Origin: Escherichia phage ECO319P1
Length of the DNA stretch: 64,000 nucleotides
Reading direction: 5' to 3' (one strand)
Sequence record: OP172790
The notes under the pieces are model-generated. The model was not told the origin of the DNA and did no database searches. It was given only the letters and a program-made list of their open reading frames with translations. Made by a program: the position numbers and the translations under genes. Below are positions 1 through 64,000 of the stretch, one piece after another. Positions within the stretch are counted from its first letter, which is position 1. The number at the start of each line of letters is the position of its first letter.

Positions 1-594
1 AACCTCACTGTTGGTGCTAATTGGGGTATGATTAGCAAAACTGGTGATAGCAAAGCGGCTGGCTTCTTCAACCGTATGGCATCTGCTCTGGGTGCTGGAG
101 ATACAGTGAAAACCGCTGTTGACCTTGACCTGTCAATGGTCTTCGCTAACGCCAAAGGCGAACTGGTAGACATGTGCTACTACGGCAATAAGCGTCTGTT
201 CAGTGGTGCAGTTCTGCACTCTGGTGACGACCTCGTTGGTGACGACGAGCAGAACGAAGATGATAACGAACTGATTAAGTTCGAAGGCATGAAGGTTCCG
301 TTCGATGTTACCACTGTGTACGTTGTACTGAACTCCTTCCGCCATCAGATGTTCGATGAAATCCCATACATCGGCATCTCTTTCTACGAAGGTCTGGTGA
401 ACAAGGGCTCCAAAGGTCTGCGATTCGCTGAGGCTCGTGTTGAGAAAGAGAAAGAAGCTGCTGGCAAAGAGTGCTGCATCCTCGCTAAGATTGTCCGTAC
501 TGGCAAAGGCTGGAACGTGACTCCGCTGTTCGACTACACCTCGGACACCAATCTGCGCGACCTTGCTCGCACTGCAATTCGTAAGCACGGCTAA
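1..594 (+). CDS. TerD-domain protein, 5' end truncated by window edge
   Basis: Frame is open from nt 1 with no upstream stop; product shows DLD...GDD...GDDE acidic motifs and length typical of TerD-fold proteins. Confidence 0.65.
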   Translation, partial: NLTVGANWGMISKTGDSKAAGFFNRMASALGAGDTVKTAVDLDLSMVFANAKGELVDMCYYGNKRLFSGAVLHSGDDLVGDDEQNEDDNELIKFEGMKVPFDVTTVYVVLNSFRHQMFDEIPYIGISFYEGLVNKGSKGLRFAEARVEKEKEAAGKECCILAKIVRTGKGWNVTPLFDYTSDTNLRDLARTAIRKHG

Positions 595-653
595 TCGTGC
601 CAAGCCCACTTTAGGATAGAGGTGGGCAACAACTATAAGGAGAGTAATCCCCG

Positions 654-1079
654 ATGAGTTGGTTTATGTGCTGGTTAGCACTAACTCTTAACATTTACAC
701 GGAGGCAGGTGGAGAGGGTGAGCAAGGTATGAGGATGATTGCTGATGTAGCGGTCACTCGTACTACGCACAAAGATTACCCAGATAACATTAGCAAAGTT
801 ATTCTTCAACCGGGTCAATTTTCTTGGACTTATAACTTAAAGTCGAGGTCTGAGAAAGGATTAGTTGCTTATAATAAGCGTCTCTTAAAGTCTAAGAGAA
901 TGACTAATCCAAAAGAAAGAGAAGCATATGCCATAGCGATGAAAGTCGCGTACAGAGCTTTACAGCCGGGGTATAAACCCAAGTACAGGTATACTCACTT
1001 CTACAGTGGGACAGACAAGCCCAAGTGGGCTAAAAACAAACGTGCCGTCAAACACGGCAACCATTACTTTATCAAATAA
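654..1079 (+). CDS. SleB-like cell wall hydrolase
   Basis: AAGGAG RBS upstream of ATG; EAGGEGEQG...AVT.RT...LQPGQFSW motif pattern typical of SleB/Hydrolase_2 family; hydrophobic N-terminus. Confidence 0.65.
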   Translation: MSWFMCWLALTLNIYTEAGGEGEQGMRMIADVAVTRTTHKDYPDNISKVILQPGQFSWTYNLKSRSEKGLVAYNKRLLKSKRMTNPKEREAYAIAMKVAYRALQPGYKPKYRYTHFYSGTDKPKWAKNKRAVKHGNHYFIK

Positions 1080-1088
1080 GGATTCACA

Positions 1089-1301
1089 ATGTTCTCCTCC
1101 AACAAACCAACCTTCTCCTCGGCAATGAAGATGTTCACCAAAGCTCAGGAAGAACTGAAAGCTGCTGGTGAAGTGAATGCTGCCGAACTGGCAGAAGCCG
1201 AAGCCGCTGTAGCTGCTGCGAAAGAAGAACGTGATAACATCAATCGCGTTACCTCTTTCTTCGACAACCTGCTGGGTAAAGGCCCGGAGTTGACTAAGTA
1301 A
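1089..1301 (+). CDS. hypothetical protein (Ala/Glu-rich helical)
   Basis: AAGGA RBS, ATG start, tight packing with neighbours. Confidence 0.5.
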   Translation: MFSSNKPTFSSAMKMFTKAQEELKAAGEVNAAELAEAEAAVAAAKEERDNINRVTSFFDNLLGKGPELTK

Positions 1302-1849
1302 TGCGTAAAGTTGCAATCATTGGAGCCTGTATCGGCTCCTTGTTCCTTCTGAGTGGTTGTGATGATAACACTTCCAAGCTGACCGCTGACCAACAGTTCC
1401 AACTGAAACAGATGGAAATGCAGCAAGCTGAGAAGATGCGCAACCAACGTCATGAGTTGGAAATGGCTCGTGCCATGAATCCTGCTCCTGTTATTCAATC
1501 TGAGACTCGCTATGTTGAGTCAGAGCCACAGGTGATTTACCGCGATGTTCCAGCACAACCTGCACCTCAACCCCATTCTGTCAGCCCTGATAGCTATGGG
1601 TACAGTAGCAGCAATAGTGATTCTGGGAGCGGTATTGGCTCACACGTCGCAACGGCAGCCGTAGGTGCTGCTGCTGGCTATTATGCTGGCAAGTACACCT
1701 CAACGCCGAAAGGCCAGCAACAAGTACAGACGATGAAGTCTAAGACTAAATCAATGTACGACACTGGTAAGAAGAAAGCCTACACAGGCTATCGCTTTAC
1801 CAAAAGCAAAACAACCTCAGCGTATCGCTCATTCAAGAAACGAAAGTAA
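1301..1849 (+). CDS. putative lipoprotein
   Basis: N-terminal signal peptide ending in lipobox LLSGC; start overlaps upstream stop (TAATG); basic C-terminus. Confidence 0.6.
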   Translation: MRKVAIIGACIGSLFLLSGCDDNTSKLTADQQFQLKQMEMQQAEKMRNQRHELEMARAMNPAPVIQSETRYVESEPQVIYRDVPAQPAPQPHSVSPDSYGYSSSNSDSGSGIGSHVATAAVGAAAGYYAGKYTSTPKGQQQVQTMKSKTKSMYDTGKKKAYTGYRFTKSKTTSAYRSFKKRK

Positions 1850-1861
1850 CGGAGATTCAAC

Positions 1862-2230
1862 ATGAACCTGATTGAAGTACTGAAAGACCAACTGGATAAA
1901 GAAGGCGCGATTCTGGACAACGCAAAGCGTGACGATAAAAACGTTCGTGCTGCGATTCAAGTCTCGAAAGAGATTCGTAAAGTGCTGGCTGAAAACATTC
2001 GCGGCATCAAAGCGCAGATTAAAGAGTCTGACCGTGCATCGAATGGTGCTAAGTCAAGCCTGCTGCGTCGCTCTCTGGCGTTCTTCCGTGAACAGTACAA
2101 CGACCTGTTCGAAGAAATCTACATGCTTCGTGCTCAGAAGGGCATGATTACTTCCTATCTGAAAACTCAGACGGAACTGGTTGTGTCGCTGGATGCCGAA
2201 TGGGAGAAAGCGAAACGTGAAGCTCAGTAA
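1862..2230 (+). CDS. hypothetical protein
   Basis: GGAG RBS, ATG start, 122 aa ORF. Confidence 0.55.
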   Translation: MNLIEVLKDQLDKEGAILDNAKRDDKNVRAAIQVSKEIRKVLAENIRGIKAQIKESDRASNGAKSSLLRRSLAFFREQYNDLFEEIYMLRAQKGMITSYLKTQTELVVSLDAEWEKAKREAQ

Positions 2231-2465
2231 GTTCAACATCTTTAAGTTGTGCTTTGTAGCTGTGTTGGCGGCCTTAATGGCTGCCTTCTTCTACTTCCGT
2301 GGCATCGACTTCAAAGACTGTCTCATGGCGAAGTATGACCTTCAGCGTGAAACAACCTTCCGCATCCTGACTGGTGCTTGCACTACGAAGGGCAAAGACG
2401 GAAGTCTGATTTATGTTAAGCAACTTCGTGGCTTCGGCGATGATGTTGTTGACGACCATCAATAA
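2193..2465 (+). CDS. hypothetical small membrane protein (start uncertain)
   Basis: ORF with one predicted TM helix (LCFVAVLAALMAAFFYF); track start 2181 is TTG, alternative ATG 2193 or GTG 2214. Confidence 0.3.
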   Translation: MPNGRKRNVKLSKFNIFKLCFVAVLAALMAAFFYFRGIDFKDCLMAKYDLQRETTFRILTGACTTKGKDGSLIYVKQLRGFGDDVVDDHQ

Positions 2466-2475
2466 GAGGTGACAA

Positions 2476-3348
2476 ATGGTTTGGGCAGTTATTGAAAACC
2501 ACAAAGGCCAACGGGAAGATTTCCGTAAGCCGTGCTTTGGTTTCATGTCCTACATTCATCAGTGGTACGAAACTGACGAGTGGGACGACGAAGAGGACGA
2601 TTGGGAATACGAATACCTTGAAGGTTTCGAACCCGCCGAACTCAACCTCATGCACTACTTCCCTGATTTCCGCAACCATATGCCGAGTCAGGATTTGCCT
2701 GAGTTCCGTGAGAAGTATCTGCCTGTGCTGTTGGAAGCTGTGAAGCTTCTGCCTCAGTATTACTCGAACGTTGAGTACACTGCTCCAACTGATAGCACTC
2801 AGGAGACGTTTACGTTCGCCCTGCAAGATGCGAACATGCAAACGACAATCATCGGTGCTATGATGCTGCGTAACATTGCTCAGTATTCTGGTATGCGTCG
2901 CGTGTTCCGTCTTTGCGTTGACGCTGGCCTTGACCCTGTAACCTGCTTCGTTATGGGTAACATGTACAGCAGCAACTACTGCTCGTTTGGTGCTGATGCT
3001 GGTAAGTATCTGGCAAACCCTGTTCACTACGGTGACGAGTCAATCTTCCCAGATGAAACTCGCGCTTGTGATATCCAGGCGTTCATTGACGGTAAGCTCG
3101 GTCACATCTACCAAGGTGTGTGGGGCGATACTGAAAATGGTTATGGTCGTTATGGTGAGTATGACGGTGATACCGCACCTCGCTTTGAACGTACCGGTAA
3201 TCGTTCAACCATCACTGACACTCTGCTGTTGGCTGATGATTACGTTGACTCACCATTGCTGATGGATATCGAAATCGGTGTTTGTTCATCGGCTCGCTTC
3301 AGTGATGAAGAGTTGATTGTTCTTGCTGGTAAAATTACTGGTAAATAA
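2476..3348 (+). CDS. hypothetical protein, first gene of amidoligase cluster (acidic W/E/D-rich N-region)
   Basis: AGAGGTG RBS, ATG start, 290 aa; co-oriented and tightly spaced with downstream ligase genes. Confidence 0.6.
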   Translation: MVWAVIENHKGQREDFRKPCFGFMSYIHQWYETDEWDDEEDDWEYEYLEGFEPAELNLMHYFPDFRNHMPSQDLPEFREKYLPVLLEAVKLLPQYYSNVEYTAPTDSTQETFTFALQDANMQTTIIGAMMLRNIAQYSGMRRVFRLCVDAGLDPVTCFVMGNMYSSNYCSFGADAGKYLANPVHYGDESIFPDETRACDIQAFIDGKLGHIYQGVWGDTENGYGRYGEYDGDTAPRFERTGNRSTITDTLLLADDYVDSPLLMDIEIGVCSSARFSDEELIVLAGKITGK

Positions 3349-3359
3349 AGGATAAAACA

Positions 3360-4304
3360 ATGTCAGTAAAATTCGACGTAGTTTACAAGGATGGATTCAA
3401 ATTGAAAATGACCTCAATTTGTTTCGGTGTAATGGAGAAGGGGCGCTGGAATGAAATCAACGGGTATCGCAATATGCCCGCTGAGAATCATCAGGATGCA
3501 GACCAGCGCTTCATTCAGTTCTACACCAACGCTTACATTCACCCGATGTGGGCGTATGAAGAAGGTATTAAGCGCGATTGGCCTCGTGGTGAAGATAACC
3601 AAGAAGGTCGAAACAAAGCTTCGAAGAACTTCATCAATGAGATGAAAGAACTTCAGAAAGACATGCCGTTCCTGCAAGGGCTTGTCACCTTCCATCCATT
3701 GTTACACGTTGCCCGTGTGCATATCAAAAATCACACGGTTGACCAGATTATGCTGGCATTGTTTTTGGTACGTAACATGTGCCATTACAGCAACAACTGT
3801 TTCACTTACCGCTGGTTACGTGAGACATACAACATGCGTCCAATGCTGGCGGCAGTAATGTGCCATCAGTTCTCAATGGACTTAGGCTCGTTCGGGCGTC
3901 ATTCGTTCTCTCCAGCATGTCTGGGTGAGTACAACTGGATTAACCCCCAGACGTTCGGTAAAGAGTCGTTGCTTCGTTTCATGACCCATACGAAAGAAAC
4001 AGAATTCGAATATCGTCAGGGCATGTGGAAGGACAGTAAAGGTTATCGTCGTGACGACCACTTTGCTCGTAACGATGTTATCTTCGACAGCGAAATCGGC
4101 GGCTCGAACAAATACTGGAAGATGGTAGCACCATTCAGTATTCCGGGCGACGAAGCGATTAATGCCAATCAATGTAAAGACCGTTATAGCGGTATGGTGA
4201 TTGGTCGCAGTTGGAACCACGAACTGAGCCAAGGTGAAGTAGAGAACTACATCAGTGGTGTTCTCGAACTTCTGGCAGAAAACAATATCCCAGCAACTCT
4301 CTAA
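3360..4304 (+). CDS. hypothetical protein (amidoligase cluster)
   Basis: AAGGA RBS, ATG start, 314 aa, 11-nt spacing from upstream gene. Confidence 0.6.
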   Translation: MSVKFDVVYKDGFKLKMTSICFGVMEKGRWNEINGYRNMPAENHQDADQRFIQFYTNAYIHPMWAYEEGIKRDWPRGEDNQEGRNKASKNFINEMKELQKDMPFLQGLVTFHPLLHVARVHIKNHTVDQIMLALFLVRNMCHYSNNCFTYRWLRETYNMRPMLAAVMCHQFSMDLGSFGRHSFSPACLGEYNWINPQTFGKESLLRFMTHTKETEFEYRQGMWKDSKGYRRDDHFARNDVIFDSEIGGSNKYWKMVAPFSIPGDEAINANQCKDRYSGMVIGRSWNHELSQGEVENYISGVLELLAENNIPATL

Positions 4305-4316
4305 GGTAATAAAGAC

Positions 4317-5114
4317 ATGCGTAAGATTTACTTAGGTTCAGACCCAGAGCTGTTTACTCGTGATGCAAACGGCCTCGTATCATCTGTAGCTGGTAAGCTC
4401 GGTGCTGATAAGTATCACAAACGCCATGTCACGGACGACATTCGCATTCAGGAAGATAACGTGCTGGTTGAATTTGATATCAACCCGCATGGCACATTTG
4501 CAGGGTTCAACGATAACATGATGCGTGGTATCGCTGCCTGTAATGACGCTGCGAAATCTGTCGGTCACGAAGTTGACCTGACTATCTGCTCTCACGTTTT
4601 CAGCGATGCAGAGCTTCGTACTTTCCACAAAGACGCATTCGTGTTTGGCTGTGAGCCAGACTTCAATGCCCTGACTGGTTCTCGTAATGCGAAACCGGCT
4701 GCTGCGGATGTAGGTCTGCGTACTGCCGGTGGTCATATTCATATCGGTTATAACGAAGACCGCAACGTTGACTCTGAATCTCAGAAGATTCTGGGTGTAA
4801 TGTGTGATTACTTCCTCGGTATGCCAGCTATCCTTCTGGATGGTGACGACCGTCGTAAAGAACTGTATGGTAAAGCTGGAGCTTGCCGCTTCAAAACCTA
4901 CGGTATCGAGTATCGTGTTCTGTCCAACTTCTGGACTCTGGACGATAAGATGCGTCTGTGGGCTTGGGAACAGGCTCATAAAGCATACGACTTCACTGTT
5001 GGTGATGCAATGGTGTTGGCGTCAATTGTTGACCCGGAAGAAATTCAGCGTGTCATTAATAACAATGACAAGGCAATGGCTGAACATTACATCAAGCTGC
5101 TGGAGATTATGTAA
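4317..5114 (+). CDS. putative carboxylate-amine (COOH-NH2) ligase, amidoligase family paralog A
   Basis: Motifs GSDPELF (acidic pair), GGHIHIG (His-x-His), GIEYRV (Glu-x-Arg) matching the pattern of the neighbouring ligase paralog and of glutamine-synthetase-like amidoligases. Confidence 0.55.
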   Translation: MRKIYLGSDPELFTRDANGLVSSVAGKLGADKYHKRHVTDDIRIQEDNVLVEFDINPHGTFAGFNDNMMRGIAACNDAAKSVGHEVDLTICSHVFSDAELRTFHKDAFVFGCEPDFNALTGSRNAKPAAADVGLRTAGGHIHIGYNEDRNVDSESQKILGVMCDYFLGMPAILLDGDDRRKELYGKAGACRFKTYGIEYRVLSNFWTLDDKMRLWAWEQAHKAYDFTVGDAMVLASIVDPEEIQRVINNNDKAMAEHYIKLLEIM

Positions 5115-5692
5115 TGGCTTTACACGATGATTTTGCAATGTACTATAATGGTACATATGTTGGTTATCGTAAAGATGGGGATGTAGTCCCCTTCTACATC
5201 GAAGCGGTTGATACTGACCGCTCAATCTTTGATTACTCAGAAGCGTCTGAGTCAGAGATGTTCGGTGACCAAGCGCTGAGTGCGTTGACCTTCTACGGAA
5301 GTATCGACGGCAACCGTGCAACGATTAACCACGACGACCCGAATCTGGTTCTTGAAATGCCAGATAGTAAGTACATCCAGTTCCGTGGACGTTACTATTG
5401 GGTTCAATGGCGAGCGAACCGTTCCACTAAGAAGGGAATGGGTCAGCGTCGTCTCTCAGGCATTCCGCAATTCAACCATGAAGTCGCTCGTGCGATGTTC
5501 TCGGAGCGGTCTGCACCAAACGTAATCGCAGGATGCTTGTTACGTCAGAATAATGAACTTCACTACAAGGGTGTGGTGGTCGGTTCAATCAATGGCAACG
5601 AAGTTGTGTTGGTTTCCGAAGCTGCTCACCTGTTACGTTTTGTATCACGGGAGATGCAGGAATGCCAAGTTTCGGTAGCACAAGCGGGCTAA
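5114..5692 (+). CDS. hypothetical protein (amidoligase cluster)
   Basis: Start overlaps upstream stop (TAATG), GGAG RBS; 192 aa. Confidence 0.55.
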   Translation: MALHDDFAMYYNGTYVGYRKDGDVVPFYIEAVDTDRSIFDYSEASESEMFGDQALSALTFYGSIDGNRATINHDDPNLVLEMPDSKYIQFRGRYYWVQWRANRSTKKGMGQRRLSGIPQFNHEVARAMFSERSAPNVIAGCLLRQNNELHYKGVVVGSINGNEVVLVSEAAHLLRFVSREMQECQVSVAQAG

Positions 5693-7173
5693 GTGAGTCG
5701 TCATTAGCAACCCTCCGCGAAGCGGGGGTGATTGACTCAGAAGGTAACTGGTTAACTGGTAACATGCCTTCACCTTTTGGTGGAGGTTTGGTTGGTTATA
5801 ACACTGCTGATGTTATTCCTGACACACCACCACCAAGACCAGCACGGACAAGACACGATGGGCGACCATTGCGTTCAAGTTCGTATGCCGACATGTTCGG
5901 TGGTCTTCGTGCTCAGCCGGTTGCTATGGATGAAATGCCTGAGACTTCAGGTGATTATTATATTTCTGGTAATGTAGAGGCCGATTCAGAAATGCAAACT
6001 ATTGCGCAAATTGTTGGGCACCGTGCAACTTATCCAACTCTTGAGAAGCATCCGCTGATTGTAGGTACAAATTTGGCAGGTGTTGAGATTGAGTTGGAGG
6101 GCATCACTGCTCGTGCTCCACGTTTCAACTACTGGACAGCAAAAGGTGATGGCTCTCTCCGTAACCGTGGGATGGAATTTGTTTGTTCATCTCCGTGGGG
6201 TGGTCGTGACCTGTACAATGCAGCCATTGAAATTGATGGTTGGTTGTTCACTGCTCAGCCAGAAGATACTTGGCGTTGTTCTACTCACGTACACATTGAT
6301 GTTCGTGATATGACTGTGCCGCAGTTGAAGCGAATGATTCTGGCATATGCAGTTTACGAACGTATTCTGTTCAAATGCTCAGGCTTCCATCGTTACAAGA
6401 ATAACTTCTGTGTAGCGTTGGGCTTCGCTCAGGAGTTGGTAACAACTCTGTCTAATGCGTGGGCACTTCCTGATAACCAGTTCATCAGTCGTTTGACTGG
6501 AAATTGGGATAAGTATTCCAGCATCAACATGCTTCCGATTCAGCAGTTCGGCTCTGTCGAATTCCGTATCAGTGAAGCGAAGTGGCGCAAAGGTCGTCTG
6601 ATTCGTTTGGTTAACCGCTTCCTGTCTCTGAAAGAGATTGCGATGCAGCCATTCGAGGGTTCAGAGTCTGAATTCATTCAGATGCTGGTCAATACCCCGA
6701 TTAGCAAAATCATTCGTAAAGGTCTGCCGAAGGTTCTTCCAGATGCAGAGATGGATATCGAGATTGGTTATAAACTGGCTCACGATATCATTAGCATGGC
6801 GGCCTTGCGTCGCCTGTCTATCCGCCCTCTGGTTCCGAATCTGTCAGATGATTCACGACAGTTTAACGTTGAAATCTTCGAGCCGGGTTATGAGCATATT
6901 ATGACTCGTATCAACCGCTCAGATAATAACGTTGAGTTGCCTCGTGAAGCCCCTGCAACTATCAACTTTAGTTGGTGGTATGAAGTTGAGAATCTGATGC
7001 TTCAGATGGGTCATACCTACGAGCGCAGTTGGTTCACAGCATCAAGCAACAACCGTCAGATTCACTCACTGTTCGAAGAGTATTGTCGTGAACGTCGTGC
7101 TGAGCGTCGTCGTCAGGATGAAATCGTTGAACGTGAAGATGATGAAGACGATACCTCTCCAGAGTTCTGGTAA
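5662..7173 (+). CDS. putative carboxylate-amine (COOH-NH2) ligase, amidoligase family paralog B
   Basis: Motifs GVEIELEG, GDGSL, STHVHIDV, GSVEFRI shared with paralog A; N-terminal approx 110 aa low-complexity; start overlaps upstream gene so true start may be later. Confidence 0.6.
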   Translation: MPSFGSTSGLSESSLATLREAGVIDSEGNWLTGNMPSPFGGGLVGYNTADVIPDTPPPRPARTRHDGRPLRSSSYADMFGGLRAQPVAMDEMPETSGDYYISGNVEADSEMQTIAQIVGHRATYPTLEKHPLIVGTNLAGVEIELEGITARAPRFNYWTAKGDGSLRNRGMEFVCSSPWGGRDLYNAAIEIDGWLFTAQPEDTWRCSTHVHIDVRDMTVPQLKRMILAYAVYERILFKCSGFHRYKNNFCVALGFAQELVTTLSNAWALPDNQFISRLTGNWDKYSSINMLPIQQFGSVEFRISEAKWRKGRLIRLVNRFLSLKEIAMQPFEGSESEFIQMLVNTPISKIIRKGLPKVLPDAEMDIEIGYKLAHDIISMAALRRLSIRPLVPNLSDDSRQFNVEIFEPGYEHIMTRINRSDNNVELPREAPATINFSWWYEVENLMLQMGHTYERSWFTASSNNRQIHSLFEEYCRERRAERRRQDEIVEREDDEDDTSPEFW

Positions 7174-7232
7174 GAATAAATGTGGGGTGTAAAAGCCCCA
7201 ACTTCAATGTAAATAGATGAAAGGATTTTTGT

Positions 7233-9203
7233 ATGTGTGGGATTGTTCTCGCTGGTGGTAACTTAATCGCTCGTGATGTTGAACTGTTCGGTCGTCTACT
7301 GTATGCAGATATCGTTCGTGGTGAGCATTCAACGGGTGTGTTCGCAGGGTTTCGTCCTTTTGGTCATGACCCAATCCTGAAACTTCGTAAAGCCGCTGTT
7401 CCGGCAGATATCTTCTTACGCCGCAAAGAGTTATGGGGTGAAGTGCGTGAACACGCAGTTCCTTCAAAGACTGTTGCAAATTCTTTCACAACTGCCTATC
7501 CGAAATTTATGGTAGGCCACAACCGTTATGCAACTCAGGGTGCAATTAACGATACGAACGCTCACCCGTTCAACCACGGTAAAATCACTCTGGTTCACAA
7601 TGGTACATTGACTGACCAGTCTCTGCTCCCAGACCATAAGAACTTCGCTGTTGACAGTGAAAACGTCGCATGGTCAATCAACAAAATCGGTATTGATGAA
7701 ACTATTCAGAAATTGAATGGTGCATTCACTCTGGTTTGGCATAACGCCGAAGACAGCACGGTGAACATCATCCGTAACGAAGAACGTCCATTCCATCTGG
7801 TTGAAACAACTGGTGGTGATTGGTTCGGTGCTTCGGAAGAAGACATGCTTCTGTGGTTAATTAACCGCAAGAAGTTTGCTCCAACAATCAAACGTCACTT
7901 TGAATGTGAAGTAGGTGTTCAGTACGTCTTTGACGTATCCGAAGGCTTCAAGTTCAAGGAGGAACGGAAGCATACGCTTCCAACCTTTCGCTCATATTCC
8001 TACACTGGAAGAACTGGTGGTTATTGGTATGACCAGTGGGATGATGACTATGGGTACGGAAACGGACGAGGAACTTCAACAACTTCTCGCAACCAATCCA
8101 ATAGCCAGAGCTTTAGCTCAAGCTCTTCTAGCGTAACACCGGACAGCCGTTACAAGCAGTTCAATGATATGCTGGAAAGCCACGGCATCAACGTCAAAAT
8201 GGGTGAGCAACTCCGCTTCGAGAGCTTCCAGTTTGACCAGTATCCTAAGTCTCTGGGCAAGGGTAAAATGACCGGGTATACTGGCACTGGCGAGTATATT
8301 GAGGTTCAGGCTCACGGCACTGATATGGGCATCTTTGTTGAAGGTGCTGAGTACGATGGTAAGATTATCTCGTGCTATGAGCAGAATTACATTCTGACAA
8401 TTATCGTTCAAGACCCAAAACCTGCTCATGTTAATCAGACACTGACCCTCGGTGATTTGGTTAACTCGGCGGCAAAGGAAACTCCAATTCCTGATACAGG
8501 GATTAGTCAGGAAGAGTTGAACGAAGAGTACTACGGTGACGAGGAAGAAGACGACGGCAACGAAGTCGAAGTAACCTTGAACGGTGAGGTGTACTCAAAA
8601 AAGGAATGGGAGGGAAACGACTCATTAAATACTTGCGCAAACTGTTCCTCTCCAATCCCCTTCGACGACGTGATTGATACGGTTGTCGATAATGGCGCTG
8701 CATTCTGCCATGATTGCGCAAAGCATTACAACCTGTTACCCCCTGAGACGGAGGAGCCAATTGCTCCTAACCGTTTCGTCTGCCAAAGCTGTGCCAACGA
8801 ATTGCCGGAAGATTTAGAATCGGCAAAGCCGGGTGTCTGCATTCCTTGTCTTTGCGCTGTAACTAAAGACAACAATACGGAAATGGCACGTCAACAGTTA
8901 ATCGAAAAGTACGACCGTTGGGAATCCAATTTGATGCCAGAGGAAGTGGTCACTCCACTGCTTCCGAAACCAACTGAAGTCTCTCTCGGTGAAATTTCAC
9001 TGATTCGCAAGAAGTTGAAAAACAACTTGCTGGTTACTGTTAAGCAGTGGATGAAGATGAACAACTGTGGTTGGTGTCAAAAGCCAATCCAGTGGGTTGA
9101 TGCTGAAGCCACTGAATTTGTTGGTCAGCAGCCATGCTGTCCGGGATGCTCCAAGAAATTAGAGATGGGCATCCTTCCAAAACCTATCAATAAGGATAAA
9201 TGA
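7233..9203 (+). CDS. class-II glutamine amidotransferase-like (Ntn, Cys2) protein with C-terminal multi-CxxC zinc-ribbon region
   Basis: Begins MCGIVLAGG (nucleophile Cys directly after Met) with NRYATQG...HPF motifs of Ntn GATase-II; Ser-rich linker; C-terminal CxxC pairs (CANC..CHDC, CQSC..CIPC, CGWC..CPGC). Confidence 0.7.
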   Translation: MCGIVLAGGNLIARDVELFGRLLYADIVRGEHSTGVFAGFRPFGHDPILKLRKAAVPADIFLRRKELWGEVREHAVPSKTVANSFTTAYPKFMVGHNRYATQGAINDTNAHPFNHGKITLVHNGTLTDQSLLPDHKNFAVDSENVAWSINKIGIDETIQKLNGAFTLVWHNAEDSTVNIIRNEERPFHLVETTGGDWFGASEEDMLLWLINRKKFAPTIKRHFECEVGVQYVFDVSEGFKFKEERKHTLPTFRSYSYTGRTGGYWYDQWDDDYGYGNGRGTSTTSRNQSNSQSFSSSSSSVTPDSRYKQFNDMLESHGINVKMGEQLRFESFQFDQYPKSLGKGKMTGYTGTGEYIEVQAHGTDMGIFVEGAEYDGKIISCYEQNYILTIIVQDPKPAHVNQTLTLGDLVNSAAKETPIPDTGISQEELNEEYYGDEEEDDGNEVEVTLNGEVYSKKEWEGNDSLNTCANCSSPIPFDDVIDTVVDNGAAFCHDCAKHYNLLPPETEEPIAPNRFVCQSCANELPEDLESAKPGVCIPCLCAVTKDNNTEMARQQLIEKYDRWESNLMPEEVVTPLLPKPTEVSLGEISLIRKKLKNNLLVTVKQWMKMNNCGWCQKPIQWVDAEATEFVGQQPCCPGCSKKLEMGILPKPINKDK

Positions 9204-9204
9204 T

Positions 9205-9438
9205 ATGGATAATTCAATGAGTGAAGTGAAGGTTTTGCGTCTGGATTCACCTGTGGTGGTTCGAAAAGTTCCAATGACTGACTTCGGTAGTGATATGCTC
9301 CGAGCCATTCGTCGCTTCCAAACTGAGGCGTATGAACGTGCAAAAGGTCAGAAGGTGGAAATCCCTTATCCTGTGTGTATTCACATGATGATGTCGGATT
9401 ACTGCAAGCTGAAAGGCATCCAAGTAACCAATGGCTGA
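9205..9438 (+). CDS. hypothetical protein
   Basis: AAGGA RBS 8 nt upstream of ATG, immediately after upstream stop. Confidence 0.45.
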   Translation: MDNSMSEVKVLRLDSPVVVRKVPMTDFGSDMLRAIRRFQTEAYERAKGQKVEIPYPVCIHMMMSDYCKLKGIQVTNG

Positions 9439-9643
9439 TAAAGATGTCGAAAAGGCTCGCAAGGAAAGCGAGTCTTGGCACAACCGTCAGATTGGAAACT
9501 TGTTAGAAGAAGAGTGGGAGTACGCAAAACAAATGGGTACTCAGGAGGGCCAAGAGGCCATCTGGTATCTCACTCTTTCTTATGAAACACTGGAAGCAGA
9601 AATCATGGAACACAAACGTGATATCCGTGAACTTCATCTTTGA
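9431..9643 (+). CDS. hypothetical protein
   Basis: ORF overlapping upstream stop; weak RBS. Confidence 0.4.
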   Translation: MADKDVEKARKESESWHNRQIGNLLEEEWEYAKQMGTQEGQEAIWYLTLSYETLEAEIMEHKRDIRELHL

Positions 9644-9713
9644 GTGAGTTATTTATAGGGTGTCGGTGAAGCGCCCTATGTGAAATTCATTCTCAACTAA
9701 AAGGTACTTATCA

Positions 9714-18710: not shown

Positions 18711-18987
18711 GATTATTAAGTTCTACAGCGACACTTGTGCGCCTTGTAAAGCAATGGCTCCAATCTTTGACGACATTGCAGAAGAACTGTCCACAGATAC
18801 TGTGGTATTCGGTTCAACCAACATCGGTGAAAGTGACAACCGCGCTGTTGCTCAGTCATTCGGTGTTCGTGGTCTTCCGACTGTTGTGATTCTGAAAGAT
18901 GATGAAGCAGTTGGCATCAAAACTGGTGCTCAGACTAAAGATTCACTGAAGAAATTCATTACCGACACAATTGGGGAGGCCAGCTAA
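18703..18987 (+). CDS. thioredoxin
   Basis: CAPC redox motif in FYSDTCAPCKAMAP context; AGGAGAAGG RBS before ATG 18703 (track start 18667 is upstream and overlaps dcd). Confidence 0.7.
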   Translation: MYKIIKFYSDTCAPCKAMAPIFDDIAEELSTDTVVFGSTNIGESDNRAVAQSFGVRGLPTVVILKDDEAVGIKTGAQTKDSLKKFITDTIGEAS

Positions 18988-19256
18988 TGGCCTTACTTAA
19001 TCACATCCACCGCGACATGCTTAATCGTGTTATCAAACATGAAGATATTGTCGTCTGGTCAAATGGTAAGTACAACCAAAAGATGCGCTTAGCGCGTGTG
19101 GTTGATACTACACCTCAGAAGGTTCGCATCCAGTTGATTGACTCCCAGACAACCACACTGGCTCGCCCTCGGAATTTAATCGTTATCAGTGCTCAGATTG
19201 CTGCTAATCTGGAAGGTAACGTTGGTGCTAACATGGATATGGAGGCCACCCGATGA
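18987..19256 (+). CDS. hypothetical protein
   Basis: GGGAGG RBS, ATG overlapping upstream stop. Confidence 0.5.
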   Translation: MALLNHIHRDMLNRVIKHEDIVVWSNGKYNQKMRLARVVDTTPQKVRIQLIDSQTTTLARPRNLIVISAQIAANLEGNVGANMDMEATR

Positions 19257-19705
19257 TTCCTACGAAACCTAAATCTTCAAGCAAGTCAAGTACAGACACT
19301 CTGCAAAGTTTGACTGGCAACCTGACTCTGCTTTACATCAAAGCAAAGAACTATCACTGGAATACAACCGGCCCGAACTTCTACGGAGACCATCACACCT
19401 TTGATGGGATTCAGGATGGAGCATTGGACTGGATTGATACAGTTGGTGAACGTATTCGTGCACTGCAACAGGGCATCTGTGCTTGTGCTGCTGCGTATCT
19501 TGAAGATGCGTGGTTCCCAGAAGGTGACTTTGAGTTAGACGCCGAGGGAATGAAAGCGGATATGGTTAAAACTCTTGACTGTATCAGTGCTCATATCATG
19601 GACATGATTAAGAGCGGCGAATTCGATGAAGTAACCTCTAACATCCTTCAGGATTTATGTGCATTCATTGATAAGCAGAATTACTTTGTACGTAGTTCTC
19701 TGTAA
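19253..19705 (+). CDS. hypothetical protein
   Basis: GGAGG RBS, ATG start. Confidence 0.5.
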   Translation: MIPTKPKSSSKSSTDTLQSLTGNLTLLYIKAKNYHWNTTGPNFYGDHHTFDGIQDGALDWIDTVGERIRALQQGICACAAAYLEDAWFPEGDFELDAEGMKADMVKTLDCISAHIMDMIKSGEFDEVTSNILQDLCAFIDKQNYFVRSSL

Positions 19706-19711
19706 GTAATA

Positions 19712-19736
19712 GGCTGGCGGATGCTGGCCTTTTCTG
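19712..19736 (+). terminator. rho-independent terminator
   Basis: 7-bp stem GGCTGGC / GCTGGCC (two wobble pairs), GGAT loop, then TTTTCTG. Confidence 0.55.
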
Positions 19737-19755
19737 TCTATACAAGGAGTGTATA

Positions 19756-21879
19756 ATGGTTCGTGTAACTAAACGTGATGGTAAGAACGTCGAGTTTGAT
19801 ATTAACCGTGTGATTAATGCCATTATGGCTGCTCAAAGCAATTTGGGTAAATCAAACTTTGATGAAGCACTGTCGATTGCAATGGCTGTGCAAGACCGAT
19901 ACATCAACGAAGAAAGTGTAACGATTGCTGATATTCAGAGTATGGTTGAAGACCTGCTGATGGTGAAAGACCCAGAGGTGGCTCGTAAGTATATCGAATA
20001 TCGTGCAAAGCGTGACCGTGCTCGTGAGGAACAGTCCCCATTGGCGGTTGCCATTCGTGGATTAGTGGAGCAGACGGATGAATCAATCCTCAAAGAAAAC
20101 GCTAACAAGGACGCAAAAGTCTTCCCTGTACAGCGAGATTTACTGGCAGGCGTGGTGTCTAAGCACTTCGCTCGCAATTACCTTCTTCCTCGTGATATTG
20201 TTGATGCTCACGAGAGAGGCGAAATTCATTACCACGATTTGGACTACTCTCCATTCCTACCTATGACCAACTGTTGTTTGGTTGACCTCAAGGGTATGTT
20301 GAAGAATGGTTTCAAGTTAGGTAACGCTCAGATTGAGTCACCGAAATCTATTGGTGTGGCATGTGCAGTAATGGCTCAGATTACCGCTCAAGTTGCTTCT
20401 CACCAGTACGGTGGGACGACGTTCGCTAATATTGACCAAGTACTCGCACCGTATGCAGAGACAACCTTTAATAAGCACATGCAACGTGGTTATGATTGGG
20501 GGGTTTCAGATACGGAAGCCTATGCCAAAGAACTCACTGTTAAAGAAATTTATGATGGGATTCAAGCATATGAATACGAAATTAATACCCTCTTCACCAC
20601 AAATGGACAGCAACCATTCGTTACTGTTACATTCGGTATGGGAACTAGCTGGTTCGAACGAGAAATCCAGAAAGCAATCCTCAAGGTTCGTATTAAGGGT
20701 CTCGGCGCGGAAGGTCTCACTGCGGTTTTCCCGAAACTCGTAATGTTCATGGACGAGGGTATCAACCTTAAACCGGAAGACCCGAATTATGATATTAAGC
20801 AGCTTGCACTTGAATGCTCCTCCAAGCGTCTGTATCCAGATATTATCAGCGCGAAAGCTAACAGAGCTATCACTGGCTCAAACGTACCTGTTAGTCCTAT
20901 GGGGTGTCGTTCTTTCCTCAGTGTGTGGAAGGACGGAGATGGAAATGAGGTGCTCGACGGACGCAACAACCTCGGCGTTGTTAGTCTCAACCTTCCTCGT
21001 ATTGCCATCGAATCAGGGAAGGATTTCAACAAATTCCTCACTATCCTTGACGAACGCCTTACACTTGCTAAAAGAGCACTTGATACCCGCATTGAACGCT
21101 TACGTGGTGTTAAAGCTGCTGTTGCCCCAATTCTCTACACCGAGGGAGCGTTTGGAGTTCGTCTCCAACCCGATGATGATATCATCAATATCTTCAAGCA
21201 CGGTCGAAGCTCTATTAGCTTGGGATACATCGGACTCCATGAAGTCGGACTTCTGATGTGGGATAAGTCCCCTTCGGATGATGAAGAAGTTGCACGTTCT
21301 TGTCGAGCAATTATTCGTCATTTAGCTAATGCTACTGAGAGGTGGAAGGAAGAGTCTGAAGAGGGCTGGGGTTATAGCTTATACGCTACACCTTCAGAGT
21401 CTCTGTGTGACCGATTCTGTCGTTTGGATAAAGAACAATTTGGGGAGATTGCTGGTGTCACTGACAAAGATTATTACACTAATAGTTTCCATCAGGATGT
21501 TTATAAGCATTCTAACCCTTTCGACAAGATTGACCATGAAGCGCCTTATCACTTTATTTCAAGTGCGGGTCATATTAGCTATGCTGAGTTTCCGAATGTT
21601 CGTAACAACCTCCAAGGTTTGGAAACAGTTTGGGACTACGCAATGAGCCATCTGGACTACTTCGGGACAAACACTCCGAGCGATAAATGCTTGAAGTGCC
21701 ACTTCGAAGGTGAGTTCAAGATTAACAGTGAAGGTTTCCACTGTCCGAATTGCGGCAATCATGACAGCAAATCAATGTCAGTGATTCGTCGTGTATGTGG
21801 GTATTTGGGTTCTCCAAATGCTCGTGGATTTAACCACGGAAAGAACGAGGAGGTCATTCGTCGTGTCAAACATGTCTGA
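19756..21879 (+). CDS. nrdD: anaerobic ribonucleoside-triphosphate reductase (class III)
   Basis: AAGGAG RBS; N-terminal ATP-cone, C-terminal Zn ribbon CLKCHF...CPNCGNHD and glycyl-radical motif RRVCGYLGSP. Confidence 0.9.
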   Translation: MVRVTKRDGKNVEFDINRVINAIMAAQSNLGKSNFDEALSIAMAVQDRYINEESVTIADIQSMVEDLLMVKDPEVARKYIEYRAKRDRAREEQSPLAVAIRGLVEQTDESILKENANKDAKVFPVQRDLLAGVVSKHFARNYLLPRDIVDAHERGEIHYHDLDYSPFLPMTNCCLVDLKGMLKNGFKLGNAQIESPKSIGVACAVMAQITAQVASHQYGGTTFANIDQVLAPYAETTFNKHMQRGYDWGVSDTEAYAKELTVKEIYDGIQAYEYEINTLFTTNGQQPFVTVTFGMGTSWFEREIQKAILKVRIKGLGAEGLTAVFPKLVMFMDEGINLKPEDPNYDIKQLALECSSKRLYPDIISAKANRAITGSNVPVSPMGCRSFLSVWKDGDGNEVLDGRNNLGVVSLNLPRIAIESGKDFNKFLTILDERLTLAKRALDTRIERLRGVKAAVAPILYTEGAFGVRLQPDDDIINIFKHGRSSISLGYIGLHEVGLLMWDKSPSDDEEVARSCRAIIRHLANATERWKEESEEGWGYSLYATPSESLCDRFCRLDKEQFGEIAGVTDKDYYTNSFHQDVYKHSNPFDKIDHEAPYHFISSAGHISYAEFPNVRNNLQGLETVWDYAMSHLDYFGTNTPSDKCLKCHFEGEFKINSEGFHCPNCGNHDSKSMSVIRRVCGYLGSPNARGFNHGKNEEVIRRVKHV

Positions 21880-21904
21880 TGAACATCCGGATTTTTAGTA
21901 TCGA

Positions 21905-21932
21905 GGGGCTCCTGCGGGAGCCTTTTCTTTTT
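21905..21932 (+). terminator. rho-independent terminator
   Basis: Stem GGCTCC / GGAGCC with UGCG loop followed by TTTTCTTTTT. Confidence 0.7.
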
Positions 21933-21979
21933 GGAGGTTTAAATGATTGTTCGTAACCGATTGACTGGTCAATTCGAAA

Positions 21980-22483
21980 ATGCCACTTTCAAAGATGGCT
22001 GTTGGGGTTTCCATGAAACTGACGTACAAGAAGGGCTGCCTGATTGCAGCACTGAAGAACAAAGAAGTGGAAGCGATAGCTCACCAAGCTAATTGCTTTT
22101 GCACCATGAAGTCTGGCATAGCACCACAGATTGCTAATGCTTGGCCTCAAGTCCGTGAAGTCGATAAGTTGACTAACTACGGTGACAAGGATAAGATGGG
22201 TTCATACTCACTTGCCACTGTTCCCGAAGGTTTTGTGTTCAACATCTATGGTCAATACCATTGGAATCGGAGAAACGCTGGTTATGGCACTTCTTATGAG
22301 CATCTTGGGATGGGGCTGTCTAGCGTCGCTGACTTTATGGTTAATCATAAGGTTCAAACTTTGGGTCTGCCTCGAATTGGTTGTGGACTTGCTGGAGGCG
22401 ATTGGGGGATTGTAGAACACCTAATCAAACACCACTTTGCACACACCGACATTGAAGTAATTGTCTACGAACTGGAGAAGTAA
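21980..22483 (+). CDS. macro domain protein (ADP-ribose binding/processing); start ambiguous
   Basis: VEAIAHQANC and LPRIGCGLAGGDW resemble macro-domain AIVNAAN and GxGxxG blocks; strong GGAGG RBS at 21932 instead precedes an ATG at 21943 in a different frame. Confidence 0.5.
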   Translation: MPLSKMAVGVSMKLTYKKGCLIAALKNKEVEAIAHQANCFCTMKSGIAPQIANAWPQVREVDKLTNYGDKDKMGSYSLATVPEGFVFNIYGQYHWNRRNAGYGTSYEHLGMGLSSVADFMVNHKVQTLGLPRIGCGLAGGDWGIVEHLIKHHFAHTDIEVIVYELEK

Positions 22484-23610
22484 TGTTAAAGTTAAAAGTA
22501 CTGGAAGAACTCGGTAAGCCATACAAAATCTTCACAGACCATGTGGAGAGCAGTGCTATTGAGCAGTTTGTTGCAGTGATGCAGCAGCCTGATGTGAAAC
22601 AAGGTGCATTAATGCCTGATGTTCATGCAGGTTATGTTCTGCCAATTGGTGGTGTAGTTGCTACTGAGTGGACAATCTACCCATCGTTTGTCGGTTACGA
22701 CATTGGTTGTGGTGTCTGCACCATGCCAACGGATATCAGTGCTCTCGACTTACTGGAAAACCCAGCTAAGTATAAAGCAGCAGTTGAAAAGGTTGTACCT
22801 GTGGGCTTCACTGTCCATCAGCAACCATTCGACTTAGCTGAACTGGAACGCCACATTGGTCGTGCTCCAGAAAGTATTCGTGACATTGCTGAGAGCCATC
22901 TGACTCAGGTTGGTACTCTTGGTGGTGGTAATCACTTTGTTGAAATCGGTATCGCTGAGAAAGATGGTCGTGTTCACATCAGCATTCACTCAGGCTCTCG
23001 TGGCATGGGTGCTCGTGTTGCTGAGAAATACATGCAGCTTTCAGGTGGTGAAGGTATCAACCCAATTGACACTCGTGAACCACTTGGTCGTGAGTATCTG
23101 GCTGCTATGAATTACTGCTTACGTTGGGCATTGTTCAACCGTAAGATGATGGTTAAGAATATTATGGAAGAGTTAGGTCTGGAGTTTAACACCTATCGTA
23201 CACCTGATATCTTCATCAACCGTAATCATAACCACGCAGAATTCAAGGATGGTTTGTGGATTCATCGTAAGGGAGCTACACATGCTGAAGATGGAATGTT
23301 CGGCGTTATCCCAGCTAACATGCGTGATGGAGTTTACATTGTACGTGGGCGCGGTAACCCTGACTCTCTTTGCTCTTCTTCTCACGGCGCTGGTCGTGTC
23401 ATGTCTCGGTCAAAAGCCAAAAAGACTTTCTCTCTGGAAGACTTCCAGTATCAGATGGGTAATGTCGATGCTGATGGGTTTACTATTGATGAAAAGCGTA
23501 TTGACGAAGCACCGGGTGCATATAAAGACATTCACGAAGTGATGAAAAATCAGACTGACTTGATTGACATCATTGACCATGTTAAACCAGTTGTAAACGT
23601 TAAGGGTTAA
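22483..23610 (+). CDS. rtcB: RtcB-type RNA ligase
   Basis: Hallmark RtcB blocks MPDVHAGY, GGGNHFVEI, NHNHAEF, SSSHGAGR. Confidence 0.9.
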   Translation: MLKLKVLEELGKPYKIFTDHVESSAIEQFVAVMQQPDVKQGALMPDVHAGYVLPIGGVVATEWTIYPSFVGYDIGCGVCTMPTDISALDLLENPAKYKAAVEKVVPVGFTVHQQPFDLAELERHIGRAPESIRDIAESHLTQVGTLGGGNHFVEIGIAEKDGRVHISIHSGSRGMGARVAEKYMQLSGGEGINPIDTREPLGREYLAAMNYCLRWALFNRKMMVKNIMEELGLEFNTYRTPDIFINRNHNHAEFKDGLWIHRKGATHAEDGMFGVIPANMRDGVYIVRGRGNPDSLCSSSHGAGRVMSRSKAKKTFSLEDFQYQMGNVDADGFTIDEKRIDEAPGAYKDIHEVMKNQTDLIDIIDHVKPVVNVKG

Positions 23611-23612
23611 TT

Positions 23613-23861
23613 ATGAGCTTCACAACAATGCCAACTTGTCCACGCTGTAGCTTCAAGATGCACATCAGTGCTCGCGGTCAGTATAGTTGTTCCAATTGTG
23701 GACACCGTAAGGATATTCCGGGAAGTTCTTCTAACAGTGGAACTCCGGCATATGACCCTTGGGTTATGAGTCAGTACGACTCTACTCCGAGCTATGACCC
23801 AACACCATCTTACTCAAGTGACTGCTCAAGCTCTGACTTTGGCAGTTGCTCTTTCGACTAA
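23613..23861 (+). CDS. small zinc-ribbon protein
   Basis: CPRC...CSNC pair; AAGGG RBS; Ser/Pro/Tyr-rich tail. Confidence 0.5.
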   Translation: MSFTTMPTCPRCSFKMHISARGQYSCSNCGHRKDIPGSSSNSGTPAYDPWVMSQYDSTPSYDPTPSYSSDCSSSDFGSCSFD

Positions 23862-23870
23862 GGCGGAATA

Positions 23871-24371
23871 ATGAATTACCATCAATATTACCCAACGGAT
23901 ATGCTAAATGGGCCGGGAATCAGGAACGTACTCTTCGTCAGTGGTTGCACACACGGATGCAAAGGTTGTTACAATGAGTCTACTTGGAATCCAAAATCGG
24001 GTATGGCCTTCACAAAAGAGTTGGAAGACCAGATTATCCGAGACCTCCAAGATACGCGAATCAAGCGTGATGGACTCACCCTCTCCGGAGGTGACCCGCT
24101 TCATGAAAGAAATATTCTACCCCTCATTCAGTTAGTACAGCGAGTGAGAAAAGAGTGCCCCGATAAGACAATCTGGATGTGGACTGGATATACGCTTCCT
24201 GAACTGGAGGCTATGCGTGACCACACTCAGGTTCACAGTGACCGGTATTATCTGGCAACACTTGTTGATGTTCTTGTTGATGGTAAGTTTGTTCAAGAGT
24301 TGCATGACCCTACGCTGAAGTTTGTTGGGTCGTCCAATCAAAACATTATCGAAATTAAAAATGTATCGTAA
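23871..24371 (+). CDS. nrdG: anaerobic ribonucleotide reductase activating protein (radical SAM)
   Basis: CxxxCxxC cluster in GCTHGCKGCYN near N-terminus; size and adjacency to nrdD. Confidence 0.85.
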   Translation: MNYHQYYPTDMLNGPGIRNVLFVSGCTHGCKGCYNESTWNPKSGMAFTKELEDQIIRDLQDTRIKRDGLTLSGGDPLHERNILPLIQLVQRVRKECPDKTIWMWTGYTLPELEAMRDHTQVHSDRYYLATLVDVLVDGKFVQELHDPTLKFVGSSNQNIIEIKNVS

Positions 24372-24534
24372 CCTGCAACGTCGAAATCCAGAATGTGACT
24401 GGTGTTTTTGTCTCTTACAAGTTGTAAGGGGTGAAGATTATAATGACTATTATAAATGTCCGCAATGTGGTGAGACTACTCCAATGCCTCAACCCAACTT
24501 CGACGATTACGACGATTTAGATTACTTAAATTAA
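24361..24534 (+). CDS. small zinc-ribbon protein
   Basis: CDWC...CPQC pair; ATG 24361 overlaps nrdG 3' end. Confidence 0.35.
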   Translation: MYRNLQRRNPECDWCFCLLQVVRGEDYNDYYKCPQCGETTPMPQPNFDDYDDLDYLN

Positions 24535-24548
24535 GGGAGAAGAGATTC

Positions 24549-24695
24549 ATGGAAGATAAACAATCAATTGCGGAATGGTGCTATACTCAGCGTGACTTGG
24601 CTTTTGCAGAAGGTCGTGTTGATGATGGCAATAATTATCAACGCCTCGGCGCAATGTGGCAAGAGCGCGAGGAGAAGAAAGCTAAGGAGGCATAA
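24549..24695 (+). CDS. hypothetical small protein (48 aa)
   Basis: GGGAG RBS 9 nt upstream of ATG; below ORF-track size cutoff; stop overlaps next start. Confidence 0.35.
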   Translation: MEDKQSIAEWCYTQRDLAFAEGRVDDGNNYQRLGAMWQEREEKKAKEA

Positions 24696-25036
24696 TGCCT
24701 AGCTCTCCGGGATACGTCCGCAATTATAAACAAGAACGCTTGACAGCCATTAAACGCGGTGAAACAAGCGTAGGTGCCAAGTCTAAGGATGCAATGCGAC
24801 ACAAAGCTCGTCGTCTTGTTGAGAAACGACTTGGTAAGAAGTTGCCAACATCAGTTCAGGTTGACCATAAGAAAACACTGAAATCTGGTGGTGGTAATAC
24901 GAGTTCAAACTTACGAGTCCGTGATGCACATAGCAATATGTCGGCGGGTGGTAAGTCAGGTTCTCGTGCTGGTAAGGCTGCTGGTGGTCGCAAAGGTGCT
25001 AGCAAACGTTTACCGGTAAAGAAACCTAGCAAATAA
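24695..25036 (+). CDS. basic protein, degenerate HNH-like
   Basis: AAGGAGG RBS; VDHKKTLKSGGGNTSSNL resembles HNH core without Zn cysteines; Lys/Arg/Gly-rich. Confidence 0.45.
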   Translation: MPSSPGYVRNYKQERLTAIKRGETSVGAKSKDAMRHKARRLVEKRLGKKLPTSVQVDHKKTLKSGGGNTSSNLRVRDAHSNMSAGGKSGSRAGKAAGGRKGASKRLPVKKPSK

Positions 25037-25038
25037 GG

Positions 25039-25064
25039 AAGCTGCCTTCGGGCGGCTTTTGTTG
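25039..25064 (+). terminator. rho-independent terminator (UUCG tetraloop)
   Basis: AGCTGCC / GGCGGCT stem, TTCG loop, then TTTTGTTG. Confidence 0.65.
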
Positions 25065-25206
25065 TCTATGAGATTCAAGTTCTGTAAATGTTGTAACAAG
25101 TGGCTTATGCCATTTGATTTTAAACTCTCTGAGAATTCGGATGATGGACGCTTTCCGATTTGCAAAGAGTGTGTTGAAGATTTATACTTAACTCAGGTAG
25201 AAAACT

Positions 25207-25482
25207 ATGAAAGATATTATGCGTGATATGGAAATCCGTACTTACTCCACTAAAGGTCATTTTGTTGAAGCGGAAGCTCTGACAATTCTGTACCCGAGTG
25301 AAGTTGACCTGTTCGTTGAGGCATTTGTTGATGCCACTGAAAGTGAGTTAAGCTTTGCAGCTAAGCTGTATCGCTCGCAAGGTAAGCTGGACACCAACGA
25401 CCATGTAGCACGTACACTCCGCACTAACATCGCAATCCGTGACCCTAAGACTGGTCGCTTTCTGCCGTGGAGCAAGAAATAA
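25207..25482 (+). CDS. hypothetical protein
   Basis: ATG start, 91 aa, weak RBS. Confidence 0.5.
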   Translation: MKDIMRDMEIRTYSTKGHFVEAEALTILYPSEVDLFVEAFVDATESELSFAAKLYRSQGKLDTNDHVARTLRTNIAIRDPKTGRFLPWSKK

Positions 25483-25790
25483 TGATTGGCGAAATCATCA
25501 CTACAGCACGAGTAATGAATCAGAGCCGCGACACAAGAAGTGTTGCGCTCAAAGTTGCTGAAGAAACTGGTGAGTTGGCTCAAGCAGTCAACAAGAATCA
25601 GGGATATGATGAAATCGTTAGTGAAGTTGCTGACGTTATCATCGCAGTGACAGATGTGGGCTGGCAAGCTTTCCTCGATAAGTGGGGTAAATATGCACTT
25701 GACAATGATGTTAAAGAAAAATACGAAGCCGACTTAATGACCGCTATTGGTGAGAAACTGAACAAATGGGTTCAGGTGTACGGCGAGTAA
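25482..25790 (+). CDS. MazG-like nucleoside triphosphate pyrophosphohydrolase
   Basis: EETGELAQA and EVADVIIAV helices typical of all-alpha NTP-PPase (MazG/HisE) fold; ATG 25482 overlaps upstream stop. Confidence 0.6.
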   Translation: MIGEIITTARVMNQSRDTRSVALKVAEETGELAQAVNKNQGYDEIVSEVADVIIAVTDVGWQAFLDKWGKYALDNDVKEKYEADLMTAIGEKLNKWVQVYGE

Positions 25791-25804
25791 ACTAAGGAGA
25801 AGAT

Positions 25805-27640
25805 ATGGAAATCACATCAAGCTGGGACAAACCGTTCCAACTCGAACAGAAAGTGGCTCACATTATTAGCCAACAAGCAAAGCATGGATGCGACTTCAAT
25901 AGTCGTAATGCTCATTGGTATGTTCATCTGTTAACTGAACGTATCATCAACATTGATTTGCAGTTGGTTCCAACTCTGCCACCTATGATGCACAAAGGCA
26001 CTGAATACAAGGCTCCGTTCAAGATGAATGGTAAGCCGAAGGTGTTTGTCCAGAAGTATATGGACGCTCAAGGTCTGACAGAGGATATGGTAGGTGGCCC
26101 GTTTACAGCGGTGTGGTTTACCCCGTTCGACCCAAGTAAAACTTCACGTCTAAAAGATGTGATGTTGGACATGGGGTGGATGCCTACTGAATGGAACCAG
26201 AAGAAGATGCCGTTTCAACTTTGGACGTATAAAAAGCGTCTGGAGAAGACGACCTTCCGCAAGTTCATGGAAGAGCAGACAAGTACCGACGAACGTGAAC
26301 TATTTCTTCCCTTAGTTAATGGTTTTGTTGCTCAACATTTTGTTGGGAAATCAAAAGGTTACATGAAAGCAATCCTCAGTGCTCTGGGGTTTGATTTAAA
26401 GCGTGTACCGAATTTTGACCAGATTAAGAAGCGTCTTTTGTTGAGTCAGTTCTGGCCGACTTCTCCAAAAATCACTGAAGATTCATTTGAGTCAGTAAGT
26501 GAGGAAGAAGGTCATTCACTGAAACTCCTGAAAGAGCGTATGGTGTGGTCGCACCGTCGTTCACTGATTCAGGGTTTGATTGAACTGACTCGTCAGGATG
26601 GTAAAATCTCTGGTGAAGCTAACCCATGTGCAACTCCGACAGCACGTATGAGACACAAGGGTATTGTAAACATTCCAGCCGCAGGTGCTCCTTTCGGTGA
26701 AGAGTGTCGCTCATTGTTCCGTGGTAATAAACGTACTGGAACAAAAGCAAAGATTATTCATAAACTTACTGCACAGATGGTTGAATCTGGTAAGTTTCGT
26801 CGTAAACCGTTCACTAATATCATGCAGGTTTCAAATGGTAAAGGTGGATGGGAAGACGAAGGTCATGTATCATTCCTGATTCCAGCGGGGCAAGATGCTT
26901 TCGTTGGTGGTGATGGTGCAGGTCTTGAACTTCGAATGTTGACTCACTACCTGATTGCAGTATCCAAAATGCTTCTGAAAGACGCTGAGGAAGCGGGTAA
27001 TGATAAGTTAATCCGTTACTACGGTGCCGCTTTACAGTCAGCATATGAGTATCGTGAGGTTCTTCTGAATGGTGATATTCACAGTCACAACCAGAAGCTC
27101 GCAGGTCTGCCAACTCGTAAGTCAGCTAAGACGTTTATCTACGCATTCTTATATGGTGCTGGTGATGCGAACTTGGGTGGTCAACTTGGTGCAGGCCGTG
27201 AAGAGGGTGCAGCTTTACGTGCTCGATTCTTGAAAGAATGTCCTTGTATTCCAGTTCTGATTGAGTGGGTTCAGGATTTTGCCAAGAAGAATGGTTGGGT
27301 TCCGGCAATTGATGGTCGTAAACTTATCATGCGTCGTGACCCTTTCAGTGGCGAAGTTATGGCTCACAAAGCACTGAATACAATGTTACAAGCAGCAGGT
27401 TCAATCGTGATGAAATATGCAGGTTGTTATCTGACTTCTTGGAATGCTCGTGATTGCTTAGATGCACATCAGGTTATCATGATGCACGATGAATATCAGT
27501 TCACTTGCAAATGGGAAGATGTTGAAGCTTTACGTCGTAACATTGACTCGTGTGTTAAGAAAGCTGGTGAATATTTGAAAATGGAATGTCCATTAGCGTC
27601 TGACTCAATGTTAGGTGCAAACTGGCTTCATACCCACTAA
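25805..27640 (+). CDS. DNA polymerase, family A, polymerase domain only
   Basis: AAGGAG RBS; motif A GGDGAGLELR, motif C HDEYQ; no exonuclease motifs in this ORF. Confidence 0.9.
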   Translation: MEITSSWDKPFQLEQKVAHIISQQAKHGCDFNSRNAHWYVHLLTERIINIDLQLVPTLPPMMHKGTEYKAPFKMNGKPKVFVQKYMDAQGLTEDMVGGPFTAVWFTPFDPSKTSRLKDVMLDMGWMPTEWNQKKMPFQLWTYKKRLEKTTFRKFMEEQTSTDERELFLPLVNGFVAQHFVGKSKGYMKAILSALGFDLKRVPNFDQIKKRLLLSQFWPTSPKITEDSFESVSEEEGHSLKLLKERMVWSHRRSLIQGLIELTRQDGKISGEANPCATPTARMRHKGIVNIPAAGAPFGEECRSLFRGNKRTGTKAKIIHKLTAQMVESGKFRRKPFTNIMQVSNGKGGWEDEGHVSFLIPAGQDAFVGGDGAGLELRMLTHYLIAVSKMLLKDAEEAGNDKLIRYYGAALQSAYEYREVLLNGDIHSHNQKLAGLPTRKSAKTFIYAFLYGAGDANLGGQLGAGREEGAALRARFLKECPCIPVLIEWVQDFAKKNGWVPAIDGRKLIMRRDPFSGEVMAHKALNTMLQAAGSIVMKYAGCYLTSWNARDCLDAHQVIMMHDEYQFTCKWEDVEALRRNIDSCVKKAGEYLKMECPLASDSMLGANWLHTH

Positions 27641-27649
27641 GGTGATAAC

Positions 27650-27823
27650 ATGCACGGATATGGTGACAACAGAAAGGTAGACTGGATGTGGTGCTCTTGT
27701 AAGAAGTGCATGAAGTCCAGTAGCTACAAACTTTCAAACGACTACAAGGCTGAGAAGAAGCTCGGTCGTAGTAAAGCTCGTCAAATTGCTAAACAAGAAT
27801 GTCAGGAGTTAAGTTATGAGTAA
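27650..27823 (+). CDS. hypothetical small Cys-rich protein (57 aa)
   Basis: AAGGTG RBS 5 nt upstream of ATG; CSCKKC motif; below track cutoff. Confidence 0.35.
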   Translation: MHGYGDNRKVDWMWCSCKKCMKSSSYKLSNDYKAEKKLGRSKARQIAKQECQELSYE

Positions 27824-28058
27824 GACACTCACTAAAACCACTTGGGAAGTCGTCACAACGTTTTCTTGGGGTAACCAAGTCAAATCCTCATACCCAACAA
27901 GAAGTCAAGCCAGAAGTGGTCTGAAGAGCGCTAAAGCTACTTATGTGAATGGTAAACCACCTTCATATATTGAATCAGTTGATTTATTCCGAGTTAAGAC
28001 TCTCACTGATGTTGTTGGTACTGGCGAAGCAGTTGCATTTTATAAGAAGGCGCGTTAA
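27816..28058 (+). CDS. hypothetical protein
   Basis: AGGAG RBS, ATG start. Confidence 0.5.
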   Translation: MSKTLTKTTWEVVTTFSWGNQVKSSYPTRSQARSGLKSAKATYVNGKPPSYIESVDLFRVKTLTDVVGTGEAVAFYKKAR

Positions 28059-28059
28059 T

Positions 28060-28209
28060 ATGGAAAAGAAATTTTATTGGTTACACAGTTTCCTCGTTTC
28101 CTCTGGCAAAGAGCGTAAGCTGATTCAAAAGATTTACGACGATGAAAAGGTTGCTAATGAAAACCTAGTGCTGATGGGTGGCGCTTTAAATAAACTTGTG
28201 GAGGTATAA
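28060..28209 (+). CDS. hypothetical small protein (49 aa)
   Basis: AAGAAGG RBS before ATG 28060, directly after upstream stop. Confidence 0.35.
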   Translation: MEKKFYWLHSFLVSSGKERKLIQKIYDDEKVANENLVLMGGALNKLVEV

Positions 28210-28418
28210 TGCAGTACATTGATAAATATAGTGGTGAGAAGGGTGAAGAAACCCTGTTTATCTTTAAAACAGATTGTCTGGAGCAAGGTCAGTTGATTAA
28301 CTTCACTGAACTGGCTAACCTGAAAGAAGAGATTGACCGCTTGTATGGTGATGAACAGTCTCGTATCCTGAACGAATCACTTCTTGGTGATTACACTTGT
28401 GATGGTTGCACAATATGA
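28209..28418 (+). CDS. hypothetical protein
   Basis: GGAGG RBS, ATG start. Confidence 0.45.
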   Translation: MQYIDKYSGEKGEETLFIFKTDCLEQGQLINFTELANLKEEIDRLYGDEQSRILNESLLGDYTCDGCTI

Positions 28419-28618
28419 GTCTTGCAAAAGAGTTCATGGACTTTATCGTTGACAATGAAATACCACTATCAGACAGGGCTGCTGCCCTGATTGGTAAGCT
28501 TGGTGTTGCTGACGAAGAACTTGAGTGGCTTTCCTGTCTCAATGCTGCTGGTGTTGATAATTGGGAAGGCTGTGACTATGCTGCTGACTTGCTGAGGGAG
28601 AGAACAGATGAATGTTAA
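28415..28618 (+). CDS. hypothetical protein
   Basis: ATG 28415 overlapping upstream stop; track start 28406 is TTG. Confidence 0.4.
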   Translation: MSLAKEFMDFIVDNEIPLSDRAAALIGKLGVADEELEWLSCLNAAGVDNWEGCDYAADLLRERTDEC

Positions 28619-29000
28619 ACTAAGTAAGAAAGGTCAGGCTCTTCTGGCTACTCGTAAACAGGCACTTCAAGATGTGATTAATAAGTCCTTTGAGAAGATG
28701 CCGTTCGATATCACAATTCTCGCAAGTACAGTGCGTACTGAAGAGGAGCAACGAGCTAACATAGCCAAAGGTGTGTCTTGGACAATGAAGTCTAAGCACC
28801 TCACTGGAGAGGCCGTGGACATGGCTCCTTATCCGGTTGACTGGAACAACCTTGAACGGTTTGTACAGATGGCTGAAGTGGTTCTGACTACTGCCAAAGA
28901 AATGGGTATTCCCATTGTCTGGGGTGGTACTTGGAAAGAAACCACTGAAGGTTGGAAACAGAATAAACGGTTCGATGGGCCTCATTTCGAACTGAAATAA
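28608..29000 (+). CDS. endolysin, L-alanyl-D-glutamate peptidase (M15/VanY-like)
   Basis: GGGAGAG RBS; SKHLTGEAVDMAPYP and VWGGTW blocks as in T5-type endolysins. Confidence 0.8.
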   Translation: MNVKLSKKGQALLATRKQALQDVINKSFEKMPFDITILASTVRTEEEQRANIAKGVSWTMKSKHLTGEAVDMAPYPVDWNNLERFVQMAEVVLTTAKEMGIPIVWGGTWKETTEGWKQNKRFDGPHFELK

Positions 29001-29018
29001 TTATTGCACATTATAATA
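28998..29018 (+). promoter_or_regulatory. copy 2 of conserved 21-bp motif TAATTATTGCACATTATAATA
   Basis: Identical to copy 3 over 21 bp; 10 bp upstream of ATG 29028. Confidence 0.5.
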
Positions 29019-29027
29019 AGAGTCACT

Positions 29028-29483
29028 ATGGCAAGAAAACCCACTGTAATTGATAACTCATTCCTTGTTGATATGTTCAATTCTATTGACGGTATCGGAG
29101 ATTTGGGAAGTTGGATGCAAGATGTAATTTATGGAAGTGCTCGTCTTGGTCATTCTAACCCATCAGCAGCAGTGGCAATTTTCAAGGCTTTAGCGACTCT
29201 TCCAGTTATTAGCTTTGACACTGTAAAGCACTTCGTAAACAACAGGTCAGAGGTAATTGACCAACGTACATTCAGTGACAGACATGTTTATGCCTTCATG
29301 AACAGAGTCTTATCAGCACGGAAAGGTATTGAGTTTTACTATGAACGTAAGACTGGTCAGAAATTTCATAGCATTGAACCAGTGGAAGATGTTGATTCTA
29401 CTGATTTTGTCTATGCTGATGGTGTAAAAGCCAGTGAATTAGTTTACGAAAATGTTGTAAGAAATCATGGAACCGAACACTAA
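29028..29483 (+). CDS. hypothetical protein
   Basis: Track start 29004 lies inside the conserved motif; ATG 29028 chosen instead. Confidence 0.5.
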   Translation: MARKPTVIDNSFLVDMFNSIDGIGDLGSWMQDVIYGSARLGHSNPSAAVAIFKALATLPVISFDTVKHFVNNRSEVIDQRTFSDRHVYAFMNRVLSARKGIEFYYERKTGQKFHSIEPVEDVDSTDFVYADGVKASELVYENVVRNHGTEH

Positions 29484-29558
29484 TGTATAGTGTCTAATGA
29501 GCGAAGGACGTTTTAACTGAGCCTTCACAATTGAGTTTTATATAAGGAAATATATCAT

Positions 29559-30326
29559 ATGTCTACTGCAATCCCTTCTACCTCCTCTTCTAAAAAATCT
29601 CGCACTGTTTATGATGCAATTGAAAACGATGTTTACGACGCACGTATCGTCCGCTTCATTGGTCTGGGTGTTCAGGAACAACCTGAATGGCAGGGTGAGA
29701 AGAAATCTCCAGCCTTTAAATGCTCCATCTCTTTTGAACTGATTGATATCGACGCAACTGGTCGCACTTTCGAAGGTGATGAAGATAAAGTCGGTAAGCC
29801 GATTGACCCTCGTCCTTCTTGCATGTTCAAAGATTACTACCTGTTCCCAGGCGCTAAACGTGGCGGTGTGTTCGACCTGTGTAAAGCAATCGACCCATCA
29901 ATCACTGAAGTTCCTCGTAATCTGGAATGGTTCATGGATAAGCTGGGTGAAGTTGTGAGTGTTGGTGTTGGTTCTTATACTACCAAAGCTGGTGTAACTC
30001 GTAACAAAGTTACTTCTGTTGGTGCTGTAAGTTCTCGTAACAAGCCTAAAGTTGGTGAAGCACGTTCTGAACTGGTTGGTTTCAACCCGTATGTAGATTC
30101 TCCGGAAATGGTTCAGGCCTACGGTAAAGTTTACAAATTCCAGCGTGACATGCTGACTGAAGCACACGATAAAGCGAATATCCCGTTTGCTGGTAAAGAG
30201 CCAGTTAACGACAGCGGTGATGGTGAGCGTCCAAGCAACACTGAAACTCGTGAAGAGCAGAAGTACTCCAAGACTTCTAATCAAACTCCTAACGATGTTC
30301 CTTTCGACGACGATATCCCGTTCTAA
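29559..30326 (+). CDS. putative single-stranded DNA-binding protein with acidic C-terminal tail
   Basis: C-terminus PFDDDIPF matches the E. coli SSB tip DDDIPF; position within replication module. Confidence 0.55.
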   Translation: MSTAIPSTSSSKKSRTVYDAIENDVYDARIVRFIGLGVQEQPEWQGEKKSPAFKCSISFELIDIDATGRTFEGDEDKVGKPIDPRPSCMFKDYYLFPGAKRGGVFDLCKAIDPSITEVPRNLEWFMDKLGEVVSVGVGSYTTKAGVTRNKVTSVGAVSSRNKPKVGEARSELVGFNPYVDSPEMVQAYGKVYKFQRDMLTEAHDKANIPFAGKEPVNDSGDGERPSNTETREEQKYSKTSNQTPNDVPFDDDIPF

Positions 30327-30351
30327 TTTAACGCGTTGCACCGTTAAGACT

Positions 30352-30374
30352 GAGGCCTTCGGGCCTCTTTATTT
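30352..30374 (+). terminator. rho-independent terminator (UUCG tetraloop)
   Basis: GAGGCC / GGCCTC stem, TTCG loop, then TTTATTT. Confidence 0.7.
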
Positions 30375-30398
30375 GGATTGTAATAACAAGGATGTGTT

Positions 30399-30956
30399 AT
30401 GGCAAAGCGACTAAGTGCTCCAGTTCCAAAGAAGGAACATTATAAAGACTTCGATGAATTATATCGTGAGTATTGGGCACCACTTCAGAAACAATTCTTC
30501 TACATGGAAAAGGATTATCAGCTTGCTGAGGATTTAGCTCAGGAAACGATGCTCCGAGTGTGGCAGTATTGGGACAGAATCCAGTGGGATAAACTTGGTG
30601 GTGTGATTGGTACAATTGCCAACAACGTCCGGTACGGTTATGTTCGAAAAGAATTTGACCGAGTTGATACAGAGATGTACGACAACATTCTGGATTTTGA
30701 ATGTCATGATGATGGCTTAACTGACCCAATTCGTGATGTATTAAATAATGAGGCAAGCACTTTTGTTCAGTATGCTTTTGAGAAGCTTAAACCACAGGAA
30801 CGTGAGTTGTTCTCGGATGTTTATCTGAAGAACCTGAAAACAAAAGATGTTGCAAAGAAACATGGTATGACTACTGGCCATATCTATGTTCAATTGTTCC
30901 GTATTCGAACTCAACTGGTTACTAACCTTGAGCGTCACGATATTGGAACAAACTAA
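30399..30956 (+). CDS. phage-encoded sigma-70 family (ECF-like) sigma factor
   Basis: Region-2-like LAEDLAQETMLRVWQYW and region-4 HTH DVAKKHGMTTGHIYVQLFRIRTQL. Confidence 0.7.
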   Translation: MAKRLSAPVPKKEHYKDFDELYREYWAPLQKQFFYMEKDYQLAEDLAQETMLRVWQYWDRIQWDKLGGVIGTIANNVRYGYVRKEFDRVDTEMYDNILDFECHDDGLTDPIRDVLNNEASTFVQYAFEKLKPQERELFSDVYLKNLKTKDVAKKHGMTTGHIYVQLFRIRTQLVTNLERHDIGTN

Positions 30957-30968
30957 GGAGAATATAAC

Positions 30969-31169
30969 ATGGAAGTTGTATACCAGAACGGCATGTATGA
31001 AGTAAAAGTTAATCGGTACGATAATGAGTACCTAGTTGTTAACGTGAAGACTGATGTGGTTGAGGCTCGTGAATCGGCATTGCCCACAGCAGAATACAAA
31101 GCTGATGCTCTTCGTGAAGTTACGCTGAAACGTAATGAAGTTAAGGGTAAAGCGGAGGCAGCACAATAA
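30969..31169 (+). CDS. hypothetical protein
   Basis: AAGGAG RBS, ATG start. Confidence 0.45.
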   Translation: MEVVYQNGMYEVKVNRYDNEYLVVNVKTDVVEARESALPTAEYKADALREVTLKRNEVKGKAEAAQ

Positions 31170-32065
31170 TGCGAGTCCTCCTTGATTGCGACATTCTAAG
31201 ATATCAAATCGGTTCAGTGAAAGCTGCTCACCCATTCTTAAAGGGAGAGTTTGTTCCTGCTCCTGAGTCGGAGATTTGTCGGTTGGTCGAGGATTTGATT
31301 CAGCATGTGATTAAGATTAATAAGGCAGACAGTTATGTCTGTCCTTTATCCGGTAAAGGTAATTTCCGATTGGACATTGCCAAACAGGAACCCTATAAGG
31401 GTAATCGAGACCCAAACGTAACACGACCTTTTCACTATGACACTGTTGGTGACTACATCATTAAGAACCACCCTCACGTAATTGTTGATGGGATGGAAGC
31501 AGATGATTGGCTAGGCATCGAGCAGCGTAAAGACCCAGAGAATACTTGTATTGCGTCAAGGGATAAAGACCTTGGAACCGTATTTGGTTATCACTACCGT
31601 TGGGCTTGTGGCGAATATCAGCCAGAAAGAACAATTCACTGGATAACTCCATACGAAGCAACTGAGTTCTTCTTCCACCAAATGCTCACAGGCGACAACA
31701 CAGATAATATTCTTGGGTGTGGTAAGCGTGAGATGGTTAAGTGGGGAGGCAAAATGATGCTTCGCCGCAAGGGTGTTGGTAAGGGTGCTGCTGATAAGAT
31801 TTTAGCAACTTGCTCAACCGTACAAGAAATGTATGATGCTGTTAAGGCTGAATACGAAAAAATTTTTAGTGACGAGCACGAGGATGTGATGCTCGAAAAT
31901 GCCAGATTGCTCTACATTGGGCAAACACCAGACAAACTGTTTGAGTGGGACTGGCTTGACTACCAACTAAGTAAGGATACTAACGATGAACTTTTACCAA
32001 CTGAACAGCCTGAATGCACCGGACACCCTACTGATGGTGAATCTGAGCCTTATCACGAAGATTGA
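31169..32065 (+). CDS. 5'-3' exonuclease / flap endonuclease (T7 gp6-like)
   Basis: GGAGG RBS; blocks DGMEADDWLG, ASRDKDL, GDNTDNILGCG paralleling T7 gene 6 exonuclease motifs. Confidence 0.8.
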   Translation: MRVLLDCDILRYQIGSVKAAHPFLKGEFVPAPESEICRLVEDLIQHVIKINKADSYVCPLSGKGNFRLDIAKQEPYKGNRDPNVTRPFHYDTVGDYIIKNHPHVIVDGMEADDWLGIEQRKDPENTCIASRDKDLGTVFGYHYRWACGEYQPERTIHWITPYEATEFFFHQMLTGDNTDNILGCGKREMVKWGGKMMLRRKGVGKGAADKILATCSTVQEMYDAVKAEYEKIFSDEHEDVMLENARLLYIGQTPDKLFEWDWLDYQLSKDTNDELLPTEQPECTGHPTDGESEPYHED

Positions 32066-32405
32066 AGAGTTTGATGAATTCTTCCGAATCTATCTGGTAA
32101 GCGGTGATGTGGAAGAGATTGAGCATGATTCATTTATGAGTGCATTGAATGCTTCCGAGACTGGCTACTTCAAGTATCAGGTTCAAGCAAAAGAAGTAAA
32201 CACAGCGATGATGGGCGTCTCCGATGATGATATTGAAGACATGACCAATCTGAGTACTGTAGAAGTTGTTCCAGAGAGTGCTCTTTCTGATGGTAACACA
32301 GGTAATGCATATGCAGAAGGTAGTAGCGCAGTAGATGTTCGTGATGTGATTAATAACATGTCCAAAGATGAACTTATTGCACTTCTGTCCAAATTGCAGA
32401 AGTAA
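32034..32405 (+). CDS. hypothetical acidic protein (start uncertain)
   Basis: ORF overlapping exonuclease 3' end; acidic composition; no clear RBS. Confidence 0.35.
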   Translation: MVNLSLITKIEEFDEFFRIYLVSGDVEEIEHDSFMSALNASETGYFKYQVQAKEVNTAMMGVSDDDIEDMTNLSTVEVVPESALSDGNTGNAYAEGSSAVDVRDVINNMSKDELIALLSKLQK

Positions 32406-32412
32406 TCAAATA

Positions 32413-32438
32413 AGGCTGTCTTCGGACGGCCTTTCTTT
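32413..32438 (+). terminator. rho-independent terminator (UUCG tetraloop)
   Basis: GGCTGTC / GACGGCC stem, TTCG loop, then TTTCTTTT. Confidence 0.7.
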
Positions 32439-32459
32439 TACCCAAAATTTGAGTGTATT

Positions 32460-33548
32460 ATGAAAAAAGAGCTATTTGCTGTTGATAAGAACGACAACAT
32501 TAAACATTGGACTGTCGAAACTAATGGTGCTGAGATTATTGTCTGTCATGGACGATACCAAGGCAAGATGCAGAAGAAAGTGACAGTCTGTAAAGCTAAG
32601 AATATTGGGAGGGCGAATGAAACAACACCCGAAGACCAAGCGATTCTGGAAGCAGAAGCTAAGTACACCAAGCAAATCGACAAGTGCTATCGGGCGACTA
32701 TTGAAGAGGCAAGACGAGTCGGTCAAGTCCTTCCTATGCTCGCTCATAATTTCCTTGACCACGGGCATCGTATTAGCTTTCCTTGCTATGTCAGTGCTAA
32801 GCTGGATGGTGTACGATGCGTTGCAACTGTGGAAGATGGTGCTGTCACACTAACAAGTCGTGGTGGTAAGGAATATCCTTGCCCAGAGGCAATTCATGAT
32901 GAACTGGTTCACCTTAGTTATCTCACTGGAATTACTAAGTTTGATGGCGAGCTTTATATTCATGGTACGAAGCTTCAACACATTGTGTCGGCTGTTAAAA
33001 AACCTAACGACTTGACTCCGAAGTTGAAGTATTGTATCTTTGACTTACCGAACACTGATAAGTGGGAAGACCGTTGGTTAAAGCTCAAAGACATTAAGAA
33101 TAAATATCGTCTTGACCACATGGAAATCGTTGATTGTATCAAAGTTGAGAACAAACTCTCAGCGGAAATGATGCTTCACAAATACATGGGTCAAGGTTAC
33201 GAGGGTCTGATGCTTCGTAATCTGGATGGGAAGTATGAATACAACCATCGTTCAGCAGATTTACAGAAGTGGAAAATCATGCAAGACCTCGAAGCCAAGG
33301 TAATTAGTGTTGCAGAAGATAAGAATGGTGAGGGTGTCCTGACTTGCCATATAGCGGGTGAACCCGATAAAATCTTCGATGTTAAAATGCGTGGGACACA
33401 TGAGGAACGTCTGGTTGACAATCAGAAGAAGTTGATTGGCAAGTGGATTGTTGTTATTTATCAGGCATTTACAGAAGCAGGGTTGCCTCAGTTCCCGGTA
33501 GGCAGCCATGTCCGTGAATGTGATGAAGAGGGGAACCCAATTGAATAA
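32460..33548 (+). CDS. ATP-dependent DNA ligase
   Basis: Adenylation motif I SAKLDGVRC (KxDG); size and context like T7 ligase. Confidence 0.85.
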   Translation: MKKELFAVDKNDNIKHWTVETNGAEIIVCHGRYQGKMQKKVTVCKAKNIGRANETTPEDQAILEAEAKYTKQIDKCYRATIEEARRVGQVLPMLAHNFLDHGHRISFPCYVSAKLDGVRCVATVEDGAVTLTSRGGKEYPCPEAIHDELVHLSYLTGITKFDGELYIHGTKLQHIVSAVKKPNDLTPKLKYCIFDLPNTDKWEDRWLKLKDIKNKYRLDHMEIVDCIKVENKLSAEMMLHKYMGQGYEGLMLRNLDGKYEYNHRSADLQKWKIMQDLEAKVISVAEDKNGEGVLTCHIAGEPDKIFDVKMRGTHEERLVDNQKKLIGKWIVVIYQAFTEAGLPQFPVGSHVRECDEEGNPIE

Positions 33549-33864
33549 TGTAGCCGAAGGTGTTCTGAGAGAATTAGAACGTGCTGTAGCAATCGCAGAA
33601 GTTGATGGTGTTCATGAGAAAGTTGCTCTGATTACACTGTTAACTTCAGTGAAACGTGTTGTTCGTGAAATGCGGACTCACTCTACAACGTGTCCTTCCT
33701 GTGGTCAACCTAATATGGGTGCTCACTATTGTGTCGGTTCAATGCAAACTGCAAAGACTGGACTGAGGGATTTGCTCGGTAAAGAAGGTTATTATCGAGA
33801 CAGTTCTGAGATACTCAAGGACGTTTGGCCCGGTTGTGATACGAGTAAGATTGGAGCTTGGTAA
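33508..33864 (+). CDS. hypothetical protein with Cys motif
   Basis: CPSCGQP...HYC; start overlaps ligase 3' end, start uncertain. Confidence 0.4.
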   Translation: MSVNVMKRGTQLNNVAEGVLRELERAVAIAEVDGVHEKVALITLLTSVKRVVREMRTHSTTCPSCGQPNMGAHYCVGSMQTAKTGLRDLLGKEGYYRDSSEILKDVWPGCDTSKIGAW

Positions 33865-34076
33865 TGGCTCGAAAACCACGTAAACCAAAAGTTAAACCGA
33901 TTATCAATGTTTGGGACATGGATGAAGAAACGATTCAGAAGGTTATTACGCATCTGGAGAAGGATTTCCCGCTCTCAGGAATGTTAATCCGTTACAAAGC
34001 AGAGATTGGTCGTCGTAATGACGGCCTTTCCGTTGAAGATTTCTATAAAGTTAAGGAAGACGATGAAGATTTATAA
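33858..34076 (+). CDS. hypothetical protein
   Basis: GGAG RBS, ATG start. Confidence 0.4.
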   Translation: MVMARKPRKPKVKPIINVWDMDEETIQKVITHLEKDFPLSGMLIRYKAEIGRRNDGLSVEDFYKVKEDDEDL

Positions 34077-34620
34077 TGCCGGTCATATGCTTACCCGTGG
34101 TGCTCAGTTCCAACGTCAAGTTGAAAAAGATGAACTGAATAGTGTTGCTGATGATTTACAGTGGTACGACCCGAAGGAAAATAAAGAAATCAACGATAAG
34201 GCTAATCTGGATAATAACGATGGACTCGCTGAGAAGATTGTTCGCCAAGACACAAATGCTCTGTTTTGGGCTGATACTGTGGTCATTGAGCCCCTACCTG
34301 AAGCTCTTGGAACTCATGTCGAACTCGGACAGCTCAAAGGCATGCGGGATATGGCGATTGCGATTGTTAATCTTATCAATAACGCTACCTCCGTCGATGA
34401 TGCTTTTATGCAAATCGGTGCTCTCTGTGACAAACAAATAACTCGTTCTGTATACCCACACTATGAGGATATCCGCAGATTCAAAGGGGCGAATGAGTCC
34501 GAAGACCGTCGTTCTTGGGGTATCAATCAATATGTGTATGGTGTATGCCTTGACTTAACAGACGGTAAGGGTTTATACGACTGGAGCGAGGTTCTGAGGG
34601 AACTTAGCAATGAAGATTGA
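34063..34620 (+). CDS. nucleoside 2-deoxyribosyltransferase-like / dNMP N-hydrolase-like protein
   Basis: N-terminal MKIYNAGHM and ADTVVIEPLPEALGTHVELGQL resembling NDT/Rcl MKIYLAGP and DxGTxFELG (catalytic Glu); AAGGAAG RBS before ATG 34063. Confidence 0.45.
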   Translation: MKIYNAGHMLTRGAQFQRQVEKDELNSVADDLQWYDPKENKEINDKANLDNNDGLAEKIVRQDTNALFWADTVVIEPLPEALGTHVELGQLKGMRDMAIAIVNLINNATSVDDAFMQIGALCDKQITRSVYPHYEDIRRFKGANESEDRRSWGINQYVYGVCLDLTDGKGLYDWSEVLRELSNED

Positions 34621-35014
34621 TATCTACCGCAAGAGAGAGGGGGAAAACGTCGTAGGCTTTCCTATGGCGTTTGCCAGAAAGGTTTATGAGGGTTGCCCCA
34701 TTTTCCAACACCGGGATTTCTCCGAGTTTTTCTTTTCAACATCAATGACAATTCGTAATACCCTTCGTTGGGAGTACGTTGTTACAGATGATGATGGCAA
34801 TGTGACGGCCTCTATGGCTGTCTACAAAGACTTTGATATGCATGTAGGCGAATGCCTTAGTGTATTGGTAGCGTTCAGCACAGACGACCACAGCTTGTTT
34901 AAAGCGTACCGTTGGTTGATGAAGCTGGCAAAAGAAGAGATGTGCCCTTTCGTAGCTTATACACGGAAGACTGGTGATTTTACAATGGATTTAGTTTACA
35001 GGAAGGTTTCATGA
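34610..35014 (+). CDS. hypothetical protein
   Basis: GGGA RBS, ATG start. Confidence 0.5.
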   Translation: MKIDIYRKREGENVVGFPMAFARKVYEGCPIFQHRDFSEFFFSTSMTIRNTLRWEYVVTDDDGNVTASMAVYKDFDMHVGECLSVLVAFSTDDHSLFKAYRWLMKLAKEEMCPFVAYTRKTGDFTMDLVYRKVS

Positions 35015-35280
35015 GCGCATTAGATACTATGGTAGGTGGTTCACATTATCAAGCTGAAGGTGGTATTCAGCCAATTCAGTTCTATCATGCAAATCCACAG
35101 CTTGACTTTCAACAGTGTAATATGATTAAATACGCATATCGACACAAAGATAAGAACGGTTTGCAGGACTTACTGAAGGTTATTCACTATGCGCTGCTCG
35201 AAGCTGAGTTTGACTACGGTGACGACAAAGATAAGTTCGAAGCGTTTAAGGAGCAAGTACGTGGCCTCGTCAAAATCTAA
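35011..35280 (+). CDS. hypothetical protein
   Basis: GGAAGG RBS, ATG overlapping upstream stop. Confidence 0.5.
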   Translation: MSALDTMVGGSHYQAEGGIQPIQFYHANPQLDFQQCNMIKYAYRHKDKNGLQDLLKVIHYALLEAEFDYGDDKDKFEAFKEQVRGLVKI

Positions 35281-35376
35281 AAAGAAAGAAAAGAAAGAGG
35301 AGGCTCCGAAGGAGTTCTCCCCTGAAGTGATAGAAGCTGTACGAAAAGAACTCGAATCGCTTCCATTTTAATCAAA

Positions 35377-35397
35377 TAATTATTGCACATTATAATA
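35377..35397 (+). promoter_or_regulatory. copy 3 of conserved 21-bp motif TAATTATTGCACATTATAATA
   Basis: Identical to copy 2; 43 bp upstream of ATG 35440. Confidence 0.5.
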
Positions 35398-35439
35398 GAG
35401 TTCTTTCTTAACACAATTCAAAAGGATTTGTCAATACTT

Positions 35440-36060
35440 ATGTTAAAATTTATTTGGTCTATTATAGCCACTGTAGGTGTACTTGCTTCCTGTTACATAT
35501 CTGATGCTTCTCCTATCATCACAACAGCTTCTGTCATTGGTGTCTTATTTGTTCTTGGTGTAGCTTTCAAGAATGCTTGGACAAACCTGTTAGGTGCTGC
35601 ATTAACGCTGATATATGGATACCTTTCTTACAGTGCAGGTTATTATGCTAACGCACTGATAAATGTGACAGTGCTATTCCCACTACAGTTAATAGCTTTC
35701 TGGTTCTGGAAGAAGACAGAAGGTAAGACGTTTACATTAACTGAAGATTGGAAGAAAGCAATCATAGTGTTATCTGGTATAGGTATCCTCATTTCCTGCA
35801 CACTGACTAAATCCTATGGTTCACATCTTTGGCTTCATGATGGAATCTCAGCGGTATTAGTTATTGTTGCTACTTTCCTCCTGATGTTAAAAGTGAAAGA
35901 ACAGTGGTATGCTTGGATTCCTTATAATGCACTTGAAGTGTTTATGTGGTTCATGGCTGCTTCTTTAAATCCTGATATGTTGGCTATCTTTGTGATGCGT
36001 AGCATCTTCTTTGCTAACTCTCTGATTGGTGCTTACGAGTGGTTCGGTAAGAAATCTTAA
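35440..36060 (+). CDS. polytopic membrane protein, possibly PnuC-like nicotinamide riboside transporter
   Basis: 7-8 predicted TM helices, Trp-rich; segment ALINVTVLFPLQLIAFWFW reminiscent of PnuC; tentative. Track start 35383 lies inside conserved motif. Confidence 0.4.
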   Translation: MLKFIWSIIATVGVLASCYISDASPIITTASVIGVLFVLGVAFKNAWTNLLGAALTLIYGYLSYSAGYYANALINVTVLFPLQLIAFWFWKKTEGKTFTLTEDWKKAIIVLSGIGILISCTLTKSYGSHLWLHDGISAVLVIVATFLLMLKVKEQWYAWIPYNALEVFMWFMAASLNPDMLAIFVMRSIFFANSLIGAYEWFGKKS

Positions 36061-36117
36061 TAACATTCACTATTATATAATGTCATGGTTTTAATCCTCA
36101 TATGTAATGGTGAATTT

Positions 36118-36246
36118 ATGAAAGTCAAAGATTATAATGAAGAACGTTGGGAACGCAACTCTGAATCAAACAAAGAGCGTAAGATTGCTAAGAAACGTTT
36201 TAAAGAGAAACATAATCCTTGGGCTAGTTTGAGTAATAAAAAATAA
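36118..36246 (+). CDS. hypothetical small basic protein (42 aa)
   Basis: ATG ORF ending just before a terminator; weak RBS. Confidence 0.3.
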   Translation: MKVKDYNEERWERNSESNKERKIAKKRFKEKHNPWASLSNKK

Positions 36247-36250
36247 GTTA

Positions 36251-36277
36251 GGGCTGCCTTCGGGCGGCCTTTTTTCG
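36251..36277 (+). terminator. rho-independent terminator (UUCG tetraloop)
   Basis: GGCTGCC / GGCGGCC stem, TTCG loop, then TTTTTTC. Confidence 0.7.
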
Positions 36278-36293
36278 TTTATGGAGGCCAAGG

Positions 36294-36731
36294 ATGGCAA
36301 GAAAGTTTAAGAAGCGCTATGCACCAAAGAAGCAGAATCTAATCAAGGGAACACCTTATGATTCACTGTTCGAGAAGGAAATTCACGAGAGGCTCCTTCA
36401 AGACGCACGTTTTCACGATAAATCGGATAGAGTTGACTATAAAGTTCCCCATTATTACGAACCCGACTTCGTGCTTGAAAAGGACGGTAAGACCTTTTAT
36501 ATTGAGACGAAAGGGAGATTTCGTGATTCGAGCGAGGCTAGGAAATATCTATTTGTTCGGGAGAATTTGCCGGAAGATGCAGAGCTAGTCTTCATTTGGG
36601 AGAAAGCCAACACTGTATTCCCGTTCGCTAAGAAGCGCAAAGACGGAACTAAGGCGACTCACGGAGAGTGGGCAGACAAGAATGGTTTTCGTAATTGGGT
36701 ACAGACGGAGTTTACAGTGGAGAAATTATGA
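36294..36731 (+). CDS. endonuclease I (Holliday junction resolvase, T7 gp3-like)
   Basis: GGAGG RBS; YEPDFVLEKDGKTFYIETKG parallels T7 endonuclease I YTPDFLLPNGIFVETKG. Confidence 0.8.
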   Translation: MARKFKKRYAPKKQNLIKGTPYDSLFEKEIHERLLQDARFHDKSDRVDYKVPHYYEPDFVLEKDGKTFYIETKGRFRDSSEARKYLFVRENLPEDAELVFIWEKANTVFPFAKKRKDGTKATHGEWADKNGFRNWVQTEFTVEKL

Positions 36732-37171
36732 TTAAATATATTGTCGCTGTTCTTGCAATAGTGGCATCATACACAGGGACATTCTATCTGGGAGTAAGTC
36801 ACGGTGTGATTGAAACTCAGAATGGGATGTTAAAGAAGAATACTGAACAGTTAGAAGATTTGATTTCTAATGTTCAAACAGTTGACACGAAACTGAATAA
36901 CAATGCTATGGTTCAAGAAGAAATCAAAGCGAAGCTCAGTTTGAGACAGAATGAAGTAACGAAGGAGGTTATTAAATATGCTCAAAGGCCTGATGCTAAC
37001 GATGTTGTGCTTGATGATGATTGGGTGCGGGTCTACAACGATTCCAACGCCTCAGCAGGAACCGGAGATACCAGTTCCAGCCAAGTACAAGGTCAAACCG
37101 GAAGAGCCAGTAGCGATGCCTCTAAGCCCCTCAAAATTGAAGTCTCTGGAAGTAGTAAAGGACAACAATGA
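36728..37171 (+). CDS. Rz: i-spanin (Rz-like)
   Basis: N-terminal TM helix then helical periplasmic domain; ATG overlaps endonuclease stop (ATGA); contains embedded Rz1 frame. Confidence 0.6.
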   Translation: MIKYIVAVLAIVASYTGTFYLGVSHGVIETQNGMLKKNTEQLEDLISNVQTVDTKLNNNAMVQEEIKAKLSLRQNEVTKEVIKYAQRPDANDVVLDDDWVRVYNDSNASAGTGDTSSSQVQGQTGRASSDASKPLKIEVSGSSKGQQ

Positions 37172-37247
37172 TGCTTGGGCACGGCTGAGACAGCGATATC
37201 TTGATTTGCTCGAATGGACTGAATCTGTTAAGCATACCAGAAAATAA
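36978..37247 (+). CDS. Rz1: o-spanin (Rz1-like outer membrane lipoprotein), embedded in +1 frame of Rz
   Basis: Strong AAGGAGG RBS; signal peptide with lipobox MIGC; Pro-rich; starts inside Rz and extends past it. Confidence 0.65.
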   Translation: MLKGLMLTMLCLMMIGCGSTTIPTPQQEPEIPVPAKYKVKPEEPVAMPLSPSKLKSLEVVKDNNDAWARLRQRYLDLLEWTESVKHTRK

Positions 37248-37249
37248 GA

Positions 37250-37268
37250 AAGGGGCGCAATGCCCCTA
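37250..37268. terminator. bidirectional terminator between convergent transcription units
   Basis: GGGGC / GCCCC hairpin flanked by A-rich tract upstream and T-rich tract downstream, between plus-strand Rz1 and minus-strand 1304-aa gene. Confidence 0.6.
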
Positions 37269-37273
37269 TTCTT

Positions 37274-40200
37274 TTATTTAATGTCTGGTGCATCAATACC
37301 AAACTCACCAATTGCCCCTTCCCCAATCGTAGCGGCTTTCTGACGTTTACGCTCCTCAGCCATCAATTCTTTCAACTTCTTAGTTGTGTGAACAACCATA
37401 TCAGAAGTATTACTCGAACCAAACACTGCAAGACGAGCACGAACACCCAAATCACCCATATACGTTGAAGTCTGGTCAGGACGACGTTTCAATGCATCAT
37501 TAACTGCTCGCATATCAGACTGAGACAACCACAGGTCTGGATTGTTAGGGAACTCTTCTTTACGTTTTAGTGCATCACGAATCGCATCACGGGTCAGGCG
37601 AATTGCTTTCGCATCATCACGAAGACCTACACGGTTCAGACTACCTGCCAACGTATTAACAGAGGTATCAAACATCTGATAACCAATGTCAGAAGTAGAA
37701 CTCAGGTTTTCAGGAATATTGTTAACCAGAGCCTCAGAGATAGCACCCACTTCATCTGGATTCTTACCCTTCATCTCAGCTTCAATAGCTTTCTTCATAC
37801 TCTCTTCCACATTCCCACCTTTCACCTCAGCCTTGTCGATAGCTTCATTGAGTTTAGCTTCATCAGCTTTCTTCTTCGCAGCTTCCATACGTTCAGCTTT
37901 GGCTTTAGCTTTTTCCTGAGCAAGTTCAACACGACGAGTCTGAGCATCATTTGCTTTCTTAACATTATCACGGAACAACTCAAGGTTATTCACCTGACGA
38001 CGCCAGTTAGCAACTTCAGTAGGCTGTGCCGTATTTGGCTTAGCAAGAGCAGCTTGTAAGGCTTCCAGTTCATTATCAATGTAGCTGTGCATTTTATTCA
38101 TGACACTCTTCATGCCAGAATCACTCAGGCCTACACCTTTGTTACCACGATTACGAGTACGTGTAGCTTTCTCGATTTCCTGACGGATTTCACGAGGAAT
38201 TGAAACATTACCTTCACCATCTACAAACAGGTCACGAGCATATTCATTCAACTCATTGTAACTGTCTTGAGCAGTTGGTTTTGGTTTAGCCTCTGGCTTA
38301 GCAGCTTTTGACTTAGTTTCAGTCTTAGCTGGAGCTTCCTCAGCGAGCAAACGCTTAACAAAGTTACCAACCTGACGAGCAGTATACATCTGACCTTCTG
38401 GTGCATTATCCTCAGCCATACGTACAGCACGGGAGAACAATTCATCAGTAACCATGTCAGAAGCAGAACGCATATCAGTTTTAAGCTGTGCTACAGCCTC
38501 ATCACGCTGTTTAATTGTCTTGGCCTGAGTAGACTCTTCAACATTATCAACAACACGTTGAGCGGCTGCTTTCGCATCTTCTGCCAGCTTAACCTTATAC
38601 TCAGCAACAACAGAAGGCAGAGCCTCTTTAACACTGGAGTAACCACGCTCTTCCATTGTACGAGTCAGAGCATCCATACCACCGTGATAGTCGATAGCAG
38701 CATAAATACCTTGTTCAGAGATACCTGAGTTTGGCTGTGCAGCATAACGTTTGATGTTCTGCTCAGTGCTTTCACGGAACTCTTTAGCTTTACGCCATTC
38801 TGGAGTACGTGGCATTGCAGAAGAAACATCTTTGTTACGAACTTTTGAGAACTCAGCTTCACGTTGTTTCAGTGGTAGCATTACCTTCTCTTTATAGTCC
38901 ACAGGTTCGCTAGGAGCCTCTGTACGGGCTTCTGGAGCTTCGGTAGTAGAAGTGCCTTCTGTAGCGGCTGGAGCTTCTTGTGGAGCCTCTGGTGCAGTCT
39001 CAACAGGTTCTTCTGCTGGAGCACGACGCTGAGAATCAACACGAGCATCCTGAGCCATCTGTTCTTGACGAGCAGCACGTTCAGCAGCTACCACTTCTGG
39101 GTCAACTACAGGCTCATTCACAGGCGCTTCACGGCTTGGAGTACGTGCCATAGTATCATCCATAGGTGCACGAGGTGTTGGCTCTACAGGAGCTTCTACA
39201 GGCGTTTCTACAGGTGCTACAGGTTCTACTGGAGCAGTTTCCATTGGAGCAGTCGTATCTGCTGGGTTGATACCCATATCACGCAGGTTATTAGCTGCTT
39301 CATCAGCGGCTGCTGCTGTGTTACCTTGTTCCAAATGTTCCTGCATACGTGCTTGAGAAGTATTCTGTGCATTTTCGATGAATTCATCAGCCTCAGAACG
39401 TGCTTGGTCAAACGCCTTACGATTACGCATAGGGCGGAGTGCACCACGAGCCAGACGGGTTACTGTACGTACTGGAGGAAGGCCAAACTTCATCAGGAGA
39501 GCATCAGAAGCTAAATCACCAGCAACAGCACCTTTACTATTCTCTTTACCTTCCTGTTTCAGAGTATTTGGATTATACTCATGAATACTTGGATTCTGCG
39601 CATGGAATACATCAGAGTAAGTATAAGCTGCTTTTGCAGTCTTAACAGGGTTGAATGCAGTACCATCAAAGTTTTTCAGGTCTTTCAGCATACCAACTTC
39701 ATTCAAAGCTCGCATTAGGGTGATAGAGTTGTTACGAAGTGAACCATCATCTAGTTTATGCAAAGATTTACCAGAAGAGTATTTACTAATACCATCATCC
39801 AAGGCTTTAGCAGCATTCAGTGCAACGTTATAGTTAGGGTCAATACGACCATCAGAATATAGAGAACTGTTTTTATCCTGAATTAAGTTAGTCAGGTTGT
39901 TACGAAGAGAACGAATAGGAGACAGAATCTCAGCATAACCTTCATCGAAAGAGTTACGGAGGTTTTTCATCTGAATTTCAGAGTTATAACCTTGTTCTTT
40001 AGCTTTCTCTTTACCGAACATCAATGGAGACATATCAGCGTACAGAGTACCACCTGCCTGTTCCAATTCACGCTCTGATTTACCCATAATATCACGGGCT
40101 AAGTTACGACCACCAACTTCCACATCCATTGCTTTAGCAGTTAATGGAGCACCTTTACGCTGAGCAAGAGCCAAAGCTGAGAGGGCTGCATCATCTGCAC

Positions 40201-41188
40201 CTGCCGCACTCATAGACACATCAACCATATCATTGATTTTTGCACTAGAGTCTGCTGTGATTGGCATATCCATCAATTCATTGAACTGGTTACCATATTC
40301 GTTAGCATGCTCTGCTGCGTTGTTACCAAAGTCTGAATGAACACCACCAGTTTCCTGATTGATTACATTCACATCACTCTGAACACGACGACCATCATCA
40401 TTGATTGGTCGCTGGAAACGCTGAGCAAAACCACCCATATTACGGGCTGCCATATTAGCACCATGTAAACCAGCACCTGCAACAGCACCAATACCAAATG
40501 CTTCACCTACGTTTTCGTCCCAAGGACGACCCATAGCGATGTTCTGATAAGCTGTCATAGCTGCGTTACTTGAACCAGCCTGTGCTGCCTGAGCACCTAA
40601 TTCACCTGCCACACGAGCAGTAGGACGGGTCAGACCACGAGCAATATTAACACCTTTACTTGCCAGACCTGCTGTAGCATAGTCTGTAACACCAGATGCA
40701 ATACCAGTCGTTAATGCGTTACCCATGTCGTAATTCTGACCAGCTTCCTGCTGTTGAGCAAGAGTATCTGCTGTTGCCAGACCACCAAGAGCCACAGCAC
40801 CTGCTTCTGGAGCCGCAATACCCGCTGCAACTACTGGAGCATAAGTACCAACATCAGCCGCAAAACCTGAAATAGTACCTAATTTACTACGCTCTTGCTG
40901 GTACTCTTTACTTGCAATTTTAGCTTTAGCCAGTTCATAGTCAGACGCATCTTGGTCTGTTACAGTGGCTGCTAGTACGTTACGACCCATACGTGACCAA
41001 CCAGACGTCATAGTGTCCCAGATGGAACCATCATCTGCTGGCTGTGCTTGAGGAGCTTCTTGAGGGGCTTGCTGAGGGGCTGGAGTATCACTATAACCGT
41101 TTTGGTTGTTAATGTACTCAATCATCTGGTCTTGAGACGTTCCTTCCGGGAAGTTGTAAGTCTGACCATTAAAAGTAGCACTAGGCAT
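37274..41188 (-). CDS. large internal virion / ejection protein (1304 aa)
   Basis: AAGGAG RBS; last and largest gene of minus-strand virion operon; Gly/Ala-rich N-region, Pro-rich repeat linker, long helical region. Confidence 0.6.
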   Translation of the reverse strand: MPSATFNGQTYNFPEGTSQDQMIEYINNQNGYSDTPAPQQAPQEAPQAQPADDGSIWDTMTSGWSRMGRNVLAATVTDQDASDYELAKAKIASKEYQQERSKLGTISGFAADVGTYAPVVAAGIAAPEAGAVALGGLATADTLAQQQEAGQNYDMGNALTTGIASGVTDYATAGLASKGVNIARGLTRPTARVAGELGAQAAQAGSSNAAMTAYQNIAMGRPWDENVGEAFGIGAVAGAGLHGANMAARNMGGFAQRFQRPINDDGRRVQSDVNVINQETGGVHSDFGNNAAEHANEYGNQFNELMDMPITADSSAKINDMVDVSMSAAGADDAALSALALAQRKGAPLTAKAMDVEVGGRNLARDIMGKSERELEQAGGTLYADMSPLMFGKEKAKEQGYNSEIQMKNLRNSFDEGYAEILSPIRSLRNNLTNLIQDKNSSLYSDGRIDPNYNVALNAAKALDDGISKYSSGKSLHKLDDGSLRNNSITLMRALNEVGMLKDLKNFDGTAFNPVKTAKAAYTYSDVFHAQNPSIHEYNPNTLKQEGKENSKGAVAGDLASDALLMKFGLPPVRTVTRLARGALRPMRNRKAFDQARSEADEFIENAQNTSQARMQEHLEQGNTAAAADEAANNLRDMGINPADTTAPMETAPVEPVAPVETPVEAPVEPTPRAPMDDTMARTPSREAPVNEPVVDPEVVAAERAARQEQMAQDARVDSQRRAPAEEPVETAPEAPQEAPAATEGTSTTEAPEARTEAPSEPVDYKEKVMLPLKQREAEFSKVRNKDVSSAMPRTPEWRKAKEFRESTEQNIKRYAAQPNSGISEQGIYAAIDYHGGMDALTRTMEERGYSSVKEALPSVVAEYKVKLAEDAKAAAQRVVDNVEESTQAKTIKQRDEAVAQLKTDMRSASDMVTDELFSRAVRMAEDNAPEGQMYTARQVGNFVKRLLAEEAPAKTETKSKAAKPEAKPKPTAQDSYNELNEYARDLFVDGEGNVSIPREIRQEIEKATRTRNRGNKGVGLSDSGMKSVMNKMHSYIDNELEALQAALAKPNTAQPTEVANWRRQVNNLELFRDNVKKANDAQTRRVELAQEKAKAKAERMEAAKKKADEAKLNEAIDKAEVKGGNVEESMKKAIEAEMKGKNPDEVGAISEALVNNIPENLSSTSDIGYQMFDTSVNTLAGSLNRVGLRDDAKAIRLTRDAIRDALKRKEEFPNNPDLWLSQSDMRAVNDALKRRPDQTSTYMGDLGVRARLAVFGSSNTSDMVVHTTKKLKELMAEERKRQKAATIGEGAIGEFGIDAPDIK
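39183..39232. repeat. degenerate tandem repeats (TCTACAGG-like units) encoding PVE/PVA repeats
   Basis: Repeated CTACAGG units visible on plus strand; protein segment PVEPVAPVETPVEAPVEP. Confidence 0.6.
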
Positions 41189-41234
41189 GTTAATCTCCTT
41201 TGGAAGGGGCTGTTACACCCCTTTAGATTTTAGA

Positions 41235-42884
41235 TTAATGAAACGTCACGTTGTTACGAGACGCTTTTGGTTCCCAATTCCCGATACCAGAGCCATTAGC
41301 TTGGAACTTAACTGCTGCACGAGCACGGTCGGCACCAATCTTAGGAATAAGGTTTTCGTACATTGACTGAAGGTTGTCAACAACAACTTGGTGTTCAGTG
41401 TTGATACCACGGTTAGAAGATGCAATAGCACGTTCAATCTCACCAGAGGTAGGAGCACCACGTACACCACGAACAACTGCGTTAGAAGCCTGACCCCACC
41501 AAGTACGTGGGCCTGCAATATCAGACGCATCATGACGGTCGATTTTACCCAAACCACCCTGCATTGCTTTACCATATGATTCCTCATACTGGTCATAAGC
41601 TGCTGCTGCACCTGCGGTATCACCTGCTTCAAGTAACTGTTTCGCTTTCTGGGCTGCTTCTTGAGCAACTGCCATACGAGAACGTTTAAGGTTACTATCA
41701 TCGGTAAATTTCTTACCTTGCTGGAGAACCATACGTGCTTCTGGGTTTGTAATACCCCACTCTGGGTCTTCACCTGCTGCTGCCTGTTTAGCTGCATACT
41801 TCGATTTCTCAAAGTTGAGACGCTCACGAGACAGACCAAGCTGAGCATTAGAGTTCGCAATTGAGTTACGAATCTGCGCTTCAGTGAGAGCATCTTTACG
41901 CTGTTCACGACCAAGCTGATACTGACGCATTTCAGGAGAACCTTCGTACAGTGCATTATCAAGCTGCTGCATCTGGAGTCTCTGCTGAATCATCTTCATC
42001 TGTTTCTCTTGTGGAGAAGTCAGAACTTTAGAATCACCAGTACGTTTCCACTCTTCGATTTCAACAGGGTCATAGCCTTGCTTAGCCAAATCTTCAGCCC
42101 AATAGCTTCGACGTTCTTCACCATACATCTGGTTGAACGCTTCACCTGCTGCACCAAAAGATGTTGCCAAATCATTACCGCTTAACAGGTTCAGACCAAA
42201 AGAGATAAGACCCATGTTAAAAGAGTTAGATTTGTACCAAGCAGGAATCTTGTTCTGGTCAAAAGCAGCCTGTTTACCTTGAGCATTCAAATTCATATCC
42301 TGAACTTGAGTCTGAGTAGGAGGAGTTGGTAATGGTGTATTTACATTACCTGAGAAGCCACCAACACCTTTTGATTTATTTTCATTCAGTGCTGAGATGT
42401 GACCAACGGGGTCTTGACCTGCATCTGGGACTTGTTTATATCCCTGAGCCTGTAAATCAGCCTGTTTCTGCTGACTCTCTTGGATACCCGCTTGAATCTC
42501 ATTCTGCTTATCCTGTGCCTGAGTTGCTGGAGTACTTAAAGCACCTTGCATATCCTTTGCTTTATAGCTTTTATAAGCTGCAAGCTCCTCTGGAGAGGCT
42601 GGATACTGACCACCATGTTCTGCTGCATAATCACGTTCAGCCATAGAATCTGATACATAGTTTGCTGTTGGGCCGACTACATAATCAGACAATGGTTGAG
42701 CAACATACCTGTTTGTCAAATCATTTGCATATAAATACGCATCTTTAGGTACATTAAGAACAGCCTTACCAGCATCAATCAAGCTGTTAAGTGTAGACTT
42801 ACTATTAGAAGTCTGAGGGTTATAGTTACCAGAAATGGTATCAATCATACCACTTGCGGAAACACCATCATACATGCCAGCCAT
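41235..42884 (-). CDS. virion internal protein (hypothetical)
   Basis: AGGAGG RBS; ATG overlaps upstream stop (TAATG); Gln-rich. Confidence 0.6.
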   Translation of the reverse strand: MAGMYDGVSASGMIDTISGNYNPQTSNSKSTLNSLIDAGKAVLNVPKDAYLYANDLTNRYVAQPLSDYVVGPTANYVSDSMAERDYAAEHGGQYPASPEELAAYKSYKAKDMQGALSTPATQAQDKQNEIQAGIQESQQKQADLQAQGYKQVPDAGQDPVGHISALNENKSKGVGGFSGNVNTPLPTPPTQTQVQDMNLNAQGKQAAFDQNKIPAWYKSNSFNMGLISFGLNLLSGNDLATSFGAAGEAFNQMYGEERRSYWAEDLAKQGYDPVEIEEWKRTGDSKVLTSPQEKQMKMIQQRLQMQQLDNALYEGSPEMRQYQLGREQRKDALTEAQIRNSIANSNAQLGLSRERLNFEKSKYAAKQAAAGEDPEWGITNPEARMVLQQGKKFTDDSNLKRSRMAVAQEAAQKAKQLLEAGDTAGAAAAYDQYEESYGKAMQGGLGKIDRHDASDIAGPRTWWGQASNAVVRGVRGAPTSGEIERAIASSNRGINTEHQVVVDNLQSMYENLIPKIGADRARAAVKFQANGSGIGNWEPKASRNNVTFH

Positions 42885-43417
42885 TACTGACCTCCTTGCA
42901 TCTGAGCAGCCTGTTCAGGGGTAACACCCTCTGGAGGAACACCTTGAGGCTCCTGCTGCTGAGGTTGCTGACCTGAGAATTGGTTGATAATACCCATAAT
43001 CTGCTGCTGTTCTTGTTCTGCTTTTGCTTTTTCCATGAGAGGTTTCTCATTACGCTGGAAATGGGCAGCAGAGTCTTGTACAAACTGACGAAGACGTTGT
43101 TCAGCGATTGGCTGTGGCATATAACCCTGTTTAACCTGTTCACGAAGACCAGTGGCAAGCTGTGTTAATTCATCCATGACACCACCAAAATACGGGTCAT
43201 TCTGTTTGAAGTGGTCAAAGTTTTGATAGAAAGTAGATTCTTTATAGGAATTATCTTCTTCTGGCTTTGGTGACTGTCCCGTAGGAACACCACTTGGGGG
43301 TTGATTGGTTTGGGGACGATTGATAGGAAGGCCAGAAGCCTGAGCAATTTCGTCAGCACGTTGACGACGCTGAGCCTCTAGTTCTCCCATTCGTTCCAAA
43401 TAAGCATTAGTGGCCAT
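42884..43417 (-). CDS. virion protein (hypothetical)
   Basis: AAGGAG RBS, ATG start, Gln/Pro-rich. Confidence 0.55.
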   Translation of the reverse strand: MATNAYLERMGELEAQRRQRADEIAQASGLPINRPQTNQPPSGVPTGQSPKPEEDNSYKESTFYQNFDHFKQNDPYFGGVMDELTQLATGLREQVKQGYMPQPIAEQRLRQFVQDSAAHFQRNEKPLMEKAKAEQEQQQIMGIINQFSGQQPQQQEPQGVPPEGVTPEQAAQMQGGQ

Positions 43418-43427
43418 CTAATTCTCC

Positions 43428-44276
43428 TTATTTGATTCTTAACGGGGAATACATTGGTTGACTATAAATATCATTCATAGTTCTAGTTAGTAGCTGATTT
43501 TCCATTTTATTACCACGGAAGTTGGCCCTGTACGCTGGAGCAAGTTGTGGGGCACTAACACGCTGCTGTTCTTGCTCATTTGGTTTCACACTATTAATAA
43601 CACGAGAAACCTGACTCCAAGTATTTGGGTCACTTAGTGCAGAACCACTAGAAGCACCAGTTGATGTAGGAACAGTGCCAAGAGCGCTTGCGGATGCTGG
43701 AGCACTTGCTGCACCATAAGTACCACCTGATGCTGCTGCACCTTGAGTTGTTAACATAGCAGGCGTGAAAGAAGATGCACCAGCAGTAGAACCAGCAGCA
43801 CCGACACCAGCATGACCCATGCTAAGCAAAGACGAGGTTGCTGGCGCTGAGCTTGCCAATGCACCACCTGTGGTAGAAACACCACCGGCTGCTGTAGGAG
43901 CCATATAAGCACCTGCACCCACACCGCCAACTGCACTAGCACCTGTACCTGCTGCTCCAGCACCACCCGCCCCTGCTGCACCTGCCGTACCAGCAGCACC
44001 CGCACCATAAGCACCAGCCGCAGCCCAACCACCAAAGATTGTACCAACAACTGCTGCTGCTGTTTCTTGTGGGTGTTTACCTACCCAACCACCAATCCCA
44101 CCCTTACCAAGCATCTGACTATCATTTCGCTCGTTCTGACCCGGAATCTTCTTCAGCGTATCAAAACCATGCTTTGGGTCTTTGATAATATCACGAGTTA
44201 CTTGAAAAGGTTGTTCAATAAGTTCACCTGCACGATGAATACCACCTTTAAACAGACCACCTAAATCGAATCCCAT
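43428..44276 (-). CDS. Gly/Ala-rich virion protein (hypothetical)
   Basis: GGAGG RBS 6 nt before ATG at 44276 (track start 44288 is TTG); long G/A/T low-complexity core. Confidence 0.55.
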   Translation of the reverse strand: MGFDLGGLFKGGIHRAGELIEQPFQVTRDIIKDPKHGFDTLKKIPGQNERNDSQMLGKGGIGGWVGKHPQETAAAVVGTIFGGWAAAGAYGAGAAGTAGAAGAGGAGAAGTGASAVGGVGAGAYMAPTAAGGVSTTGGALASSAPATSSLLSMGHAGVGAAGSTAGASSFTPAMLTTQGAAASGGTYGAASAPASASALGTVPTSTGASSGSALSDPNTWSQVSRVINSVKPNEQEQQRVSAPQLAPAYRANFRGNKMENQLLTRTMNDIYSQPMYSPLRIK

Positions 44277-44286
44277 TATAACCTCC

Positions 44287-44306
44287 AAAAGAGGGCCGAA
44301 GCCCCC
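44287..44306 (-). terminator. intra-operon terminator/attenuator hairpin
   Basis: On minus strand GGGC-UUCG-GCCC followed by TCTTTTGG, directly after stop of upstream gene. Confidence 0.4.
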
Positions 44307-44309
44307 TTA

Positions 44310-45542
44310 TTATTTGCGTTTACGTTTACTGTTCTTAGGTTTGACACCGACTTTATCGTAGTCAACTGCGAGAGCACCAGTTTTCTTGTCTTTAACAACA
44401 GCTTCAGGTTTGTCCTTCATGACCTGCTGAGCAAGTACGCCAGAACCCTTACCTTTCATGCCTTGTTTCTTACCAGATTCGTTCCACTCCCAATCATACG
44501 TTGAAGTACCATCAGCAGTTTCACCAGTTTTCTTCACATTCTTCTTCATAGAAGCATCTGACCACCAACCAGCTTGAGCACCAGCACCGATAACACCAGC
44601 ACCAGTAGAAGCAGCGCCAAGAATGTTACCAAACATACCACCACCGCCACCAGAAGCTGTAGTCTTACCAGTGGAGTTGGAAGTACCACCCATCCCACCA
44701 ATAGAACCAACCATATTCAGGTAGTTCTGTAGGTTCTGCCAACCAGCCTGAGATTGACCGTACTGGTTGAAGTAATCATTCAGTGCCTTGTTCTGCTCTT
44801 GAGTCTGACCAATGTTAGCTGCACCAAACTGGTTTTCAAGCATCTGTTGATAGATACTCTGGCTCCCCGCTGCAAGTTGGCCCTGATTCATACCTAACTG
44901 ACCAAGAGAGTTGGCAGCATTCAAATTAGTCTGCTGATTACCCTGCAAAGTGCCAAGAGCTTGGTTATAAGCATTAGTACGAGCAGTATTCTGAATATCA
45001 GCAGTACCTTTCGCTAATGCCTCGTTAGCTTTACCAGACATTACACCCTGAGCAACACCGGCACGAGAAGAACCCATATTACCAGATGCTGTAGCCTGCT
45101 GGTTGAGCTGATTAACCTGACCCTCGTATGCCTGATTTACATCTTGAGCAAGTTGTGCAGTCTGTGATTTTACAGTGTCACTGTCATACAACTGACCTGC
45201 AAGTTCATTAACCTGCTGACCTGTAATACCACCTGAAGTCATACCACCAAGTGCATTTGATGCATTATTGACGTTAGAAGCACCACTAGAAGTGATATTA
45301 TTAATCTGGTTTGCAACATTCTGCAAGTTACCAGAGCTAGCCATATTCTGTAGGGCACTTTTCATATCGTCTGTCAAATCTGGATAGTTTTTATCAATCC
45401 AGTTACCATCAAGACCACCAGTTTTCTCATACTCTTTTTGAGCTTCTGAAAGAATATCTTTTAGCTGGTCTTGGGCAGGTGCCCACGGATTATTCTCGGT
45501 CTTGGACTCGGTTTTCTGAGTCTGGGATTTTTTCTTACCCAT
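44310..45542 (-). CDS. virion protein (hypothetical, Asn/Gln-rich)
   Basis: AAGGAG RBS before ATG 45542 (track start 45548 is TTG). Confidence 0.6.
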   Translation of the reverse strand: MGKKKSQTQKTESKTENNPWAPAQDQLKDILSEAQKEYEKTGGLDGNWIDKNYPDLTDDMKSALQNMASSGNLQNVANQINNITSSGASNVNNASNALGGMTSGGITGQQVNELAGQLYDSDTVKSQTAQLAQDVNQAYEGQVNQLNQQATASGNMGSSRAGVAQGVMSGKANEALAKGTADIQNTARTNAYNQALGTLQGNQQTNLNAANSLGQLGMNQGQLAAGSQSIYQQMLENQFGAANIGQTQEQNKALNDYFNQYGQSQAGWQNLQNYLNMVGSIGGMGGTSNSTGKTTASGGGGGMFGNILGAASTGAGVIGAGAQAGWWSDASMKKNVKKTGETADGTSTYDWEWNESGKKQGMKGKGSGVLAQQVMKDKPEAVVKDKKTGALAVDYDKVGVKPKNSKRKRK

Positions 45543-45554
45543 TTTCAATTCTCC

Positions 45555-45821
45555 TTATTTCTGGTCTGGATATGGAAGTACAATCGGTGGCTTACCAGAT
45601 GCAACCAGAAGTACGTTAACGTTATCCACGATGATATTAATCGAGTTAGTAACCCAAATGAGAGCCTGAGAAATACTCTCAAACTCCCTGTCAAGGTCAC
45701 GTTTAAAATGATTTTCATCAAGGAACAGTGGTTTATAGATACGATAGGGTTGCTTTGTACGGTCAACCGCTGTAGTATCTGCATAGGCATATAAAGCTGC
45801 CCTTGAGTTTGTAGGTGTCAT
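45555..45821 (-). CDS. hypothetical protein
   Basis: ATG overlaps upstream stop (TAATG). Confidence 0.5.
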   Translation of the reverse strand: MTPTNSRAALYAYADTTAVDRTKQPYRIYKPLFLDENHFKRDLDREFESISQALIWVTNSINIIVDNVNVLLVASGKPPIVLPYPDQK

Positions 45822-47557
45822 TAACGATTCCCCTCTCTGAAGTAATCCACATCATAACCAATCATATTCCACTCACCTTCCGCTGTATCAAGAATACGGA
45901 TTGCAGGGTAACGATAGTTGCTGAAGCAGTCTACCTTGTGGTCAGTTTCAATGTCGAAGTCCTGCCAAGAATCCCATACAGGTGAACCATTCGGGCTATT
46001 AGAACCACCAATGAAGAATCGTACAGTACCTTTACCACCCATCTGGGGGTAAATCGTTCTCCACCATTTGTGGTACGAGATATCTGGCTCTTGTTCATCG
46101 AAATCCAGTGCATCACGTCGTACTTCACAATAAACAGGTCGAGAAGTTACTGTAGTCTTAGCAGGGTCTAATGGGTTCCAACCCGGCCCACCAATCTTGG
46201 TGTAATCATAATAATCTTGCTTATAACCTGTATCAAGCATGTAGAAACATCTGTCCATCGAAGCACCAAACATCTGGTGTCGGGTAAATGTTTGTGCATA
46301 CTGGTTCCAAACATCCTCTTTGATATCTTCTGAGTTCCATGCATAGTCATTAACACCGGAAGGGTCATAATGCTCCCATGTACGGGAATCAGTCTCTGGA
46401 CTAATACCAAGTGCGATATCATAGATGTTAGGTAGGTCTGCAAAAGTCCAAGTGTTATACTCCCAAGACCAGATGGCTGCTTTGTCACAAGCATATTTAT
46501 CTTCTGGAGCACTACCTGCTACTGCTGCTGGAGCATTCGTGGATACATAGGTAATCCAAATCTCTTTTCGAGTAGGGTAGGAATAAACACGAGTTGCATT
46601 AAAGTTCGTACTTGAAATCTGATTCATGAGGTAGTCTTTAATACGACCGGTTGCAACAGATTGACGAGTAGAACCGTTGTGTACGAAAATATCCTCTTCA
46701 CTGATAACGAAGTGTTGACCTTCAAATTCTACACAACAGTTAGCTGCCAGAATACCAGAGTCAGAGAAGATTTTACGGAAGTTGAATACCATTGTACCAC
46801 CTACATAGTCCATGATAAATGTATCACGGTTAGTGTAGATAACGAAGGAGTCACGAAGTGGACGTCCATCAATGATGTGAGATTGTGAGTCAGTCAGGTC
46901 GTTAAAGCCGCCATCCTTGGTTTCATCATCTTCAATCCAGTCTGGTGGTAAAGTACCAACATATGCTGTATTCGACCAACGAACACGCTGAGGATAATTA
47001 ACACCAGCTTCAGTGATGCCCATGCAAAGCAAGTAGGTTTTATAAGCACGAATACGATTTGTCTTCCAGTCAATTTTTGCCCCACCAGCTTTCTTAGGTT
47101 GTCCCCAACCCGGTAGGTCATGAAAGTTCTTTTCGCTTGGTGCAATACCCTGTGGGTCACTTTTGTTAGTGTTGAAGATAACTGTGTTGGACAGAGTTGT
47201 ATACTCCCAAGGCTCACCCGGTTCAACTTCATAACGAACTGGATTATTATCTGAACCTAATTTGGAGATATTCTTATGTGATACACCCTCTGCACGGTAA
47301 ATAGAACCTTTGTTATCCGCAGGATTCCAAGTACCGTAAACAAGAGACTCCGTAATTGGCTGTTGTACAACCCCTAGAGGAATCTCTTGTGGCATATCAC
47401 GAAGAAGAGCAGCTTTAGCGCCTCCGATTTTCTGAACTCGATTAGCTTCAAACCGGACGTTATTAGCCCAAGACCAATCTGAAGGTGTCAAGTCATATGG
47501 TGGGATATCAGTTGTTACACCAGTTTTCCCAACATTACGTAAGCGCATAATTGTCAT
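45821..47557 (-). CDS. putative tail protein (578 aa)
   Basis: AAGGAG RBS; located between tail fibre genes and internal proteins. Confidence 0.55.
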   Translation of the reverse strand: MTIMRLRNVGKTGVTTDIPPYDLTPSDWSWANNVRFEANRVQKIGGAKAALLRDMPQEIPLGVVQQPITESLVYGTWNPADNKGSIYRAEGVSHKNISKLGSDNNPVRYEVEPGEPWEYTTLSNTVIFNTNKSDPQGIAPSEKNFHDLPGWGQPKKAGGAKIDWKTNRIRAYKTYLLCMGITEAGVNYPQRVRWSNTAYVGTLPPDWIEDDETKDGGFNDLTDSQSHIIDGRPLRDSFVIYTNRDTFIMDYVGGTMVFNFRKIFSDSGILAANCCVEFEGQHFVISEEDIFVHNGSTRQSVATGRIKDYLMNQISSTNFNATRVYSYPTRKEIWITYVSTNAPAAVAGSAPEDKYACDKAAIWSWEYNTWTFADLPNIYDIALGISPETDSRTWEHYDPSGVNDYAWNSEDIKEDVWNQYAQTFTRHQMFGASMDRCFYMLDTGYKQDYYDYTKIGGPGWNPLDPAKTTVTSRPVYCEVRRDALDFDEQEPDISYHKWWRTIYPQMGGKGTVRFFIGGSNSPNGSPVWDSWQDFDIETDHKVDCFSNYRYPAIRILDTAEGEWNMIGYDVDYFREGNR

Positions 47558-47567
47558 TCTTTACTCC

Positions 47568-48446
47568 TTATGCAGTACGACGGAACATGTAAACCACAAT
47601 ATATGGTTGGATGTTGTTGTGTTTTTGGTTACCACCCGTGGTCTGTACACCACCAGTAATCTGGAGTGAGTGTTCATGAGCACCATCAGTTGTAGTACGA
47701 TAAATACCACCATTACCACCGTGAGAACGAGCATCATAGTTAATGTAACGTTCTTTATAGTTAAATGCTTCCAAACCATCATCACCCATGAACAAGTGAT
47801 AGTGAGCACCGTTAGAAAGTGCACGACCACCAATATCATGTGGGTGTGAGTGAGCAGGCATTTCACCAGTAGTTAGTGTGTGATAATATTTACCACCTTG
47901 TGCCAGAACAGTGTTGTAGTTAATAGAATCAGTACCATCGTTACCAACACCATAACCAACAAGAACACGACCCGGAGCAAACTGCTGCCAAGTACCGAAA
48001 CCAAACAGGTCGGCTGGGTTTGTTGCAGTCGCTGAAATGTAGATAGAACCTACAGGCCATGATGCCACCATACCACCATTACGTTCCAGATAACGACGAG
48101 ATACCGCATCATCAAGACCAGCATCACCAGCACGAGGCAGTGGGACACCAGTTACAACGTTTTTATTGGTATTGATACCATCTTTGTTGAAGTTAATGGT
48201 CTTAGAAGTACCAGTCATTAAGAAAGTTTTGTTACAGCTAACGGAGTCAGCATCGAACTTCAAGTTTGCGTCTAACAAGTTCATAGTATCAGAACTGATA
48301 GTAAGCTTCTTATTAAAGCTTGAGAAAGTGTTAGTCAGAGTGGTTTTGATAAGACGAATGTGGTCGTCACCCTCTTTGATTAAGTCACCGCTCAGAGGCC
48401 AAGAAGTATTAAGTTCGCTGACAAATCCAGCCTTCTCTACCGTCAT
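47568..48446 (-). CDS. tail fibre protein with phage tail-collar domain
   Basis: GGGAG RBS; C-terminal GEMPAHSHP motif typical of tail-collar domain. Confidence 0.65.
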   Translation of the reverse strand: MTVEKAGFVSELNTSWPLSGDLIKEGDDHIRLIKTTLTNTFSSFNKKLTISSDTMNLLDANLKFDADSVSCNKTFLMTGTSKTINFNKDGINTNKNVVTGVPLPRAGDAGLDDAVSRRYLERNGGMVASWPVGSIYISATATNPADLFGFGTWQQFAPGRVLVGYGVGNDGTDSINYNTVLAQGGKYYHTLTTGEMPAHSHPHDIGGRALSNGAHYHLFMGDDGLEAFNYKERYINYDARSHGGNGGIYRTTTDGAHEHSLQITGGVQTTGGNQKHNNIQPYIVVYMFRRTA

Positions 48447-48694
48447 TTATGTTTCTCCCGTTGGTTCAAATTATTTACTAAATCAGAGAGTGTTTTAATA
48501 GTTTCTGATTGAACTGCCTGAGTCTTATCAATCCTATTCAGAATCTCCCTCGTTGTGTTAACGATGCTCCCCTGTTCAGCCTGTGTGCTTTTGAGAATCT
48601 GTACATCCACATATGTGTTTATACCGACACCAATCGAAGCGACAGATAACGAGGTGGCTACACCGATAAGAATATTTCTTAGTGCGTCTTCCAT
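48443..48694 (-). CDS. hypothetical protein with N-terminal TM segment
   Basis: ATG start; stop overlaps next ATG (ATGA). Confidence 0.45.
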   Translation of the reverse strand: MEDALRNILIGVATSLSVASIGVGINTYVDVQILKSTQAEQGSIVNTTREILNRIDKTQAVQSETIKTLSDLVNNLNQREKHK

Positions 48695-48755
48695 TTCATT
48701 TTTTCCTTAATTAACCGCCAATAACATTTCTATTAGTGACGGTTAAGGGAAAAGA

Positions 48756-49232
48756 TTACTTATTACTCTCTGGGTCAGGGTCTTCTGGGAATTCAGAACG
48801 TTTCCACTCTGCATACTTATCAATGAAGTCTTTATACTTAATTAAGAAGTCTGCATACTTAACACCAAAATCTGTATACTGAGTTGTGAACCCATCAATC
48901 ATCTTCTGAGTGTTGGTAATCATACCGCTCAATGTGGTAATCTGAGTGTTAGTTTCAGTGACCTGTTTATCAATCACAGCAACCTGAGCCTGAATGTATT
49001 TCAGAGATTCAGCAGCAAAGTCTGCCTGTTCTTGTGCAGATTCAGCAGCCTCCTGAGCCTCTGATACCCAAACAGCCAAATCTTTTACACCAGAAAGGTC
49101 ACGAGAAGTCCAACCAAATTGACCTGCGTTTGGAAGAGAAGCTTCTGTAATCATGACTGCTGAGTTTGGGTCAGTTGCCATTGGGTTAACACGGAGTACA
49201 CGACGTACCCCGTTAGAACTATACAAAGCCAT
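48756..49232 (-). CDS. tail fibre-associated protein, N-terminal domain paralogous to 52143-52922
   Basis: AGGAGG RBS; segment PNAGQFGWTSRDLSGVKDL paralleling GQPNVGLFAWTTNDLTGIKDI of the other gene. Confidence 0.55.
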   Translation of the reverse strand: MALYSSNGVRRVLRVNPMATDPNSAVMITEASLPNAGQFGWTSRDLSGVKDLAVWVSEAQEAAESAQEQADFAAESLKYIQAQVAVIDKQVTETNTQITTLSGMITNTQKMIDGFTTQYTDFGVKYADFLIKYKDFIDKYAEWKRSEFPEDPDPESNK

Positions 49233-52150
49233 TATAAGCCTCCTTGTTCGTACATATCATCTCCCGGTTTGAGATGCTTGTACATCATATATAAGCTAAG
49301 TCCGCGGTAAATCTCACCAGACCAGAAACCAAAGAACATGCCATTGTTTTCAGGGCCATTACCAGTGTTCAAGCGCAAACCCGGACTCCAAGAGCCATTC
49401 ATTACATGGTTTGGAATACCAGTAATGTGATAGTTTGAAGTCAGTTCATTAACCAACATCTCAATCAACCTATCATCGTGTTCAACTTTAGAACCAGCTA
49501 AGTGGGCAATACAAGCGCCAGCTAACCACAAACCACACATATGTCCAGTAAAGTCAGTTGGGTCACAAACAACCTTACCATCTGTAGTGAAATCTGTTGG
49601 AGAGACGCCACCATTGGCTTTCATTGTTTTGTACAGGAACTTAGTCCAGTTCTCAACATATGTAACCAGTTTTGGTGGTACAGGATACTTCTTGATTACC
49701 AATTCATACCAAGCACGAGCAGCACTGAAATAAGCACGAGGTTGATAACCAGCCCAAGCATGACCATCACCCCAATGGTACATAGTCCAAGTGTTTGGAG
49801 TACCATATTTGTAGTTATCCCATCTATCCCAAATATATGCTGATGCACCCGGCCCAAGTTGACCATATTTGTTATAGAACCACTGTTGTGATTGATATAA
49901 GAACTCAACCATGTTATTCAATTTACGACCATCAACATCACCCGGATTGTCAATCCAAATCATTGGGTGTTGGTAACCCGGATAAGGCATACCATGCCAA
50001 CCATCAAACTGACCAGATGCTGATTCATTGTTGTAAATGTTTGAGAATGGAATTGTACCCGGAGTACAGAACAGACCACCATCCACAGCGTTAGTAACAC
50101 GACAATCACCAAGTTTGAAAGTGAAAGCATCACTACCCGCAACAGTTAGGGTGTACATCATGAGAACACGAGTGTTTCCATAGTTGTAAGTGCCCGGTAA
50201 GCTGTTTACACAATACCAAGTGGCATAAGCGAGTGGTGCATTATCAAGTTTCTTAGACAAGTTCATCTGAGTAACTTTCTCCTCACCATTCCACTTTGTA
50301 GGTCGAGTAGGCGGAACCCAAGGCTGACCCGGATGTTCAATATCCCAATTAGGTGGCTTCTGCTCATTTTCCTGATAATTATTCAAAGTAATCTTTGTCC
50401 AATCAAGAGGCGCCTGAGTCCACTGTTCATTAGTGTTTGCAATATCCCAACCCCAAGTCCAATTCTGAGAATCAGTTACAGAAACTCGCATCGGAGAGTT
50501 ACACTTGATTGCAATGCTTTCAGGTTTAATCTTCTCCTCTTCAGTCAGCCAGAAGCCAATAACAGTACCATCATTGTCAGTTGGCATATTACAGTGGGAT
50601 ACGATAGAGCTACGACCATCCACGACACCAGTTTCATATTGCAGAATTGATTGAGCGTCACCGTAGTCAACAATGATTCGCTTGTCAGCCATGATGAAGT
50701 CTTTACCATTGGCATCAACCAGTTGGTAGAAGTCAGTCATTTTGGTTTCGATTGATACGGGAACAAAGCCCGGAGAGTACGGAAGTTTTGCCTGCCATGT
50801 TTCCCACTGAGATTCTGGGGTTTGGCGAGAGTTTGCAACTTTGATTTTAACAGAAGCTTCAAGGTAAGTACCAGTTCTGTCTTGACCAGACATTGTGGTT
50901 AGTACACTTGATTTATTGTTAACATCAAACCAAACCGATTGCTGTTCAAGGGTGTGTTGTGCAGCCCTGTCAGCAGCAACATCAATGTAACCTTGAGAAT
51001 CTCGACCATAAGTAATGTTCACACCATCCGGATAAGTATAATCGTAAGAGATACCGTCAGTGTAAGGTGAGAGTGCACCAACTTCTTTACGGAAGAAATA
51101 GTCATTACTATCAATTCGAGAATACTCGTCAACAGTAACCATTGCACATTTCCAAACCATCTCATACTTAGATTTATCTGGGTCACTATCATCAGCAATC
51201 TTCCACATCACATACGCAGCATCAAGGAACCACTGTTCTGCATCCGAAGCATTACCAAAGTTCAAAGTACCTTCAACTGGAACGTTCATTGGGCGGTTAT
51301 GCCAAGGTTTGTTACGACCCATCAAATAGCCACCATGTTCAACAGGTTGACGGTTACACCAGTTAGCTTTGTGCTGACCGTTAACAGAAGTGTTCTTCAG
51401 TTTGACTGTACCAATCTCCGACAGTGGGTGACCCTCTGAAAGAACATTACCATCCCAATCAATCTTCTGACCAGTATAAGCAATTACCCAATCAACGTCA
51501 TATTGAACACCCTTCTTGTTCCAGTCAGTTGTTACACCATCATCTTTCAAACCATAAACAGTAGCAACAATTGATTTCCAACCTAAAGCACCATCAAATG
51601 CAAAGGTAAACTTATCAAGGTATTCACCCCAAAGAGGAGCACCATGAGGAATCTTAGTCTGTCCATTTGTCCAGTTAAGCATCTCACCTTGGAAGCCACC
51701 ATGAGTTGGGTATCCATCTTCAGCCAGAGGCCAGTTAGCCAGAACAGGCTCTTTACCGTTTATAATCCAGTTACAGATATAACGTTTAGGAGTGTCAGGA
51801 ATAGGGTTATCACCTGCACTGTTATAGAAATGGTCAATATACGCATCAAAACACTCCTTAGCTGCTGTACGATACTCCTCTAAGCCTGTGGCCATGTAAG
51901 CATACGCAAAACCAAGAATCTGTAGGGATTGACCTTCAGTAGTTGCGTCACCATTAGGTTGAGCTTCCATCTGAGCACGGGCAATGAAGTGTCGGTTATT
52001 GGAGAGGATTTTCTCCGGGTTGAAAACATAATGCTCTTTACTTGCATCATTAGTGAGGCCAGTATTAACATCAAGGAATTTTTTGTGCCCACGCATCATC
52101 GAGAGCACATCACTCTGCTCAAAATTGCTATTGAAAAAGCTATTAAGCAT
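49232..52150 (-). CDS. large tail spike/receptor-binding candidate (approx 972 aa)
   Basis: GGAGG RBS 9 nt before ATG at 52150 (track start 52189 is GTG); W/Y/N/D-rich; flanked by fibre-adaptor-like genes. Confidence 0.55.
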   Translation of the reverse strand: MLNSFFNSNFEQSDVLSMMRGHKKFLDVNTGLTNDASKEHYVFNPEKILSNNRHFIARAQMEAQPNGDATTEGQSLQILGFAYAYMATGLEEYRTAAKECFDAYIDHFYNSAGDNPIPDTPKRYICNWIINGKEPVLANWPLAEDGYPTHGGFQGEMLNWTNGQTKIPHGAPLWGEYLDKFTFAFDGALGWKSIVATVYGLKDDGVTTDWNKKGVQYDVDWVIAYTGQKIDWDGNVLSEGHPLSEIGTVKLKNTSVNGQHKANWCNRQPVEHGGYLMGRNKPWHNRPMNVPVEGTLNFGNASDAEQWFLDAAYVMWKIADDSDPDKSKYEMVWKCAMVTVDEYSRIDSNDYFFRKEVGALSPYTDGISYDYTYPDGVNITYGRDSQGYIDVAADRAAQHTLEQQSVWFDVNNKSSVLTTMSGQDRTGTYLEASVKIKVANSRQTPESQWETWQAKLPYSPGFVPVSIETKMTDFYQLVDANGKDFIMADKRIIVDYGDAQSILQYETGVVDGRSSIVSHCNMPTDNDGTVIGFWLTEEEKIKPESIAIKCNSPMRVSVTDSQNWTWGWDIANTNEQWTQAPLDWTKITLNNYQENEQKPPNWDIEHPGQPWVPPTRPTKWNGEEKVTQMNLSKKLDNAPLAYATWYCVNSLPGTYNYGNTRVLMMYTLTVAGSDAFTFKLGDCRVTNAVDGGLFCTPGTIPFSNIYNNESASGQFDGWHGMPYPGYQHPMIWIDNPGDVDGRKLNNMVEFLYQSQQWFYNKYGQLGPGASAYIWDRWDNYKYGTPNTWTMYHWGDGHAWAGYQPRAYFSAARAWYELVIKKYPVPPKLVTYVENWTKFLYKTMKANGGVSPTDFTTDGKVVCDPTDFTGHMCGLWLAGACIAHLAGSKVEHDDRLIEMLVNELTSNYHITGIPNHVMNGSWSPGLRLNTGNGPENNGMFFGFWSGEIYRGLSLYMMYKHLKPGDDMYEQGGL

Positions 52151-52922
52151 CGAACCAACCTCCATTATAGAAGCCGAACCACTTAGCACCAGAATCTTTC
52201 GTTAACAGTGTGATAACATCAATCTTGCCATTATCATATGACAGGACAGGTTCACGACCATTGTTCCAGCGAACTGTGGTAGGCCATTTAATTTTGTTAG
52301 CACCAGTACCCTGTTGAACCATGAGTGTAATCTGACGACACAGGTCAGGTTCATTGGTTGGTGAGTCAATTGTCAAAGTCGTAGTTGAAGCTGTCAGTTT
52401 CAGAAGTTGTACTGTAGCATCTGTTACGTGAACAGTATGTGATGTACCTTCTGCTTTATCTTCATAATACTTATACACTGAAAGCATCTGATATTTCATA
52501 ATCTCTGCTCGCCAAGCATCAATCTGATTATACTGATTGTTTACTGCAACTTGGATATTTCTTGCTTCATCAACATACTTATGAATTTCGTTAACATCAA
52601 CGTTGATTGTGTCAGCGAGTTTCTTCATATCTTCGTACTGTTGGTCAATCTTAACAACAATAGCTTCATATCTATTTGCTACTTCATCCACATGGTCTTT
52701 GGTAGCTTCAGTTTGTGCTGCTGCTGCTTCTGCTCGTTCCGCTGCTGCAAGTGCTGTCTTGACATACGTGATGATATCCTTGATACCAGTTAAATCATTC
52801 GTAGTCCAAGCAAAAAGGCCAACGTTCGGCTGGCCTCCTGCAACAATGTCTTCCGCAGATTCATCTGCCGTCGGGGCAGCATAAGCTCTTGGTTGAACAG
52901 GAGCGTTAAGTGCGATGGACAT
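52143..52922 (-). CDS. tail fibre-associated protein with conserved N-terminal anchor-like domain
   Basis: GGAGG RBS; N-terminal region paralogous to 48756-49232. Confidence 0.55.
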   Translation of the reverse strand: MSIALNAPVQPRAYAAPTADESAEDIVAGGQPNVGLFAWTTNDLTGIKDIITYVKTALAAAERAEAAAAQTEATKDHVDEVANRYEAIVVKIDQQYEDMKKLADTINVDVNEIHKYVDEARNIQVAVNNQYNQIDAWRAEIMKYQMLSVYKYYEDKAEGTSHTVHVTDATVQLLKLTASTTTLTIDSPTNEPDLCRQITLMVQQGTGANKIKWPTTVRWNNGREPVLSYDNGKIDVITLLTKDSGAKWFGFYNGGWFDA

Positions 52923-52936
52923 TTATTAATCCTCCA

Positions 52937-53626
52937 TTAGTGGTCAAAGTAAGGGACAACAAATGCAGAACCAGACCATTCAGCTTCATCAATCTGAGTC
53001 TGAAGCGATTCAGCGGCTTCCTGTGCTTTACTCATCCAGTACTGCTCCATCTCAACATCACGAATGAAGATTGACGCATGACGCATTGACAAGTACAGTA
53101 GAACATCAGGAGCAACCAGAAGTGAATAAGGTTGGTCATTATCAAACTGCATTTCAGGAATATCCTGTCGGTAAATAAGCTCTACAACATCACCAACCTT
53201 TGGGGTTGGCAGGAAGTGAATCTGCTCACCAATACGAGTGAAGAAGTATGACTTGTCTGAAGTAGAACCTGCTTGGTCACTGAGAATTACACCACTATCT
53301 GGGTCATTCTTACTTGTAACATAATCACGAGTGTTGTTAAGATTCTTCATACGCATGAACGTTTCAACATCAACACGGTTATACGGCTTACCATTAACCA
53401 TCATATGTTTTGCACTCAGGAAGTCCTGTGGGATTACCACGTAGTCAAAGTTTTCATCAATAGTAAACTCAGATTTAACTTCATAGTACGGCAACTTAAC
53501 CAAACGTGTAAACTGCTTCTCAGCGAAGTTAATAAACATTGGAATGTTATTAATCGTTGCCGAGTCCTTACGGTTGAGCCAAAGAGCAACCGCTTCTTTC
53601 AAATCTTTATAAGTATCAATATTCAT
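52937..53626 (-). CDS. virion protein (hypothetical; possible head-tail adaptor)
   Basis: GGAG RBS before ATG at 53626 (track start 53638 is TTG). Confidence 0.5.
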   Translation of the reverse strand: MNIDTYKDLKEAVALWLNRKDSATINNIPMFINFAEKQFTRLVKLPYYEVKSEFTIDENFDYVVIPQDFLSAKHMMVNGKPYNRVDVETFMRMKNLNNTRDYVTSKNDPDSGVILSDQAGSTSDKSYFFTRIGEQIHFLPTPKVGDVVELIYRQDIPEMQFDNDQPYSLLVAPDVLLYLSMRHASIFIRDVEMEQYWMSKAQEAAESLQTQIDEAEWSGSAFVVPYFDH

Positions 53627-53638
53627 TCTTGGCTCCAA

Positions 53639-53821
53639 TTATTTCTTGGGGTAATTTTCCTCAATTTTCTCGATGAATTCATCATCAATTGTGGTCGGTG
53701 TTTTATTTGCCAACCACTTAGCAATTTTAAAGAACACCCACTTAATAGTGGGCTCTCCAAAGATAGCTATCAATAAATTTTCACCAAAGAGAATTAAGGC
53801 CTTAATCAGAAAGGCGTACAT
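53639..53821 (-). CDS. small membrane protein (60 aa; holin candidate)
   Basis: GGGAGA RBS; ATG 53821 overlaps upstream stop; hydrophobic helices. Confidence 0.4.
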   Translation of the reverse strand: MYAFLIKALILFGENLLIAIFGEPTIKWVFFKIAKWLANKTPTTIDDEFIEKIEENYPKK

Positions 53822-54117
53822 TAGAAATCTCCCGGATATGGCATCTCTTCCCACCAAGTCTTAGAACCATCAGACAGTGGAATACCACTCATAGCTGGCT
53901 GGTTAATATACTGACTAAATGCTGCGAGAGCACGACGACGAAATTGTCGAGGATAATTGAATCGACGCAAATTGTCATTAGCATTGTCCTCATTCAAGGA
54001 GAAAGCAATGATTGCCTTGATTCGGTTTTGTTTGAAACGAGAAGACCAAAATGCAAGAGCTTCAGGAGTTTCAACAGGATAGTTAAGCTTATACAGTGGT
54101 GATGGTACATCAGCCAT
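53821..54117 (-). CDS. hypothetical protein
   Basis: AAGGAG RBS 8 nt before ATG at 54117 (track start 54156 falls within a hairpin). Confidence 0.5.
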   Translation of the reverse strand: MADVPSPLYKLNYPVETPEALAFWSSRFKQNRIKAIIAFSLNEDNANDNLRRFNYPRQFRRRALAAFSQYINQPAMSGIPLSDGSKTWWEEMPYPGDF

Positions 54118-54136
54118 TTTATACTCCTTAGAAACG

Positions 54137-54174
54137 AAAAAAGGGATGCGAGGCATTAAACCTCAACACCCCTT
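54137..54174 (-). terminator. terminator-like hairpin after Ig-like protein gene
   Basis: GGGG/CCCC and GAGG/CCTC complementary segments followed on minus strand by TTTTTTCG. Confidence 0.4.
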
Positions 54175-54191
54175 TAGGTTAGTTGTTTACA

Positions 54192-54632
54192 TTATTCACT
54201 AGGTGCGGGTTTTGGGTCACAAGATACCCGGCTTGAATCGCTAAACTCAAGACCTTTGTAAGTAACCTTAGCACCAACACGACCACCACCCTCTTTAACA
54301 CCAGTGATAGTTGCCTTGAGTGGGTCAGTACCATCTTTAGCAACAGTTACATAACCATCATCACCAGTATCAGGTTCCACAAACCAATCAACAGTATAAC
54401 CAGTACCAAGACCAGAAACAGTTGCTGTGATTTCAGCAGTACCTTCAACGACAAGACCAGATACGCTGGAAGTTGTTACAGAGCCATCAACAACGGTAAT
54501 TTTTACAGTTGCTTTCTTGGTTGGGTCTGTTTTAGCTGCAACAGTAATGTTGGCGCTACCAGCAGCAACGCCTTGTACATTAACAGTCTGAGCAGCTTTT
54601 GCAGCCAATGCTGCTTTGCTTACTCGTGCCAT
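54192..54632 (-). CDS. Ig-like (Big_2-like) domain protein, possible capsid decoration
   Basis: Thr/Val-rich beta-strand pattern; starts 2 nt after MCP2 stop with RBS inside MCP2 3' end. Confidence 0.6.
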   Translation of the reverse strand: MARVSKAALAAKAAQTVNVQGVAAGSANITVAAKTDPTKKATVKITVVDGSVTTSSVSGLVVEGTAEITATVSGLGTGYTVDWFVEPDTGDDGYVTVAKDGTDPLKATITGVKEGGGRVGAKVTYKGLEFSDSSRVSCDPKPAPSE

Positions 54633-54634
54633 TA

Positions 54635-55720
54635 TTAAGCTCCTTTAGCAATGGATTCATTATCAGACGTAACAGTAACTGTTTGGTCTGCATCTTCAGG
54701 GCTTACAGTAACAGACAGCGCAATTGTTTCACCAACTTTCACAAACTGCTCTGTACCACCTGCGATAGCAACAGATTCAACTGGAGGCTTCGGAGGGGTT
54801 ACACCCATTTTCAGAATACCAGATGCGAATGGGTTAGCATGGCGTAAGCCTACTTCCATTTCAATCATCCACTTCTCGTAGCTACCATCCTTAGCTAGTT
54901 TCACACGCTCTGGTGAACGGAGAACCATCTGAGTCCAATCTTTTGCACGGAAGAAGTAGATTGCATCCTGTGGCATCCAACGGTTAGGGATAAGTCGATA
55001 GCGCTGACCAAGTGGGTCAATGACTTCAGTTACATAAGCATTGAACTTAGTGTCCTTACCATCGAACATCTTAACTCGGTCACCTACACCAACTTCCATT
55101 AAGGAGCTGAAGAAGGAGGCATGTTTTGGATGGAACATGATGATATCAGCATGAGAGCCAGACAGATATAGATTATAAGTCAGACCCCAGATATCAGATT
55201 CGACAGGTTCATCACCAGCAATGCCTTTATGGACAACAGCGCCAGTATCTTCATCTGGTTCATCAAGACCAGCAACCAGAGATTCAAAACCACCAGTAAG
55301 TCGAGGTTTAGTACTCGCATCACCAGCATCTTTCTCTTGAGCAGACAGGAGGATTAACTCTAAGTCACGCTTCAGTTCTTTACCTGCCTTCTCCATTTGG
55401 TATTGCAGTTCACGACCGCGACCATAGTTTGCAAGAGCATTAGCAGTATCAGAAACCTTCAGGACTTTACGGAGAATCTGAGTATAGTTATTGAGAGTTG
55501 TAGTTGAGGCCAGAGCGCCATCGGCAGCAGTTGAACCTTCCACTACAGCATTATCGACAACAGCAGCGAGTGAGTCGGTCTGCCATTGGAAGAGTGTTTG
55601 GGCGATGGATTCTTTACCGGTCATACTAACAAACGGGGTGTCAGTTGGGGACAGGTTAGAAATCCAATTCGCAAACGAGAGTTTCTTACCATTTAGGTCA
55701 TATGAAACTAAAGTCGCCAT
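54635..55720 (-). CDS. major capsid protein paralog 2 with C-terminal Ig-like domain
   Basis: First 36 aa identical to paralog 1 and high similarity across approx 310 aa; extra approx 50 aa C-terminal Ig-like segment; AAAGGAG RBS. Confidence 0.8.
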   Translation of the reverse strand: MATLVSYDLNGKKLSFANWISNLSPTDTPFVSMTGKESIAQTLFQWQTDSLAAVVDNAVVEGSTAADGALASTTTLNNYTQILRKVLKVSDTANALANYGRGRELQYQMEKAGKELKRDLELILLSAQEKDAGDASTKPRLTGGFESLVAGLDEPDEDTGAVVHKGIAGDEPVESDIWGLTYNLYLSGSHADIIMFHPKHASFFSSLMEVGVGDRVKMFDGKDTKFNAYVTEVIDPLGQRYRLIPNRWMPQDAIYFFRAKDWTQMVLRSPERVKLAKDGSYEKWMIEMEVGLRHANPFASGILKMGVTPPKPPVESVAIAGGTEQFVKVGETIALSVTVSPEDADQTVTVTSDNESIAKGA

Positions 55721-55740
55721 TTATGTTTCTCCTTTCCTAT

Positions 55741-55774
55741 AAACACAAAAGGGAAGAGGAATAATCCTCCTCCC
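55741..55774 (-). terminator. rho-independent terminator between the two capsid paralogs
   Basis: On minus strand GGGAGGAGG-AUUAUU-CCUCUUCCC hairpin followed by TTTTGTGTTT, 27 nt after MCP1 stop. Confidence 0.65.
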
Positions 55775-55800
55775 TTAATCATTACTCAACGGTGTTGAGA

Positions 55801-64000: not shown

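What the first reader, a model, noticed from the sequence alone, without database searches (positions are those of the whole stretch)
1..594. TerD-domain protein encoded by the phage, adjacent to the ligase region
TerD-fold proteins are chiefly bacterial stress-response components. A phage copy at the head of the early region, only 2 kb from the amidoligase cluster, may be functionally tied to that pathway or may handle host membrane or metal stress during infection. The gene is cut by the window edge.
Basis: partly seen in the sequence, partly recalled or inferred. Interest (0 to 1): 0.55.

Follow-up and report, generated by a model that had tools for sequence, protein, structure and literature searches.

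The report
Phage TerZ-type calcium-binding protein gene
The window starts inside a real phage gene for a TerD-family (TerZ-type) calcium-binding protein; relatives already carry annotated copies, and it travels with a membrane ion transporter gene, not with the nearby ligase genes.

Summary
Window 1-594 (+) is the last 197 codons plus stop of a 219-codon gene, so only 22 codons are missing. It matches Pfam TerD above threshold. A 95%-identical ortholog models as a TerD beta-sandwich. Counterparts of the calcium-site residues reported for Klebsiella TerD are kept. dN/dS is about 0.05.

The window is a relative of Cronobacter phage GAP52 (87.7% nt). The gene is the ortholog of GAP52 gp022, whose record already notes similarity to TerZ.

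The gene is a TerZ-type paralog. In relatives it lies in a block of Prs-like, NAMPT-like, TerC, TerD-type and TerZ-type genes. TerZ, TerC and TerD are the set reported as sufficient for full tellurite resistance.

Across phages, TerZ/TerD pairs lie beside one of three unrelated membrane cation transporters: TerC, a Na/Ca exchanger, or a P-type ATPase. The amidoligase cluster occurs in 314 phage records, and most lack TerD.

The best reading is a cytoplasmic calcium-binding partner of a phage-borne cation-transport module. Its benefit to the phage is inferred to be envelope protection or exclusion of rival phages. Ter genes in phages are already published, so this is a new member of a known kind, of modest interest.

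The parts
1..594 (+). 3' 594 nt (197 codons plus TAA stop) of a 219-codon TerZ-type TerD-family gene; the ortholog of GAP52 gp022. The first 22 codons lie outside the window.
   Evidence: Pfam TerD 44.7 bits against a 25.3 cut-off. PHROG 5698 E 9.5e-40. 188/197 residues identical to GAP52 gp022. dN/dS 0.05. AF2 model of the 95%-identical P0001 has pLDDT 86.7, and Foldseek gives TerD structures as top hits. It scores best against TerZ of a canonical terZABCDE operon: 63.9 bits against 40.4 for TerD, 30.0 for TerE and 28.5 for TerA.
22..24 (+). Trp codon (fragment W8, full-length W30), the counterpart of Klebsiella TerD residue 29 of calcium site 2.
   Evidence: Alignment mapping. Invariant in the 50-sequence alignment A1. 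Site list taken from PMC8779313.
25..105 (+). Loop between the first strand and the DLD strand (GMISKTGDSKAAGFFNRMASALGAGDT). It is absent from TerD/TerE. Cellular TerZ has a shorter version (GFLSKLLGGG).
   Evidence: Alignments. pLDDT is below 50 for residues 37-46 and 50-55 of the full-length model.
121..129 (+). D-L-D motif (fragment D41 L42 D43), the counterpart of calcium site 1 residues 40-42 of Klebsiella TerD.
   Evidence: Invariant in alignment A1 as D63 L64 D65.
217..270 (+). Acidic loop HSGDDLVGDDEQNEDDNE, holding the counterparts of calcium ligands 78, 79, 82, 84, 88 and 89 (D76, D77, G80, D82, N89, E90).
   Evidence: H, G, D, D, G and D-N-E are invariant in alignment A1.
585..627 (+). 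Two conserved RNA stem-loops at the gene's 3' end. 585-600 has the stop codon in its loop. 604-627 lies in the spacer before the next gene. Neither is followed by a T-run.
   Evidence: MFE -26.7 kcal/mol, z -3.68. 109 of 111 columns are invariant among window, GAP52, L002 and L004, and both substitutions keep pairing.
654..1079 (+). Downstream neighbour: a Hydrolase_2 (SleB-type) cell-wall hydrolase gene, with the Shine-Dalgarno-like AAGGAGAG at 637-644. Listed as context, not as part of the Ter module.
   Evidence: Pfam PF07486 67.6 bits. The same neighbour is present in GAP52. It lies 1.3 kb downstream in BUCT695 and 6 kb downstream in Privateer.

Best explanation
The gene encodes the TerZ-type member of a small phage-borne Ter module.

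Shown here:
- It is a single-domain TerD-fold beta-sandwich.
- Counterparts of the two calcium sites reported for Klebsiella TerD are kept.
- It is under strong purifying selection.

Shown in close relatives, but lying upstream of the window edge:
- It is co-encoded, on the same strand, with a TerD-type paralog and a TerC/Alx-family inner-membrane metal transporter.
- This TerZ + TerC + TerD set is the one reported to give full tellurite resistance without the toxicity of TerC + TerD alone.
- According to PMC12054061, citing Whelan 1995, transposon insertions in these same three genes reduced or abolished phage inhibition and colicin resistance.

Inferred mechanism: TerZ and TerD are cytoplasmic, calcium-loaded proteins that dock on or regulate the membrane transporter. 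Together they change divalent-cation flux (Ca2+ or Mn2+) and the state of the envelope in the infected cell. TerZ tempers the otherwise harmful TerC-TerD activity.

Inferred benefit: the module is probably expressed from the early cluster. It would protect the infected cell's envelope and ion balance, and would exclude superinfecting phages or pore-forming colicins until lysis.
For: Identity. Pfam TerD is above its cut-off. AF2 gives pLDDT 86.7 and pTM 0.84. Foldseek top hits are B. subtilis SCP2 (9a6r_B, E 2e-16), Streptomyces TerD (3ibz) and Klebsiella TerD (2kxt).

Calcium sites. Of ten reported ligand positions, seven are identical. The other three are N79->D, D88->N and G84->D (site list from PMC8779313).

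Subtype. The window protein and its phage orthologs score best against TerZ. The partner paralog (GAP52 gp020 group) scores best against TerD. The best hit in a canonical plasmid ter island is the gene in the terZ position.

Module. The TerC, TerD-type and TerZ-type genes occur together in GAP52, BUCT695, Privateer, Yersinia P778, Pectobacterium Wc4 and Logan contig L018. The GAP52 TerC reaches TIGR03718 (TerC/Alx) at 297.5 bits against a 246.4 cut-off. TerC is found in only 176 of 50,697 phage records.

Transporter swapping. Other phage loci carry the same TerZ/TerD groups next to a Na_Ca_ex exchanger (Vibrio D93, 1.084.O, L021) or next to a P-type ATPase with Cation_ATPase_N and _C domains (L019). 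Of 43 IMG/VR loci, 38 have TerC, CaCA or a P-ATPase within 7 kb. At 70% identity of the TerZ-type protein these form 15 clusters, and 14 of them have a transporter. All 31 ATPase ORFs carry DKTGT.

Literature. terCD is the functional core but is toxic alone; terZ or terA rescues growth; terZCD gives full resistance (PMC8779313). Insertions in terZ, terC and terD reduced or abolished phage inhibition and colicin resistance, and a terC deletion reduces phage resistance (PMC12054061). TerC family proteins have Mn efflux activity, and meeF lies in the yceCDE-meeF operon (PMC10550928). That YceC/D/E are TerD paralogs is my own knowledge, apart from SCP2 being the top fold hit. Ter genes in phages have been proposed to serve in competition with superinfecting phages (PMC7824862).

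Timing. No 7-11-type late promoter motif occurs on the + strand in window 1-15600. The position is in the cluster that is early in phiEco32-like phages (PMC8948821).
Against: - TerC and the TerD-type partner are not in the window. They are inferred from GAP52 (87.7% nt) and, for TerD only, from L002 (about 96% nt).
- No experiment exists for any phage Ter protein (PMC7881722 says so).
- Calcium binding is inferred from residue conservation only, and three of the ten positions differ.
- Whether TerC transports metals is disputed: Klebsiella TerC did not behave as a Zn/Mn efflux pump when expressed heterologously (PMC12054061).
- The phage lacks TerB and TerA, which some work treats as central.
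- PADLOC has no model that matches these proteins.
- One IMG/VR cluster (L025-L027) has the TerZ/TerD pair with no transporter within 7 kb.
- The transporter survey used HMMs I built from a few sequences. Many of the ATPase-linked contigs come from one metagenome.
Confidence: 0.5

Rival explanations
1. Counter-defence. The phage TerZ/TerD/TerC copies interfere with a host Ter system or with another ion-flux-based abortive-infection response. They could act as dominant-negative subunits, or could pump out calcium that enters when the envelope is breached. The benefit would then be escape from host immunity, not exclusion of rivals.
For: In GAP52 the block lies in the early cluster next to probable counter-defence genes: an Srd-like sigma-70 decoy and a Prs-like/NAMPT-like pair of the NARP1 kind. 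The Ter operon confers phage resistance (PMC12054061). A Proteus mirabilis ter operon is listed in that paper's references.
Against: The phage proteins are only about 28-35% identical to cellular Ter proteins, so they are not recent copies of host subunits. The same module occurs in phages of very different hosts. There is no direct evidence for either a decoy or a calcium-triggered defence.
Confidence: 0.17
2. Nucleotide-linked signalling. TerZ/TerD bind or sense a ribosylated nucleotide made or consumed by the adjacent Prs-like and NAMPT-like enzymes (PRPP, ADPR-PP, NAD-related). This would parallel the phosphoribosyltransferase module of cellular Ter islands.
For: The Prs-like and NAMPT-like genes lie beside the Ter genes in GAP52 and BUCT695. 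In Privateer the NAMPT-like gene ends 10 nt before the TerZ-type gene. In IMG/VR contigs L025-L027 an independently captured TerZ/TerD pair is again followed by Prs-like and NAMPT-like genes; the L025 TerD is 66% identical to a plasmid TerD but only 30% to GAP52 gp020. Cellular Ter islands carry PRTase, HAD, StiP and C-C lyase genes next to TerZ. PMC7824862 describes this signalling model.
Against: The Prs-like/NAMPT-like pair already has an experimentally shown, self-sufficient role in rebuilding NAD+ (bioRxiv 10.1101/2024.02.11.579819). Most phage TerZ/TerD loci have no such pair nearby. No nucleotide-binding site is known in the TerD fold.
Confidence: 0.12
3. One reading: the protein works with the downstream amidoligase cluster (COOH-NH2 ligase, Amidoligase_2, glutamine amidotransferase, ATP-grasp), for example by sensing or being modified by its product.
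For: The cluster is on the same strand, 3.7 kb downstream in the window. Both features are present in the Grimontviridae phages examined. Cellular Ter islands include an ATP-grasp enzyme.
Against: Amidoligase_2 homologs occur in 314 phage records against 35 for TerZ-type genes. 7-11 and phiEco32 have the cluster without TerD. Bacillus and Pectobacterium phages have TerD but are absent from the amidoligase genus counts. The two features are about 11 kb apart in Privateer and BUCT695. Unrelated genes, including a cell-wall hydrolase, lie between them. No Ter-island enzyme has a homolog in the window.
Confidence: 0.06
4. A plain auxiliary resistance gene that gives the infected host tolerance to tellurite or heavy metals, as the database names suggest.
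For: Homologs in other phage records are annotated as tellurite or tellurium resistance proteins. terZCD confers tellurite resistance in E. coli (PMC8779313).
Against: The relatives carry no annotated integrase or repressor in the regions read, so a lytic lifestyle is likely, and a long-term host benefit is then hard to see. Tellurite is rare in nature (PMC8779313). Swapping TerC for calcium transporters in other phages points away from tellurite.
Confidence: 0.05

Closest known systems
GAP52 gp022 (YP_006987742) and the ter genes of Proteus phage Privateer (PMC7881722)
   Same: Direct orthologs. GAP52 gp022 is 188/197 identical over the fragment, and the Privateer protein is about 48% identical. 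They have the same length (218-219 aa) and the same partner genes (TerC, a TerD-type paralog, Prs-like, NAMPT-like).
   Different: The window comes from a distinct phage: 87.7% nt identity to GAP52, and not found in IMG/VR. In Privateer the gene order is rearranged, with the TerZ-type gene directly after the NAMPT-like gene and the endolysin 6 kb away.
TerZ of the plasmid/chromosomal terZABCDE(F) operon (IncHI2 R478 type; here a Pseudomonas plasmid copy, L015)
   Same: It is the best-scoring paralog class. Both have a single TerD domain of about 200 aa, a loop carrying a GF motif after the first strand, and conserved DLD and GD..G..D(D/N)E motifs.
   Different: Identity is only about 29%. The phage loop is about 15 residues longer. 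The phage gene order is TerC-TerD-TerZ, not Z-A-B-C-D-E. There is no TerA, TerB, TerE or TerF, and no PRTase/HAD/StiP/lyase module.
Klebsiella pneumoniae TerD (PDB 2KXT) and Streptomyces TerD (3IBZ)
   Same: Same beta-sandwich fold (Foldseek E 4e-10 and 6e-12; TM about 0.7 on target length). Counterparts of both calcium sites are present.
   Different: 18-20% identity. There is an extra low-confidence loop. An Asn replaces Asp88, an Asp replaces Asn79, and an Asp replaces Gly84.
Bacillus subtilis YceC (SCP2) and the yceCDE-meeF operon
   Same: SCP2 is the top structural match (9a6r_B, 29% identity, E 2e-16). According to PMC10550928, meeF (a TerC family gene) is part of the yceCDE-meeF operon. 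This is the same TerD-plus-TerC pairing.
   Different: It is a cellular stress operon with three TerD paralogs. No phage role is known.
TerD genes and the calcium P-type ATPase of Jug gut phages (PMC12880540)
   Same: These phage genomes carry several terD genes and a calcium-type P-type ATPase preceded by a small co-transcribed gene. Contig L019 found here shows TerD, TerZ-type, an 82-aa gene and a P-type ATPase in a row.
   Different: They have much larger genomes and a different predicted host phylum. The membrane partner is an ATPase, not TerC. In the passages I read, that paper treats the terD genes and the ATPase separately.

Membership tests
TerD domain family (Pfam PF02342) | Significant full-domain match to the family profile | tested here: met
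   The fragment scores 44.7 bits against a 25.3 cut-off, over profile positions 35-184 of 187. Full-length ortholog GAP52 gp022 scores 55.9 bits over 1-184 of 187.
TerD domain family (Pfam PF02342) | TerD-type beta-sandwich fold | tested here: met
   The AF2 model of P0001 (95% identical to the fragment) has pLDDT 86.7 and pTM 0.84. Foldseek probability is 1.00 to 9a6r_B, 3ibz, 2kxt, 2qng and 2qz7. The model is of the ortholog, not of the window sequence itself.
TerD domain family (Pfam PF02342) | Residues of the two Ca2+ sites of Klebsiella TerD (40, 41, 42, 78, 79, 89 and 29, 82, 84, 88) | tested here: met
   Fragment D41, L42, D43, D76, D77, E90 and W8, G80, D82, N89. Seven are identical and three are substitutions (N->D, D->N, G->D) (site list from PMC8779313).
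TerD domain family (Pfam PF02342) | Actual Ca2+ binding | not testable with these tools
   Needs ITC, NMR or 45Ca overlay on purified protein.
TerZ subtype of the TerD family | Closer to TerZ than to TerD, TerE or TerA of a canonical operon | tested here: met
   BLASTP bits against Pseudomonas plasmid TerZ/TerD/TerE/TerA: fragment 63.9/40.4/30.0/28.5; GAP52 gp022 85.5/43.5/32.0/32.0. All seven phage orthologs tested behave the same way. Only one reference operon was used, and no tree was built.
TerZ subtype of the TerD family | First gene of a terZABCDE operon | tested here: not met
   In GAP52 and relatives the order is TerC, small ORF, TerD-type, small ORF, TerZ-type. TerA and TerB are absent.
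Complete Ter stress-response system (as summarised in PMC7824862) | TerB, TelA/TerF-type sub-membrane components and a PRTase/HAD signal-synthesis module alongside TerC and TerD | tested here: not met
   The window has no homolog of TerA, TerB, vWA, ATP-grasp, PRTase_2, HAD, StiP or HpcH. GAP52 has only TerC and two TerD-family genes. It is an abbreviated module.
Minimal functional terZ-terC-terD set (PMC8779313) | Co-encoded TerZ-type, TerC and TerD-type genes | tested here: inconclusive
   Met in GAP52, BUCT695, Privateer, P778, Wc4 and L018. For this phage, only the TerZ-type gene is inside the window. L002 (96% nt) shows the TerD-type gene upstream. TerC has not been seen for this exact phage.
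Known anti-phage defence systems (PADLOC-DB 2.0) | Match to a defence-system protein model | tested here: not met
   No hit at E <= 0.01 for the TerZ-type, TerD-type or TerC proteins, or for the small neighbouring proteins.

The most novel reading that the evidence does not exclude
Phage TerZ/TerD pairs are a portable cytoplasmic calcium-binding unit that plugs into any of three unrelated membrane cation transporters: TerC/Alx, CaCA Na/Ca exchanger, or P-type ATPase of the calcium-pump architecture. Phages of very different families would then use this cassette to control cytosolic calcium (or manganese) in the infected cell. If so, the long-unexplained phage-inhibition and colicin-resistance phenotypes of the Ter operon come down to divalent-cation handling at the inner membrane. 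The GAP52-type three-gene module would be a very small system in which to test that.
Probability: 0.35. Interest if true: 0.6.

Novelty: new member of a known kind. Interest (0 to 1): 0.3.

Why it matters
By itself the gene is an ordinary ortholog of a gene whose TerZ similarity was already noted. Its value is as an entry point.

The Ter operon has been known for decades to block phages and colicins, with no accepted mechanism. Phages have trimmed it to three genes, and in some lineages have exchanged the membrane component for recognised calcium-transporter families. That pattern makes a concrete hypothesis testable in a small, genetically tractable phage-host pair: TerD-family proteins act as calcium-dependent partners of cation transporters.

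It also cautions against reading the nearby amidoligase cluster as functionally linked merely because it is close.

Tried and rejected
- Recovering the exact upstream sequence. A 44-nt exact-match scan of IMG/VR found nothing. A close-relative protein scan of IMG/VR also found nothing. The missing N-terminus was therefore taken from relatives: GAP52 and Logan contigs L002-L004, reached by an exact look-up of the neighbouring endolysin.
- NCBIfam has no TerZ- or TerD-specific model. The only hit was a sub-threshold match to a TerD-like region of a RING protein model.
- PADLOC gave no hits.
- The key Ter comparative-genomics paper (Anantharaman et al. 2012, PMC4104200) is not held. Its content is cited only through PMC7824862 and PMC12054061.
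- The sigma-70 promoter scan found no site in window 1-2600 and nothing above shuffle expectation around the GAP52 Ter genes. The 7-11-type late-promoter motif is absent near the gene. Timing therefore rests on position only.
- The antisense ORF 133-609 (158 aa) was rejected as a shadow of the + strand gene, given the Pfam match and dN/dS in the + frame.
This is rejected: all orthologs are 218-221 aa single-domain proteins.

Full report
**What is at 1-594**

Frame +1 is open from the first base to a TAA at 592-594. The 197 encoded residues match Pfam TerD (PF02342) at 44.7 bits against a gathering score of 25.3, over profile positions 35-184 of 187. They also match PHROG 5698, a family of unknown function, at E 9.5e-40. 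A profile built from homologs finds no second TerD-family ORF in the 64 kb window. BLASTP finds no TerA, TerB, TerC, vWA, Prs, NAMPT or CaCA homolog there either. The antisense ORF 133-609 is a shadow ORF.

**Source and completeness**

Bases 1-8000 are 87.7% identical to Cronobacter phage vB_CsaP_GAP52 (Grimontviridae, Crifsvirus) and 86.7% identical to phage A24, on the reverse strand of those records. The ortholog is GAP52 gp022, 219 aa. Its record note already reads 'similar to ... tellurium resistance protein TerZ'.

An exact look-up of the neighbouring endolysin returned short Logan contigs about 96% identical to the window. These carry the complete 219-aa gene. The fragment is 188/197 identical to gp022. 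dN/dS is 0.053 against GAP52 and 0.073 against L002.

The exact phage was not found in IMG/VR.

**Fold and sites**

An AlphaFold2 model of P0001 (95% identical to the fragment), built with a 50-sequence alignment, has mean pLDDT 86.7 and pTM 0.84. It is a beta-sandwich with a C-terminal helix and a low-confidence loop at residues 37-55. Foldseek against the PDB gives probability 1.00 to:
- B. subtilis SCP2 (9a6r_B, E 2e-16)
- Streptomyces TerD (3ibz)
- Klebsiella TerD (2kxt)
- two further TerD homologs

PMC8779313 lists the Klebsiella TerD calcium ligands as 40, 41, 42, 78, 79, 89 (site 1) and 29, 82, 84, 88 (site 2). In my alignment these map to fragment D41, L42, D43, D76, D77, E90 and W8, G80, D82, N89. 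Seven are identical and three are substitutions. The motif residues are invariant across the 50 homologs. Calcium binding is therefore plausible but untested.

**Which paralog**

I compared the protein with a canonical plasmid ter island (L015). That island runs ATP-grasp, PRTase, phosphatase, StiP, HpcH, HAD, then TerZ-TerA-TerB-TerC-TerD-TerE. The fragment scores 63.9 bits to TerZ against 40.4, 30.0 and 28.5 to TerD, TerE and TerA. Every phage ortholog tested behaves the same way.

The second phage paralog (GAP52 gp020 and its orthologs) scores best to TerD. The two phage groups barely detect each other (about 20 bits), yet each is conserved across phage families.

The nearest cellular relatives (about 35% identity) are named TerZ by JGI. 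One of them sits at the end of a canonical island: TerB, TerC, TerD, TerD, PRTase_2, HAD, StiP, C-C lyase, TerZ.

**Neighbourhood**

- GAP52: Srd-like decoy, Prs-like, NAMPT-like, small ORF, TerC, small ORF, TerD-type, small ORF, TerZ-type, endolysin, then the ligase cluster. The GAP52 TerC scores 139 bits on Pfam and passes TIGR03718 (TerC/Alx).
- BUCT695 keeps this order.
- Privateer has TerC and the TerD-type gene together, with the TerZ-type gene 10 nt after the NAMPT-like gene.
- Yersinia P778 and Pectobacterium Wc4 (the latter classified in Ounavirinae) have TerC, TerD-type and TerZ-type genes with no ligase cluster nearby.
- Bacillus phage Shanette has a TerD-family gene directly followed by TerC.
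- Two Vibrio phage lineages and a Logan contig carry three tandem TerD-family genes, a roughly 150-aa protein, and then a Na_Ca_ex exchanger in place of TerC. Phage 1.084.O also has an ion-channel-like gene.
- A 156 kb contig carries TerD, a TerZ-type gene, an 82-aa gene and a P-type ATPase with Cation_ATPase_N and _C domains.

**Survey**

A degenerate-pattern scan of IMG/VR gave 43 loci with a TerZ-type relative. I searched them with HMMs built from the sequences already fetched. Within 7 kb:
- 31 loci have a P-type ATPase, all with the DKTGT motif
- 5 have TerC
- 2 have a CaCA exchanger
- 5 have none of these

Of the five without a transporter, one (L024) is a Privateer-like phage whose TerC I presume lies just outside the flank, by analogy with L023. 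One is cut by a contig end. Three belong to one cluster. After clustering the TerZ-type proteins at 70% identity, 14 of 15 clusters have a transporter.

The base rate of TerC in phage records is 176 of 50,697. These numbers are rough. The HMMs are home-made, and many ATPase-linked contigs come from one metagenome. Even so, the pattern of one soluble pair with three unrelated cation transporters is clear.

**The ligase idea**

Amidoligase_2 homologs occur in 314 phage records, including 7-11 and phiEco32. Neither is among the 35 records with a TerZ-type gene. Bacillus and Pectobacterium phages with TerD do not appear in the amidoligase genus counts. The two features are about 11 kb apart in Privateer and BUCT695. 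None of the Ter-island enzymes has a homolog in the window. Proximity in this window is best read as two accessory blocks of the same early cluster.

**Mechanism**

The literature supplies the functional frame:
- terC and terD are the core of tellurite resistance but are toxic alone. terZ or terA restores growth, and terZCD gives full resistance (PMC8779313).
- Insertions in terZ, terC and terD reduced or abolished phage inhibition and colicin resistance. A terC deletion reduces phage resistance in Klebsiella (PMC12054061).
- TerC family proteins have Mn efflux activity and work at the Sec translocon. B. subtilis meeF lies in the yceCDE-meeF operon (PMC10550928).
- Iyer et al. proposed that phage Ter genes serve in competition with superinfecting phages (PMC7824862).
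- The Privateer paper states that no phage Ter protein has been tested (PMC7881722).

I therefore commit to this reading. The TerZ-type protein is a calcium-binding cytoplasmic partner that, with the TerD-type paralog, acts on a TerC transporter to alter divalent-cation flux and envelope state in the infected cell. TerZ limits the toxicity of TerC-TerD.

Steps that are shown: family, fold, subtype, selection, and gene association in relatives. Steps that are inferred: calcium binding, physical interaction, cation transport, early expression, and the benefit (exclusion or envelope protection). Confidence is about 0.5 for the mechanism. The family assignment itself is near certain.

**An unresolved pattern**

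The one IMG/VR cluster without a transporter has its TerZ/TerD pair followed by Prs-like and NAMPT-like genes. Its TerD is 66% identical to a plasmid TerD but only 30% to GAP52 gp020, so the capture was independent. Such Prs-like/NAMPT-like pairs are the NARP1 NAD+-rebuilding pathway (bioRxiv 10.1101/2024.02.11.579819). A second, independent adjacency to Ter genes keeps a nucleotide-linked role alive as a minor rival.

**Verdict**

The proposed link to the ligase cluster is not supported. The membrane or metal alternative is supported by context. Phage Ter genes are already annotated and discussed, so this is a new member of a known kind. Interest is 0.3. The transporter-swapping pattern is the part worth following.

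Noticed in passing
window 585-627: Two stem-loops lie at the end of the TerZ-type gene. 585-600 has the stop codon in its loop, and 604-627 lies in the spacer. MFE is -26.7 kcal/mol, z -3.7. 109 of 111 surrounding bases are identical among window, GAP52 and two Logan contigs, although the gene body is only about 91-92% identical. Both substitutions keep pairing. There is no T-run, so this may be a processing or stability element rather than a terminator.
   Followed up: partly
window 1301-1849 (+): A 182-aa ORF whose N-terminus looks like a lipoprotein signal (MRKVAIIGACIGSLFLLSGC). The rest is Ser/Gly/Lys-rich, with no Pfam match. It is an envelope-directed protein in the early cluster, the ortholog of GAP52 gp025.
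   Followed up: partly
window 654-1079 (+): A Hydrolase_2 (SleB-type) cell-wall hydrolase gene, annotated as endolysin in GAP52. It sits in the early cluster directly after the Ter gene and far from the spanin genes. GAP52 has a second endolysin (gp069) elsewhere.
   Followed up: no
window 1-594; GAP52 locus L001 4984-5559 and 5935-6594: The TerZ-type and TerD-type genes have higher GC and GC3 (0.50-0.51 and 0.54-0.56) than their neighbours (mostly 0.42-0.48 GC). Window GC overall is 0.44. This could reflect horizontal origin or high expression.
   Followed up: partly
L001 5855-5950 (GAP52), L002 1218-1313, L003: An unannotated 31-codon ORF (MQLPTGF[I/L]VLLVILYTLNALQQEGYLSWLSF) that looks like one transmembrane helix. 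It has a TAAGGAG Shine-Dalgarno sequence and overlaps the TerZ-type start codon by 17 nt. Between GAP52 and L002 it has five nucleotide differences, four of them synonymous. It lies just upstream of the window edge. It is absent from BUCT695 and P778.
   Followed up: partly
L013 7650-8111, L014 7638-8093, L021 8206-8667, L020 8317-8820: A conserved protein of about 150 aa lies between the tandem TerD genes and the transporter in Vibrio-phage-type loci. It has no Pfam hit but aligns to a plasmid TerB by profile comparison (hhalign probability 76%, E 2e-5). It may be a divergent TerB.
   Followed up: partly
L025 6830-12616 (also L026, L027); L001 1091-3609; L010 6260-9648: TerZ/TerD pairs lie next to Prs-like plus NAMPT-like (NARP1-type) genes in two independently acquired cases. 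No explanation was established.
   Followed up: partly
window 2476-4304 (+): Two conserved ORFs (290 and 314 aa) with no Pfam match lie directly upstream of the COOH-NH2 ligase gene. They are homologous to 7-11 proteins according to the GAP52 notes, so they probably belong to the ligase cluster.
   Followed up: no
phage collection: TerC homologs occur alone, with no TerZ-type hit in the search, in many Phapecoctavirus-like Escherichia and Klebsiella phages of about 150 kb (for example phAPEC8). Some are annotated as Alx-like redox modulators.
   Followed up: no

What the first reader, a model, noticed from the sequence alone, without database searches (positions are those of the whole stretch)
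654..1849. Early-region SleB-like cell-wall hydrolase followed by a lipoprotein
A SleB-type hydrolase sits far from the lysis genes (endolysin at 28.6 kb, spanins at 36.7 kb) and next to a lipobox lipoprotein. This looks less like end-of-cycle lysis than envelope remodelling at entry or superinfection exclusion.
Basis: inference. Interest (0 to 1): 0.4.

Follow-up and report, generated by a model that had tools for sequence, protein, structure and literature searches.

The report
Spare endolysin beside an accessory lipoprotein
A phage related to Cronobacter phage GAP52 carries, in its early gene block, a small SleB-type cell-wall-cutting enzyme with no export signal and, two genes on, an inner-membrane lipoprotein of unknown function. 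The enzyme is most likely an ordinary second lysis enzyme, and the two genes are not a functional pair.

Summary
Window 654-1079 encodes a 141-aa PF07486 (SleB/CwlJ-type) hydrolase: Pfam E 1.6e-18, AlphaFold pLDDT 92, and the only solved-structure matches are SleB catalytic domains. The catalytic Glu is kept. Window 1301-1849 encodes a lipobox lipoprotein (LLSGC, Asp at +2, which predicts inner-membrane retention). The M15 endolysin (28608-29000) and the spanin pair (36728-37247) are real.

It has no signal or SAR segment, whereas T5- and rV5-type homologues carry Sec signals, so it cannot reach the wall before the membrane is breached. This phage's lysis genes are scattered, so distance from them says little. 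A signal-less PF07486 protein of vibriophage Vp670 (CwlQ) behaves as a holin-dependent endolysin. The hydrolase and the M15 enzyme co-occur in every sequenced relative checked.

The lipoprotein is not an obligate partner. It is absent from 7-11 and CsaP_009, lies 4-5 kb away in other relatives, and occurs without the hydrolase elsewhere. Superinfection exclusion remains plausible for it but is untested.

Verdict: an ordinary, already-annotated second endolysin plus an uncharacterised accessory lipoprotein. Low novelty.

The parts
28..594 (+). TerD-domain protein, the upstream neighbour. It is the last gene of a phage TerC/TerD block whose earlier genes (seen in GAP52) would lie before the window's left edge.
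   Evidence: PF02342 E 1.3e-11; PHROG 5698; GAP52 annotation gp018-gp022
604..627 (+). Hairpin in the intergenic region upstream of the hydrolase gene, with no U-tract. It is followed by a very conserved 5' leader and Shine-Dalgarno sequence (AAGGAGAG, 637-644).
   Evidence: RNAfold dG -20 kcal/mol, z -2.2. Relatives have different hairpins at the same position, and the leader is nearly invariant. The 7-11 record annotates a 'terminator' there.
654..1079 (+). SleB/CwlJ-type (PF07486) peptidoglycan hydrolase, 141 aa, pI 10, with no export signal. The catalytic Glu17 codon is at 702-704.
   Evidence: dN/dS 0.21 against GAP52
1089..1301 (+). Conserved acidic helical 70-aa protein of unknown function. 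Its stop overlaps the lipoprotein start.
   Evidence: PHROG 26686 E 2.9e-37; homologues in GAP52, A24 and 7-11-like phages, probably also CsaP_009; dN/dS 0.06
1301..1849 (+). Lipoprotein, 182 aa. Signal peptide 1301-1357; lipobox Cys20 at 1358-1360 followed by Asp-Asp; conserved helix about 1376-1474; variable Pro/Ser linker; small-xxx-small glycine zipper 1628-1690; very basic tail 1706-1846.
2217..2465 (+). Small (82 aa, GTG start) protein with an N-terminal signal-anchor-like segment, in the same early block. It matches no family.
28608..29000 (+). M15 (T5-type L-alanyl-D-glutamate peptidase family) endolysin. It is conserved together with the SleB-like gene in all relatives checked.
36728..37171 (+). 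i-spanin (N-terminal transmembrane segment plus a periplasmic coiled region).
   Evidence: PHROG 8821 E 2.5e-37
36978..37247 (+). o-spanin, overlapping the i-spanin gene. Lipobox MIGC with Gly at +2 predicts outer-membrane sorting.
   Evidence: PHROG 1267 E 6.3e-13

Best explanation
The 141-aa protein is an active, soluble, cytoplasmic peptidoglycan glycan-strand cleaving enzyme of the SleB/CwlJ family, probably a lytic transglycosylase as SleB is. It is made from the sigma70-driven early block and accumulates harmlessly. It reaches the wall only when the still unidentified holin opens the inner membrane at the end of the cycle. There it cuts glycan strands alongside the M15 peptidase, which cuts the peptide stems. 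In short, it is a second, canonical holin-dependent endolysin. The lipoprotein two genes downstream is a separate accessory gene. It is lipid-anchored on the periplasmic face of the inner membrane (Asp at +2) and may re-insert through a glycine-zipper helix, leaving a basic tail in the cytoplasm. My best guess is that it protects or closes the infected cell's envelope, either by superinfection exclusion or as part of the phage's Ter-type membrane module. It does not act with the hydrolase. Shown here: family membership, fold, conserved catalytic Glu, absence of an export signal, purifying selection, co-conservation with M15, the lipobox and its conservation, and non-obligate linkage of the two genes. 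Inferred: enzymatic activity and bond specificity, holin dependence, timing, lipoprotein topology and its function.
For: Family and fold. Glu17, Tyr15, Arg36 and Phe56 are invariant from SleB to the phage homologues. No signal: the ORF starts at helix 1, an in-frame stop lies 6 nt upstream, and KD19 is 0.84. T5-type (DT57C gp061) and rV5-type (Murica gp002) homologues do carry Sec signal peptides. Kuravirus forms also lack a signal. Functional precedent: the Vp670 CwlQ PF07486 protein is harmless alone and lytic with its holin. Annotators of GAP52, 7-11, CsaP_009 and BUCT695 already call the orthologue an endolysin. Both the M15 and the SleB-like gene are present in GAP52, A24, 7-11, SE131, BUCT695 and CsaP_009. 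dN/dS is 0.21. 7-11 shows no shut-off of sigma70 transcription, so early-block products keep accumulating (PMC8948821). Lipoprotein: the lipobox is conserved, Asp at +2 occurs in most homologues, helix 1 and the tail are under very strong constraint (dN about 0 at dS 0.38) and the linker is free to vary. Its distribution is accessory and its position relative to the hydrolase varies. A distant relative occupies a prophage moron-like site.
Against: No holin was identified in the window, so the release route is assumed. If the M15 enzyme suffices for lysis, the strict conservation of a second enzyme across Grimontviridae, Kuravirus, T5-like and rV5-like phages is not obviously explained by redundancy. 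The T5 and rV5 versions are secreted, which hints at a role before lysis in those phages. No recognisable wall-degrading domain was found in the six large structural-module proteins scanned here, so an entry enzyme is unaccounted for. The lipoprotein's function rests only on architecture and distribution. Its model is of low confidence (pLDDT 52) and the glycine-zipper segment is only weakly hydrophobic (about 0.87 on the Kyte-Doolittle scale, calculated by hand).
Confidence: 0.55

Rival explanations
1. One reading: the hydrolase and the lipoprotein act together early in infection to remodel the envelope or exclude superinfecting phages.
For: Both lie in the early block next to TerC/TerD-type genes, and plasmid ter operons are known to confer phage-inhibition and colicin-resistance phenotypes (established knowledge; the GAP52 gp018 note). 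The T5- and rV5-type homologues are secreted, and CB7_83 is toxic on expression (PMC7344957).
Against: This hydrolase has no export signal. The two genes are not a conserved pair: the lipoprotein is absent from 7-11-like phages and CsaP_009, lies 4-5 kb away in BUCT695 and L016, and occurs without the hydrolase in L017 and in a prophage. There are no PADLOC hits.
Confidence: 0.1
2. The hydrolase is packaged in the virion and digests the wall locally during DNA ejection, possibly doubling as a lysis enzyme as PRD1 P15 does (established knowledge).
For: No peptidoglycan-degrading domain was detected in the large structural and ejection proteins of this phage. SleB-fold domains do occur inside very large (about 1000-1300 aa) phage proteins (PMC5512222).
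Against: The gene lies in the early block about 36 kb from the structural module. The protein is a bare catalytic domain with no attachment region. The SU10 homologue was not among 34 proteins detected in a crude phage preparation.
Confidence: 0.07
3. The lipoprotein is the missing membrane-lesion component (holin- or antiholin-like) that lets the adjacent hydrolase out. It would be a lipid-anchored protein with one glycine-zipper transmembrane helix and a highly charged C-terminal tail.
For: No holin is recognisable in this phage group. A charged C-terminal tail and a small-xxx-small zipper (S110, S114, A118, G122, G126, G130) are holin- or pinholin-like traits (pinholin comparison from established knowledge). 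It lies close to an endolysin gene. The tail is perfectly conserved against GAP52.
Against: It is absent from 7-11 and Privateer-type relatives that have the same two endolysins and spanins. The zipper segment is too weakly hydrophobic for a confident transmembrane call. Relatives occur far from any hydrolase. No lipobox holin is known.
Confidence: 0.08
4. The SleB-like protein has lost or changed its function, for example to cytoplasmic binding or processing of muropeptides or precursors linked to the neighbouring GlmS-like, amidoligase and NAD-salvage genes, and does not take part in lysis.
For: It sits inside a metabolic and amidoligase early block. It carries a family-specific helical insertion of about 30 residues (about residues 59-90) absent from SleB and the T5 type. 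It remains conserved although an M15 endolysin is present.
Against: The catalytic Glu and the other family-invariant residues are intact and under purifying selection. No cytoplasmic substrate is known for the family. CwlQ provides a precedent for lysis.
Confidence: 0.05

Closest known systems
CwlQ of Vibrio phage Vp670 (PF07486 endolysin; PMC6180450)
   Same: A small (129 aa) stand-alone PF07486 domain with no signal peptide, encoded away from the holin. It is harmless when expressed alone and bursts cells when co-expressed with the holin. tblastn detects homology (H43).
   Different: Only about 33% identity over half the protein. CwlQ is reported as the only endolysin candidate of its phage, whereas this phage also has an M15 endolysin.
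Bacillus SleB catalytic domain (PDB 4FET, 4F55)
   Same: Same fold (Foldseek probability 1.0, TM 0.60-0.68). The aligned motif Y-x-E-(S/A)-x-G-E includes the Glu that I take, from memory of the SleB structure papers (PMC3415495 is not held), to be catalytic.
   Different: No N-terminal PG_binding_1 domain and no signal peptide. It scores 26 bits against the 236.5-bit cut-off of the SleB equivalog TIGR02869. It has an extra helical insertion of about 30 residues. The host has no muramic-delta-lactam cortex, so substrate recognition must differ.
T5.083-type and rV5-type 'SleB-like' proteins (DT57C gp061, Murica gp002, CB7_83, CR3_087)
   Same: The same family, also encoded in early regions of virulent enterobacterial phages that have another endolysin (M15 in T5-likes). 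The duplication was noted in PMC11180984.
   Different: Those carry cleavable Sec-type signal peptides, and CB7_83 is toxic on expression. The protein here and its Kuravirus and Grimontviridae relatives have none.
Orthologues already annotated as 'endolysin': GAP52 gp023, 7-11 gp111, CsaP_009 ORF25, BUCT695 UIW10497; phiEco32 phi32_117 (hypothetical)
   Same: 87% identical to GAP52 gp023, with the same synteny.
   Different: None of these has been tested. phi32_117 is shorter (129 aa) and is annotated only as hypothetical.
Superinfection-exclusion membrane proteins: T5 Llp, phi80/N15 Cor, S. thermophilus TP-J34 Ltp (lipoproteins), and T4 Imm (established knowledge)
   Same: The lipoprotein is phage-encoded, expressed from the early block, envelope-located, and patchily distributed like a moron. 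Like Ltp and Imm, it is predicted to sit at the cytoplasmic membrane.
   Different: No sequence or profile similarity was found (Pfam, PHROG, NCBIfam, PADLOC). The architecture (helix, disordered linker, glycine zipper, long basic tail) is unlike any of them. No phenotype is known.
Unimolecular spanin (T1 gp11 type; established knowledge)
   Same: An N-terminal lipobox plus a C-proximal hydrophobic segment in a single polypeptide.
   Different: Asp-Asp after the lipid-modified Cys predicts inner-membrane retention, so it would not bridge the two membranes. It has a 50-residue basic tail after the hydrophobic segment. The phage already has an i/o-spanin pair.

Membership tests
Pfam PF07486 Hydrolase_2 (SleB/CwlJ cell-wall hydrolase domain) | Profile HMM score above the gathering threshold | tested here: met
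   67.6 bits against a cut-off of 27, E 1.6e-18, covering profile positions 1-99 of 100
Pfam PF07486 Hydrolase_2 (SleB/CwlJ cell-wall hydrolase domain) | SleB catalytic-domain fold | tested here: met
   AF2 pLDDT 92.2. The only significant PDB hits are 4FET and 4F55. 37 BFVD hits at E<=0.001; all those that carry a name are SleB-type cell-wall hydrolases or endolysins.
Pfam PF07486 Hydrolase_2 (SleB/CwlJ cell-wall hydrolase domain) | Catalytic glutamate at the end of helix 1 | tested here: met
   Glu17 is invariant in 17 close homologues and in the alignment with T5-, rV5- and phiEco32-type proteins and B. cereus SleB
Pfam PF07486 Hydrolase_2 (SleB/CwlJ cell-wall hydrolase domain) | Muralytic (lytic transglycosylase) activity | not testable with these tools
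   Needs a zymogram and muropeptide analysis (1,6-anhydroMurNAc products)
Bona fide spore cortex-lytic enzyme SleB (TIGR02869) | Equivalog score, N-terminal PG_binding_1 domain and signal peptide | tested here: not met
   26.2 bits against a cut-off of 236.5. No PF01471 domain, unlike the Bacillus SleB proteins. It is SleB-like, not SleB.
Canonical (holin-dependent, soluble) endolysin | Wall-degrading catalytic domain with no secretion signal | tested here: met
Canonical (holin-dependent, soluble) endolysin | Release through holin lesions and a requirement for lysis | not testable with these tools
   No holin was recognised in the window. The precedent comes only from CwlQ.
SAR (signal-anchor-release) endolysin | N-terminal weakly hydrophobic transmembrane segment of about 20 residues with a basic N-terminal flank | tested here: not met
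   The hydrophobic run is only 13 residues (W3-Y15) with no N-terminal Lys or Arg. KD19 is 0.84. The segment is modelled as helix 1 of the catalytic domain (H3-18, pLDDT 92).
Virion-associated peptidoglycan hydrolase | Encoded in the structural module, fused to a structural protein, or detected in particles | tested here: not met
   It is in the early block and is a bare domain. The SU10 proteome lacks the homologue. This phage's own virions have not been examined.
Bacterial lipoprotein (Lgt/LspA substrate) | Basic n-region, hydrophobic h-region and lipobox [LVI][ASTVI][GAS]C | tested here: met
   MRK-VAIIGACIGSLFL-LSGC. The Cys is conserved in all full-length homologues and in the distant relatives.
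Bacterial lipoprotein (Lgt/LspA substrate) | Inner-membrane retention signal (Asp at +2, Enterobacteriaceae rule) | tested here: met
   The sequence is C-D-D, and most close homologues have C-D. The o-spanin of the same phage has C-G. The rule comes from established knowledge; actual sorting was not tested.
Spanins (o-spanin or u-spanin) | Outer-membrane sorting, plus a partner i-spanin or a C-terminal transmembrane segment that bridges the periplasm | tested here: not met
   Asp at +2 predicts inner-membrane retention. The neighbouring 122-aa protein has no transmembrane segment (KD19 0.43). A genuine spanin pair exists at 36.7 kb.
Holin | At least one transmembrane segment, a charged C-terminus, and presence wherever the cognate endolysin is present | tested here: inconclusive
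   The charged tail is present. The zipper helix (res 110-130) is only about 0.87 on the KD scale. The gene is missing from 7-11 and CsaP_009, which keep both endolysins.
Known superinfection-exclusion proteins or defence families | Sequence or profile similarity | tested here: not met
   No PADLOC hit. PHROG 5101 'unknown function' only at E 0.002. No Pfam family above threshold.

The most novel reading that the evidence does not exclude
The conserved small SleB-type enzyme found in the early regions of T5-like, rV5-like, phiEco32-like and 7-11/GAP52-like phages, always alongside a different endolysin, may not be a back-up lysis enzyme. It may have a distinct conserved job in wall or envelope management during infection. 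In the GAP52 group, which has no recognisable holin, the neighbouring inner-membrane lipoprotein (glycine zipper plus invariant basic tail) could be a new lipid-anchored membrane-lesion or gating protein, or a component of a phage-borne Ter-type envelope module.
Probability: 0.1. Interest if true: 0.6.

Novelty: new member of a known kind. Interest (0 to 1): 0.25.

Why it matters
The practical value is correct annotation. This phage group has two wall-degrading enzymes with different bond specificities, and the SleB-type one should not be read as an entry or exclusion factor on position alone. The comparison shows a clean split within the family: secreted forms in T5- and rV5-like phages, and signal-less forms in phiEco32- and 7-11/GAP52-like phages. 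The role of the second enzyme has not been tested in the literature I could search, so a double-knockout experiment would be cheap and informative. The lipoprotein defines a small uncharacterised phage family. It recurs in Ter, NAD-salvage and amidoligase early blocks and once in a prophage moron-like site, which makes it a reasonable candidate to screen for exclusion or membrane-protection phenotypes. None of this is surprising to a phage-lysis specialist.

Tried and rejected
1. The phiEco32 sigma (gp36) promoter motif TAATGTATA occurs no more often than chance (10 found against 13.7 expected). The 7-11 paper also says this group uses a different motif. I replaced it with a loosened core of the 7-11 motif, GTAA-N19-CTA (15 found against 6 expected, none on the + strand before 15644).

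2. The generic sigma70 and terminator scan of 1-12000 showed no enrichment.

3. Horizontal-transfer signal: the hydrolase gene has 41.8% GC against 44.2% for the window, which is not anomalous.

4. The SAR-endolysin idea for the hydrophobic N-terminus was rejected.

5. u-spanin or o-spanin status for the lipoprotein was rejected on Asp at +2 and the presence of a real spanin pair.

6. The AlphaFold model of the lipoprotein was too poor (pLDDT 52) for any fold search.

7. The exhaustive profile search for the lipoprotein found only 19 cluster representatives, none with a known domain above threshold.

8. PADLOC, NCBIfam and Rfam gave nothing for the region, and repeats in 1-3000 were only chance-level.

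9. The profile search seeded with an alignment that included Bacillus SleB was swamped by Bacillus SleB and added little.

10. Literature searches for T5.083 or T5p081 found nothing. The SleB structure paper PMC3415495 is not held, so the identity of the catalytic Glu rests on my knowledge of that work plus the alignment.

11. The holin search of the window was inconclusive.
Full report
WHAT THE WINDOW IS. The first 6 kb match Cronobacter phages GAP52 and A24 (Grimontviridae, Crifsvirus) at 86-87% nucleotide identity with conserved gene order. The lipoprotein is 100% identical to a hypothetical protein of Escherichia phage ECO319P1. The group is related to Salmonella phage 7-11 and, more distantly, to phiEco32. 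Genes at 1-37250 run on the + strand (early, metabolic and replication genes). Structural genes run on the - strand from 37274.

THE OBSERVATION. The coordinates given are exact ORF boundaries. ORF 654-1079 (141 aa) has a strong Shine-Dalgarno sequence and an in-frame stop 6 nt upstream of its ATG, so it cannot be longer. It hits PF07486 Hydrolase_2 at E 1.6e-18 and PHROG 938 'endolysin'. An AlphaFold2 model built from 17 homologues has pLDDT 92. Its only significant matches among solved structures are the catalytic domains of B. anthracis and B. cereus SleB. Among viral models, every named match is a 'cell wall hydrolase SleB', 'endolysin' or similar entry. Glu17 in the motif Y-T-E-A-G-G-E aligns with the Glu of Y-G-E-S-R-G-E in SleB. 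It is invariant in all homologues examined, as are Tyr15, Arg36 and Phe56. The protein is not a true SleB. It lacks the PG_binding_1 domain and scores 26 bits against the 236.5-bit equivalog cut-off.

ORF 1301-1849 (182 aa) begins MRKVAIIGACIGSLFLLSGC|DD, a textbook lipobox conserved in its homologues. It is a conserved family (PHROG 26686) whose stop overlaps the lipoprotein start. The distant lysis genes exist as stated: an M15 peptidase endolysin at 28608-29000 and an overlapping i/o-spanin pair at 36728-37247.

TEMPORAL CLASS. Lavysh et al. (PMC8948821) showed three things for 7-11. Its late promoters have the consensus GTAAtg-N16-aCTA. Its early genes are read from sigma70 promoters at the far end of the leftward gene block. 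There is no shut-off of sigma70 transcription. A loosened core of that motif (GTAA-N19-CTA) is enriched in the window (15 found against 6 expected). On the + strand it first appears at 15644, and none occurs in the 17.7 kb GAP52 stretch around the orthologue. The orthologues are 7-11 gp111 and phiEco32 phi32_117, both inside the blocks defined as early. 'Early region' is therefore a fair description, although it was not measured for this phage. A hairpin without a U-tract lies just upstream of the gene (604-627). Relatives have different hairpins at the same place, followed by a nearly invariant leader. The 7-11 record calls it a terminator. I did not resolve what it does.

IS THE HYDROLASE EXPORTED? 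The N-terminus (MSWFMCWLALTLNIYTE) is hydrophobic, but the run is only 13 residues long and has no basic flank. It averages 0.84 on the Kyte-Doolittle scale over 19 residues, and it is modelled with high confidence as helix 1 of the catalytic domain, ending in the catalytic Glu. It is neither a cleavable signal nor a SAR segment. By contrast, the T5-type homologue (DT57C gp061, the counterpart of T5.083) starts MKAALLLVAALTFSFSSQA|SH, and the rV5-type (Murica gp002) starts MKIKIFAIILSALLSLPVVAAP. Both are obvious Sec signals placed before the same helix. Kuravirus homologues (129-136 aa) are signal-less like this one. This enzyme therefore stays in the cytoplasm until the membrane is breached. 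That rules out early envelope remodelling by any known route.

IS POSITION INFORMATIVE? Not much. In this phage the M15 endolysin and the spanins are 8 kb apart, and neither has a holin next to it. I could not identify a holin at all. The SU10 paper notes that the phiEco32-type holin and lysozyme are missing from 7-11 and GAP52. Soluble endolysins are harmless until the holin fires, so early synthesis is tolerated. T7 gp3.5 and the T5 lysis genes are examples from established knowledge. Experimentally, CwlQ of vibriophage Vp670 is a 129-aa signal-less PF07486 protein. It had no effect when expressed alone and caused cell bursting together with the holin (PMC6180450).

CONSERVATION. The SleB-like gene and the M15 gene are both found in GAP52, A24, 7-11, SE131, BUCT695 and CsaP_009. 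The M15 gene is also in the Privateer-type Proteus phages. tblastn finds the SleB-like protein in 874 phage records, dominated by Escherichia, Salmonella and Klebsiella phages, including T5-like and rV5-like genomes. In T5-likes it again accompanies an M15 endolysin that sits next to the holin, as noted in PMC11180984. Against GAP52 the gene shows dN/dS 0.21. The simplest reading is two enzymes with complementary bond specificities, glycan strand and peptide stem, acting together at lysis. Why both are so consistently retained is not explained by my data.

THE LIPOPROTEIN. Close homologues share five features: the lipobox with Asp (rarely Asn) at +2; a conserved helix (KLTADQQFQLKQMEM...HELEMARA); a variable Pro/Ser-rich linker; a small-xxx-small zipper (S110, S114, A118, G122, G126, G130); and a very basic tail. 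Against GAP52, the helix and the tail are almost frozen (dN 0.01 and 0.00 at dS 0.4-0.6) while the linker drifts. By the Enterobacteriaceae sorting rule (established knowledge; AcrA also begins C-D-D), Asp at +2 predicts inner-membrane retention. The o-spanin of the same phage has Gly at +2. The AlphaFold model is of low confidence and shows only three helices and a disordered linker.

An exhaustive profile search of 1.8 billion representatives found just 19 relatives. The distant ones keep the same layout with longer Lys-rich tails and no domain above threshold. The contexts are as follows.
- Adjacent to the hydrolase and the 70-aa gene: the window, GAP52 and an 81-kb relative.
- 4-5 kb from a Hydrolase_2 gene: Aeromonas phage BUCT695 and a 102-kb metagenomic contig.
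- No hydrolase within 5 kb: a further relative.
- Alone on the opposite strand among prophage packaging genes in a bacterial chromosome.
- Absent: 7-11-like phages and CsaP_009, which keep the hydrolase.

TerC or TerD genes are frequent neighbours. The lipoprotein is therefore an accessory gene of the early block, not a partner of the hydrolase. An exclusion or membrane-protection role fits its placement and distribution but is a guess. A holin-like role is conceivable, given the zipper, the charged tail and the lack of a known holin. Its absence from close relatives with the same lysis enzymes argues against that.

ENTRY ENZYME? Pfam and PHROG found no wall-degrading domain in the six large structural-module proteins scanned, so the question of how this phage crosses the wall is open. 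SleB-fold domains do occur inside giant phage proteins elsewhere. However, this protein is a bare domain encoded 36 kb from the structural genes. The phiEco32-type homologue was not detected in a crude SU10 preparation that did pick up several early proteins. I give this reading a low probability.

COMPARISON WITH THE KNOWN, AND NOVELTY. The orthologues are already annotated 'endolysin' in GAP52, 7-11, CsaP_009 and BUCT695. The presence of a SleB-type 'second endolysin far from the holin' has been remarked for T5-like phages (PMC11180984) and for Vequintavirinae (PMC7344957, PMC10793346). What this analysis adds is threefold: the split between signal-bearing and signal-less forms, the strict co-conservation with M15 in this family, and the demonstration that the lipoprotein is an independent accessory gene of a small unnamed family. 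That makes the finding a new member of a known kind and of modest interest.

Noticed in passing
window 604-653: A stable hairpin without a U-tract lies upstream of the hydrolase gene. It is followed by a 5' leader (CAACTATAAGGAGAG[A/T]AATCCCCGATGAG) that is almost invariant between this phage, GAP52, an 81-kb relative and a 7-11-like phage, although the encoded proteins are only 57% identical. Relatives have unrelated hairpins at the same spot, and the 7-11 record calls it a terminator. It could be a processing, stability or attenuation element.
   Followed up: partly
window 2217-2465 (+): An 82-aa ORF (GVG start GTG, overlapping the end of the 122-aa gene) has a classic basic-then-hydrophobic N-terminus (KLSKFNIFKLCFVAVLAALMAAFFYF). 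It is a third envelope-targeted product in this early block, it matches no family, and the GAP52 record annotates a shorter version.
   Followed up: partly
window 48443-48694 (-) and 53639-53857 (-): No holin is recognisable in the window. The only small single-TM candidates lie inside the structural module: an 83-aa protein (PHROG 13258 'virion structural protein', with a weak XhlA/haemolysin-like hit) and a 72-aa protein (PHROG 402, unknown function). The holin of the 7-11/GAP52 group appears to be unidentified.
   Followed up: partly
L011 3920-4369 (DT57C gp061, T5.083 homologue); L012 2884-3384 (Murica gp002): The T5-like and rV5-like SleB-type proteins carry Sec signal peptides and are encoded in early regions (in Murica, immediately upstream of rIIA). 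A secreted wall hydrolase made early is odd and seems to be unstudied.
   Followed up: partly
window 1-594 and GAP52 locus L001 3804-6594: These phages carry their own TerC and two TerD genes directly upstream of the hydrolase, after PRPP synthetase and NAMPT genes. TerD is present in GAP52-, BUCT695- and Privateer-type phages but not in 7-11-like ones. Plasmid ter operons are known for phage-inhibition and colicin-resistance phenotypes, so this block may be the better exclusion candidate.
   Followed up: partly
window 37274-60581 (-): None of the six large structural-module proteins scanned (1304, 985, 814, 578, 549 and 412 aa) shows a recognisable peptidoglycan-degrading domain by Pfam or PHROG. 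The 412-aa protein is labelled a DNA ejection protein and has an S74 chaperone-like C-terminal stretch.
   Followed up: no
window 1089-1301 (+): The 70-aa acidic (pI 5.05) helical protein is the most constrained gene of the trio (dN/dS 0.06). It stays next to the basic (pI 10) hydrolase in GAP52-, 7-11- and probably CsaP_009-type phages. It is a possible binding partner or regulator of the enzyme.
   Followed up: partly
window 18701-18709 and 29481-29489 (+): Two exact copies of the phiEco32 sigma-factor promoter element TAATGTATA occur on the coding strand. The second overlaps a 7-11-type late motif at 29457-29482, just upstream of the 29559 gene. The overall count is at chance level, so this may mean nothing.
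   Followed up: no

Follow-up and report, generated by a model that had tools for sequence, protein, structure and literature searches.

A phage class II glutamine amidotransferase head joined to an acidic OB and zinc-finger tail is encoded within a conserved amidoligase module

A gene of Escherichia phage ECO319P1 (sequence record OP172790) raises the question of what a class II glutamine amidotransferase (GATase) does when its polypeptide carries no synthetase. A preliminary description of the sequence had read the product as an Ntn-type amidotransferase head (MCGIV...) followed by a Ser-rich linker, a middle domain, an acidic stretch and at least three CxxC...CxxC pairs, and had suggested that it acts as a thiol peptidase or hydrolase on a nucleic acid or protein held by a multi-zinc-ribbon region. 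We analyzed the gene within the whole available stretch of 64,000 nucleotides (the 64-kb window), which is related to Cronobacter phage GAP52; the gene itself is 86% identical at the nucleotide level to gp033 of GAP52 and to phage A24. The translated reading frame begins with MCGIV, an AAAGGA Shine-Dalgarno-like motif lies 5' of the start codon, and no alternative in-frame start was found between the upstream stop and the MCGIV start. The product matches PHROG 4736 (E = 4.4e-173, aa 1-540 against profile positions 1-496 of 498), and the cluster to which the ECO319P1 gene belongs is widespread among phages and has long been annotated; within it the gene is unexceptional.

Table 1. Features of the GATase gene, its protein domains and the neighboring module genes (window coordinates).
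Feature	Coordinates	Strand	Details
Whole GATase gene	7233..9203	+	Single ORF, 656 aa; stop codon 9201-9203
Class II (Ntn) glutamine amidotransferase domain, aa 1-250	7233..7982	+	Nucleophile Cys2; R98, N123-G124, D141
Disordered Ser/Tyr/Gly/Thr/Arg-rich linker, aa 251-302	7983..8138	+	pLDDT <50 for aa 257-302
OB domain, aa 303-400: helix and five-stranded barrel	8139..8432	+	Acidic; conserved Y337, G344, G348, E357, H361
Disordered acidic linker, aa 401-442	8433..8558	+	Low pLDDT; 13 D/E vs 1 K/R
Zinc finger module 1, aa 443-505	8559..8747	+	Beta-hairpin, conserved W459, C468xxC471...C492xxC495; acidic; pLDDT >90
Zinc finger module 2 and trailing helix, aa 512-564	8766..8924	+	C517xxC520...C536xxC539
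Zinc finger module 3, aa 590-650	9000..9182	+	W606, C612xxC615...C636xxC639; paralog of module 1
Two paralogous proteins, 290 and 314 aa, at module head	2476..4304	+	Shared N-terminal C-[FY]-G motif
phiEco32-type COOH-NH2 ligase type 2	4317..5114	+	Pfam PF14395; PHROG 3815, E 2.8e-106; 61/70 loci
Conserved 192-aa module protein	5114..5692	+	PHROG 4877; 48/70 loci
Amidoligase_2 (glutamine-synthetase-like COOH-NH2 ligase)	5662..7173	+	Pfam PF12224; PHROG 7469, E 1.5e-115
DUF7195 small protein	9205..9438	+	Pfam PF23825, E 7e-37; begins 1 nt past GATase stop codon
RimK-like ATP-grasp ligase (alpha-L-glutamate-ligase-like)	9714..10913	+	Pfam RimK; PDB RimK E 1.2e-5; 59/70 loci
Gamma-glutamyl(amine) cyclotransferase, AIG2/GGACT	14707..15141	+	Pfam PF06094, E 2e-17; PHROG 2520; 40/70 loci

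The protein is built, in order, from a class II GATase head, a disordered linker, an OB domain, an acidic linker and three Cys4 modules (Table 1). AlphaFold2 assigns pLDDT values above 90 to the head, to the middle domain and to all three Cys4 modules and values below 50 in the linkers, and the roughly 400 residues beyond the head form folded domains. Fold prediction had been set beforehand as a check on the preliminary description, and it returned an Ntn core together with a Cys-rich tail that is predicted to be folded rather than an unstructured linker.

The head shows sequence and fold features expected of the class II superfamily: a Cys directly after the initiator Met, an Asn-Gly/Arg/Asp pocket and the Ntn alpha-beta-beta-alpha sandwich. 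Cys2 is present in 47/47 homologs with an intact N-terminus, most of 87 loci start with MCG, and R98, N123, G124 and D141 are invariant (61/61 homologs). These residues align with R73, N98-G99 and D123 of GlmS; we take the equivalents of R73 and D123 to be the clamp on the free alpha-carboxylate and alpha-amino groups of glutamine, and Asn-Gly to be the oxyanion hole. The amidotransferase head of the preliminary description thus holds a canonical glutamine pocket, and from its sequence we predict a glutamine-cleaving enzyme. Gamma-glutamyl amidohydrolase activity of the head is possible, and in both sequence and fold the head lies nearer GlmS and PurF than EgtC or YafJ-type hydrolases.

The middle domain, also recognized in the preliminary description, is folded and has an OB barrel topology. 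Its best OB matches include S1, SSB, Rrp4/40 and DNA-ligase OB domains, and superantigen OB domains score equal to S1 domains against it. With a net charge of -5 and a pI of 5.0 (family mean -3.5; negative in 88% of 121 members), the domain lacks the net basic surface expected of a nucleic-acid-binding OB fold of the S1/SSB type. The linker that precedes it contains 15% Ser, 11% Tyr and 9% Gly across the family and varies from 21 to 72 aa in length; the Ser-rich stretch seen earlier (aa 281-300) falls inside its predicted disordered segment. The acidic stretch, likewise borne out, is the linker between the OB domain and zinc finger 1, where the mean net charge is -9 and the sign is negative in 97% of 119 members. 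An acceptor lysine in the OB hairpin (GKxxG) was considered and rejected, K345 being conserved at just 52%.

The cysteine pairs of the preliminary description are real: six CxxC motifs form three pairs, and when 17 Cys were placed at random in 656 positions 200,000 times, six or more CxxC motifs never arose (maximum 5). All 12 CxxC cysteines are invariant in a 37-sequence alignment and are found in at least 51/61 sequences of a broader one. In appearance the Cys4 modules are closer to treble-clef zinc fingers than to classical zinc ribbons, and the “multi-zinc-ribbon” region survives as three Cys4 modules, predicted to be folded, that may not be zinc ribbons proper. An HMM of module 1 cross-matches module 3 at 1e-10, module 2 occurs in about 76/121 close homologs, and module 3 (pI 9.2) is the sole basic part. 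Family members carry between 0 and 4 zinc finger copies, and many have none; every head in the family is partnered by an OB domain, and the zinc fingers are accessory. More than 80% of members are acidic in the OB domain, in zinc modules 1-2 and in the intervening linker, a property that argues against generic nucleic-acid binding. The idea that the zinc region holds a nucleic-acid substrate fares poorly against both this acidity and the variable copy number.

A match to the head domain occurs in 312 of 50,697 cultured phage records, and metagenomic homologs of the whole protein number in the hundreds; among the homologs are those of Pseudomonas (LUZ24-like) and E. coli (phiEco32-like) phages. 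Among the early gene products of phage SU10, mass spectrometry identified the homolog (PMC4281155). An exhaustive phmmer search with aa 303-656 against 1.84 billion representatives returned 60 matches, all of them with the GATase family architecture or fragments of it, and none of the other ORFs in the window and in six loci has these OB or zinc modules. The OB/zinc tail is specific to this family. In the long variants (720-916 aa) Pfam detects the GATase head and no further catalytic domain, and the extra length of some includes duplicated OB or zinc modules. Two proteins that seemed to consist of the head and OB domain only (P0026 and P0093) were rejected as such; they are split ORFs with the zinc region just 3'.

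We find that the GATase gene always lies within an enzyme module of five to nine genes. The order is two paralogs, COOH-NH2 ligase, a protein of about 190 aa, Amidoligase_2, GATase, DUF7195, RimK-like ATP-grasp ligase, and GGACT or Peptidase_C26, and it is the same in Crifsvirus, Kuravirus, Bruynoghevirus, 7-11-like and metagenomic phages. COOH-NH2 ligase type 2, Amidoligase_2, ATP-grasp ligase and AIG2/GGACT all occur within the 64-kb window. Amidoligase_2 is the most constant neighbor, directly 5' of the GATase gene (offset -1) in 66/70 non-redundant loci and in 42/43 loci with full flanks. The absence of a fused synthetase, as described previously, is therefore true of the polypeptide but not of the locus, where candidate synthetases are encoded next door. 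The RimK-like ligase, which also carries a Pro/Gln-rich linker and a small C-terminal domain, has MptN, RimK and CofF as its best NCBIfam matches, all under cut-off. The two families of head-of-module paralogs are related to each other (hhalign 92.9%, E = 3.6e-7) and share the C-[FY]-G motif, with C21-F22-G23 invariant. Pfam and PDB searches gave no relative of these paralogs or of the 192-aa PHROG 4877 protein, and a PDB search gave none of the COOH-NH2 ligase, Amidoligase_2 or the paralog family at 3360-4304. DUF7195 is the next gene after GATase in loci L002-L005 as well; its C-terminus is not conserved, and a role as a ubiquitin- or Pup-like tag (C-terminal Gly/Glu) was rejected. An SSB-like acidic/aromatic C-terminal tail on the amidoligase, considered as a docking motif, was set aside too, being confined to close relatives. 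PADLOC found no defense-system match among nine module proteins.

The two putative cleaving enzymes of the module tend to replace each other. Among 43 loci, one has both GGACT and Peptidase_C26, 11 have C26 only, 19 have GGACT only and 12 have neither within 7 kb. The Fisher p for this near mutual exclusion is 0.002, a nominal value given the phylogenetic relatedness of the loci. Every locus of this comparison has the class II head. The module appears to form and cleave amide bonds of the glutamate type.

Based on the glutamine pocket and the gene linkage, we tentatively propose that the GATase protein is a glutamine-hydrolyzing subunit that serves the neighboring module ligases and has an acidic docking tail. 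After removal of the initiator Met, R98 and D141 would hold free L-glutamine while Cys2 attacked its gamma-amide and N123-G124 served as the oxyanion hole, and the head would release glutamate and ammonia. The most likely recipients of the ammonia, in trans, would be the neighboring glutamine-synthetase-like amidoligase(s); these would use ATP to convert a carboxylate of the pathway substrate to an amide. A docking or targeting scaffold is the most probable role of the acidic OB domain and of the lineage-specific zinc fingers, with the other module enzymes, or else some cationic or protein ligand, as likely partners in place of nucleic acid. Very few class II amidotransferases, to our knowledge, lack a fused acceptor domain, and hand-off in trans has little precedent. 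The disordered linker of about 50 residues directly after the head also speaks against an ammonia hand-off, and the 12/43 loci with neither GGACT nor C26 weaken the proposal.

An alternative that we rate as unlikely, yet as the one to be taken most seriously, is that the head is an EgtC-like gamma-glutamyl amidohydrolase, which would strip or proof-read a ligase-added gamma-glutamyl group on an amine-bearing intermediate to give glutamate and the free amine. The pocket residues for the alpha-amino and alpha-carboxylate groups would suit gamma-glutamyl-X equally, as in EgtC, a point that counts against an ammonia donor. The GATase protein has no fused acceptor domain, the rest of the module consists of glutamyl chemistry (GS/GCS-like ligases, RimK-like ligase, GGACT or C26), and GS- and GCS-like ligases could use an amine instead of ammonia as the nucleophile. 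Pairs of this kind serve as precedents: ergothioneine synthesis employs the GCS-type ligase EgtA and EgtC, and butirosin synthesis the ATP-grasp enzyme BtrJ and the GGCT-like BtrG. However, gamma-glutamyl cleavage is seemingly already covered because the module contains GGACT or Peptidase_C26, and these two show a displacement-like pattern while the class II head stays constant. The head is also the closer to GlmS/PurF, the NCBIfam EgtC model (TIGR03442) gives 16 bits, the cut-off being 218.65, and the phage protein is not single-domain. More doubtful again is the view that the module does not make a small metabolite but writes a glutamine-dependent amide or glutamyl-type modification on a macromolecule. 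Its targets would be a basic host protein, a phage protein or nucleic acid, and the OB domain (with the zinc fingers) would bind the target or carrier and gather three ATP-dependent ligases and the glutaminase. If true, the module would represent a novel type of viral machinery for post-translational or post-replicative modification.

The remaining readings we consider improbable. A nucleic-acid-directed amidotransferase, with the S1-like OB domain and the zinc fingers as its DNA- or RNA-binding part and amide or glutamyl-type hypermodification of a base or tRNA as the outcome, would fit the S1, SSB, Rrp4/40 and DNA-ligase matches of the OB domain, the basic zinc module 3 and the RNA ligase, RtcB and Nudix genes found near the module. 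It would also fit a report on viral contigs (Lee et al. 2021, PMC8989533) that places amidoligase and amidotransferase genes beside those for thymidine hypermodification and gives no family for its amidoligases and GATases. We found no 5-HMUDK, aGPT-Pplase or dUMP-hydroxymethylase-type genes among the annotated window ORFs and no thymidine-hypermodification genes among the recurrent neighbor families of the 70 loci, and a link to that pathway was rejected. The acidity of most of the tail, the equally good superantigen matches and the absence of zinc fingers from many members make this reading a poor prospect. The thiol (Ntn) peptidase of the preliminary description, with a substrate protein bound by the zinc-finger region, is at least as hard to credit. 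Ntn hydrolases do include peptidases, treble-clef fingers of the LIM, PHD, p44 and E6-like kinds are typical protein-binding modules, and an acidic tail could bind basic proteins; but a general thiol peptidase is unlikely because the invariant Arg/Asp clamp grips the free ends of glutamine, where an internal peptide bond would not fit, and the zinc fingers are dispensable in the family. Lastly, there is practically no chance that homologs are correctly labeled as L-glutamine:D-fructose-6-phosphate aminotransferase (GlmS), as RefSeq and PHROG annotate them. This identity is refuted by the lack of any SIS/isomerase domain in the GATase protein or its long variants and by sub-threshold NCBIfam scores (TIGR01135, 31.8 bits against 418; NF001484, 35.6 against 381), the match being limited to aa 90-207. 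PurF fares no better, with no PRTase domain and 25.6 bits against a cut-off of 350 for TIGR01134.

The family includes therapy-relevant Pseudomonas and E. coli phages, and its common database name is wrong. Our analysis allows sharper experiments, built on a head with a true glutamine pocket, on the acidic OB domain rather than the zinc fingers as the universal partner, and on the alternation of GGACT and Peptidase_C26.

The amidoligase cluster of phiEco32-type phages was reportedly predicted by Iyer, Abhiman, Burroughs and Aravind in 2009 (Mol Biosyst 5:1636). Their proposals, as cited in PMC10580990, include cell-wall modification, exclusion of superinfecting phages and secondary metabolites. 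The ECO319P1 module has the same protein family (PHROG 4736) and the same gene order, nothing essential differs, and Pfam PF14395 is itself named after phiEco32. In the searchable literature we found no experimental test of the module product since 2009, no activity measurement for any GATase family member and no description of an OB plus treble-clef tail. Compared with GlmS and PurF, in which the class II domain is fused to an acceptor domain (SIS or PRTase), the phage protein instead has an OB domain and zinc fingers. EgtC is without such a tail, and both EgtC and the stand-alone class II domains of the YafJ type are less similar to the phage head than GlmS/PurF. MurT/GatD, an example of two-component glutamine-dependent amidation, and the gamma-glutamyl-amine cycle of PuuA/PuuD with GGACT pair an ATP-dependent carboxylate-amine ligase with a separately encoded glutaminase. 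The phage module resembles them in combining GS-like ligases with GGACT or with Peptidase_C26, the family to which PuuD belongs. The phage head is class II whereas GatD and PuuD have a class I triad, and the likeness is one of analogy. A further analogy is to the LysW/LysX amino-group carrier system, in which a RimK-family ATP-grasp ligase stands beside an acidic zinc-binding polypeptide.

The predicted class II (Ntn) glutamine amidotransferase (GATase) gene is preceded by a Shine-Dalgarno-like AAAGGA, and there is no in-frame start between the preceding stop and the MCGIV start. In an AlphaFold2 model built from 61 homologues (mean pLDDT 82), the protein is predicted to form five folded units joined by disordered linkers. 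Our analysis confirms and refines what the preliminary description had observed: the Ser-rich run lies inside predicted-disordered residues 257-302, the middle domain between the linkers is predicted to fold, the acidic stretch (residues 401-442) holds 13 D/E and 1 K/R, and three CxxC...CxxC pairs are found at 468/471-492/495, 517/520-536/539 and 612/615-636/639. Both the head and the Cys-rich tail modules come out folded, and the middle domain is an OB fold, an identification that is new. When the protein's 17 cysteines were placed at random 200,000 times, no placement yielded six CxxC motifs; the 12 CxxC cysteines are invariant in 37 homologues and near-invariant in 61. The pairs had been described as zinc ribbons; because the second CxxC starts a helix in each modeled unit, however, we prefer to call them treble-clef-like zinc fingers, a new assignment. 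Modules 1 and 3 are paralogues (HMM cross-matches 1e-10 and 2e-8) with a common hairpin and invariant Trp before CxxC...CxxC.

Features of the GATase protein and of the gene cluster around it
Feature	Position	Strand	Remarks
Two paralogous proteins without assigned family	2476-3348 and 3360-4304		first genes of the module
COOH-NH2 ligase type 2	4317-5114		after the paralogue pair
192-aa protein	5114-5692		after the COOH-NH2 ligase
Amidoligase_2	5662-7173		followed by the GATase gene
GATase ORF	7233-9203	+	656 aa, N-terminus MCGIV
Head	aa 1-250		AlphaFold2 folded unit
Helix and barrel (middle domain)	aa 303-400		AlphaFold2 folded unit
Zinc module 1	aa 443-505		AlphaFold2 folded unit
Zinc module 2 and helix	aa 512-564		AlphaFold2 folded unit
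Zinc module 3	aa 590-650		AlphaFold2 folded unit
DUF7195	9205-9438		after the GATase gene, starting 1 nt past its stop codon
RimK-like ATP-grasp enzyme	9714-10913		after DUF7195, followed by a Nudix protein
GGACT	14707-15141		farther downstream of the Nudix protein

In GlmS, the nucleophile is Cys1, the oxyanion hole is Asn98/Gly99, and Arg73 and Asp123 hold the free alpha-carboxylate and alpha-amino group of glutamine. Aligning our family profile to GlmS matches R98 with R73, T101 with T76, N123-G124 with N98-G99, and D141 with D123. These pocket residues are invariant in 61/61 homologues, and every one of the 47 whose N-terminus is intact has Cys2. Given that the GlmS clamp is conserved, the pocket is predicted to suit free glutamine or gamma-glutamyl-X but not an internal peptide bond. 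Overall it resembles the heads of true amidotransferases somewhat more than it does stand-alone hydrolases; the comparison concerns the head domain. Membership of the GlmS, PurF and EgtC families was rejected, as partner domains are missing and NCBIfam scores are 16-36 bits versus cut-offs of 219-418. Databases name homologues “glutamine amidotransferase” or “L-glutamine-D-fructose-6-phosphate aminotransferase”; the latter, a GlmS label, is refuted.

The gene belongs to a known, widely annotated family, with 681 homologues at E < 1e-5 in a word-indexed search. Among the best 120 and the query, head plus OB occurs in 121/121, zinc module 1 in ~117, module 3 in ~107 and module 2 in ~76, with occasional module duplications. 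Two apparent “GAT-OB only” proteins proved to be split ORFs with the zinc region encoded just downstream. All five units recur in a phiEco32-like Kuravirus protein (676 aa), a LUZ24-like protein (PaP4, 510 aa) has GAT-OB and one Cys4 module, and 80 further viral contigs include many small forms (355-500 aa) with zero or one. The OB profile still matches the tails of the small forms (hhalign 89.7%, E 1.8e-6). Since these forms retain the OB domain, head plus OB is the universal unit, a newly recognized feature, and the zinc fingers are accessory, lineage-specific additions. An exhaustive phmmer search of 1.84 billion representatives with the tail alone returned 60 proteins, each of the GATase family or a fragment thereof; the tail is therefore found with no other head. 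Among cultured phages, 312 records match the head (121 Pseudomonas, 92 Escherichia, plus Vibrio, Aeromonas and others) and 36, from 7-11-like phages, match the long tail.

Two gene models deserve mention. In phiEco32-like Kuraviruses, an ATT codon, one codon after an in-frame TAG and with a Shine-Dalgarno AGGTGGA 7 nt upstream, precedes the catalytic Cys (7001-7003 in Escherichia phage EcoN5, L006; position 10001 in loci L014, L016, L017, L018 and L020), and judging from sequence AUU is the apparent start codon. In the EcoN5 record the CDS is given a later start, and plain ATG/GTG/TTG ORF calling likewise shortens the other five, with the catalytic Cys lost. In the metagenomic phage locus L004 (9170-9750), two adjacent stop codons break the frame between OB and a zinc region that is intact beyond them in the same frame; the gene may be truly split, or the assembly may be in error.

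To measure recurrence of the neighbors, we clustered the ORFs of 87 loci, 70 of them non-redundant by the first 80 GATase residues. Amidoligase_2 is present in 66/70 (median offset -1), the COOH-NH2 ligase in 61, ATP-grasp in 59, the 190-aa protein in 48 and GGACT in 40; in the 43 loci whose flanks are complete, they occur in 42, 37, 38, 32 and 20, respectively, and 12 carry a Peptidase_C26 gene (Pfam E 9e-24; PuuD / gamma-glutamyl-hydrolase family). The paralogue pair heading the module (hhalign 92.9%, E 3.6e-7; N-terminal C-[FY]-G motif in both) has no Pfam or PDB relative, and divergent copies occur in many loci. DUF7195 keeps its position in examined loci of distant lineages, with a conserved core (RKVPM...G..LR) and a variable C-terminus. 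Besides a low-complexity linker rich in Pro and Gln (QPQPEQPQPEQPTPTP...), the RimK-like protein contains a small C-terminal domain that is conserved (YK..VDG..TVG.F...GW..P). The LUZ24-like version is without this domain, and in that lineage the type 1 and type 3 zinc modules are also missing; domain and modules may be a co-varying pair.

A further new pattern is the alternation of GGACT and Peptidase_C26. Across the 43 loci, all with the class II head, 1 has both, 11 C26 only, 19 GGACT only and 12 neither (nominal Fisher p 0.002 for loci that are non-independent), counted within 7 kb, a limit beyond which more distant GGACT genes, the window's own among them, go unseen. The pattern suggests displacement between enzymes that both cleave gamma-glutamyl-amine bonds. 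Marine modules carry the C26 gene (PuuD / gamma-glutamyl-hydrolase type, class I GATase-like) in L060 (2657-3283), L053 and ~20 other viral loci, usually without GGACT, which suggests non-orthologous displacement there.

The analysis shows the fold, the pocket, the architecture and the gene linkage; as the best-supported reading, we tentatively propose that the protein is a glutaminase subunit feeding ammonia to the adjacent ligases. Cys2 would cleave free glutamine, the adjacent GS-like amidoligase(s) would use the ammonia to amidate an ATP-activated carboxylate, and the acidic OB and zinc-finger tail would dock the GATase to other members of the module or to a target that is cationic or a protein. 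The main alternative, an EgtC-like gamma-glutamyl amidohydrolase, is compatible with the pocket and suits the module's glutamyl theme, but we consider it unlikely given that GGACT or C26 is also in the module (neither lies within 7 kb in 12/43 loci).

A nucleic-acid-directed role draws on the S1-like OB fold and on zinc module 3, the only unit with a basic tendency. The OB domain, zinc modules 1 and 2 and the OB-to-module 1 linker are, however, acidic in >80% of members, the linker especially (mean net charge -9), which disfavors generic nucleic-acid binding; moreover, no hypermodification genes were found among the window ORFs or the recurrent neighbors of the 70 loci. We regard this role as very improbable; the acidic tail, whose restriction to this family is another new point, favors binding of a protein or cationic partner. 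Similarly improbable is the thiol peptidase of the preliminary description, which is at odds with the invariant glutamine clamp. Overall, the interpretation in that description is partly supported.

The gene shares 86% DNA identity with gp033 of Cronobacter phage GAP52 and with phage A24 (Grimontviridae, Crifsvirus), relatives of Salmonella phage 7-11. Elsewhere the window carries genes for primase/helicase, split DNA polymerase, NrdD/NrdG, a sigma factor and DNA ligase, together with a minus-strand block of large ORFs, all consistent with a phage of this kind. Upstream of the module lies a TerD-domain gene (28-594; Pfam E 1.3e-11); locus L003 has TerD and vWA-TerF-like genes at the matching position, and TerD- and TerZ-like genes occur in GAP52. 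Downstream, a Nudix hydrolase, as in L002 and L004, and a 75-aa ORF with a marginal WYL match (E 1.8e-4) occupy 11152-11912. An Rnl2-type RNA ligase (12620-13585), a phosphatase/Macro-like protein (21980-22483) and an RtcB ligase (22483-23610) form a possible RNA-repair set. A PnuC-like nicotinamide mononucleotide transporter gene (35383-36060) has an NMN_transporter counterpart at a similar relative position in L004.

We found no experimental test of GATase or module function in the literature searched, and genome papers merely list the genes (PMC3890496, PMC3517423, PMC7881722). Expression is documented for one homologue, that of phage SU10, where proteomics found the GATase, ATP-grasp enzyme and GGCT-like protein as early products (PMC4281155). 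Lee et al. 2021 (PMC8989533) report amidoligase and amidotransferase genes, with no assigned role, beside thymidine-hypermodification genes. If the module modifies a macromolecule, the finding would be of greater interest. This module is the phiEco32-type amidoligase cluster that Iyer et al. 2009 predicted; as summarized in PMC10580990, they proposed cell-wall modification blocking superinfection, and Mageeney et al. 2012, as cited there, proposed secondary-metabolite synthesis and phage-host interaction for mycobacteriophage Marvin.

What the first reader, a model, noticed from the sequence alone, without database searches (positions are those of the whole stretch)
19756..24371. Macro-domain and RtcB genes inserted between nrdD and nrdG, with terminators on both sides of nrdD
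The anaerobic reductase and its activase are normally adjacent, but here a macro-domain gene, RtcB and a zinc-ribbon gene lie between them. nrdD is bracketed by hairpin terminators (19712-19736 and 21905-21932), so it appears monocistronic. Macro domains act on ADP-ribose derivatives, including the ADP-ribose-1''-phosphate left by RNA-ligation pathways, so macro plus RtcB may form one RNA-repair or de-ADP-ribosylation unit.
Basis: partly seen in the sequence, partly recalled or inferred. Interest (0 to 1): 0.55.

Follow-up and report, generated by a model that had tools for sequence, protein, structure and literature searches.

The report
Macro and RtcB genes between nrdD/nrdG
In this Cronobacter-type phage, two unrelated genes sit between the two genes of the anaerobic ribonucleotide reductase: one probably strips a host-added ADP-ribose mark from phage DNA, and one re-joins cut RNA. 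Published relatives have the same layout and the two genes do not look like one machine, so this is an ordinary accessory-gene cluster.

Summary
The window is a Crifsvirus phage (Grimontviridae), about 88-89% identical in DNA to Cronobacter phages GAP52 and A24. It carries nrdD, a macrodomain gene, rtcB, a zinc-ribbon ORF and nrdG, tightly packed on one strand. Hairpin plus T-run terminators lie on both sides of nrdD.

The macro ORF passes fold recognition (pLDDT 93.6). However, it belongs to the SCO6735/Bt_1257 subclass of TARG1-like macrodomains and is a homologue of T4 Tk.4 (AdfM). A 2025 preprint shows that Tk.4 protects T4 from DarTG2, which ADP-ribosylates DNA.

RtcB ligation leaves no 2'-phosphate and so yields no ADP-ribose-1''-phosphate. 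No Tpt1/KptA or 2H Pfam domain was detected in the ORFs scanned.

Macro-rtcB adjacency is confined to the Crifsvirus-like clade:
- 0 of 48 other viral RtcB loci have this macro nearby.
- 0 of 80 other viral macro loci have RtcB nearby, whereas 23 of 80 have NadV.

The order Dps-nrdD-macro is ancestral in the family, because phage 7-11 keeps an nrdD ATP-cone remnant at that position. rtcB is therefore the newcomer.

The terminator after nrdD is missing in A24 and replaced by a homing endonuclease in GAP52. This is an ordinary accessory cluster already present in public genomes.

The parts
19711..19740 (+). Intrinsic-terminator-like hairpin (8 bp stem, GGAU loop) plus a T-rich tail, between the Dps-like gene and nrdD
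   Evidence: Found by the scan. Fold energy -13.4 kcal/mol, z -1.9. Conserved in GAP52, A24 and L009: 100% of cells pair and 2 pairs are compensatory.
19756..21879 (+). nrdD, class III (anaerobic) ribonucleoside-triphosphate reductase, 707 aa, with an N-terminal ATP-cone and a C-terminal glycyl-radical domain
   Evidence: NCBIfam NF006732, 1029 bits (cut-off 657). Pfam NRDD 589 bits, Gly_radical and ATP-cone. 91% identical to GAP52 NrdD.
21903..21932 (+). Strong hairpin (10 bp stem, UGCG loop) followed by TTTTCTTTTT. A terminator or attenuator after nrdD, specific to this genome.
   Evidence: -19.9 kcal/mol, z -3.1. Absent in A24 (a 38-nt gap) and replaced by a homing-endonuclease gene in GAP52 and L009.
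21943..22092 (+). Small upstream ORF of 49 codons with a GGAGG ribosome-binding site. Only the first 23 codons (21943-22011) are conserved. It contains the macro gene's Shine-Dalgarno sequence and overlaps the macro start in the -1 frame.
   Evidence: The peptide MIVRNRLTGQFENATFKDGCWGF is conserved, with synonymous codon changes, in GAP52, A24 and L009/L010. Related peptides occur at the same offset (70 nt) in L066, L076 and L080. No PHROG hit.
22013..22483 (+). Macrodomain protein of 156 aa from Met at 22013 (the longest ORF starts at 21980). AdfM/Tk.4-like, in the SCO6735/Bt_1257 subclass of TARG1/ALC1-like ADP-ribosyl glycohydrolases.
   Evidence: - AF2 pLDDT 93.6; residues 1-10 of the long form are low-confidence.
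- Foldseek: TARG1 4.6e-13, Bt_1257, DarG, Poa1p.
- Profile against PDB sequences: Bt_1257 1e-24, SCO6735 5e-23.
- T4 Tk.4: 33% identity, E 1e-25, aligned from its Met1 to window Met12.
- 7-11 gp071: 43% identity.
22483..23610 (+). RtcB-family RNA ligase (joins 3'-phosphate or 2',3'-cyclic phosphate ends to 5'-OH ends), short form of 375 aa. Its start overlaps the macro stop (TAATG).
   Evidence: - Pfam RtcB 269.7 bits, covering profile positions 1-426.
- Metal and GMP ligands align with P. horikoshii D95, C98, N202, H203, H234, H329, H404 = D73, C76, N150, H151, H169, H249, H301.
- Overlap seen.
23613..23861 (+). Small zinc-ribbon protein of 82 aa (CPRC...CSNC) with a Ser/Pro/Tyr/Asp-rich tail. 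Function unknown.
   Evidence: Sub-threshold Pfam zinc-ribbon hits. PHROG_29294, unknown function. A 51-aa version precedes nrdG in L009.
23871..24371 (+). nrdG, radical-SAM activase of NrdD, 166 aa
   Evidence: NCBIfam NF008335, 233.5 bits (cut-off 199). TIGR02491, 202 bits. Pfam Fer4_12.
24362..24534 (+). Flanking second small zinc-ribbon ORF (CDWC...CPQC) with an acidic Asp/Tyr tail. It overlaps the end of nrdG.
   Evidence: Read from the sequence. PHROG_29481, unknown function.
25037..25066 (+). Next terminator-like hairpin downstream. It probably marks the end of the transcription unit that contains macro-rtcB-nrdG.

Best explanation
This is the nucleotide-metabolism and replication module of a Crifsvirus phage. 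The class III ribonucleotide reductase genes nrdD and nrdG are separated by two independent accessory genes and a small zinc-ribbon ORF. All are co-oriented and translationally packed.

Macro gene. It encodes an AdfM/Tk.4-type ADP-ribosyl glycohydrolase. It most probably removes ADP-ribose that DarT-type host toxins attach to thymidines of single-stranded phage DNA, which would restore replication. This is inferred from homology and active-site signature.

rtcB. It encodes a stand-alone GTP-dependent RNA ligase with intact catalytic residues. It most probably reseals tRNA or rRNA cut by host anticodon nucleases or toxin RNases, which leave 2',3'-cyclic phosphate and 5'-OH ends. This is inferred.

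Relation between the two. They share a counter-defence theme but do not work on a common substrate or pathway. Their juxtaposition arose when rtcB landed downstream of a macro gene that already followed nrdD in the ancestor of the family.

Hairpins. They are intrinsic terminators or attenuators. The one after nrdD, where present, would lower expression of the downstream genes relative to NrdD, and read-through would still supply NrdG. This is inferred.
For: Identity and fold of the macro protein:
- Fold and family.
- It shares SCO6735 His24/Asn27/Gln85 (window H35/N38/Q92), the PRIGCGLAGGxW loop and the 5-residue longer loop. It lacks TARG1 Asp125 (Ala in its place), and no conserved Lys sits at the Lys84 position (residue roles from PMC9411070).
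- SCO6735 hydrolyses thymidine-ADPr DNA and rescues cells from DarT.
- T4 Tk.4 is homologous (E 1e-25). Its knockout sensitises T4 to DarTG2 (bioRxiv 10.1101/2025.11.20.689424).

RtcB:
- The catalytic residues are complete.
- Phage RtcBs are viewed as repair ligases for RNase-cut tRNA (PMC7824862).

Independence of the two genes:
- 0 of 48 RtcB loci have this macro family within 6 kb.
- 0 of 80 macro loci have RtcB within 6 kb, but 23 have NadV and 22 have Prs.
- RtcB has no recurrent neighbour.
- The Privateervirus RtcB (50% identity) sits elsewhere, next to an ATPase.

Gene-order history:
- BUCT695: Dps-nrdD-grcA-like-macro, without rtcB.
- 7-11: Dps, then a 99-aa nrdD ATP-cone remnant (47% identity, E 7e-24), then macro.
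- L007/L011: macro-nrdD-phoH-nrdG.
- L009: nrdD-HEG-macro-99aa-rtcB-...-nrdG.

Packing: the TAATG overlap, with 2- and 9-nt gaps between the following genes.
Against: - No biochemical or genetic data exist for this protein or any Grimontviridae macro. Identity to T4 Tk.4 is only 33% and to SCO6735 similar.
- Across other phage families this macro family recurs next to the NAD+ salvage genes NadV and Prs. This fits a role on soluble ADP-ribose or NAD-derived molecules at least as well as a DNA role (view of PMC9503650).
- SCO6735 also removes ADP-ribose from uracil in RNA (PMC13036486), so an RNA substrate is not excluded.
- The target of the phage RtcB is unknown.
- The transcript structure is inferred from sequence only.
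- The window phage's host is unknown, and whether its hosts carry DarT-type systems was not examined.
Confidence: 0.68

Rival explanations
1. Macro and RtcB form one RNA-repair unit: the macro protein clears an ADP-ribose-phosphate by-product of ligation, or removes ADP-ribose from damaged RNA, before or after RtcB reseals it.
For: - The two genes overlap by one base and are co-transcribed in the window, GAP52 and A24.
- The structural neighbours of the macro fold include yeast Poa1p, an ADP-ribose-1''-phosphate phosphatase.
- SCO6735-type macrodomains can remove ADP-ribose from uracil in RNA.
- The phage has a second RNA ligase, Rnl2.
Against: - RtcB chemistry produces no 2'-phosphate junction and hence no Appr>p or Appr1p (established biochemistry).
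- No Tpt1/KptA, 2H or Pnk domain was found in the window ORFs scanned, and none is annotated in GAP52.
- The adjacency is absent in 48 RtcB loci and 80 macro loci elsewhere. In L009 a 99-aa ORF interrupts it.
- The macro gene sits at this position in relatives that lack rtcB.
- Similarity to Poa1p (E 3e-11) is much weaker than to Bt_1257 or SCO6735 (E 1e-24).
- SCO6735 was reported inactive on 5'-phosphate-linked and 2'-OH-linked RNA ADP-ribose in the results of PMC11833690, although that paper's discussion words this differently.
Confidence: 0.08
2. The macro protein acts mainly on soluble ADP-ribose derivatives as part of the phage's NAD+ economy. Candidate substrates are O-acetyl-ADP-ribose, ADPr-based immune signals, or ADPr released by host NADases. 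It would work alongside NadV, Prs, a PnuC-like transporter and a Nudix protein, rather than on DNA.
For: - 23 of 80 macro loci from other phages have NadV, and 22 have Prs, within 6 kb. They are often directly adjacent or flank the macro gene.
- GAP52 encodes NadV and Prs.
- The window encodes a PnuC-like NMN transporter (89.5 bits) and a weak Nudix hit.
- Comparative-genomics prediction in PMC9503650.
Against: - The only member of the family with genetic data, T4 Tk.4, gives protection against DarTG2, which ADP-ribosylates DNA.
- The closest characterised enzyme, SCO6735, prefers thymidine-ADPr DNA.
- In this phage the macro gene lies about 22 kb from the NadV and Prs genes of its relative.
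Confidence: 0.2
3. The macro protein is functionally tied to the anaerobic reductase, for example by regulating or repairing NrdD. That would explain why it sits beside nrdD in several genera.
For: nrdD and macro are neighbours in Crifsvirus, Libingvirus and the L007-type phages, and as a remnant in 7-11.
Against: - The neighbourhood is explained by vertical synteny within one phage family.
- Outside the family only 2-3 of 80 macro loci have nrdD within 6 kb.
- T4 tk.4 is about 15 kb from nrdD/nrdG.
- L013 keeps the macro gene without any nrdD.
- No known chemistry links the two.
Confidence: 0.03

Closest known systems
Cronobacter phages vB_CsaP_GAP52 (NC_019402) and A24 (NC_070973), genus Crifsvirus, Grimontviridae
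   Same: 88-89% nucleotide identity over the whole 4.9-kb region. The gene order is identical: nrdD, macro (annotated 'phosphatase'), RtcB ('tRNA/RNA-splicing ligase'), a small ORF, nrdG.
   Different: GAP52 has a homing-endonuclease gene between nrdD and macro. A24 lacks the terminator hairpin after nrdD. The window is a distinct species-level relative.
T4 Tk.4 = AdfM (anti-DarT factor Macrodomain)
   Same: Homologous over the full length (33% identity, E 1e-25). The conserved His, Asn and Gln are retained. It is a stand-alone macro protein of about 155 aa in a lytic phage. Its knockout sensitises T4 to DarTG2.
   Different: Low identity and a different genomic context: T4 tk.4 lies between tk and vs. 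Function has not been tested for the Grimontviridae proteins.
SCO6735 (Streptomyces coelicolor, PDB 5E3B) and Bt_1257 (PDB 2FG1/2AFC), a subclass of ALC1/TARG1-like macrodomains
   Same: These are the best sequence-profile matches among solved structures (1e-24 and 5e-23). They share the His/Asn/Gln triad, the PRIGCGLAGGxW loop and the 5-residue longer 'mobile loop'. SCO6735 removes thymidine-linked ADP-ribose from DNA.
   Different: They are cellular proteins, not phage-encoded. SCO6735 Lys34 is not conserved at the same column: the window has Ser45, with Lys44 adjacent.
DarG antitoxin and human TARG1
   Same: Same fold class: TM 0.75-0.77 normalised to the query, Foldseek E 1e-10 to 1e-13.
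   Different: - There is no DarT-binding C-terminal domain. NCBIfam DarG gives 46 bits against a cut-off of 250, covering only positions 10-148 of the 338-position profile.
- The TARG1 Lys84/Asp125 pair and DarG Lys80 are not conserved; Gln and Ala take their places.
E. coli RtcB / RtcBA RNA-repair operon and archaeal RtcB (P. horikoshii, PDB 4DWQ)
   Same: Same family, with all metal-binding residues and the GMP-histidine present.
   Different: It is shorter (375 aa against 408-481 aa). It falls below the NCBIfam equivalog cut-offs (188 against 407 bits). No RtcA, RtcR or archease partner is nearby.
T4 nrdD-mobC-nrdG
   Same: Phage class III reductase genes separated by other cargo, and nrdD as a homing-endonuclease hotspot.
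   Different: In T4 the intervening gene is only a homing endonuclease. Here it is macro, rtcB and a zinc-ribbon ORF. In L007-type relatives it is phoH.

Membership tests
Macrodomain superfamily | Three-layer alpha/beta/alpha macro fold with an ADP-ribose-binding cleft | tested here: met
   AF2 model pLDDT 93.6, pTM 0.88. 241 PDB matches at E<=1e-3; all 38 top-ranked matches are macrodomains. Pfam Macro alone is just below its cut-off (20.3 against 22 bits).
SCO6735/Bt_1257 subclass of ALC1/TARG1-like macrodomains (thymidine-ADPr DNA hydrolases) | Gln in place of the catalytic Lys of TARG1/DarG, together with the conserved Asn and His of the substrate loop | tested here: met
   Window H35, N38 and Q92 align with SCO6735 H24, N27 and Q85. 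Q92 is invariant, and H35 and N38 are at least 90% conserved, in 79 homologues. Residue roles come from PMC9411070.
SCO6735/Bt_1257 subclass of ALC1/TARG1-like macrodomains (thymidine-ADPr DNA hydrolases) | 'Mobile loop' five residues longer than in TARG1 and DarG | tested here: met
   The profile alignment to TARG1 opens a 5-residue gap in TARG1 right after the Gln strand. There is no gap against Bt_1257 or SCO6735. The feature is described.
SCO6735/Bt_1257 subclass of ALC1/TARG1-like macrodomains (thymidine-ADPr DNA hydrolases) | Hydrolysis of thymidine-linked ADP-ribose on single-stranded DNA | not testable with these tools
   Needs an enzyme assay on DarT-modified oligonucleotides.
AdfM (T4 Tk.4) anti-DarTG2 factors | Full-length homology to T4 Tk.4 | tested here: met
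   BLASTP 33% identity over 159 columns, E 1e-25, aligned Met1 to Met12.
AdfM (T4 Tk.4) anti-DarTG2 factors | Protects the phage against DarTG2 | not testable with these tools
   Genetic test only. Shown for T4 in bioRxiv 10.1101/2025.11.20.689424.
DarG antitoxin | Macrodomain with a catalytic Lys, plus a C-terminal DarT-binding domain, encoded next to darT | tested here: not met
   NCBIfam DarG gives 46 bits against a cut-off of 250, matching only the N-terminal 10-148 of 338 profile positions. The protein is 156-167 aa. Gln replaces the Lys. No darT-like neighbour.
TARG1 (OARD1) | Catalytic Lys84/Asp125 pair | tested here: not met
   Ala138 aligns with Asp125. No conserved Lys is found at the Lys84 position.
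Poa1p-type ADP-ribose-1''-phosphate phosphatase working downstream of Tpt1 | Presence of a Tpt1/KptA 2'-phosphotransferase (the source of Appr>p) and a 2H/cyclic phosphodiesterase in the same system | tested here: not met
   No PTS_2-RNA, 2H/LigT or Pnk domain in the 30 early/middle ORFs of 100 aa or more that were scanned, nor in the cluster ORFs scanned. Not every ORF of the window was scanned. None is annotated in GAP52. Poa1p is a weaker match (E 3e-11) than Bt_1257.
RtcB RNA ligase | Full-length RtcB domain with the metal ligands (Asp, Cys, three His) and the GMP-accepting His | tested here: met
   Pfam PF01139, 269.7 bits, profile positions 1-426. D73, C76, N150, H151, H169, H249 and H301 align to P. 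horikoshii D95, C98, N202, H203, H234, H329 and H404, and are invariant in 7 phage homologues.
RtcB RNA ligase | GTP- and Mn2+-dependent sealing of 3'-P or 2',3'>P ends with 5'-OH ends | not testable with these tools
   Needs an enzyme assay.
Class III ribonucleotide reductase NrdD/NrdG | Equivalog-level matches for both subunits, the glycyl-radical motif, and the radical-SAM CxxxCxxC | tested here: met
   NF006732, 1029 bits (cut-off 657), and NF008335, 233.5 bits (cut-off 199). RVCGY and CTHGCKGC are read in the translations.
Conserved macro-RtcB gene pair (putative operon-level module) | Recurrent adjacency across unrelated phage lineages | tested here: not met
   0 of 48 RtcB loci and 0 of 80 macro loci. 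The pair is seen only in GAP52, A24, the window and L009/L010.

The most novel reading that the evidence does not exclude
A conserved 23-codon upstream ORF (21943-22011) precedes the macro gene. It has its own strong ribosome-binding site, contains the macro gene's Shine-Dalgarno sequence, and always runs into the macro start one base out of frame. It could be a dedicated translational control device for this anti-defence gene, for example a leader peptide that gates macro translation, or, less likely, a +1 frameshift that adds an N-terminal extension. Alternatively, in this clade the macro protein may strip base-linked ADP-ribose from RNA that RtcB then reseals, which would make a two-step repair pathway for ADP-ribosylated and cleaved RNA.
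Probability: 0.1. Interest if true: 0.55.

Novelty: new member of a known kind. Interest (0 to 1): 0.24.

Why it matters
The finding has little consequence in itself. The same cluster has been in GenBank since the GAP52 genome, and each gene belongs to a described family. Three points are of modest use:

1. It extends the newly named AdfM (T4 Tk.4) anti-DarT macrodomain family to Grimontviridae. It also shows that these phage proteins carry the SCO6735-type Gln active site rather than the TARG1/DarG Lys. The database label 'phosphatase' is therefore probably misleading.
2. Gene adjacency in tightly packed phage modules is weak evidence for a shared pathway. The recurrent partners of this macro family are the NAD+ salvage genes, not RtcB.
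3. It documents the nrdD-nrdG interval as a cargo and homing-endonuclease hotspot.

Tried and rejected
- Pfam alone could not call the macro domain (20.3 bits against a cut-off of 22). Structure prediction and profile searches were needed.
- I looked for a phage promoter between the nrdD hairpin and the macro gene. I tried the sigma-70 consensus, the phiEco32 gp36 motif AATGTA and its variants, and the shared TGTCTAT string seen after two hairpins. None was enriched over shuffles or located there, so the transcript structure stays unresolved.
- Rfam found only three tRNAs and no RNA element in the region.
- I tested whether RtcB has any recurrent neighbour in 47 viral loci. It has none; the largest cluster covers 6 loci and is ThyX-like.
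- I considered that the macro ORF starts at 21980. This is unlikely: T4 and 7-11 homologues align from Met12, residues 1-10 have low model confidence, and nearly all of the 118 homologues start at the Met12-equivalent position rather than with a longer N-terminus.
- I considered that the upstream peptide is an in-frame N-terminal extension in some homologue. None of the 118 shows it.
- I considered that nrdD and nrdG were acquired around a resident macro gene in Crifsvirus only. This was rejected once the 7-11 ATP-cone remnant showed that nrdD-macro is ancestral.
- The BUCT695 'GrcA' gene is not an NrdD fragment.

Full report
**What the window is.** The 4.9-kb region matches Cronobacter phages vB_CsaP_GAP52 and A24 (genus Crifsvirus, family Grimontviridae) at 88-89% nucleotide identity over 99% of its length. 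Their annotated gene order is the same as in the window. The window is therefore a new species-level relative of published phages. The region lies in the replication and nucleotide-metabolism module, whose order is primase-helicase, exonuclease, dCTP deaminase, thioredoxin, Dps-like protein, then nrdD through nrdG, then MazG and DNA polymerase I.

**Checking the observation.** All five ORFs are as described.
- nrdD (19756-21879) and nrdG (23871-24371) pass NCBIfam equivalog cut-offs by wide margins.
- rtcB (22483-23610) is a full-length Pfam RtcB match at 270 bits.
- The 82-aa ORF has two CxxC pairs.
- The macro ORF is only a sub-threshold Pfam hit at 20.3 bits. An AlphaFold model built on 79 homologues has pLDDT 93.6. 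Its best structural matches are TARG1, Bt_1257, DarG and Poa1p, with TM 0.73-0.77.

Both hairpins exist, at 19711-19730 and 21903-21926, each followed by a T-run. The genes are tightly packed. The macro stop overlaps the rtcB start (TAATG). The next gaps are 2 nt and 9 nt.

**What kind of macrodomain it is.** A profile of the family matches solved-structure sequences in this order:
- Bt_1257, 1e-24
- SCO6735, 5e-23
- TARG1, 1e-20
- DarG, 5e-14
- Poa1p, 3e-11

The alignment shows the signature of the SCO6735/Bt_1257 subclass. His35, Asn38 and Gln92 correspond to SCO6735 His24, Asn27 and Gln85. The loop PRIGCGLAGGDW is shared. There is a five-residue longer loop after the Gln strand. TARG1 Asp125 is replaced by Ala, and no conserved Lys corresponds to TARG1 Lys84 or DarG Lys80. 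According to PMC9411070, SCO6735 lacks those Lys/Asp residues, depends on Gln85 and Asn27, and has this longer 'mobile loop'. It efficiently removes DarT-installed ADP-ribose from thymidine in single-stranded DNA and rescues cells from DarT.

The window protein is also homologous along its whole length to T4 Tk.4 (33% identity, E 1e-25) and to phage 7-11 gp071, which is annotated 'Tk.4' (43% identity). A November 2025 preprint reports that tk.4 is the single T4 gene required to resist DarTG2. The authors name it adfM.

The protein is not a DarG. It scores 46 bits against the 250-bit cut-off, and only the macro part of the profile is matched. The database label 'phosphatase' (PHROG_335) goes back to the A1pp-motif annotation of T4 Tk.4.

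**RtcB.** Every catalytic residue of the P. horikoshii enzyme has its counterpart: D73, C76, N150, H151, H169, H249 and the GMP-accepting H301. All are invariant among seven phage homologues. It is a short form of 375 aa and falls below the NCBIfam equivalog cut-offs. Phage RtcBs are generally read as ligases that reseal RNA cut by metal-independent RNases (PMC7824862). That is my inference here too. The substrate is unknown.

**Are macro and RtcB a unit?** Three lines of evidence say no.

First, chemistry, from established knowledge. RtcB joins 3'-phosphate or 2',3'-cyclic phosphate ends to 5'-OH ends without leaving a 2'-phosphate. ADP-ribose-1''-2''-cyclic phosphate and Appr1p arise only when Tpt1/KptA removes a junction 2'-phosphate after a Trl1- or Rnl-type ligation. 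Pfam scans of 30 early/middle ORFs of 100 aa or more, together with the cluster ORFs, found no Tpt1/KptA, 2H or Pnk domain, and GAP52 has none annotated.

Second, distribution.
- 48 viral-contig loci encode RtcB relatives at 35-51% identity, each with 6 kb of flank. None has a macro of this family.
- 80 viral-contig loci encode macro relatives at 33-46% identity. None has RtcB, while 23 have NadV and 22 have Prs, often directly adjacent (also seen).
- RtcB has no recurrent neighbour at all.
- In Privateervirus, another genus of the same family, the 50%-identical RtcB lies elsewhere, next to an ATPase.

Third, history within the family.

| Phage or locus | Gene order |
|---|---|
| Libingvirus BUCT695 | Dps-nrdD-(GrcA-like)-macro; no rtcB |
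| Salmonella phage 7-11 | Dps-(99-aa ORF)-macro |
| L007/L011 type | macro-..-nrdD-phoH-nrdG |
| L013 | macro; no nrdD, nrdG or rtcB |
| L009/L010 (closest non-Crifsvirus relative) | nrdD-HEG-macro-99aa-rtcB-87aa-66aa-ZnR-nrdG |

In 7-11 the 99-aa ORF is 47% identical (E 7e-24) to the ATP-cone of the window's NrdD, so it is an nrdD remnant. The order nrdD-macro is therefore ancestral. rtcB is a later arrival, and nrdD and nrdG are split by different cargo in different lineages. T4 likewise has nrdD-mobC-nrdG.

**The terminators.** The hairpin before nrdD is conserved, with two compensatory base-pair changes. All 32 cells pair, against 16-66% for slid controls, although there are only four sequences. 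It is followed by an invariant T-rich stretch and the nrdD ribosome-binding site.

The hairpin after nrdD is the more stable one (-19.9 kcal/mol, z -3.1), but it is a private feature of this genome. A24 has a 38-nt gap there, and GAP52 and L009 carry a homing-endonuclease gene instead.

No sigma-70-like site and no phiEco32-type gp36 motif lies between that hairpin and the macro gene (motif from PMC12276001). NrdD needs NrdG, so read-through is the simplest expectation. The hairpin would then act as an attenuator that sets NrdD above the downstream products. This is inference. Only transcript mapping can settle it.

**Most likely mechanism.** The macro protein probably removes DarT-type ADP-ribose from thymidines of phage single-stranded DNA, using Gln92 and Asn38 to position the distal ribose as proposed for SCO6735. 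Homology and active site are shown; activity is inferred. RtcB probably reseals RNase-cut tRNA or rRNA. The catalytic residues are shown to be intact; the substrate is inferred. The two share a theme, countering host attack, but not a pathway.

The main rival for the macro protein is a role on soluble ADP-ribose derivatives. Two observations suggest it. The first is the recurrent NadV/Prs linkage elsewhere. The second is the NAD+ toolkit of this phage group: NadV and Prs in GAP52, and a PnuC-like transporter and a weak Nudix hit in the window. I give this about 0.2. The two roles are not mutually exclusive.

**Novelty and verdict.** The cluster is already in public genomes and every gene belongs to a described family. 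What is new is only the assignment of the Grimontviridae 'phosphatase' to the AdfM/SCO6735 subclass, and the negative result on macro-RtcB coupling. Interest is low, at about 0.24.

The one unexplained item is a conserved 23-codon upstream ORF that overlaps the macro start. It is listed under things noticed in passing.

Noticed in passing
window 21943-22092 (conserved part 21943-22011); also L001 8740-8808, L002 8305-8373, L009 7928-7996, L066 5931-5999, L076 5958-6026, L080 5931-5999: A 23-codon ORF lies directly upstream of the macro gene (MIVRNRLTGQFENATFKDGCWGF, with a GGAGG ribosome-binding site). It is conserved at the amino-acid level, with synonymous codon changes such as CGT to AGA. 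It contains the macro gene's Shine-Dalgarno sequence (TGGGG or TGGAG). It always runs into the macro ATG so that the macro gene is in its +1 frame. It occurs in Crifsvirus-like phages and in three distant viral contigs, and possibly in 7-11. It has no PHROG hit and is not annotated in GAP52 or A24. It may be a leader peptide or translational coupling device, or a frameshift site.
   Followed up: partly
window 23613-23861 and 24362-24534: nrdG is flanked by two small zinc-ribbon ORFs of similar build: CxxC, then 11-17 residues, then CxxC, then a low-complexity acidic or aromatic Ser/Pro/Tyr/Asp tail. The second overlaps the end of nrdG. Both fall in PHROGs of unknown function (29294 and 29481).
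   Followed up: partly
L006 (Salmonella phage 7-11) 48082-48381, minus strand: gp072, annotated as hypothetical, is a stand-alone copy or remnant of the NrdD ATP-cone domain. It is 47% identical to window NrdD residues 1-86 (E 7e-24). It sits between the Dps-like gene and the macro gene in a phage stretch that lacks the rest of nrdD and shows no nrdG.
   Followed up: yes
L066-L145 (80 viral contigs); for example L081, L107 and L077, where the macro gene lies between Prs and NadV: This macro family is recurrently adjacent to the NAD+ salvage genes NadV (23 of 80 loci) and Prs (22 of 80) in unrelated phages. These include Vibrio phages of about 128 kb and Pseudomonas PAK_P-type phages.
   Followed up: partly
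window 35383-36060, 11152-11685 and 12620-13585: The window also encodes a PnuC-like nicotinamide-mononucleotide transporter (Pfam 89.5 bits), a weak Nudix hit (21.8 bits) and an Rnl2-type RNA ligase (RNA_ligase plus T4_Rnl2_C). The Rnl2 gene is a second RNA ligase in a phage where no polynucleotide kinase/phosphatase was detected.
   Followed up: partly
L001 8265-8753; L009 7322-7846; L010 3988-4512: A homing-endonuclease gene (HNH_3/AP2 type) overlaps the 3' end of nrdD in GAP52 and in two metagenomic relatives. It is absent from the window and from A24. In the window the same spot holds the terminator hairpin.
   Followed up: partly
L065 (Aeromonas phage BUCT695) 6633-7007: A gene annotated as an 'autonomous glycyl radical cofactor' (GrcA-like) lies between nrdD and the macro gene. 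No nrdG is annotated in the 14-kb stretch examined. It is not similar to the window's NrdD.
   Followed up: partly
window 37244-37272: A bidirectional hairpin terminator lies at the point where the + strand early/middle block meets the - strand structural block. This coincides with the turn of the cumulative GC skew.
   Followed up: no
window 62263-62696, minus strand: Three tRNA genes (Phe-GAA, Pro-TGG, Trp-CCA) lie at the far end of the window.
   Followed up: no

What the first reader, a model, noticed from the sequence alone, without database searches (positions are those of the whole stretch)
28608..37247. Dispersed lysis functions with an embedded Rz/Rz1 pair
The M15-type endolysin (28608-29000) has no adjacent holin and lies 8 kb from the spanins. 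Rz1 (lipobox, strong RBS) starts inside Rz in the +1 frame and extends past its end, and Rz begins on the stop codon of endonuclease I. Holin candidates are small membrane ORFs within the virion module (53639-53821, 48443-48694).
Basis: partly seen in the sequence, partly recalled or inferred. Interest (0 to 1): 0.4.

Follow-up and report, generated by a model that had tools for sequence, protein, structure and literature searches.

The report
Scattered phage lysis genes, holin unidentified
This is the ordinary, already published lysis gene set of a 7-11-like (Grimontviridae) podophage: a T5-type cell-wall peptidase, and 7.7 kb away an overlapping Rz/Rz1 spanin pair, with no recognisable holin; one proposed "holin" is instead a relative of the outer-membrane lysis factor P18 of phage PM2.

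Summary
The window is a Crifsvirus, about 91% identical in DNA to Cronobacter phages A24 and GAP52. 28608-29000 encodes a soluble M15 peptidase closest to the T5 endolysin, with all three zinc ligands. Rz (36728-37171) starts on the stop codon of endonuclease I. Rz1 (36978-37247) is a +1-frame lipoprotein gene with a strong ribosome-binding site. It runs 76 nt past the Rz stop, so the pair is "overlapped", not "embedded".

The Rz1 frame and its lipobox are kept in six relatives from several genera, and its substitutions show purifying selection. None of this is new. RefSeq annotates these genes in GAP52, a spanin survey lists GAP52 and 7-11, and the Privateer paper describes the same layout and the missing holin.

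The holin proposals are unproven:
- **Candidate 53639-53821** belongs to the family of PM2 gp l (P18), needed there to break the outer membrane. Relatives in other phages sit beside endolysin or holin genes.
- **Candidate 48443-48694** is fixed in the tail module and matches no holin family.

A holin-like protein with two membrane segments lies outside the window in relatives.

Interest is low to moderate.

The parts
28608..29000 (+). Endolysin: a soluble M15 (LAS-type) L-alanyl-D-glutamate peptidase, 130 aa, with no signal peptide, SAR domain or membrane segment
   Evidence: Pfam Peptidase_M15_4 1.9e-7, above its cut-off. phrog_465 endolysin 7.8e-45. Full-length match to the T5 endolysin 2MXZ at E 5e-20 with the His/Asp/His zinc ligands aligned. 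No hydrophobic segment. 98.5% identical to the GAP52 'endolysin' gp069.
36250..36271 (+). Terminator-like hairpin (9-bp stem, then a T-run) just upstream of endonuclease I
   Evidence: Privateer annotates a terminator at the same position. Inference only: the downstream three-gene unit may be expressed by read-through.
36294..36731 (+). T7-type endonuclease I (Holliday-junction resolvase); its stop codon overlaps the Rz start
   Evidence: PF05367 1e-9. ATGA junction seen in the sequence. The same 4-nt overlap occurs in 7-11, BUCT695, P59, PKM.Lu.22.1 and Privateer.
36728..37171 (+). Rz, the inner-membrane spanin subunit (i-spanin), 147 aa: N-terminal membrane segment, long periplasmic helix, poorly conserved C-terminal tail
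   Evidence: phrog_8821 Rz-like spanin 3.6e-37. N-terminal hydrophobic segment. AlphaFold predicts one helix over residues 2-85, block-mean pLDDT 78-95 through residue 80. Motif D..W...YN.S invariant in 7 phages.
36962..36969 (+). Ribosome-binding sequence AAGGAGGT for Rz1, 8 nt upstream of its ATG
   Evidence: Sequence read. Identical in A24 and GAP52.
36978..37247 (+). Rz1, the outer-membrane lipoprotein spanin subunit (o-spanin), 89 aa, in the +1 frame of Rz; overlaps Rz by 194 nt and extends 76 nt past its stop (overlapped architecture)
   Evidence: phrog_1267 Rz-like spanin 6.3e-13. Lipobox MIGC with Cys17 followed by Gly, not Asp. The motif G-C-x-S-T-T is invariant in 7 phages from several genera. 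Synonymous:non-synonymous changes are 7:2 in the Rz1-only part, and Rz1 is the better-kept frame in the overlap.
37251..37267 (.). Bidirectional terminator hairpin between the Rz1 stop and the stop of the convergent 1304-aa virion gene (37274-41188, -)
   Evidence: Equivalent terminators are annotated in 7-11 and Privateer.
53639..53821 (-). 60-aa homologue of corticovirus PM2 gp l (P18), an accessory lysis factor. It lies in the late virion operon and its start overlaps the upstream stop (TAATG).
   Evidence: phrog_402 5.9e-18, the family that PM2 gp l itself matches at 8.2e-14. Precomputed Pfam hit PF26925 Phage_PM2_Gpl on its homologues, including a 100%-identical one. BLASTP against PM2 gp l: 40% identity over 40 aa, E 5e-10; hhalign probability 91.7%. 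Conserved in 7-11 and Privateer.
48443..48694 (-). 83-aa protein with an N-terminal Gly/Ala/Ser-rich hydrophobic helix and a region read by eye as coiled-coil-like; its stop overlaps the start of the next tail-protein gene.
   Evidence: phrog_13258 'virion structural protein' 1.6e-37. 100% identical in A24 and GAP52 and 75% in 7-11. Same position and same overlap in the distant phage PJNS034. No similarity to PM2 gp k or to the Felix O1-type putative holin.
654..1079 (+). Second soluble muralytic enzyme (SleB-like cell-wall hydrolase, 141 aa) in the early region; not mentioned in the finding
   Evidence: Pfam Hydrolase_2 1.6e-18. phrog_938 endolysin 2.5e-16. Annotated 'endolysin' in GAP52 gp023, 7-11 gp111 and Privateer gp098.

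Best explanation
This is the standard lysis equipment of a Grimontviridae (7-11-like, prolate C3) podophage, spread over three transcription contexts much as in T7.

1. A soluble T5-type zinc peptidase, which cuts the L-Ala-D-Glu bond of the cell wall, is encoded among the DNA-metabolism genes. Because it has no export signal, it is inferred to accumulate in the cytoplasm.
2. A holin not identifiable by homology must open the inner membrane and release the enzyme (inferred).
3. The Rz/Rz1 pair completes lysis. Rz is anchored in the inner membrane by its N-terminal membrane segment. Rz1 is a lipoprotein sorted to the outer membrane, because Gly rather than Asp follows the lipidated Cys. Once the wall is cut, the complex spanning the periplasm is inferred to fuse the two membranes, by analogy with lambda Rz/Rz1.

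Rz1 is encoded in the +1 frame, starts inside Rz and ends 76 nt after it. Endonuclease I, Rz and Rz1 form one translationally coupled unit at the end of the rightward gene cluster. The unit is bracketed by two terminators and conserved across the family.

The small late-operon gene at 53639-53821 is a homologue of PM2 P18. It is most likely an accessory lysis or membrane-active factor rather than the holin proper.
For: - **Identity of the window:** 91.6% DNA identity to A24 and 90% to GAP52 over 10 kb.
- **Endolysin:**; no membrane segment.
- **Spanins:** PHROG matches; junction and ribosome-binding site read from the sequence. The +1-frame lipoprotein ORF is present in A24, GAP52, 7-11, PKM.Lu.22.1, BUCT695 and P59, even where Rz is only 26-33% identical.
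- **Selection on both frames:** synonymous:non-synonymous changes are 26:12 in the Rz-only part, 7:2 in the Rz1-only part, and 13:12 (Rz1 frame) against 6:19 (Rz frame) in the overlap.
- **Structure and signals:** Rz is predicted as one long helix over residues 2-85. Terminators flank the unit.
- **Prior description:** RefSeq GAP52 annotates the endolysin and both spanins. Privateer annotates o-spanin, i-spanin, endonuclease and both terminators. Its paper states that the spanins follow the last structural gene, the endolysin lies about 12 kb away and no holin could be identified. Kongari et al. list GAP52 and 7-11, each as a singleton family, in what appears to be the overlapped section of their tables.
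- **P18 homology:**. P18 function in PM2.
Against: - No experiment exists for this phage. The activity of every component is inferred.
- The holin step has no assigned gene.
- Rz and Rz1 have no periplasmic cysteines, unlike lambda Rz/Rz1, which are linked by disulfide bonds (from my own knowledge of the lambda system).
- Only one long helix is predicted in Rz, from a single-sequence model with mean pLDDT 69.5.
- A second soluble wall hydrolase (654-1079) means the M15 enzyme is not necessarily the only or the main endolysin.
- The timing of expression of the rightward cluster is unknown.
Confidence: 0.85

Rival explanations
1. The P18-like protein (53639-53821) is the missing holin. It inserts its hydrophobic N-terminal helix into the inner membrane, accumulates during late gene expression and triggers release of the soluble endolysin.
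For: - It is small (60 aa), with a hydrophobic helix at residues 1-22, an amphipathic cationic helix and an acidic C-terminal tail.
- It lies in the late operon.
- It is one of only two small proteins of unknown function with hydrophobic helices conserved in the window, 7-11 and Privateer.
- Family members sit directly after an endolysin in Vibrio phages 1.061.O and 381E49-1 with no other membrane protein adjacent.
- Others sit directly before holin t in Krischvirus ECD7, and before a 'putative holin' in the Felix O1-like phage Moogle. In a Vibrio autographivirus one lies upstream of the terminase genes, two genes after an endolysin-like gene; from my own knowledge of T7 this resembles the gene 17.5 position.
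Against: - In PM2 the holin role belongs to P17, and P18 is needed for outer-membrane disruption.
- Most family members do not reach a membrane-segment hydropathy threshold and look amphipathic.
- There is no match to any curated holin family.
- In Krischvirus and Felix O1-like phages it coexists with another holin or putative holin.
Confidence: 0.2
2. The 83-aa protein (48443-48694), with an N-terminal hydrophobic helix followed by a coiled-coil-like region, is the holin. This would be a P17-like or Felix O1-like type of holin.
For: - It has the same gross layout as PM2 gp k (P17) and the Moogle 'putative holin': a short N-terminus, one hydrophobic helix and then a region that reads as coiled-coil-like by eye.
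- It is encoded in the late operon.
- It is conserved family-wide.
Against: - It shows no sequence or profile similarity to P17 or to phrog_4038.
- It is unusually conserved for a holin: 100% in A24 and GAP52, 75% in 7-11.
- Its stop overlaps the start of the tail-protein gene, and this position is kept in the distant phage PJNS034.
- PHROG and RefSeq label it a virion structural protein. That label rests on no proteomic evidence that I could find.
Confidence: 0.1
3. The holin lies outside this 64-kb window. In relatives there is a 64-aa protein with two membrane segments and a basic C-terminus (GAP52 gp017, 7-11 gp118), immediately downstream of the nicotinamide phosphoribosyltransferase gene and a few kb upstream of the SleB-like hydrolase.
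For: - It has class-II-holin-like features: two hydrophobic segments and a C-terminus reading KRKLAKGKN.
- It is conserved between Crifsvirus and Moazamivirus at 34% identity.
- By synteny with GAP52, whose gp022 homologue is cut by the start of the window, the position of gp017 falls roughly 2.5 kb before the window.
Against: - It lies in the early host-takeover region, next to a TerC-like membrane protein, so it may belong to that system.
- No homologue was found in Privateer.
- It matches no holin family.
- It could not be examined in this phage itself.
Confidence: 0.15
4. The SleB-like hydrolase (654-1079), not the M15 peptidase, is the principal endolysin, or the two act together.
For: - Hydrolase_2 at 1.6e-18 and phrog_938 endolysin.
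- It has no signal sequence.
- It is conserved and annotated 'endolysin' in GAP52, 7-11 and Privateer.
Against: - It lies in the early region among Ter-like genes.
- The Privateer authors name only the endopeptidase as the endolysin.
- It has no close solved structure.
- The M15 enzyme is more conserved: 98.5% against 87% identity to GAP52.
Confidence: 0.1
5. The Rz1 ORF is a chance open frame inside Rz and is not a gene.
For: Gene callers often omit it. A24 RefSeq and 7-11 RefSeq do not annotate it.
Against: - The frame, the lipobox and the C-terminal motif are conserved in 7 phages in which Rz has diverged to 26-33% identity.
- Purifying selection acts in the Rz1 frame.
- It has a strong ribosome-binding site.
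- It matches the PHROG spanin family.
- It is one of only two lipoprotein-signal ORFs among 436.
Confidence: 0.01

Closest known systems
Lysis genes of Cronobacter phages GAP52 and A24 (Crifsvirus) and Proteus phage Privateer (Grimontviridae)
   Same: - Same genes in the same order: M15 endolysin among replication genes, then terminator, endonuclease I, i-spanin, overlapping o-spanin and a bidirectional terminator next to the last virion gene.
- The SleB-like hydrolase is also present.
- No holin was identified.
- Protein identity to GAP52: endolysin 98.5%, Rz 85%, Rz1 89%.
   Different: This is a different phage. It is about 91% identical in DNA to A24, and one protein is identical to a protein of Escherichia phage ECO319P1. 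In 7-11 and PKM.Lu.22.1 the endonuclease I/Rz/Rz1 unit runs in the same direction as the virion genes rather than converging on them.
Overlapped two-component spanins (prototype P2 LysB/LysC; class defined by Summer et al. 2007 and Kongari et al. 2018)
   Same: - The i-spanin has an N-terminal membrane segment.
- The o-spanin is a lipoprotein encoded in the +1 frame, starting inside the i-spanin gene and ending beyond it.
- The i-spanin C-terminus diverges faster than the o-spanin within the overlap, as Kongari et al. describe.
- Overlapped is the commonest class: 228 of 528 systems.
   Different: - There is no sequence relationship to LysB/LysC. GAP52 and 7-11 are each listed as singleton families.
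- There are no periplasmic cysteines.
- The pair is coupled to endonuclease I instead of sitting in a lysis cassette.
Lambda Rz/Rz1 (embedded architecture)
   Same: Presumably the same function and topology: an inner-membrane subunit plus an outer-membrane lipoprotein, with the lipoprotein in the +1 frame.
   Different: Lambda Rz1 lies wholly inside Rz. Here Rz1 extends 76 nt past the Rz stop, so the 'embedded' label fails.
Phage T5 endolysin (L-alanyl-D-glutamate peptidase, PDB 2MXZ)
   Same: Full-length homology (E 5e-20), the same size and the same His/Asp/His zinc site; soluble, with no export signal.
   Different: From my own knowledge, the T5 enzyme is encoded next to its holin. Here no holin is adjacent.
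Phage T7 lysis genes (3.5 lysozyme, 17.5 holin, 18.5/18.7 spanins)
   Same: The lysis genes are scattered: the wall enzyme sits among DNA-metabolism genes near endonuclease I and a gp5.9-like gene, and a small membrane protein sits in the late virion region. The T7 gene order is from my own knowledge. The gp5.9-like and endonuclease I domains are.
   Different: - The enzyme class differs: an M15 peptidase here, an amidase in T7.
- Here the spanins are fused to the endonuclease I unit.
- No homologue of the T7 holin was found.
PM2 lysis factors P17 (gp k, holin-like) and P18 (gp l, outer-membrane disruption)
   Same: 53639-53821 is a sequence homologue of P18. P18 homologues were already reported in the tailed phages Felix O1, RB49, PaP3 and several cyanophages.
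   Different: - PM2 is listed among the spanin-less phages, whereas this phage has Rz/Rz1.
- No P17 homologue sits next to the gene here.
- The member here has a more hydrophobic N-terminal helix than PM2 gp l.

Membership tests
Two-component spanin, overlapped architecture | The i-spanin has an N-terminal membrane segment (type II topology) | tested here: met
   A hydrophobic segment lies at the N-terminus of Rz as started from the ATG (Kyte-Doolittle 1.98). It forms part of predicted helix 2-85.
Two-component spanin, overlapped architecture | The periplasmic domain of the i-spanin is largely alpha-helical or coiled coil | tested here: met
   AlphaFold single-sequence model: a continuous helix to residue 85, block-mean pLDDT 78-95 through residue 80, and a disordered tail over 89-147. 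Only one helix is predicted, not two as in lambda Rz.
Two-component spanin, overlapped architecture | The o-spanin has a signal-peptidase-II lipobox with Cys and no Asp at +2 (sorting to the outer membrane) | tested here: met
   L-M-M-I-G-C17-G-S-T-T. The motif G-C-x-S-T-T is invariant in 7 phages.
Two-component spanin, overlapped architecture | The o-spanin gene starts inside the i-spanin gene in another frame and ends beyond it | tested here: met
   Start 36978 (+1 frame), Rz stop 37171, Rz1 stop 37247. The same holds in all six relatives.
Two-component spanin, overlapped architecture | Both frames are maintained by selection | tested here: met
   Synonymous:non-synonymous counts against A24 and GAP52; conservation across genera.
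Two-component spanin, overlapped architecture | The two subunits form a complex and are required for outer-membrane disruption | not testable with these tools
   Needs genetics (Mg2+-dependent spherical-cell phenotype) or pull-down experiments.
Embedded Rz/Rz1 (lambda type) | The o-spanin gene lies entirely within the i-spanin gene | tested here: not met
   Rz1 extends 76 nt past the Rz stop codon.
M15 / LAS zinc peptidase endolysin (T5 type) | Domain match above the curated threshold | tested here: met
   Peptidase_M15_4: 32 bits against a cut-off of 25. 2MXZ at E 5e-20.
M15 / LAS zinc peptidase endolysin (T5 type) | Zinc ligands His-x6-Asp and a C-terminal His | tested here: met
   SKHLTGEAVD and DGPHFE align with the T5 sequences SKHITGDAID and DGGHVE.
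M15 / LAS zinc peptidase endolysin (T5 type) | Soluble, with no secretion or SAR signal, and therefore holin-dependent | tested here: met
   No hydrophobic segment by hydropathy scan. Holin dependence itself is inferred.
M15 / LAS zinc peptidase endolysin (T5 type) | Peptidoglycan-degrading activity | not testable with these tools
   Needs an enzyme assay.
Holin (functional class), tested for both candidates | Small protein with at least one membrane segment and a charged C-terminus | tested here: inconclusive
   Both candidates have one N-terminal hydrophobic helix. Candidate 1 has an acidic tail. Most relatives of candidate 1 fall below the membrane-segment threshold.
Holin (functional class), tested for both candidates | Match to a described holin family | tested here: not met
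   No holin family in Pfam, PHROGs or NCBIfam matches either candidate.
Holin (functional class), tested for both candidates | Adjacent to an endolysin or spanin gene in this genome | tested here: not met
   The candidates lie 11 and 16 kb from the spanins, inside the virion operon.
Holin (functional class), tested for both candidates | Timed, lethal permeabilisation of the inner membrane | not testable with these tools
   Needs expression or complementation experiments.
PM2 P18 (gp l) lysis factor family (PF26925 / phrog_402), tested for 53639-53821 | Sequence membership | tested here: met
   phrog_402 5.9e-18, and PM2 gp l in the same PHROG at 8.2e-14. PF26925 on homologues. BLASTP E 5e-10 and hhalign 91.7%. 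The local Pfam copy returned no hit for this protein, so the Pfam assignment rests on the precomputed annotation.
PM2 P18 (gp l) lysis factor family (PF26925 / phrog_402), tested for 53639-53821 | Size of 50-80 aa with helix, amphipathic helix, T-x-T-x-x-D-D motif and acidic tail | tested here: met
   Alignment A1; predicted helices 2-40 and 47-56.
PM2 P18 (gp l) lysis factor family (PF26925 / phrog_402), tested for 53639-53821 | Paired with an adjacent P17-type holin gene | tested here: not met
   The neighbours are an unknown soluble protein and the head-tail adaptor. No P17 homologue was found.
PM2 P18 (gp l) lysis factor family (PF26925 / phrog_402), tested for 53639-53821 | Required for outer-membrane disruption at lysis | not testable with these tools
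   Shown only for PM2.

The most novel reading that the evidence does not exclude
Under this reading the P18-like gene at 53639-53821 is a working lysis factor. This phage, and with it the whole Grimontviridae family, the Felix O1-like phages and the Krischvirus group, would then carry a PM2-type membrane-disrupting peptide alongside a complete Rz/Rz1 spanin. The peptide would act either as the long-missing holin of the family or as a second, spanin-independent route through the outer membrane.

Two papers read together point the same way:
- Of the six tailed phages reported in 2007 to have P18 homologues, four (PaP3, P-SSM2, P-SSM4, S-PM2) appear in the 2018 list of spanin-less phages, as does PM2 itself.
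- The other two, Felix O1 and RB49, have spanins.

So the family may be a general alternative to spanins that is redundant or differently used here.
Probability: 0.3. Interest if true: 0.5.

Novelty: new member of a known kind. Interest (0 to 1): 0.25.

Why it matters
As a lysis system this is routine. It adds one more genome to a family whose scattered endolysin and spanin genes, and missing holin, are already published. Two points have some value.

1. **The holin search is narrowed.** For a whole family of Enterobacterales phages of interest for therapy and biocontrol, the search comes down to a few testable genes. The P18-like and the tail-module small proteins are the only membrane-type unknowns conserved in three genera. 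A protein with two membrane segments lies outside the window.
2. **The family is linked to PM2 P18.** This lysis factor has an unknown mechanism. Its distribution hints at a spanin-independent way of breaking the outer membrane. Here it coexists with spanins, so redundancy can be tested in an E. coli phage that is easy to manipulate genetically.

Tried and rejected
1. **Alternative-frame ORF in the ligase gene.** An 82-aa ORF with a membrane segment lies inside the DNA ligase gene (32605-32853). It is open in 7-11 and Privateer too, so it looked like a hidden holin. Substitutions against A24 and GAP52 are 3:20 and 2:20 synonymous:non-synonymous in that frame, so it is not under selection. Rejected.
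2. **Homology of candidate 2 to known holin-like proteins.** I compared it with PM2 gp k and with the Felix O1-type 'putative holin' (phrog_4038). BLASTP and hhalign found nothing: probabilities 0.4-2.9%. Only the gross layout is alike.
3. **The Kuravirus holin and endolysin** (phiEco32 phi32_16 and phi32_17), which sit in the tail module, as a syntenic guide. Read by eye, the holin shows no resemblance to either candidate, and the endolysin looks like a T4-type lysozyme rather than M15; neither was formally compared.
5. **Exhaustive HMMER search with candidate 1.** It gave 29 representatives. Three of these (P0009, P0010, P0022) look like spurious translations of tandemly repeated DNA.
6. **NCBIfam** gave nothing for any lysis component.
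7. **Other membrane proteins in the window:**
   - PnuC (35437-36060) is a nicotinamide riboside transporter.
   - 2181-2465 has one membrane segment, lies in the early region, and is conserved in Privateer but not in 7-11.
   - 1301-1849 is a lipoprotein with Asp after the lipidated Cys. From textbook Lol-sorting rules this predicts retention in the inner membrane.
   - None of these matches a holin family.
8. **The Krupovic 2007 Mol Microbiol paper** is not held. The function of P18 is therefore cited from three open papers.

Full report
**What the window is.** A 10-kb query covering the finding matches Cronobacter phage A24 at 91.6% and GAP52 at 90.0% DNA identity over its full length. It matches Salmonella phage 7-11 and its relatives more distantly. 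These are Grimontviridae, genus Crifsvirus: prolate C3 podophages. One protein is 100% identical to a protein of Escherichia phage ECO319P1, found on a 75.3-kb contig. Genes run rightward on the + strand from 1 to 37247 (early, metabolic and replication genes). They run leftward on the - strand from 64000 to 37274 (terminase, portal, capsid, tail and ejection genes). The two clusters converge at 37250-37274.

**Check of the observation: endolysin.**
- The ORF at 28608-29000 (130 aa) passes the Pfam Peptidase_M15_4 threshold and matches phrog_465 'endolysin' at 7.8e-45.
- It aligns over its whole length with the solved T5 L-alanyl-D-glutamate peptidase (2MXZ, E 5e-20). SKHLTGEAVD and DGPHFE align with the zinc-ligand motifs of T5.
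- It has no hydrophobic segment, so it is a soluble enzyme that would need a holin.
- Its start overlaps by 11 nt the end of a T7 gp5.9-like RecBCD-inhibitor gene (PF25708, 3.6e-12).
- The downstream gene (29028-29483) is a conserved protein of unknown function with one weak hydrophobic stretch, not a membrane protein. No holin is adjacent.

**Check of the observation: spanins.**
- Endonuclease I (36294-36731; PF05367, 1e-9) ends in TGA at 36729-36731. This overlaps the ATG of Rz at 36728.
- Rz (147 aa) matches phrog_8821 'Rz-like spanin' at 3.6e-37. It has an N-terminal hydrophobic segment and is modelled as one long helix (residues 2-85) followed by a disordered tail.
- Rz1 starts at 36978 in the +1 frame, 8 nt after AAGGAGGT. 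It reads MLKGLMLTMLCLMMIGC-GSTT and ends at 37247, 76 nt after the Rz stop. It matches phrog_1267 at 6.3e-13.
- In the terminology of Summer et al. and Kongari et al. this is the overlapped architecture, not the embedded one. Overlapped is the commonest class: 228 of 528 systems.

**Is Rz1 more than chance?**
- In A24, GAP52, 7-11, PKM.Lu.22.1, Aeromonas phage BUCT695 and Proteus phage P59 the same +1-frame ORF is present. It starts inside Rz, ends 75-150 nt beyond it and carries a lipobox. The motif G-C-x-S-T-T and a C-terminal Asn-Asn and Leu are invariant, although Rz itself has fallen to 26-33% identity.
- Against A24, synonymous:non-synonymous changes are 26:12 in the Rz-only part (Rz frame). 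They are 7:2 in the Rz1-only part (Rz1 frame, against 1:8 read in the Rz frame).
- In the overlap the counts are 13:12 for Rz1 against 6:19 for Rz. Rz1 is therefore the better-protected frame there (56/64 against 46/63 identical residues). Kongari et al. describe the same behaviour for overlapped spanins.
- Of 436 six-frame ORFs of 40 aa or more, only Rz1 and the first membrane segment of PnuC pass a strict lipoprotein-signal filter.

**The conserved unit.**
- In every family member examined, the endonuclease I stop overlaps the Rz start by 4 nt.
- A terminator-like hairpin lies just upstream of endonuclease I (36250-36271). A bidirectional hairpin (37251-37267) fills the 26 nt between Rz1 and the convergent 1304-aa virion gene. 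Privateer annotates both.
- In 7-11 and PKM.Lu.22.1 the unit runs in the same direction as the virion genes, at the end of the late operon. In the window, BUCT695, P59 and Privateer it converges on them.

**This is already known.**
- RefSeq GAP52 annotates gp069 as endolysin and gp088/gp089 as Rz-like spanins.
- Kongari et al. 2018 list vB_CsaP_GAP52 and 7-11 as singleton i- and o-spanin families, in what appears to be the overlapped section of their tables.
- The Privateer paper states that the inner and outer spanins immediately follow the last structural gene and that the endolysin endopeptidase lies about 12 kb away. [quoted passage not shown]
- From my own knowledge, T7 has a similarly scattered arrangement (genes 3.5, 17.5 and 18.5/18.7). 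Felix O1-like phages are described as having lysis genes 'scattered around the genome'.

**Holin candidate 1 (53639-53821, - strand, 60 aa).**
- Its ATG overlaps the stop of the upstream gene (TAATG), and it precedes the head-tail adaptor gene.
- It matches phrog_402 (unknown function) at 5.9e-18 and no holin family.
- Its close homologues, including a 100%-identical one, carry the precomputed Pfam hit PF26925 'Phage_PM2_Gpl'.
- I fetched PM2 to test this. Its gp l (51 aa) falls in the same PHROG (8.2e-14). It aligns with the window protein at 40% identity over 40 residues (E 5e-10) and with a family profile at 91.7% probability.
[quoted passage not shown] P17 (gp k) is the holin-like factor. 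P18 homologues in Felix O1, RB49, PaP3 and cyanophages were reported in 2007.

**Genomic contexts of the P18 family.**
- Directly after a GH108-type endolysin in Vibrio phages 1.061.O and 381E49-1. The GH108 reading is mine, from the sequence; the tool match is phrog_315 'endolysin'.
- Directly before holin t in Krischvirus ECD7.
- Directly before a 'putative holin', with an N-terminal membrane segment and a coiled-coil-like region, in Moogle. The same gene pair occurs in VpaE1 and in an Erwinia Kolesnikvirus.
- Upstream of the terminase genes, two genes after an endolysin-like gene, in a Vibrio autographivirus.
- The family is therefore associated with lysis genes. Most members are amphipathic rather than clearly membrane-spanning. 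In Felix O1-like phages and in RB49-like phages, which from my own knowledge are Krischvirus, the family coexists with spanins.

**Holin candidate 2 (48443-48694, - strand, 83 aa).**
- It has a Gly/Ala/Ser-rich hydrophobic helix followed by a region that reads as coiled-coil-like by eye. The layout resembles PM2 gp k and the Moogle protein, but no sequence or profile similarity was found.
- It is 100% identical in A24 and GAP52, 75% in 7-11 and 53% in Privateer.
- Its stop overlaps the start of the next tail-protein gene. The same position and overlap recur in the distant 65-kb phage PJNS034.
- PHROG and RefSeq call it a virion structural protein. The Privateer record does not flag its homologue as verified by mass spectrometry.
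- A role in the tail module is more likely than a holin role.

**Census of membrane proteins.**
- In the window the genes with hydrophobic segments are: a lipoprotein (1301-1849), a protein with one membrane segment (2181-2465), PnuC, Rz, Rz1 and the two candidates.
- I compared six-frame ORFs of the window, plus the part of GAP52 that lies outside it, with the complete 7-11 and Privateer genomes. The only small hydrophobic proteins conserved in all three are Rz, Rz1, the two candidates and a lipoprotein-like early protein (GAP52 gp010).
- Outside the window, GAP52 gp017 (64 aa, two membrane segments, basic C-terminus) has a homologue in 7-11 but none was found in Privateer.
- A conserved alternative-frame ORF with a membrane segment inside the ligase gene was rejected, because it shows no purifying selection.

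**A second wall hydrolase.**
- 654-1079 encodes a SleB-like hydrolase with no signal sequence (Hydrolase_2, 1.6e-18; phrog_938). It is annotated 'endolysin' in GAP52, 7-11 and Privateer. It has no adjacent holin either.

**Mechanism.**
- Shown by sequence: a soluble zinc peptidase, an inner-membrane protein with an N-terminal membrane segment and a long helix, an outer-membrane-type lipoprotein in an overlapping frame, and a P18-family peptide in the late operon.
- Inferred: the endolysin accumulates in the cytoplasm. An unidentified holin releases it. After the wall is cut, Rz/Rz1 fuse the inner and outer membranes. The P18-like peptide assists membrane disruption or acts as the holin itself.

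**Verdict.**
It is unproven for the holins.
- The arrangement is a new member of a known and published kind.
- The one point worth following up is the P18 homologue coexisting with spanins. Four of the six tailed phages first reported to carry P18 homologues (PaP3, P-SSM2, P-SSM4, S-PM2), and PM2 itself, are on the 2018 list of spanin-less phages. This suggests a spanin-independent route through the outer membrane, which could be tested for redundancy in this phage.

Noticed in passing
window 654-2465 (+): A conserved early-region cluster. It holds a SleB-like hydrolase (654-1079), a 70-aa Ala/Glu-rich protein, a 182-aa lipoprotein whose lipidated Cys is followed by Asp-Asp and which has weak, sub-threshold glycine-zipper hits near its C-terminus (1301-1849), a 122-aa coiled-coil-like protein, and a protein with one membrane segment (2181-2465). 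Asp after the Cys predicts retention in the inner membrane (textbook Lol-sorting rule). GAP52 annotates the last gene from a later start that removes its membrane segment.
   Followed up: partly
window 28406-28618 (+): A T7 gp5.9-like RecBCD inhibitor (PF25708, 3.6e-12) whose last 11 nt overlap the endolysin start. With endonuclease I, this gives the region a T7-like set of DNA-metabolism genes.
   Followed up: partly
L010 (7-11) 2025-2984 and L013 (PKM.Lu.22.1) 2079-3032, compared with window 36294-37247: The endonuclease I/Rz/Rz1 unit is inverted between genera. In 7-11 and PKM.Lu.22.1 it runs in the same direction as the virion genes. In the window, BUCT695, P59 and Privateer it converges on them. 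It always sits at the junction next to a bidirectional terminator.
   Followed up: partly
window 32605-32853 (+), inside the DNA ligase gene 32460-33548: An 82-aa alternative-frame ORF with a strong hydrophobic segment stays open in 7-11 and Privateer. Its substitutions against A24 and GAP52 are almost all non-synonymous in that frame (3:20 and 2:20), so it is a by-product of ligase conservation.
   Followed up: yes
L004 (GAP52) 30683-30877 (-), about 2.5 kb before the start of the window by synteny: A 64-aa protein with two membrane segments and a basic C-terminus (class-II-holin-like), lying between the nicotinamide phosphoribosyltransferase gene and a TerC-like membrane protein. It has a homologue in 7-11 (gp118); none was found in Privateer.
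   Followed up: partly
window 53821-54156 (-): The gene upstream of the P18-like gene is only 111 aa and matches positions 1-97 of a 418-position PHROG (phrog_20917). Its counterpart is 202 aa in GAP52 and 417 aa in a metagenomic relative (L018). It is a variable or truncated late gene of unknown function.
   Followed up: no
window 13620-14228, 14284-14640 and 27650-27823 (+): These are variable loci relative to GAP52. The first is only 36% identical, and the other two have no GAP52 counterpart, in a genome where most proteins are 85-100% identical.
   Followed up: no
window 35437-36060 (+); NAD-salvage genes outside the window in relatives (L004): A PnuC-like nicotinamide riboside transporter (PF04973, 2.5e-25). 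In relatives, nicotinamide phosphoribosyltransferase and ribose-phosphate pyrophosphokinase genes accompany it, which suggests a phage-encoded NAD+ salvage set.
   Followed up: no
P0009, P0010, P0022 (representative search): Three long 'proteins' with 8-12 matched stretches to the 60-aa query look like translations of tandemly repeated, probably eukaryotic satellite, DNA. These are spurious hits, not relatives.
   Followed up: yes
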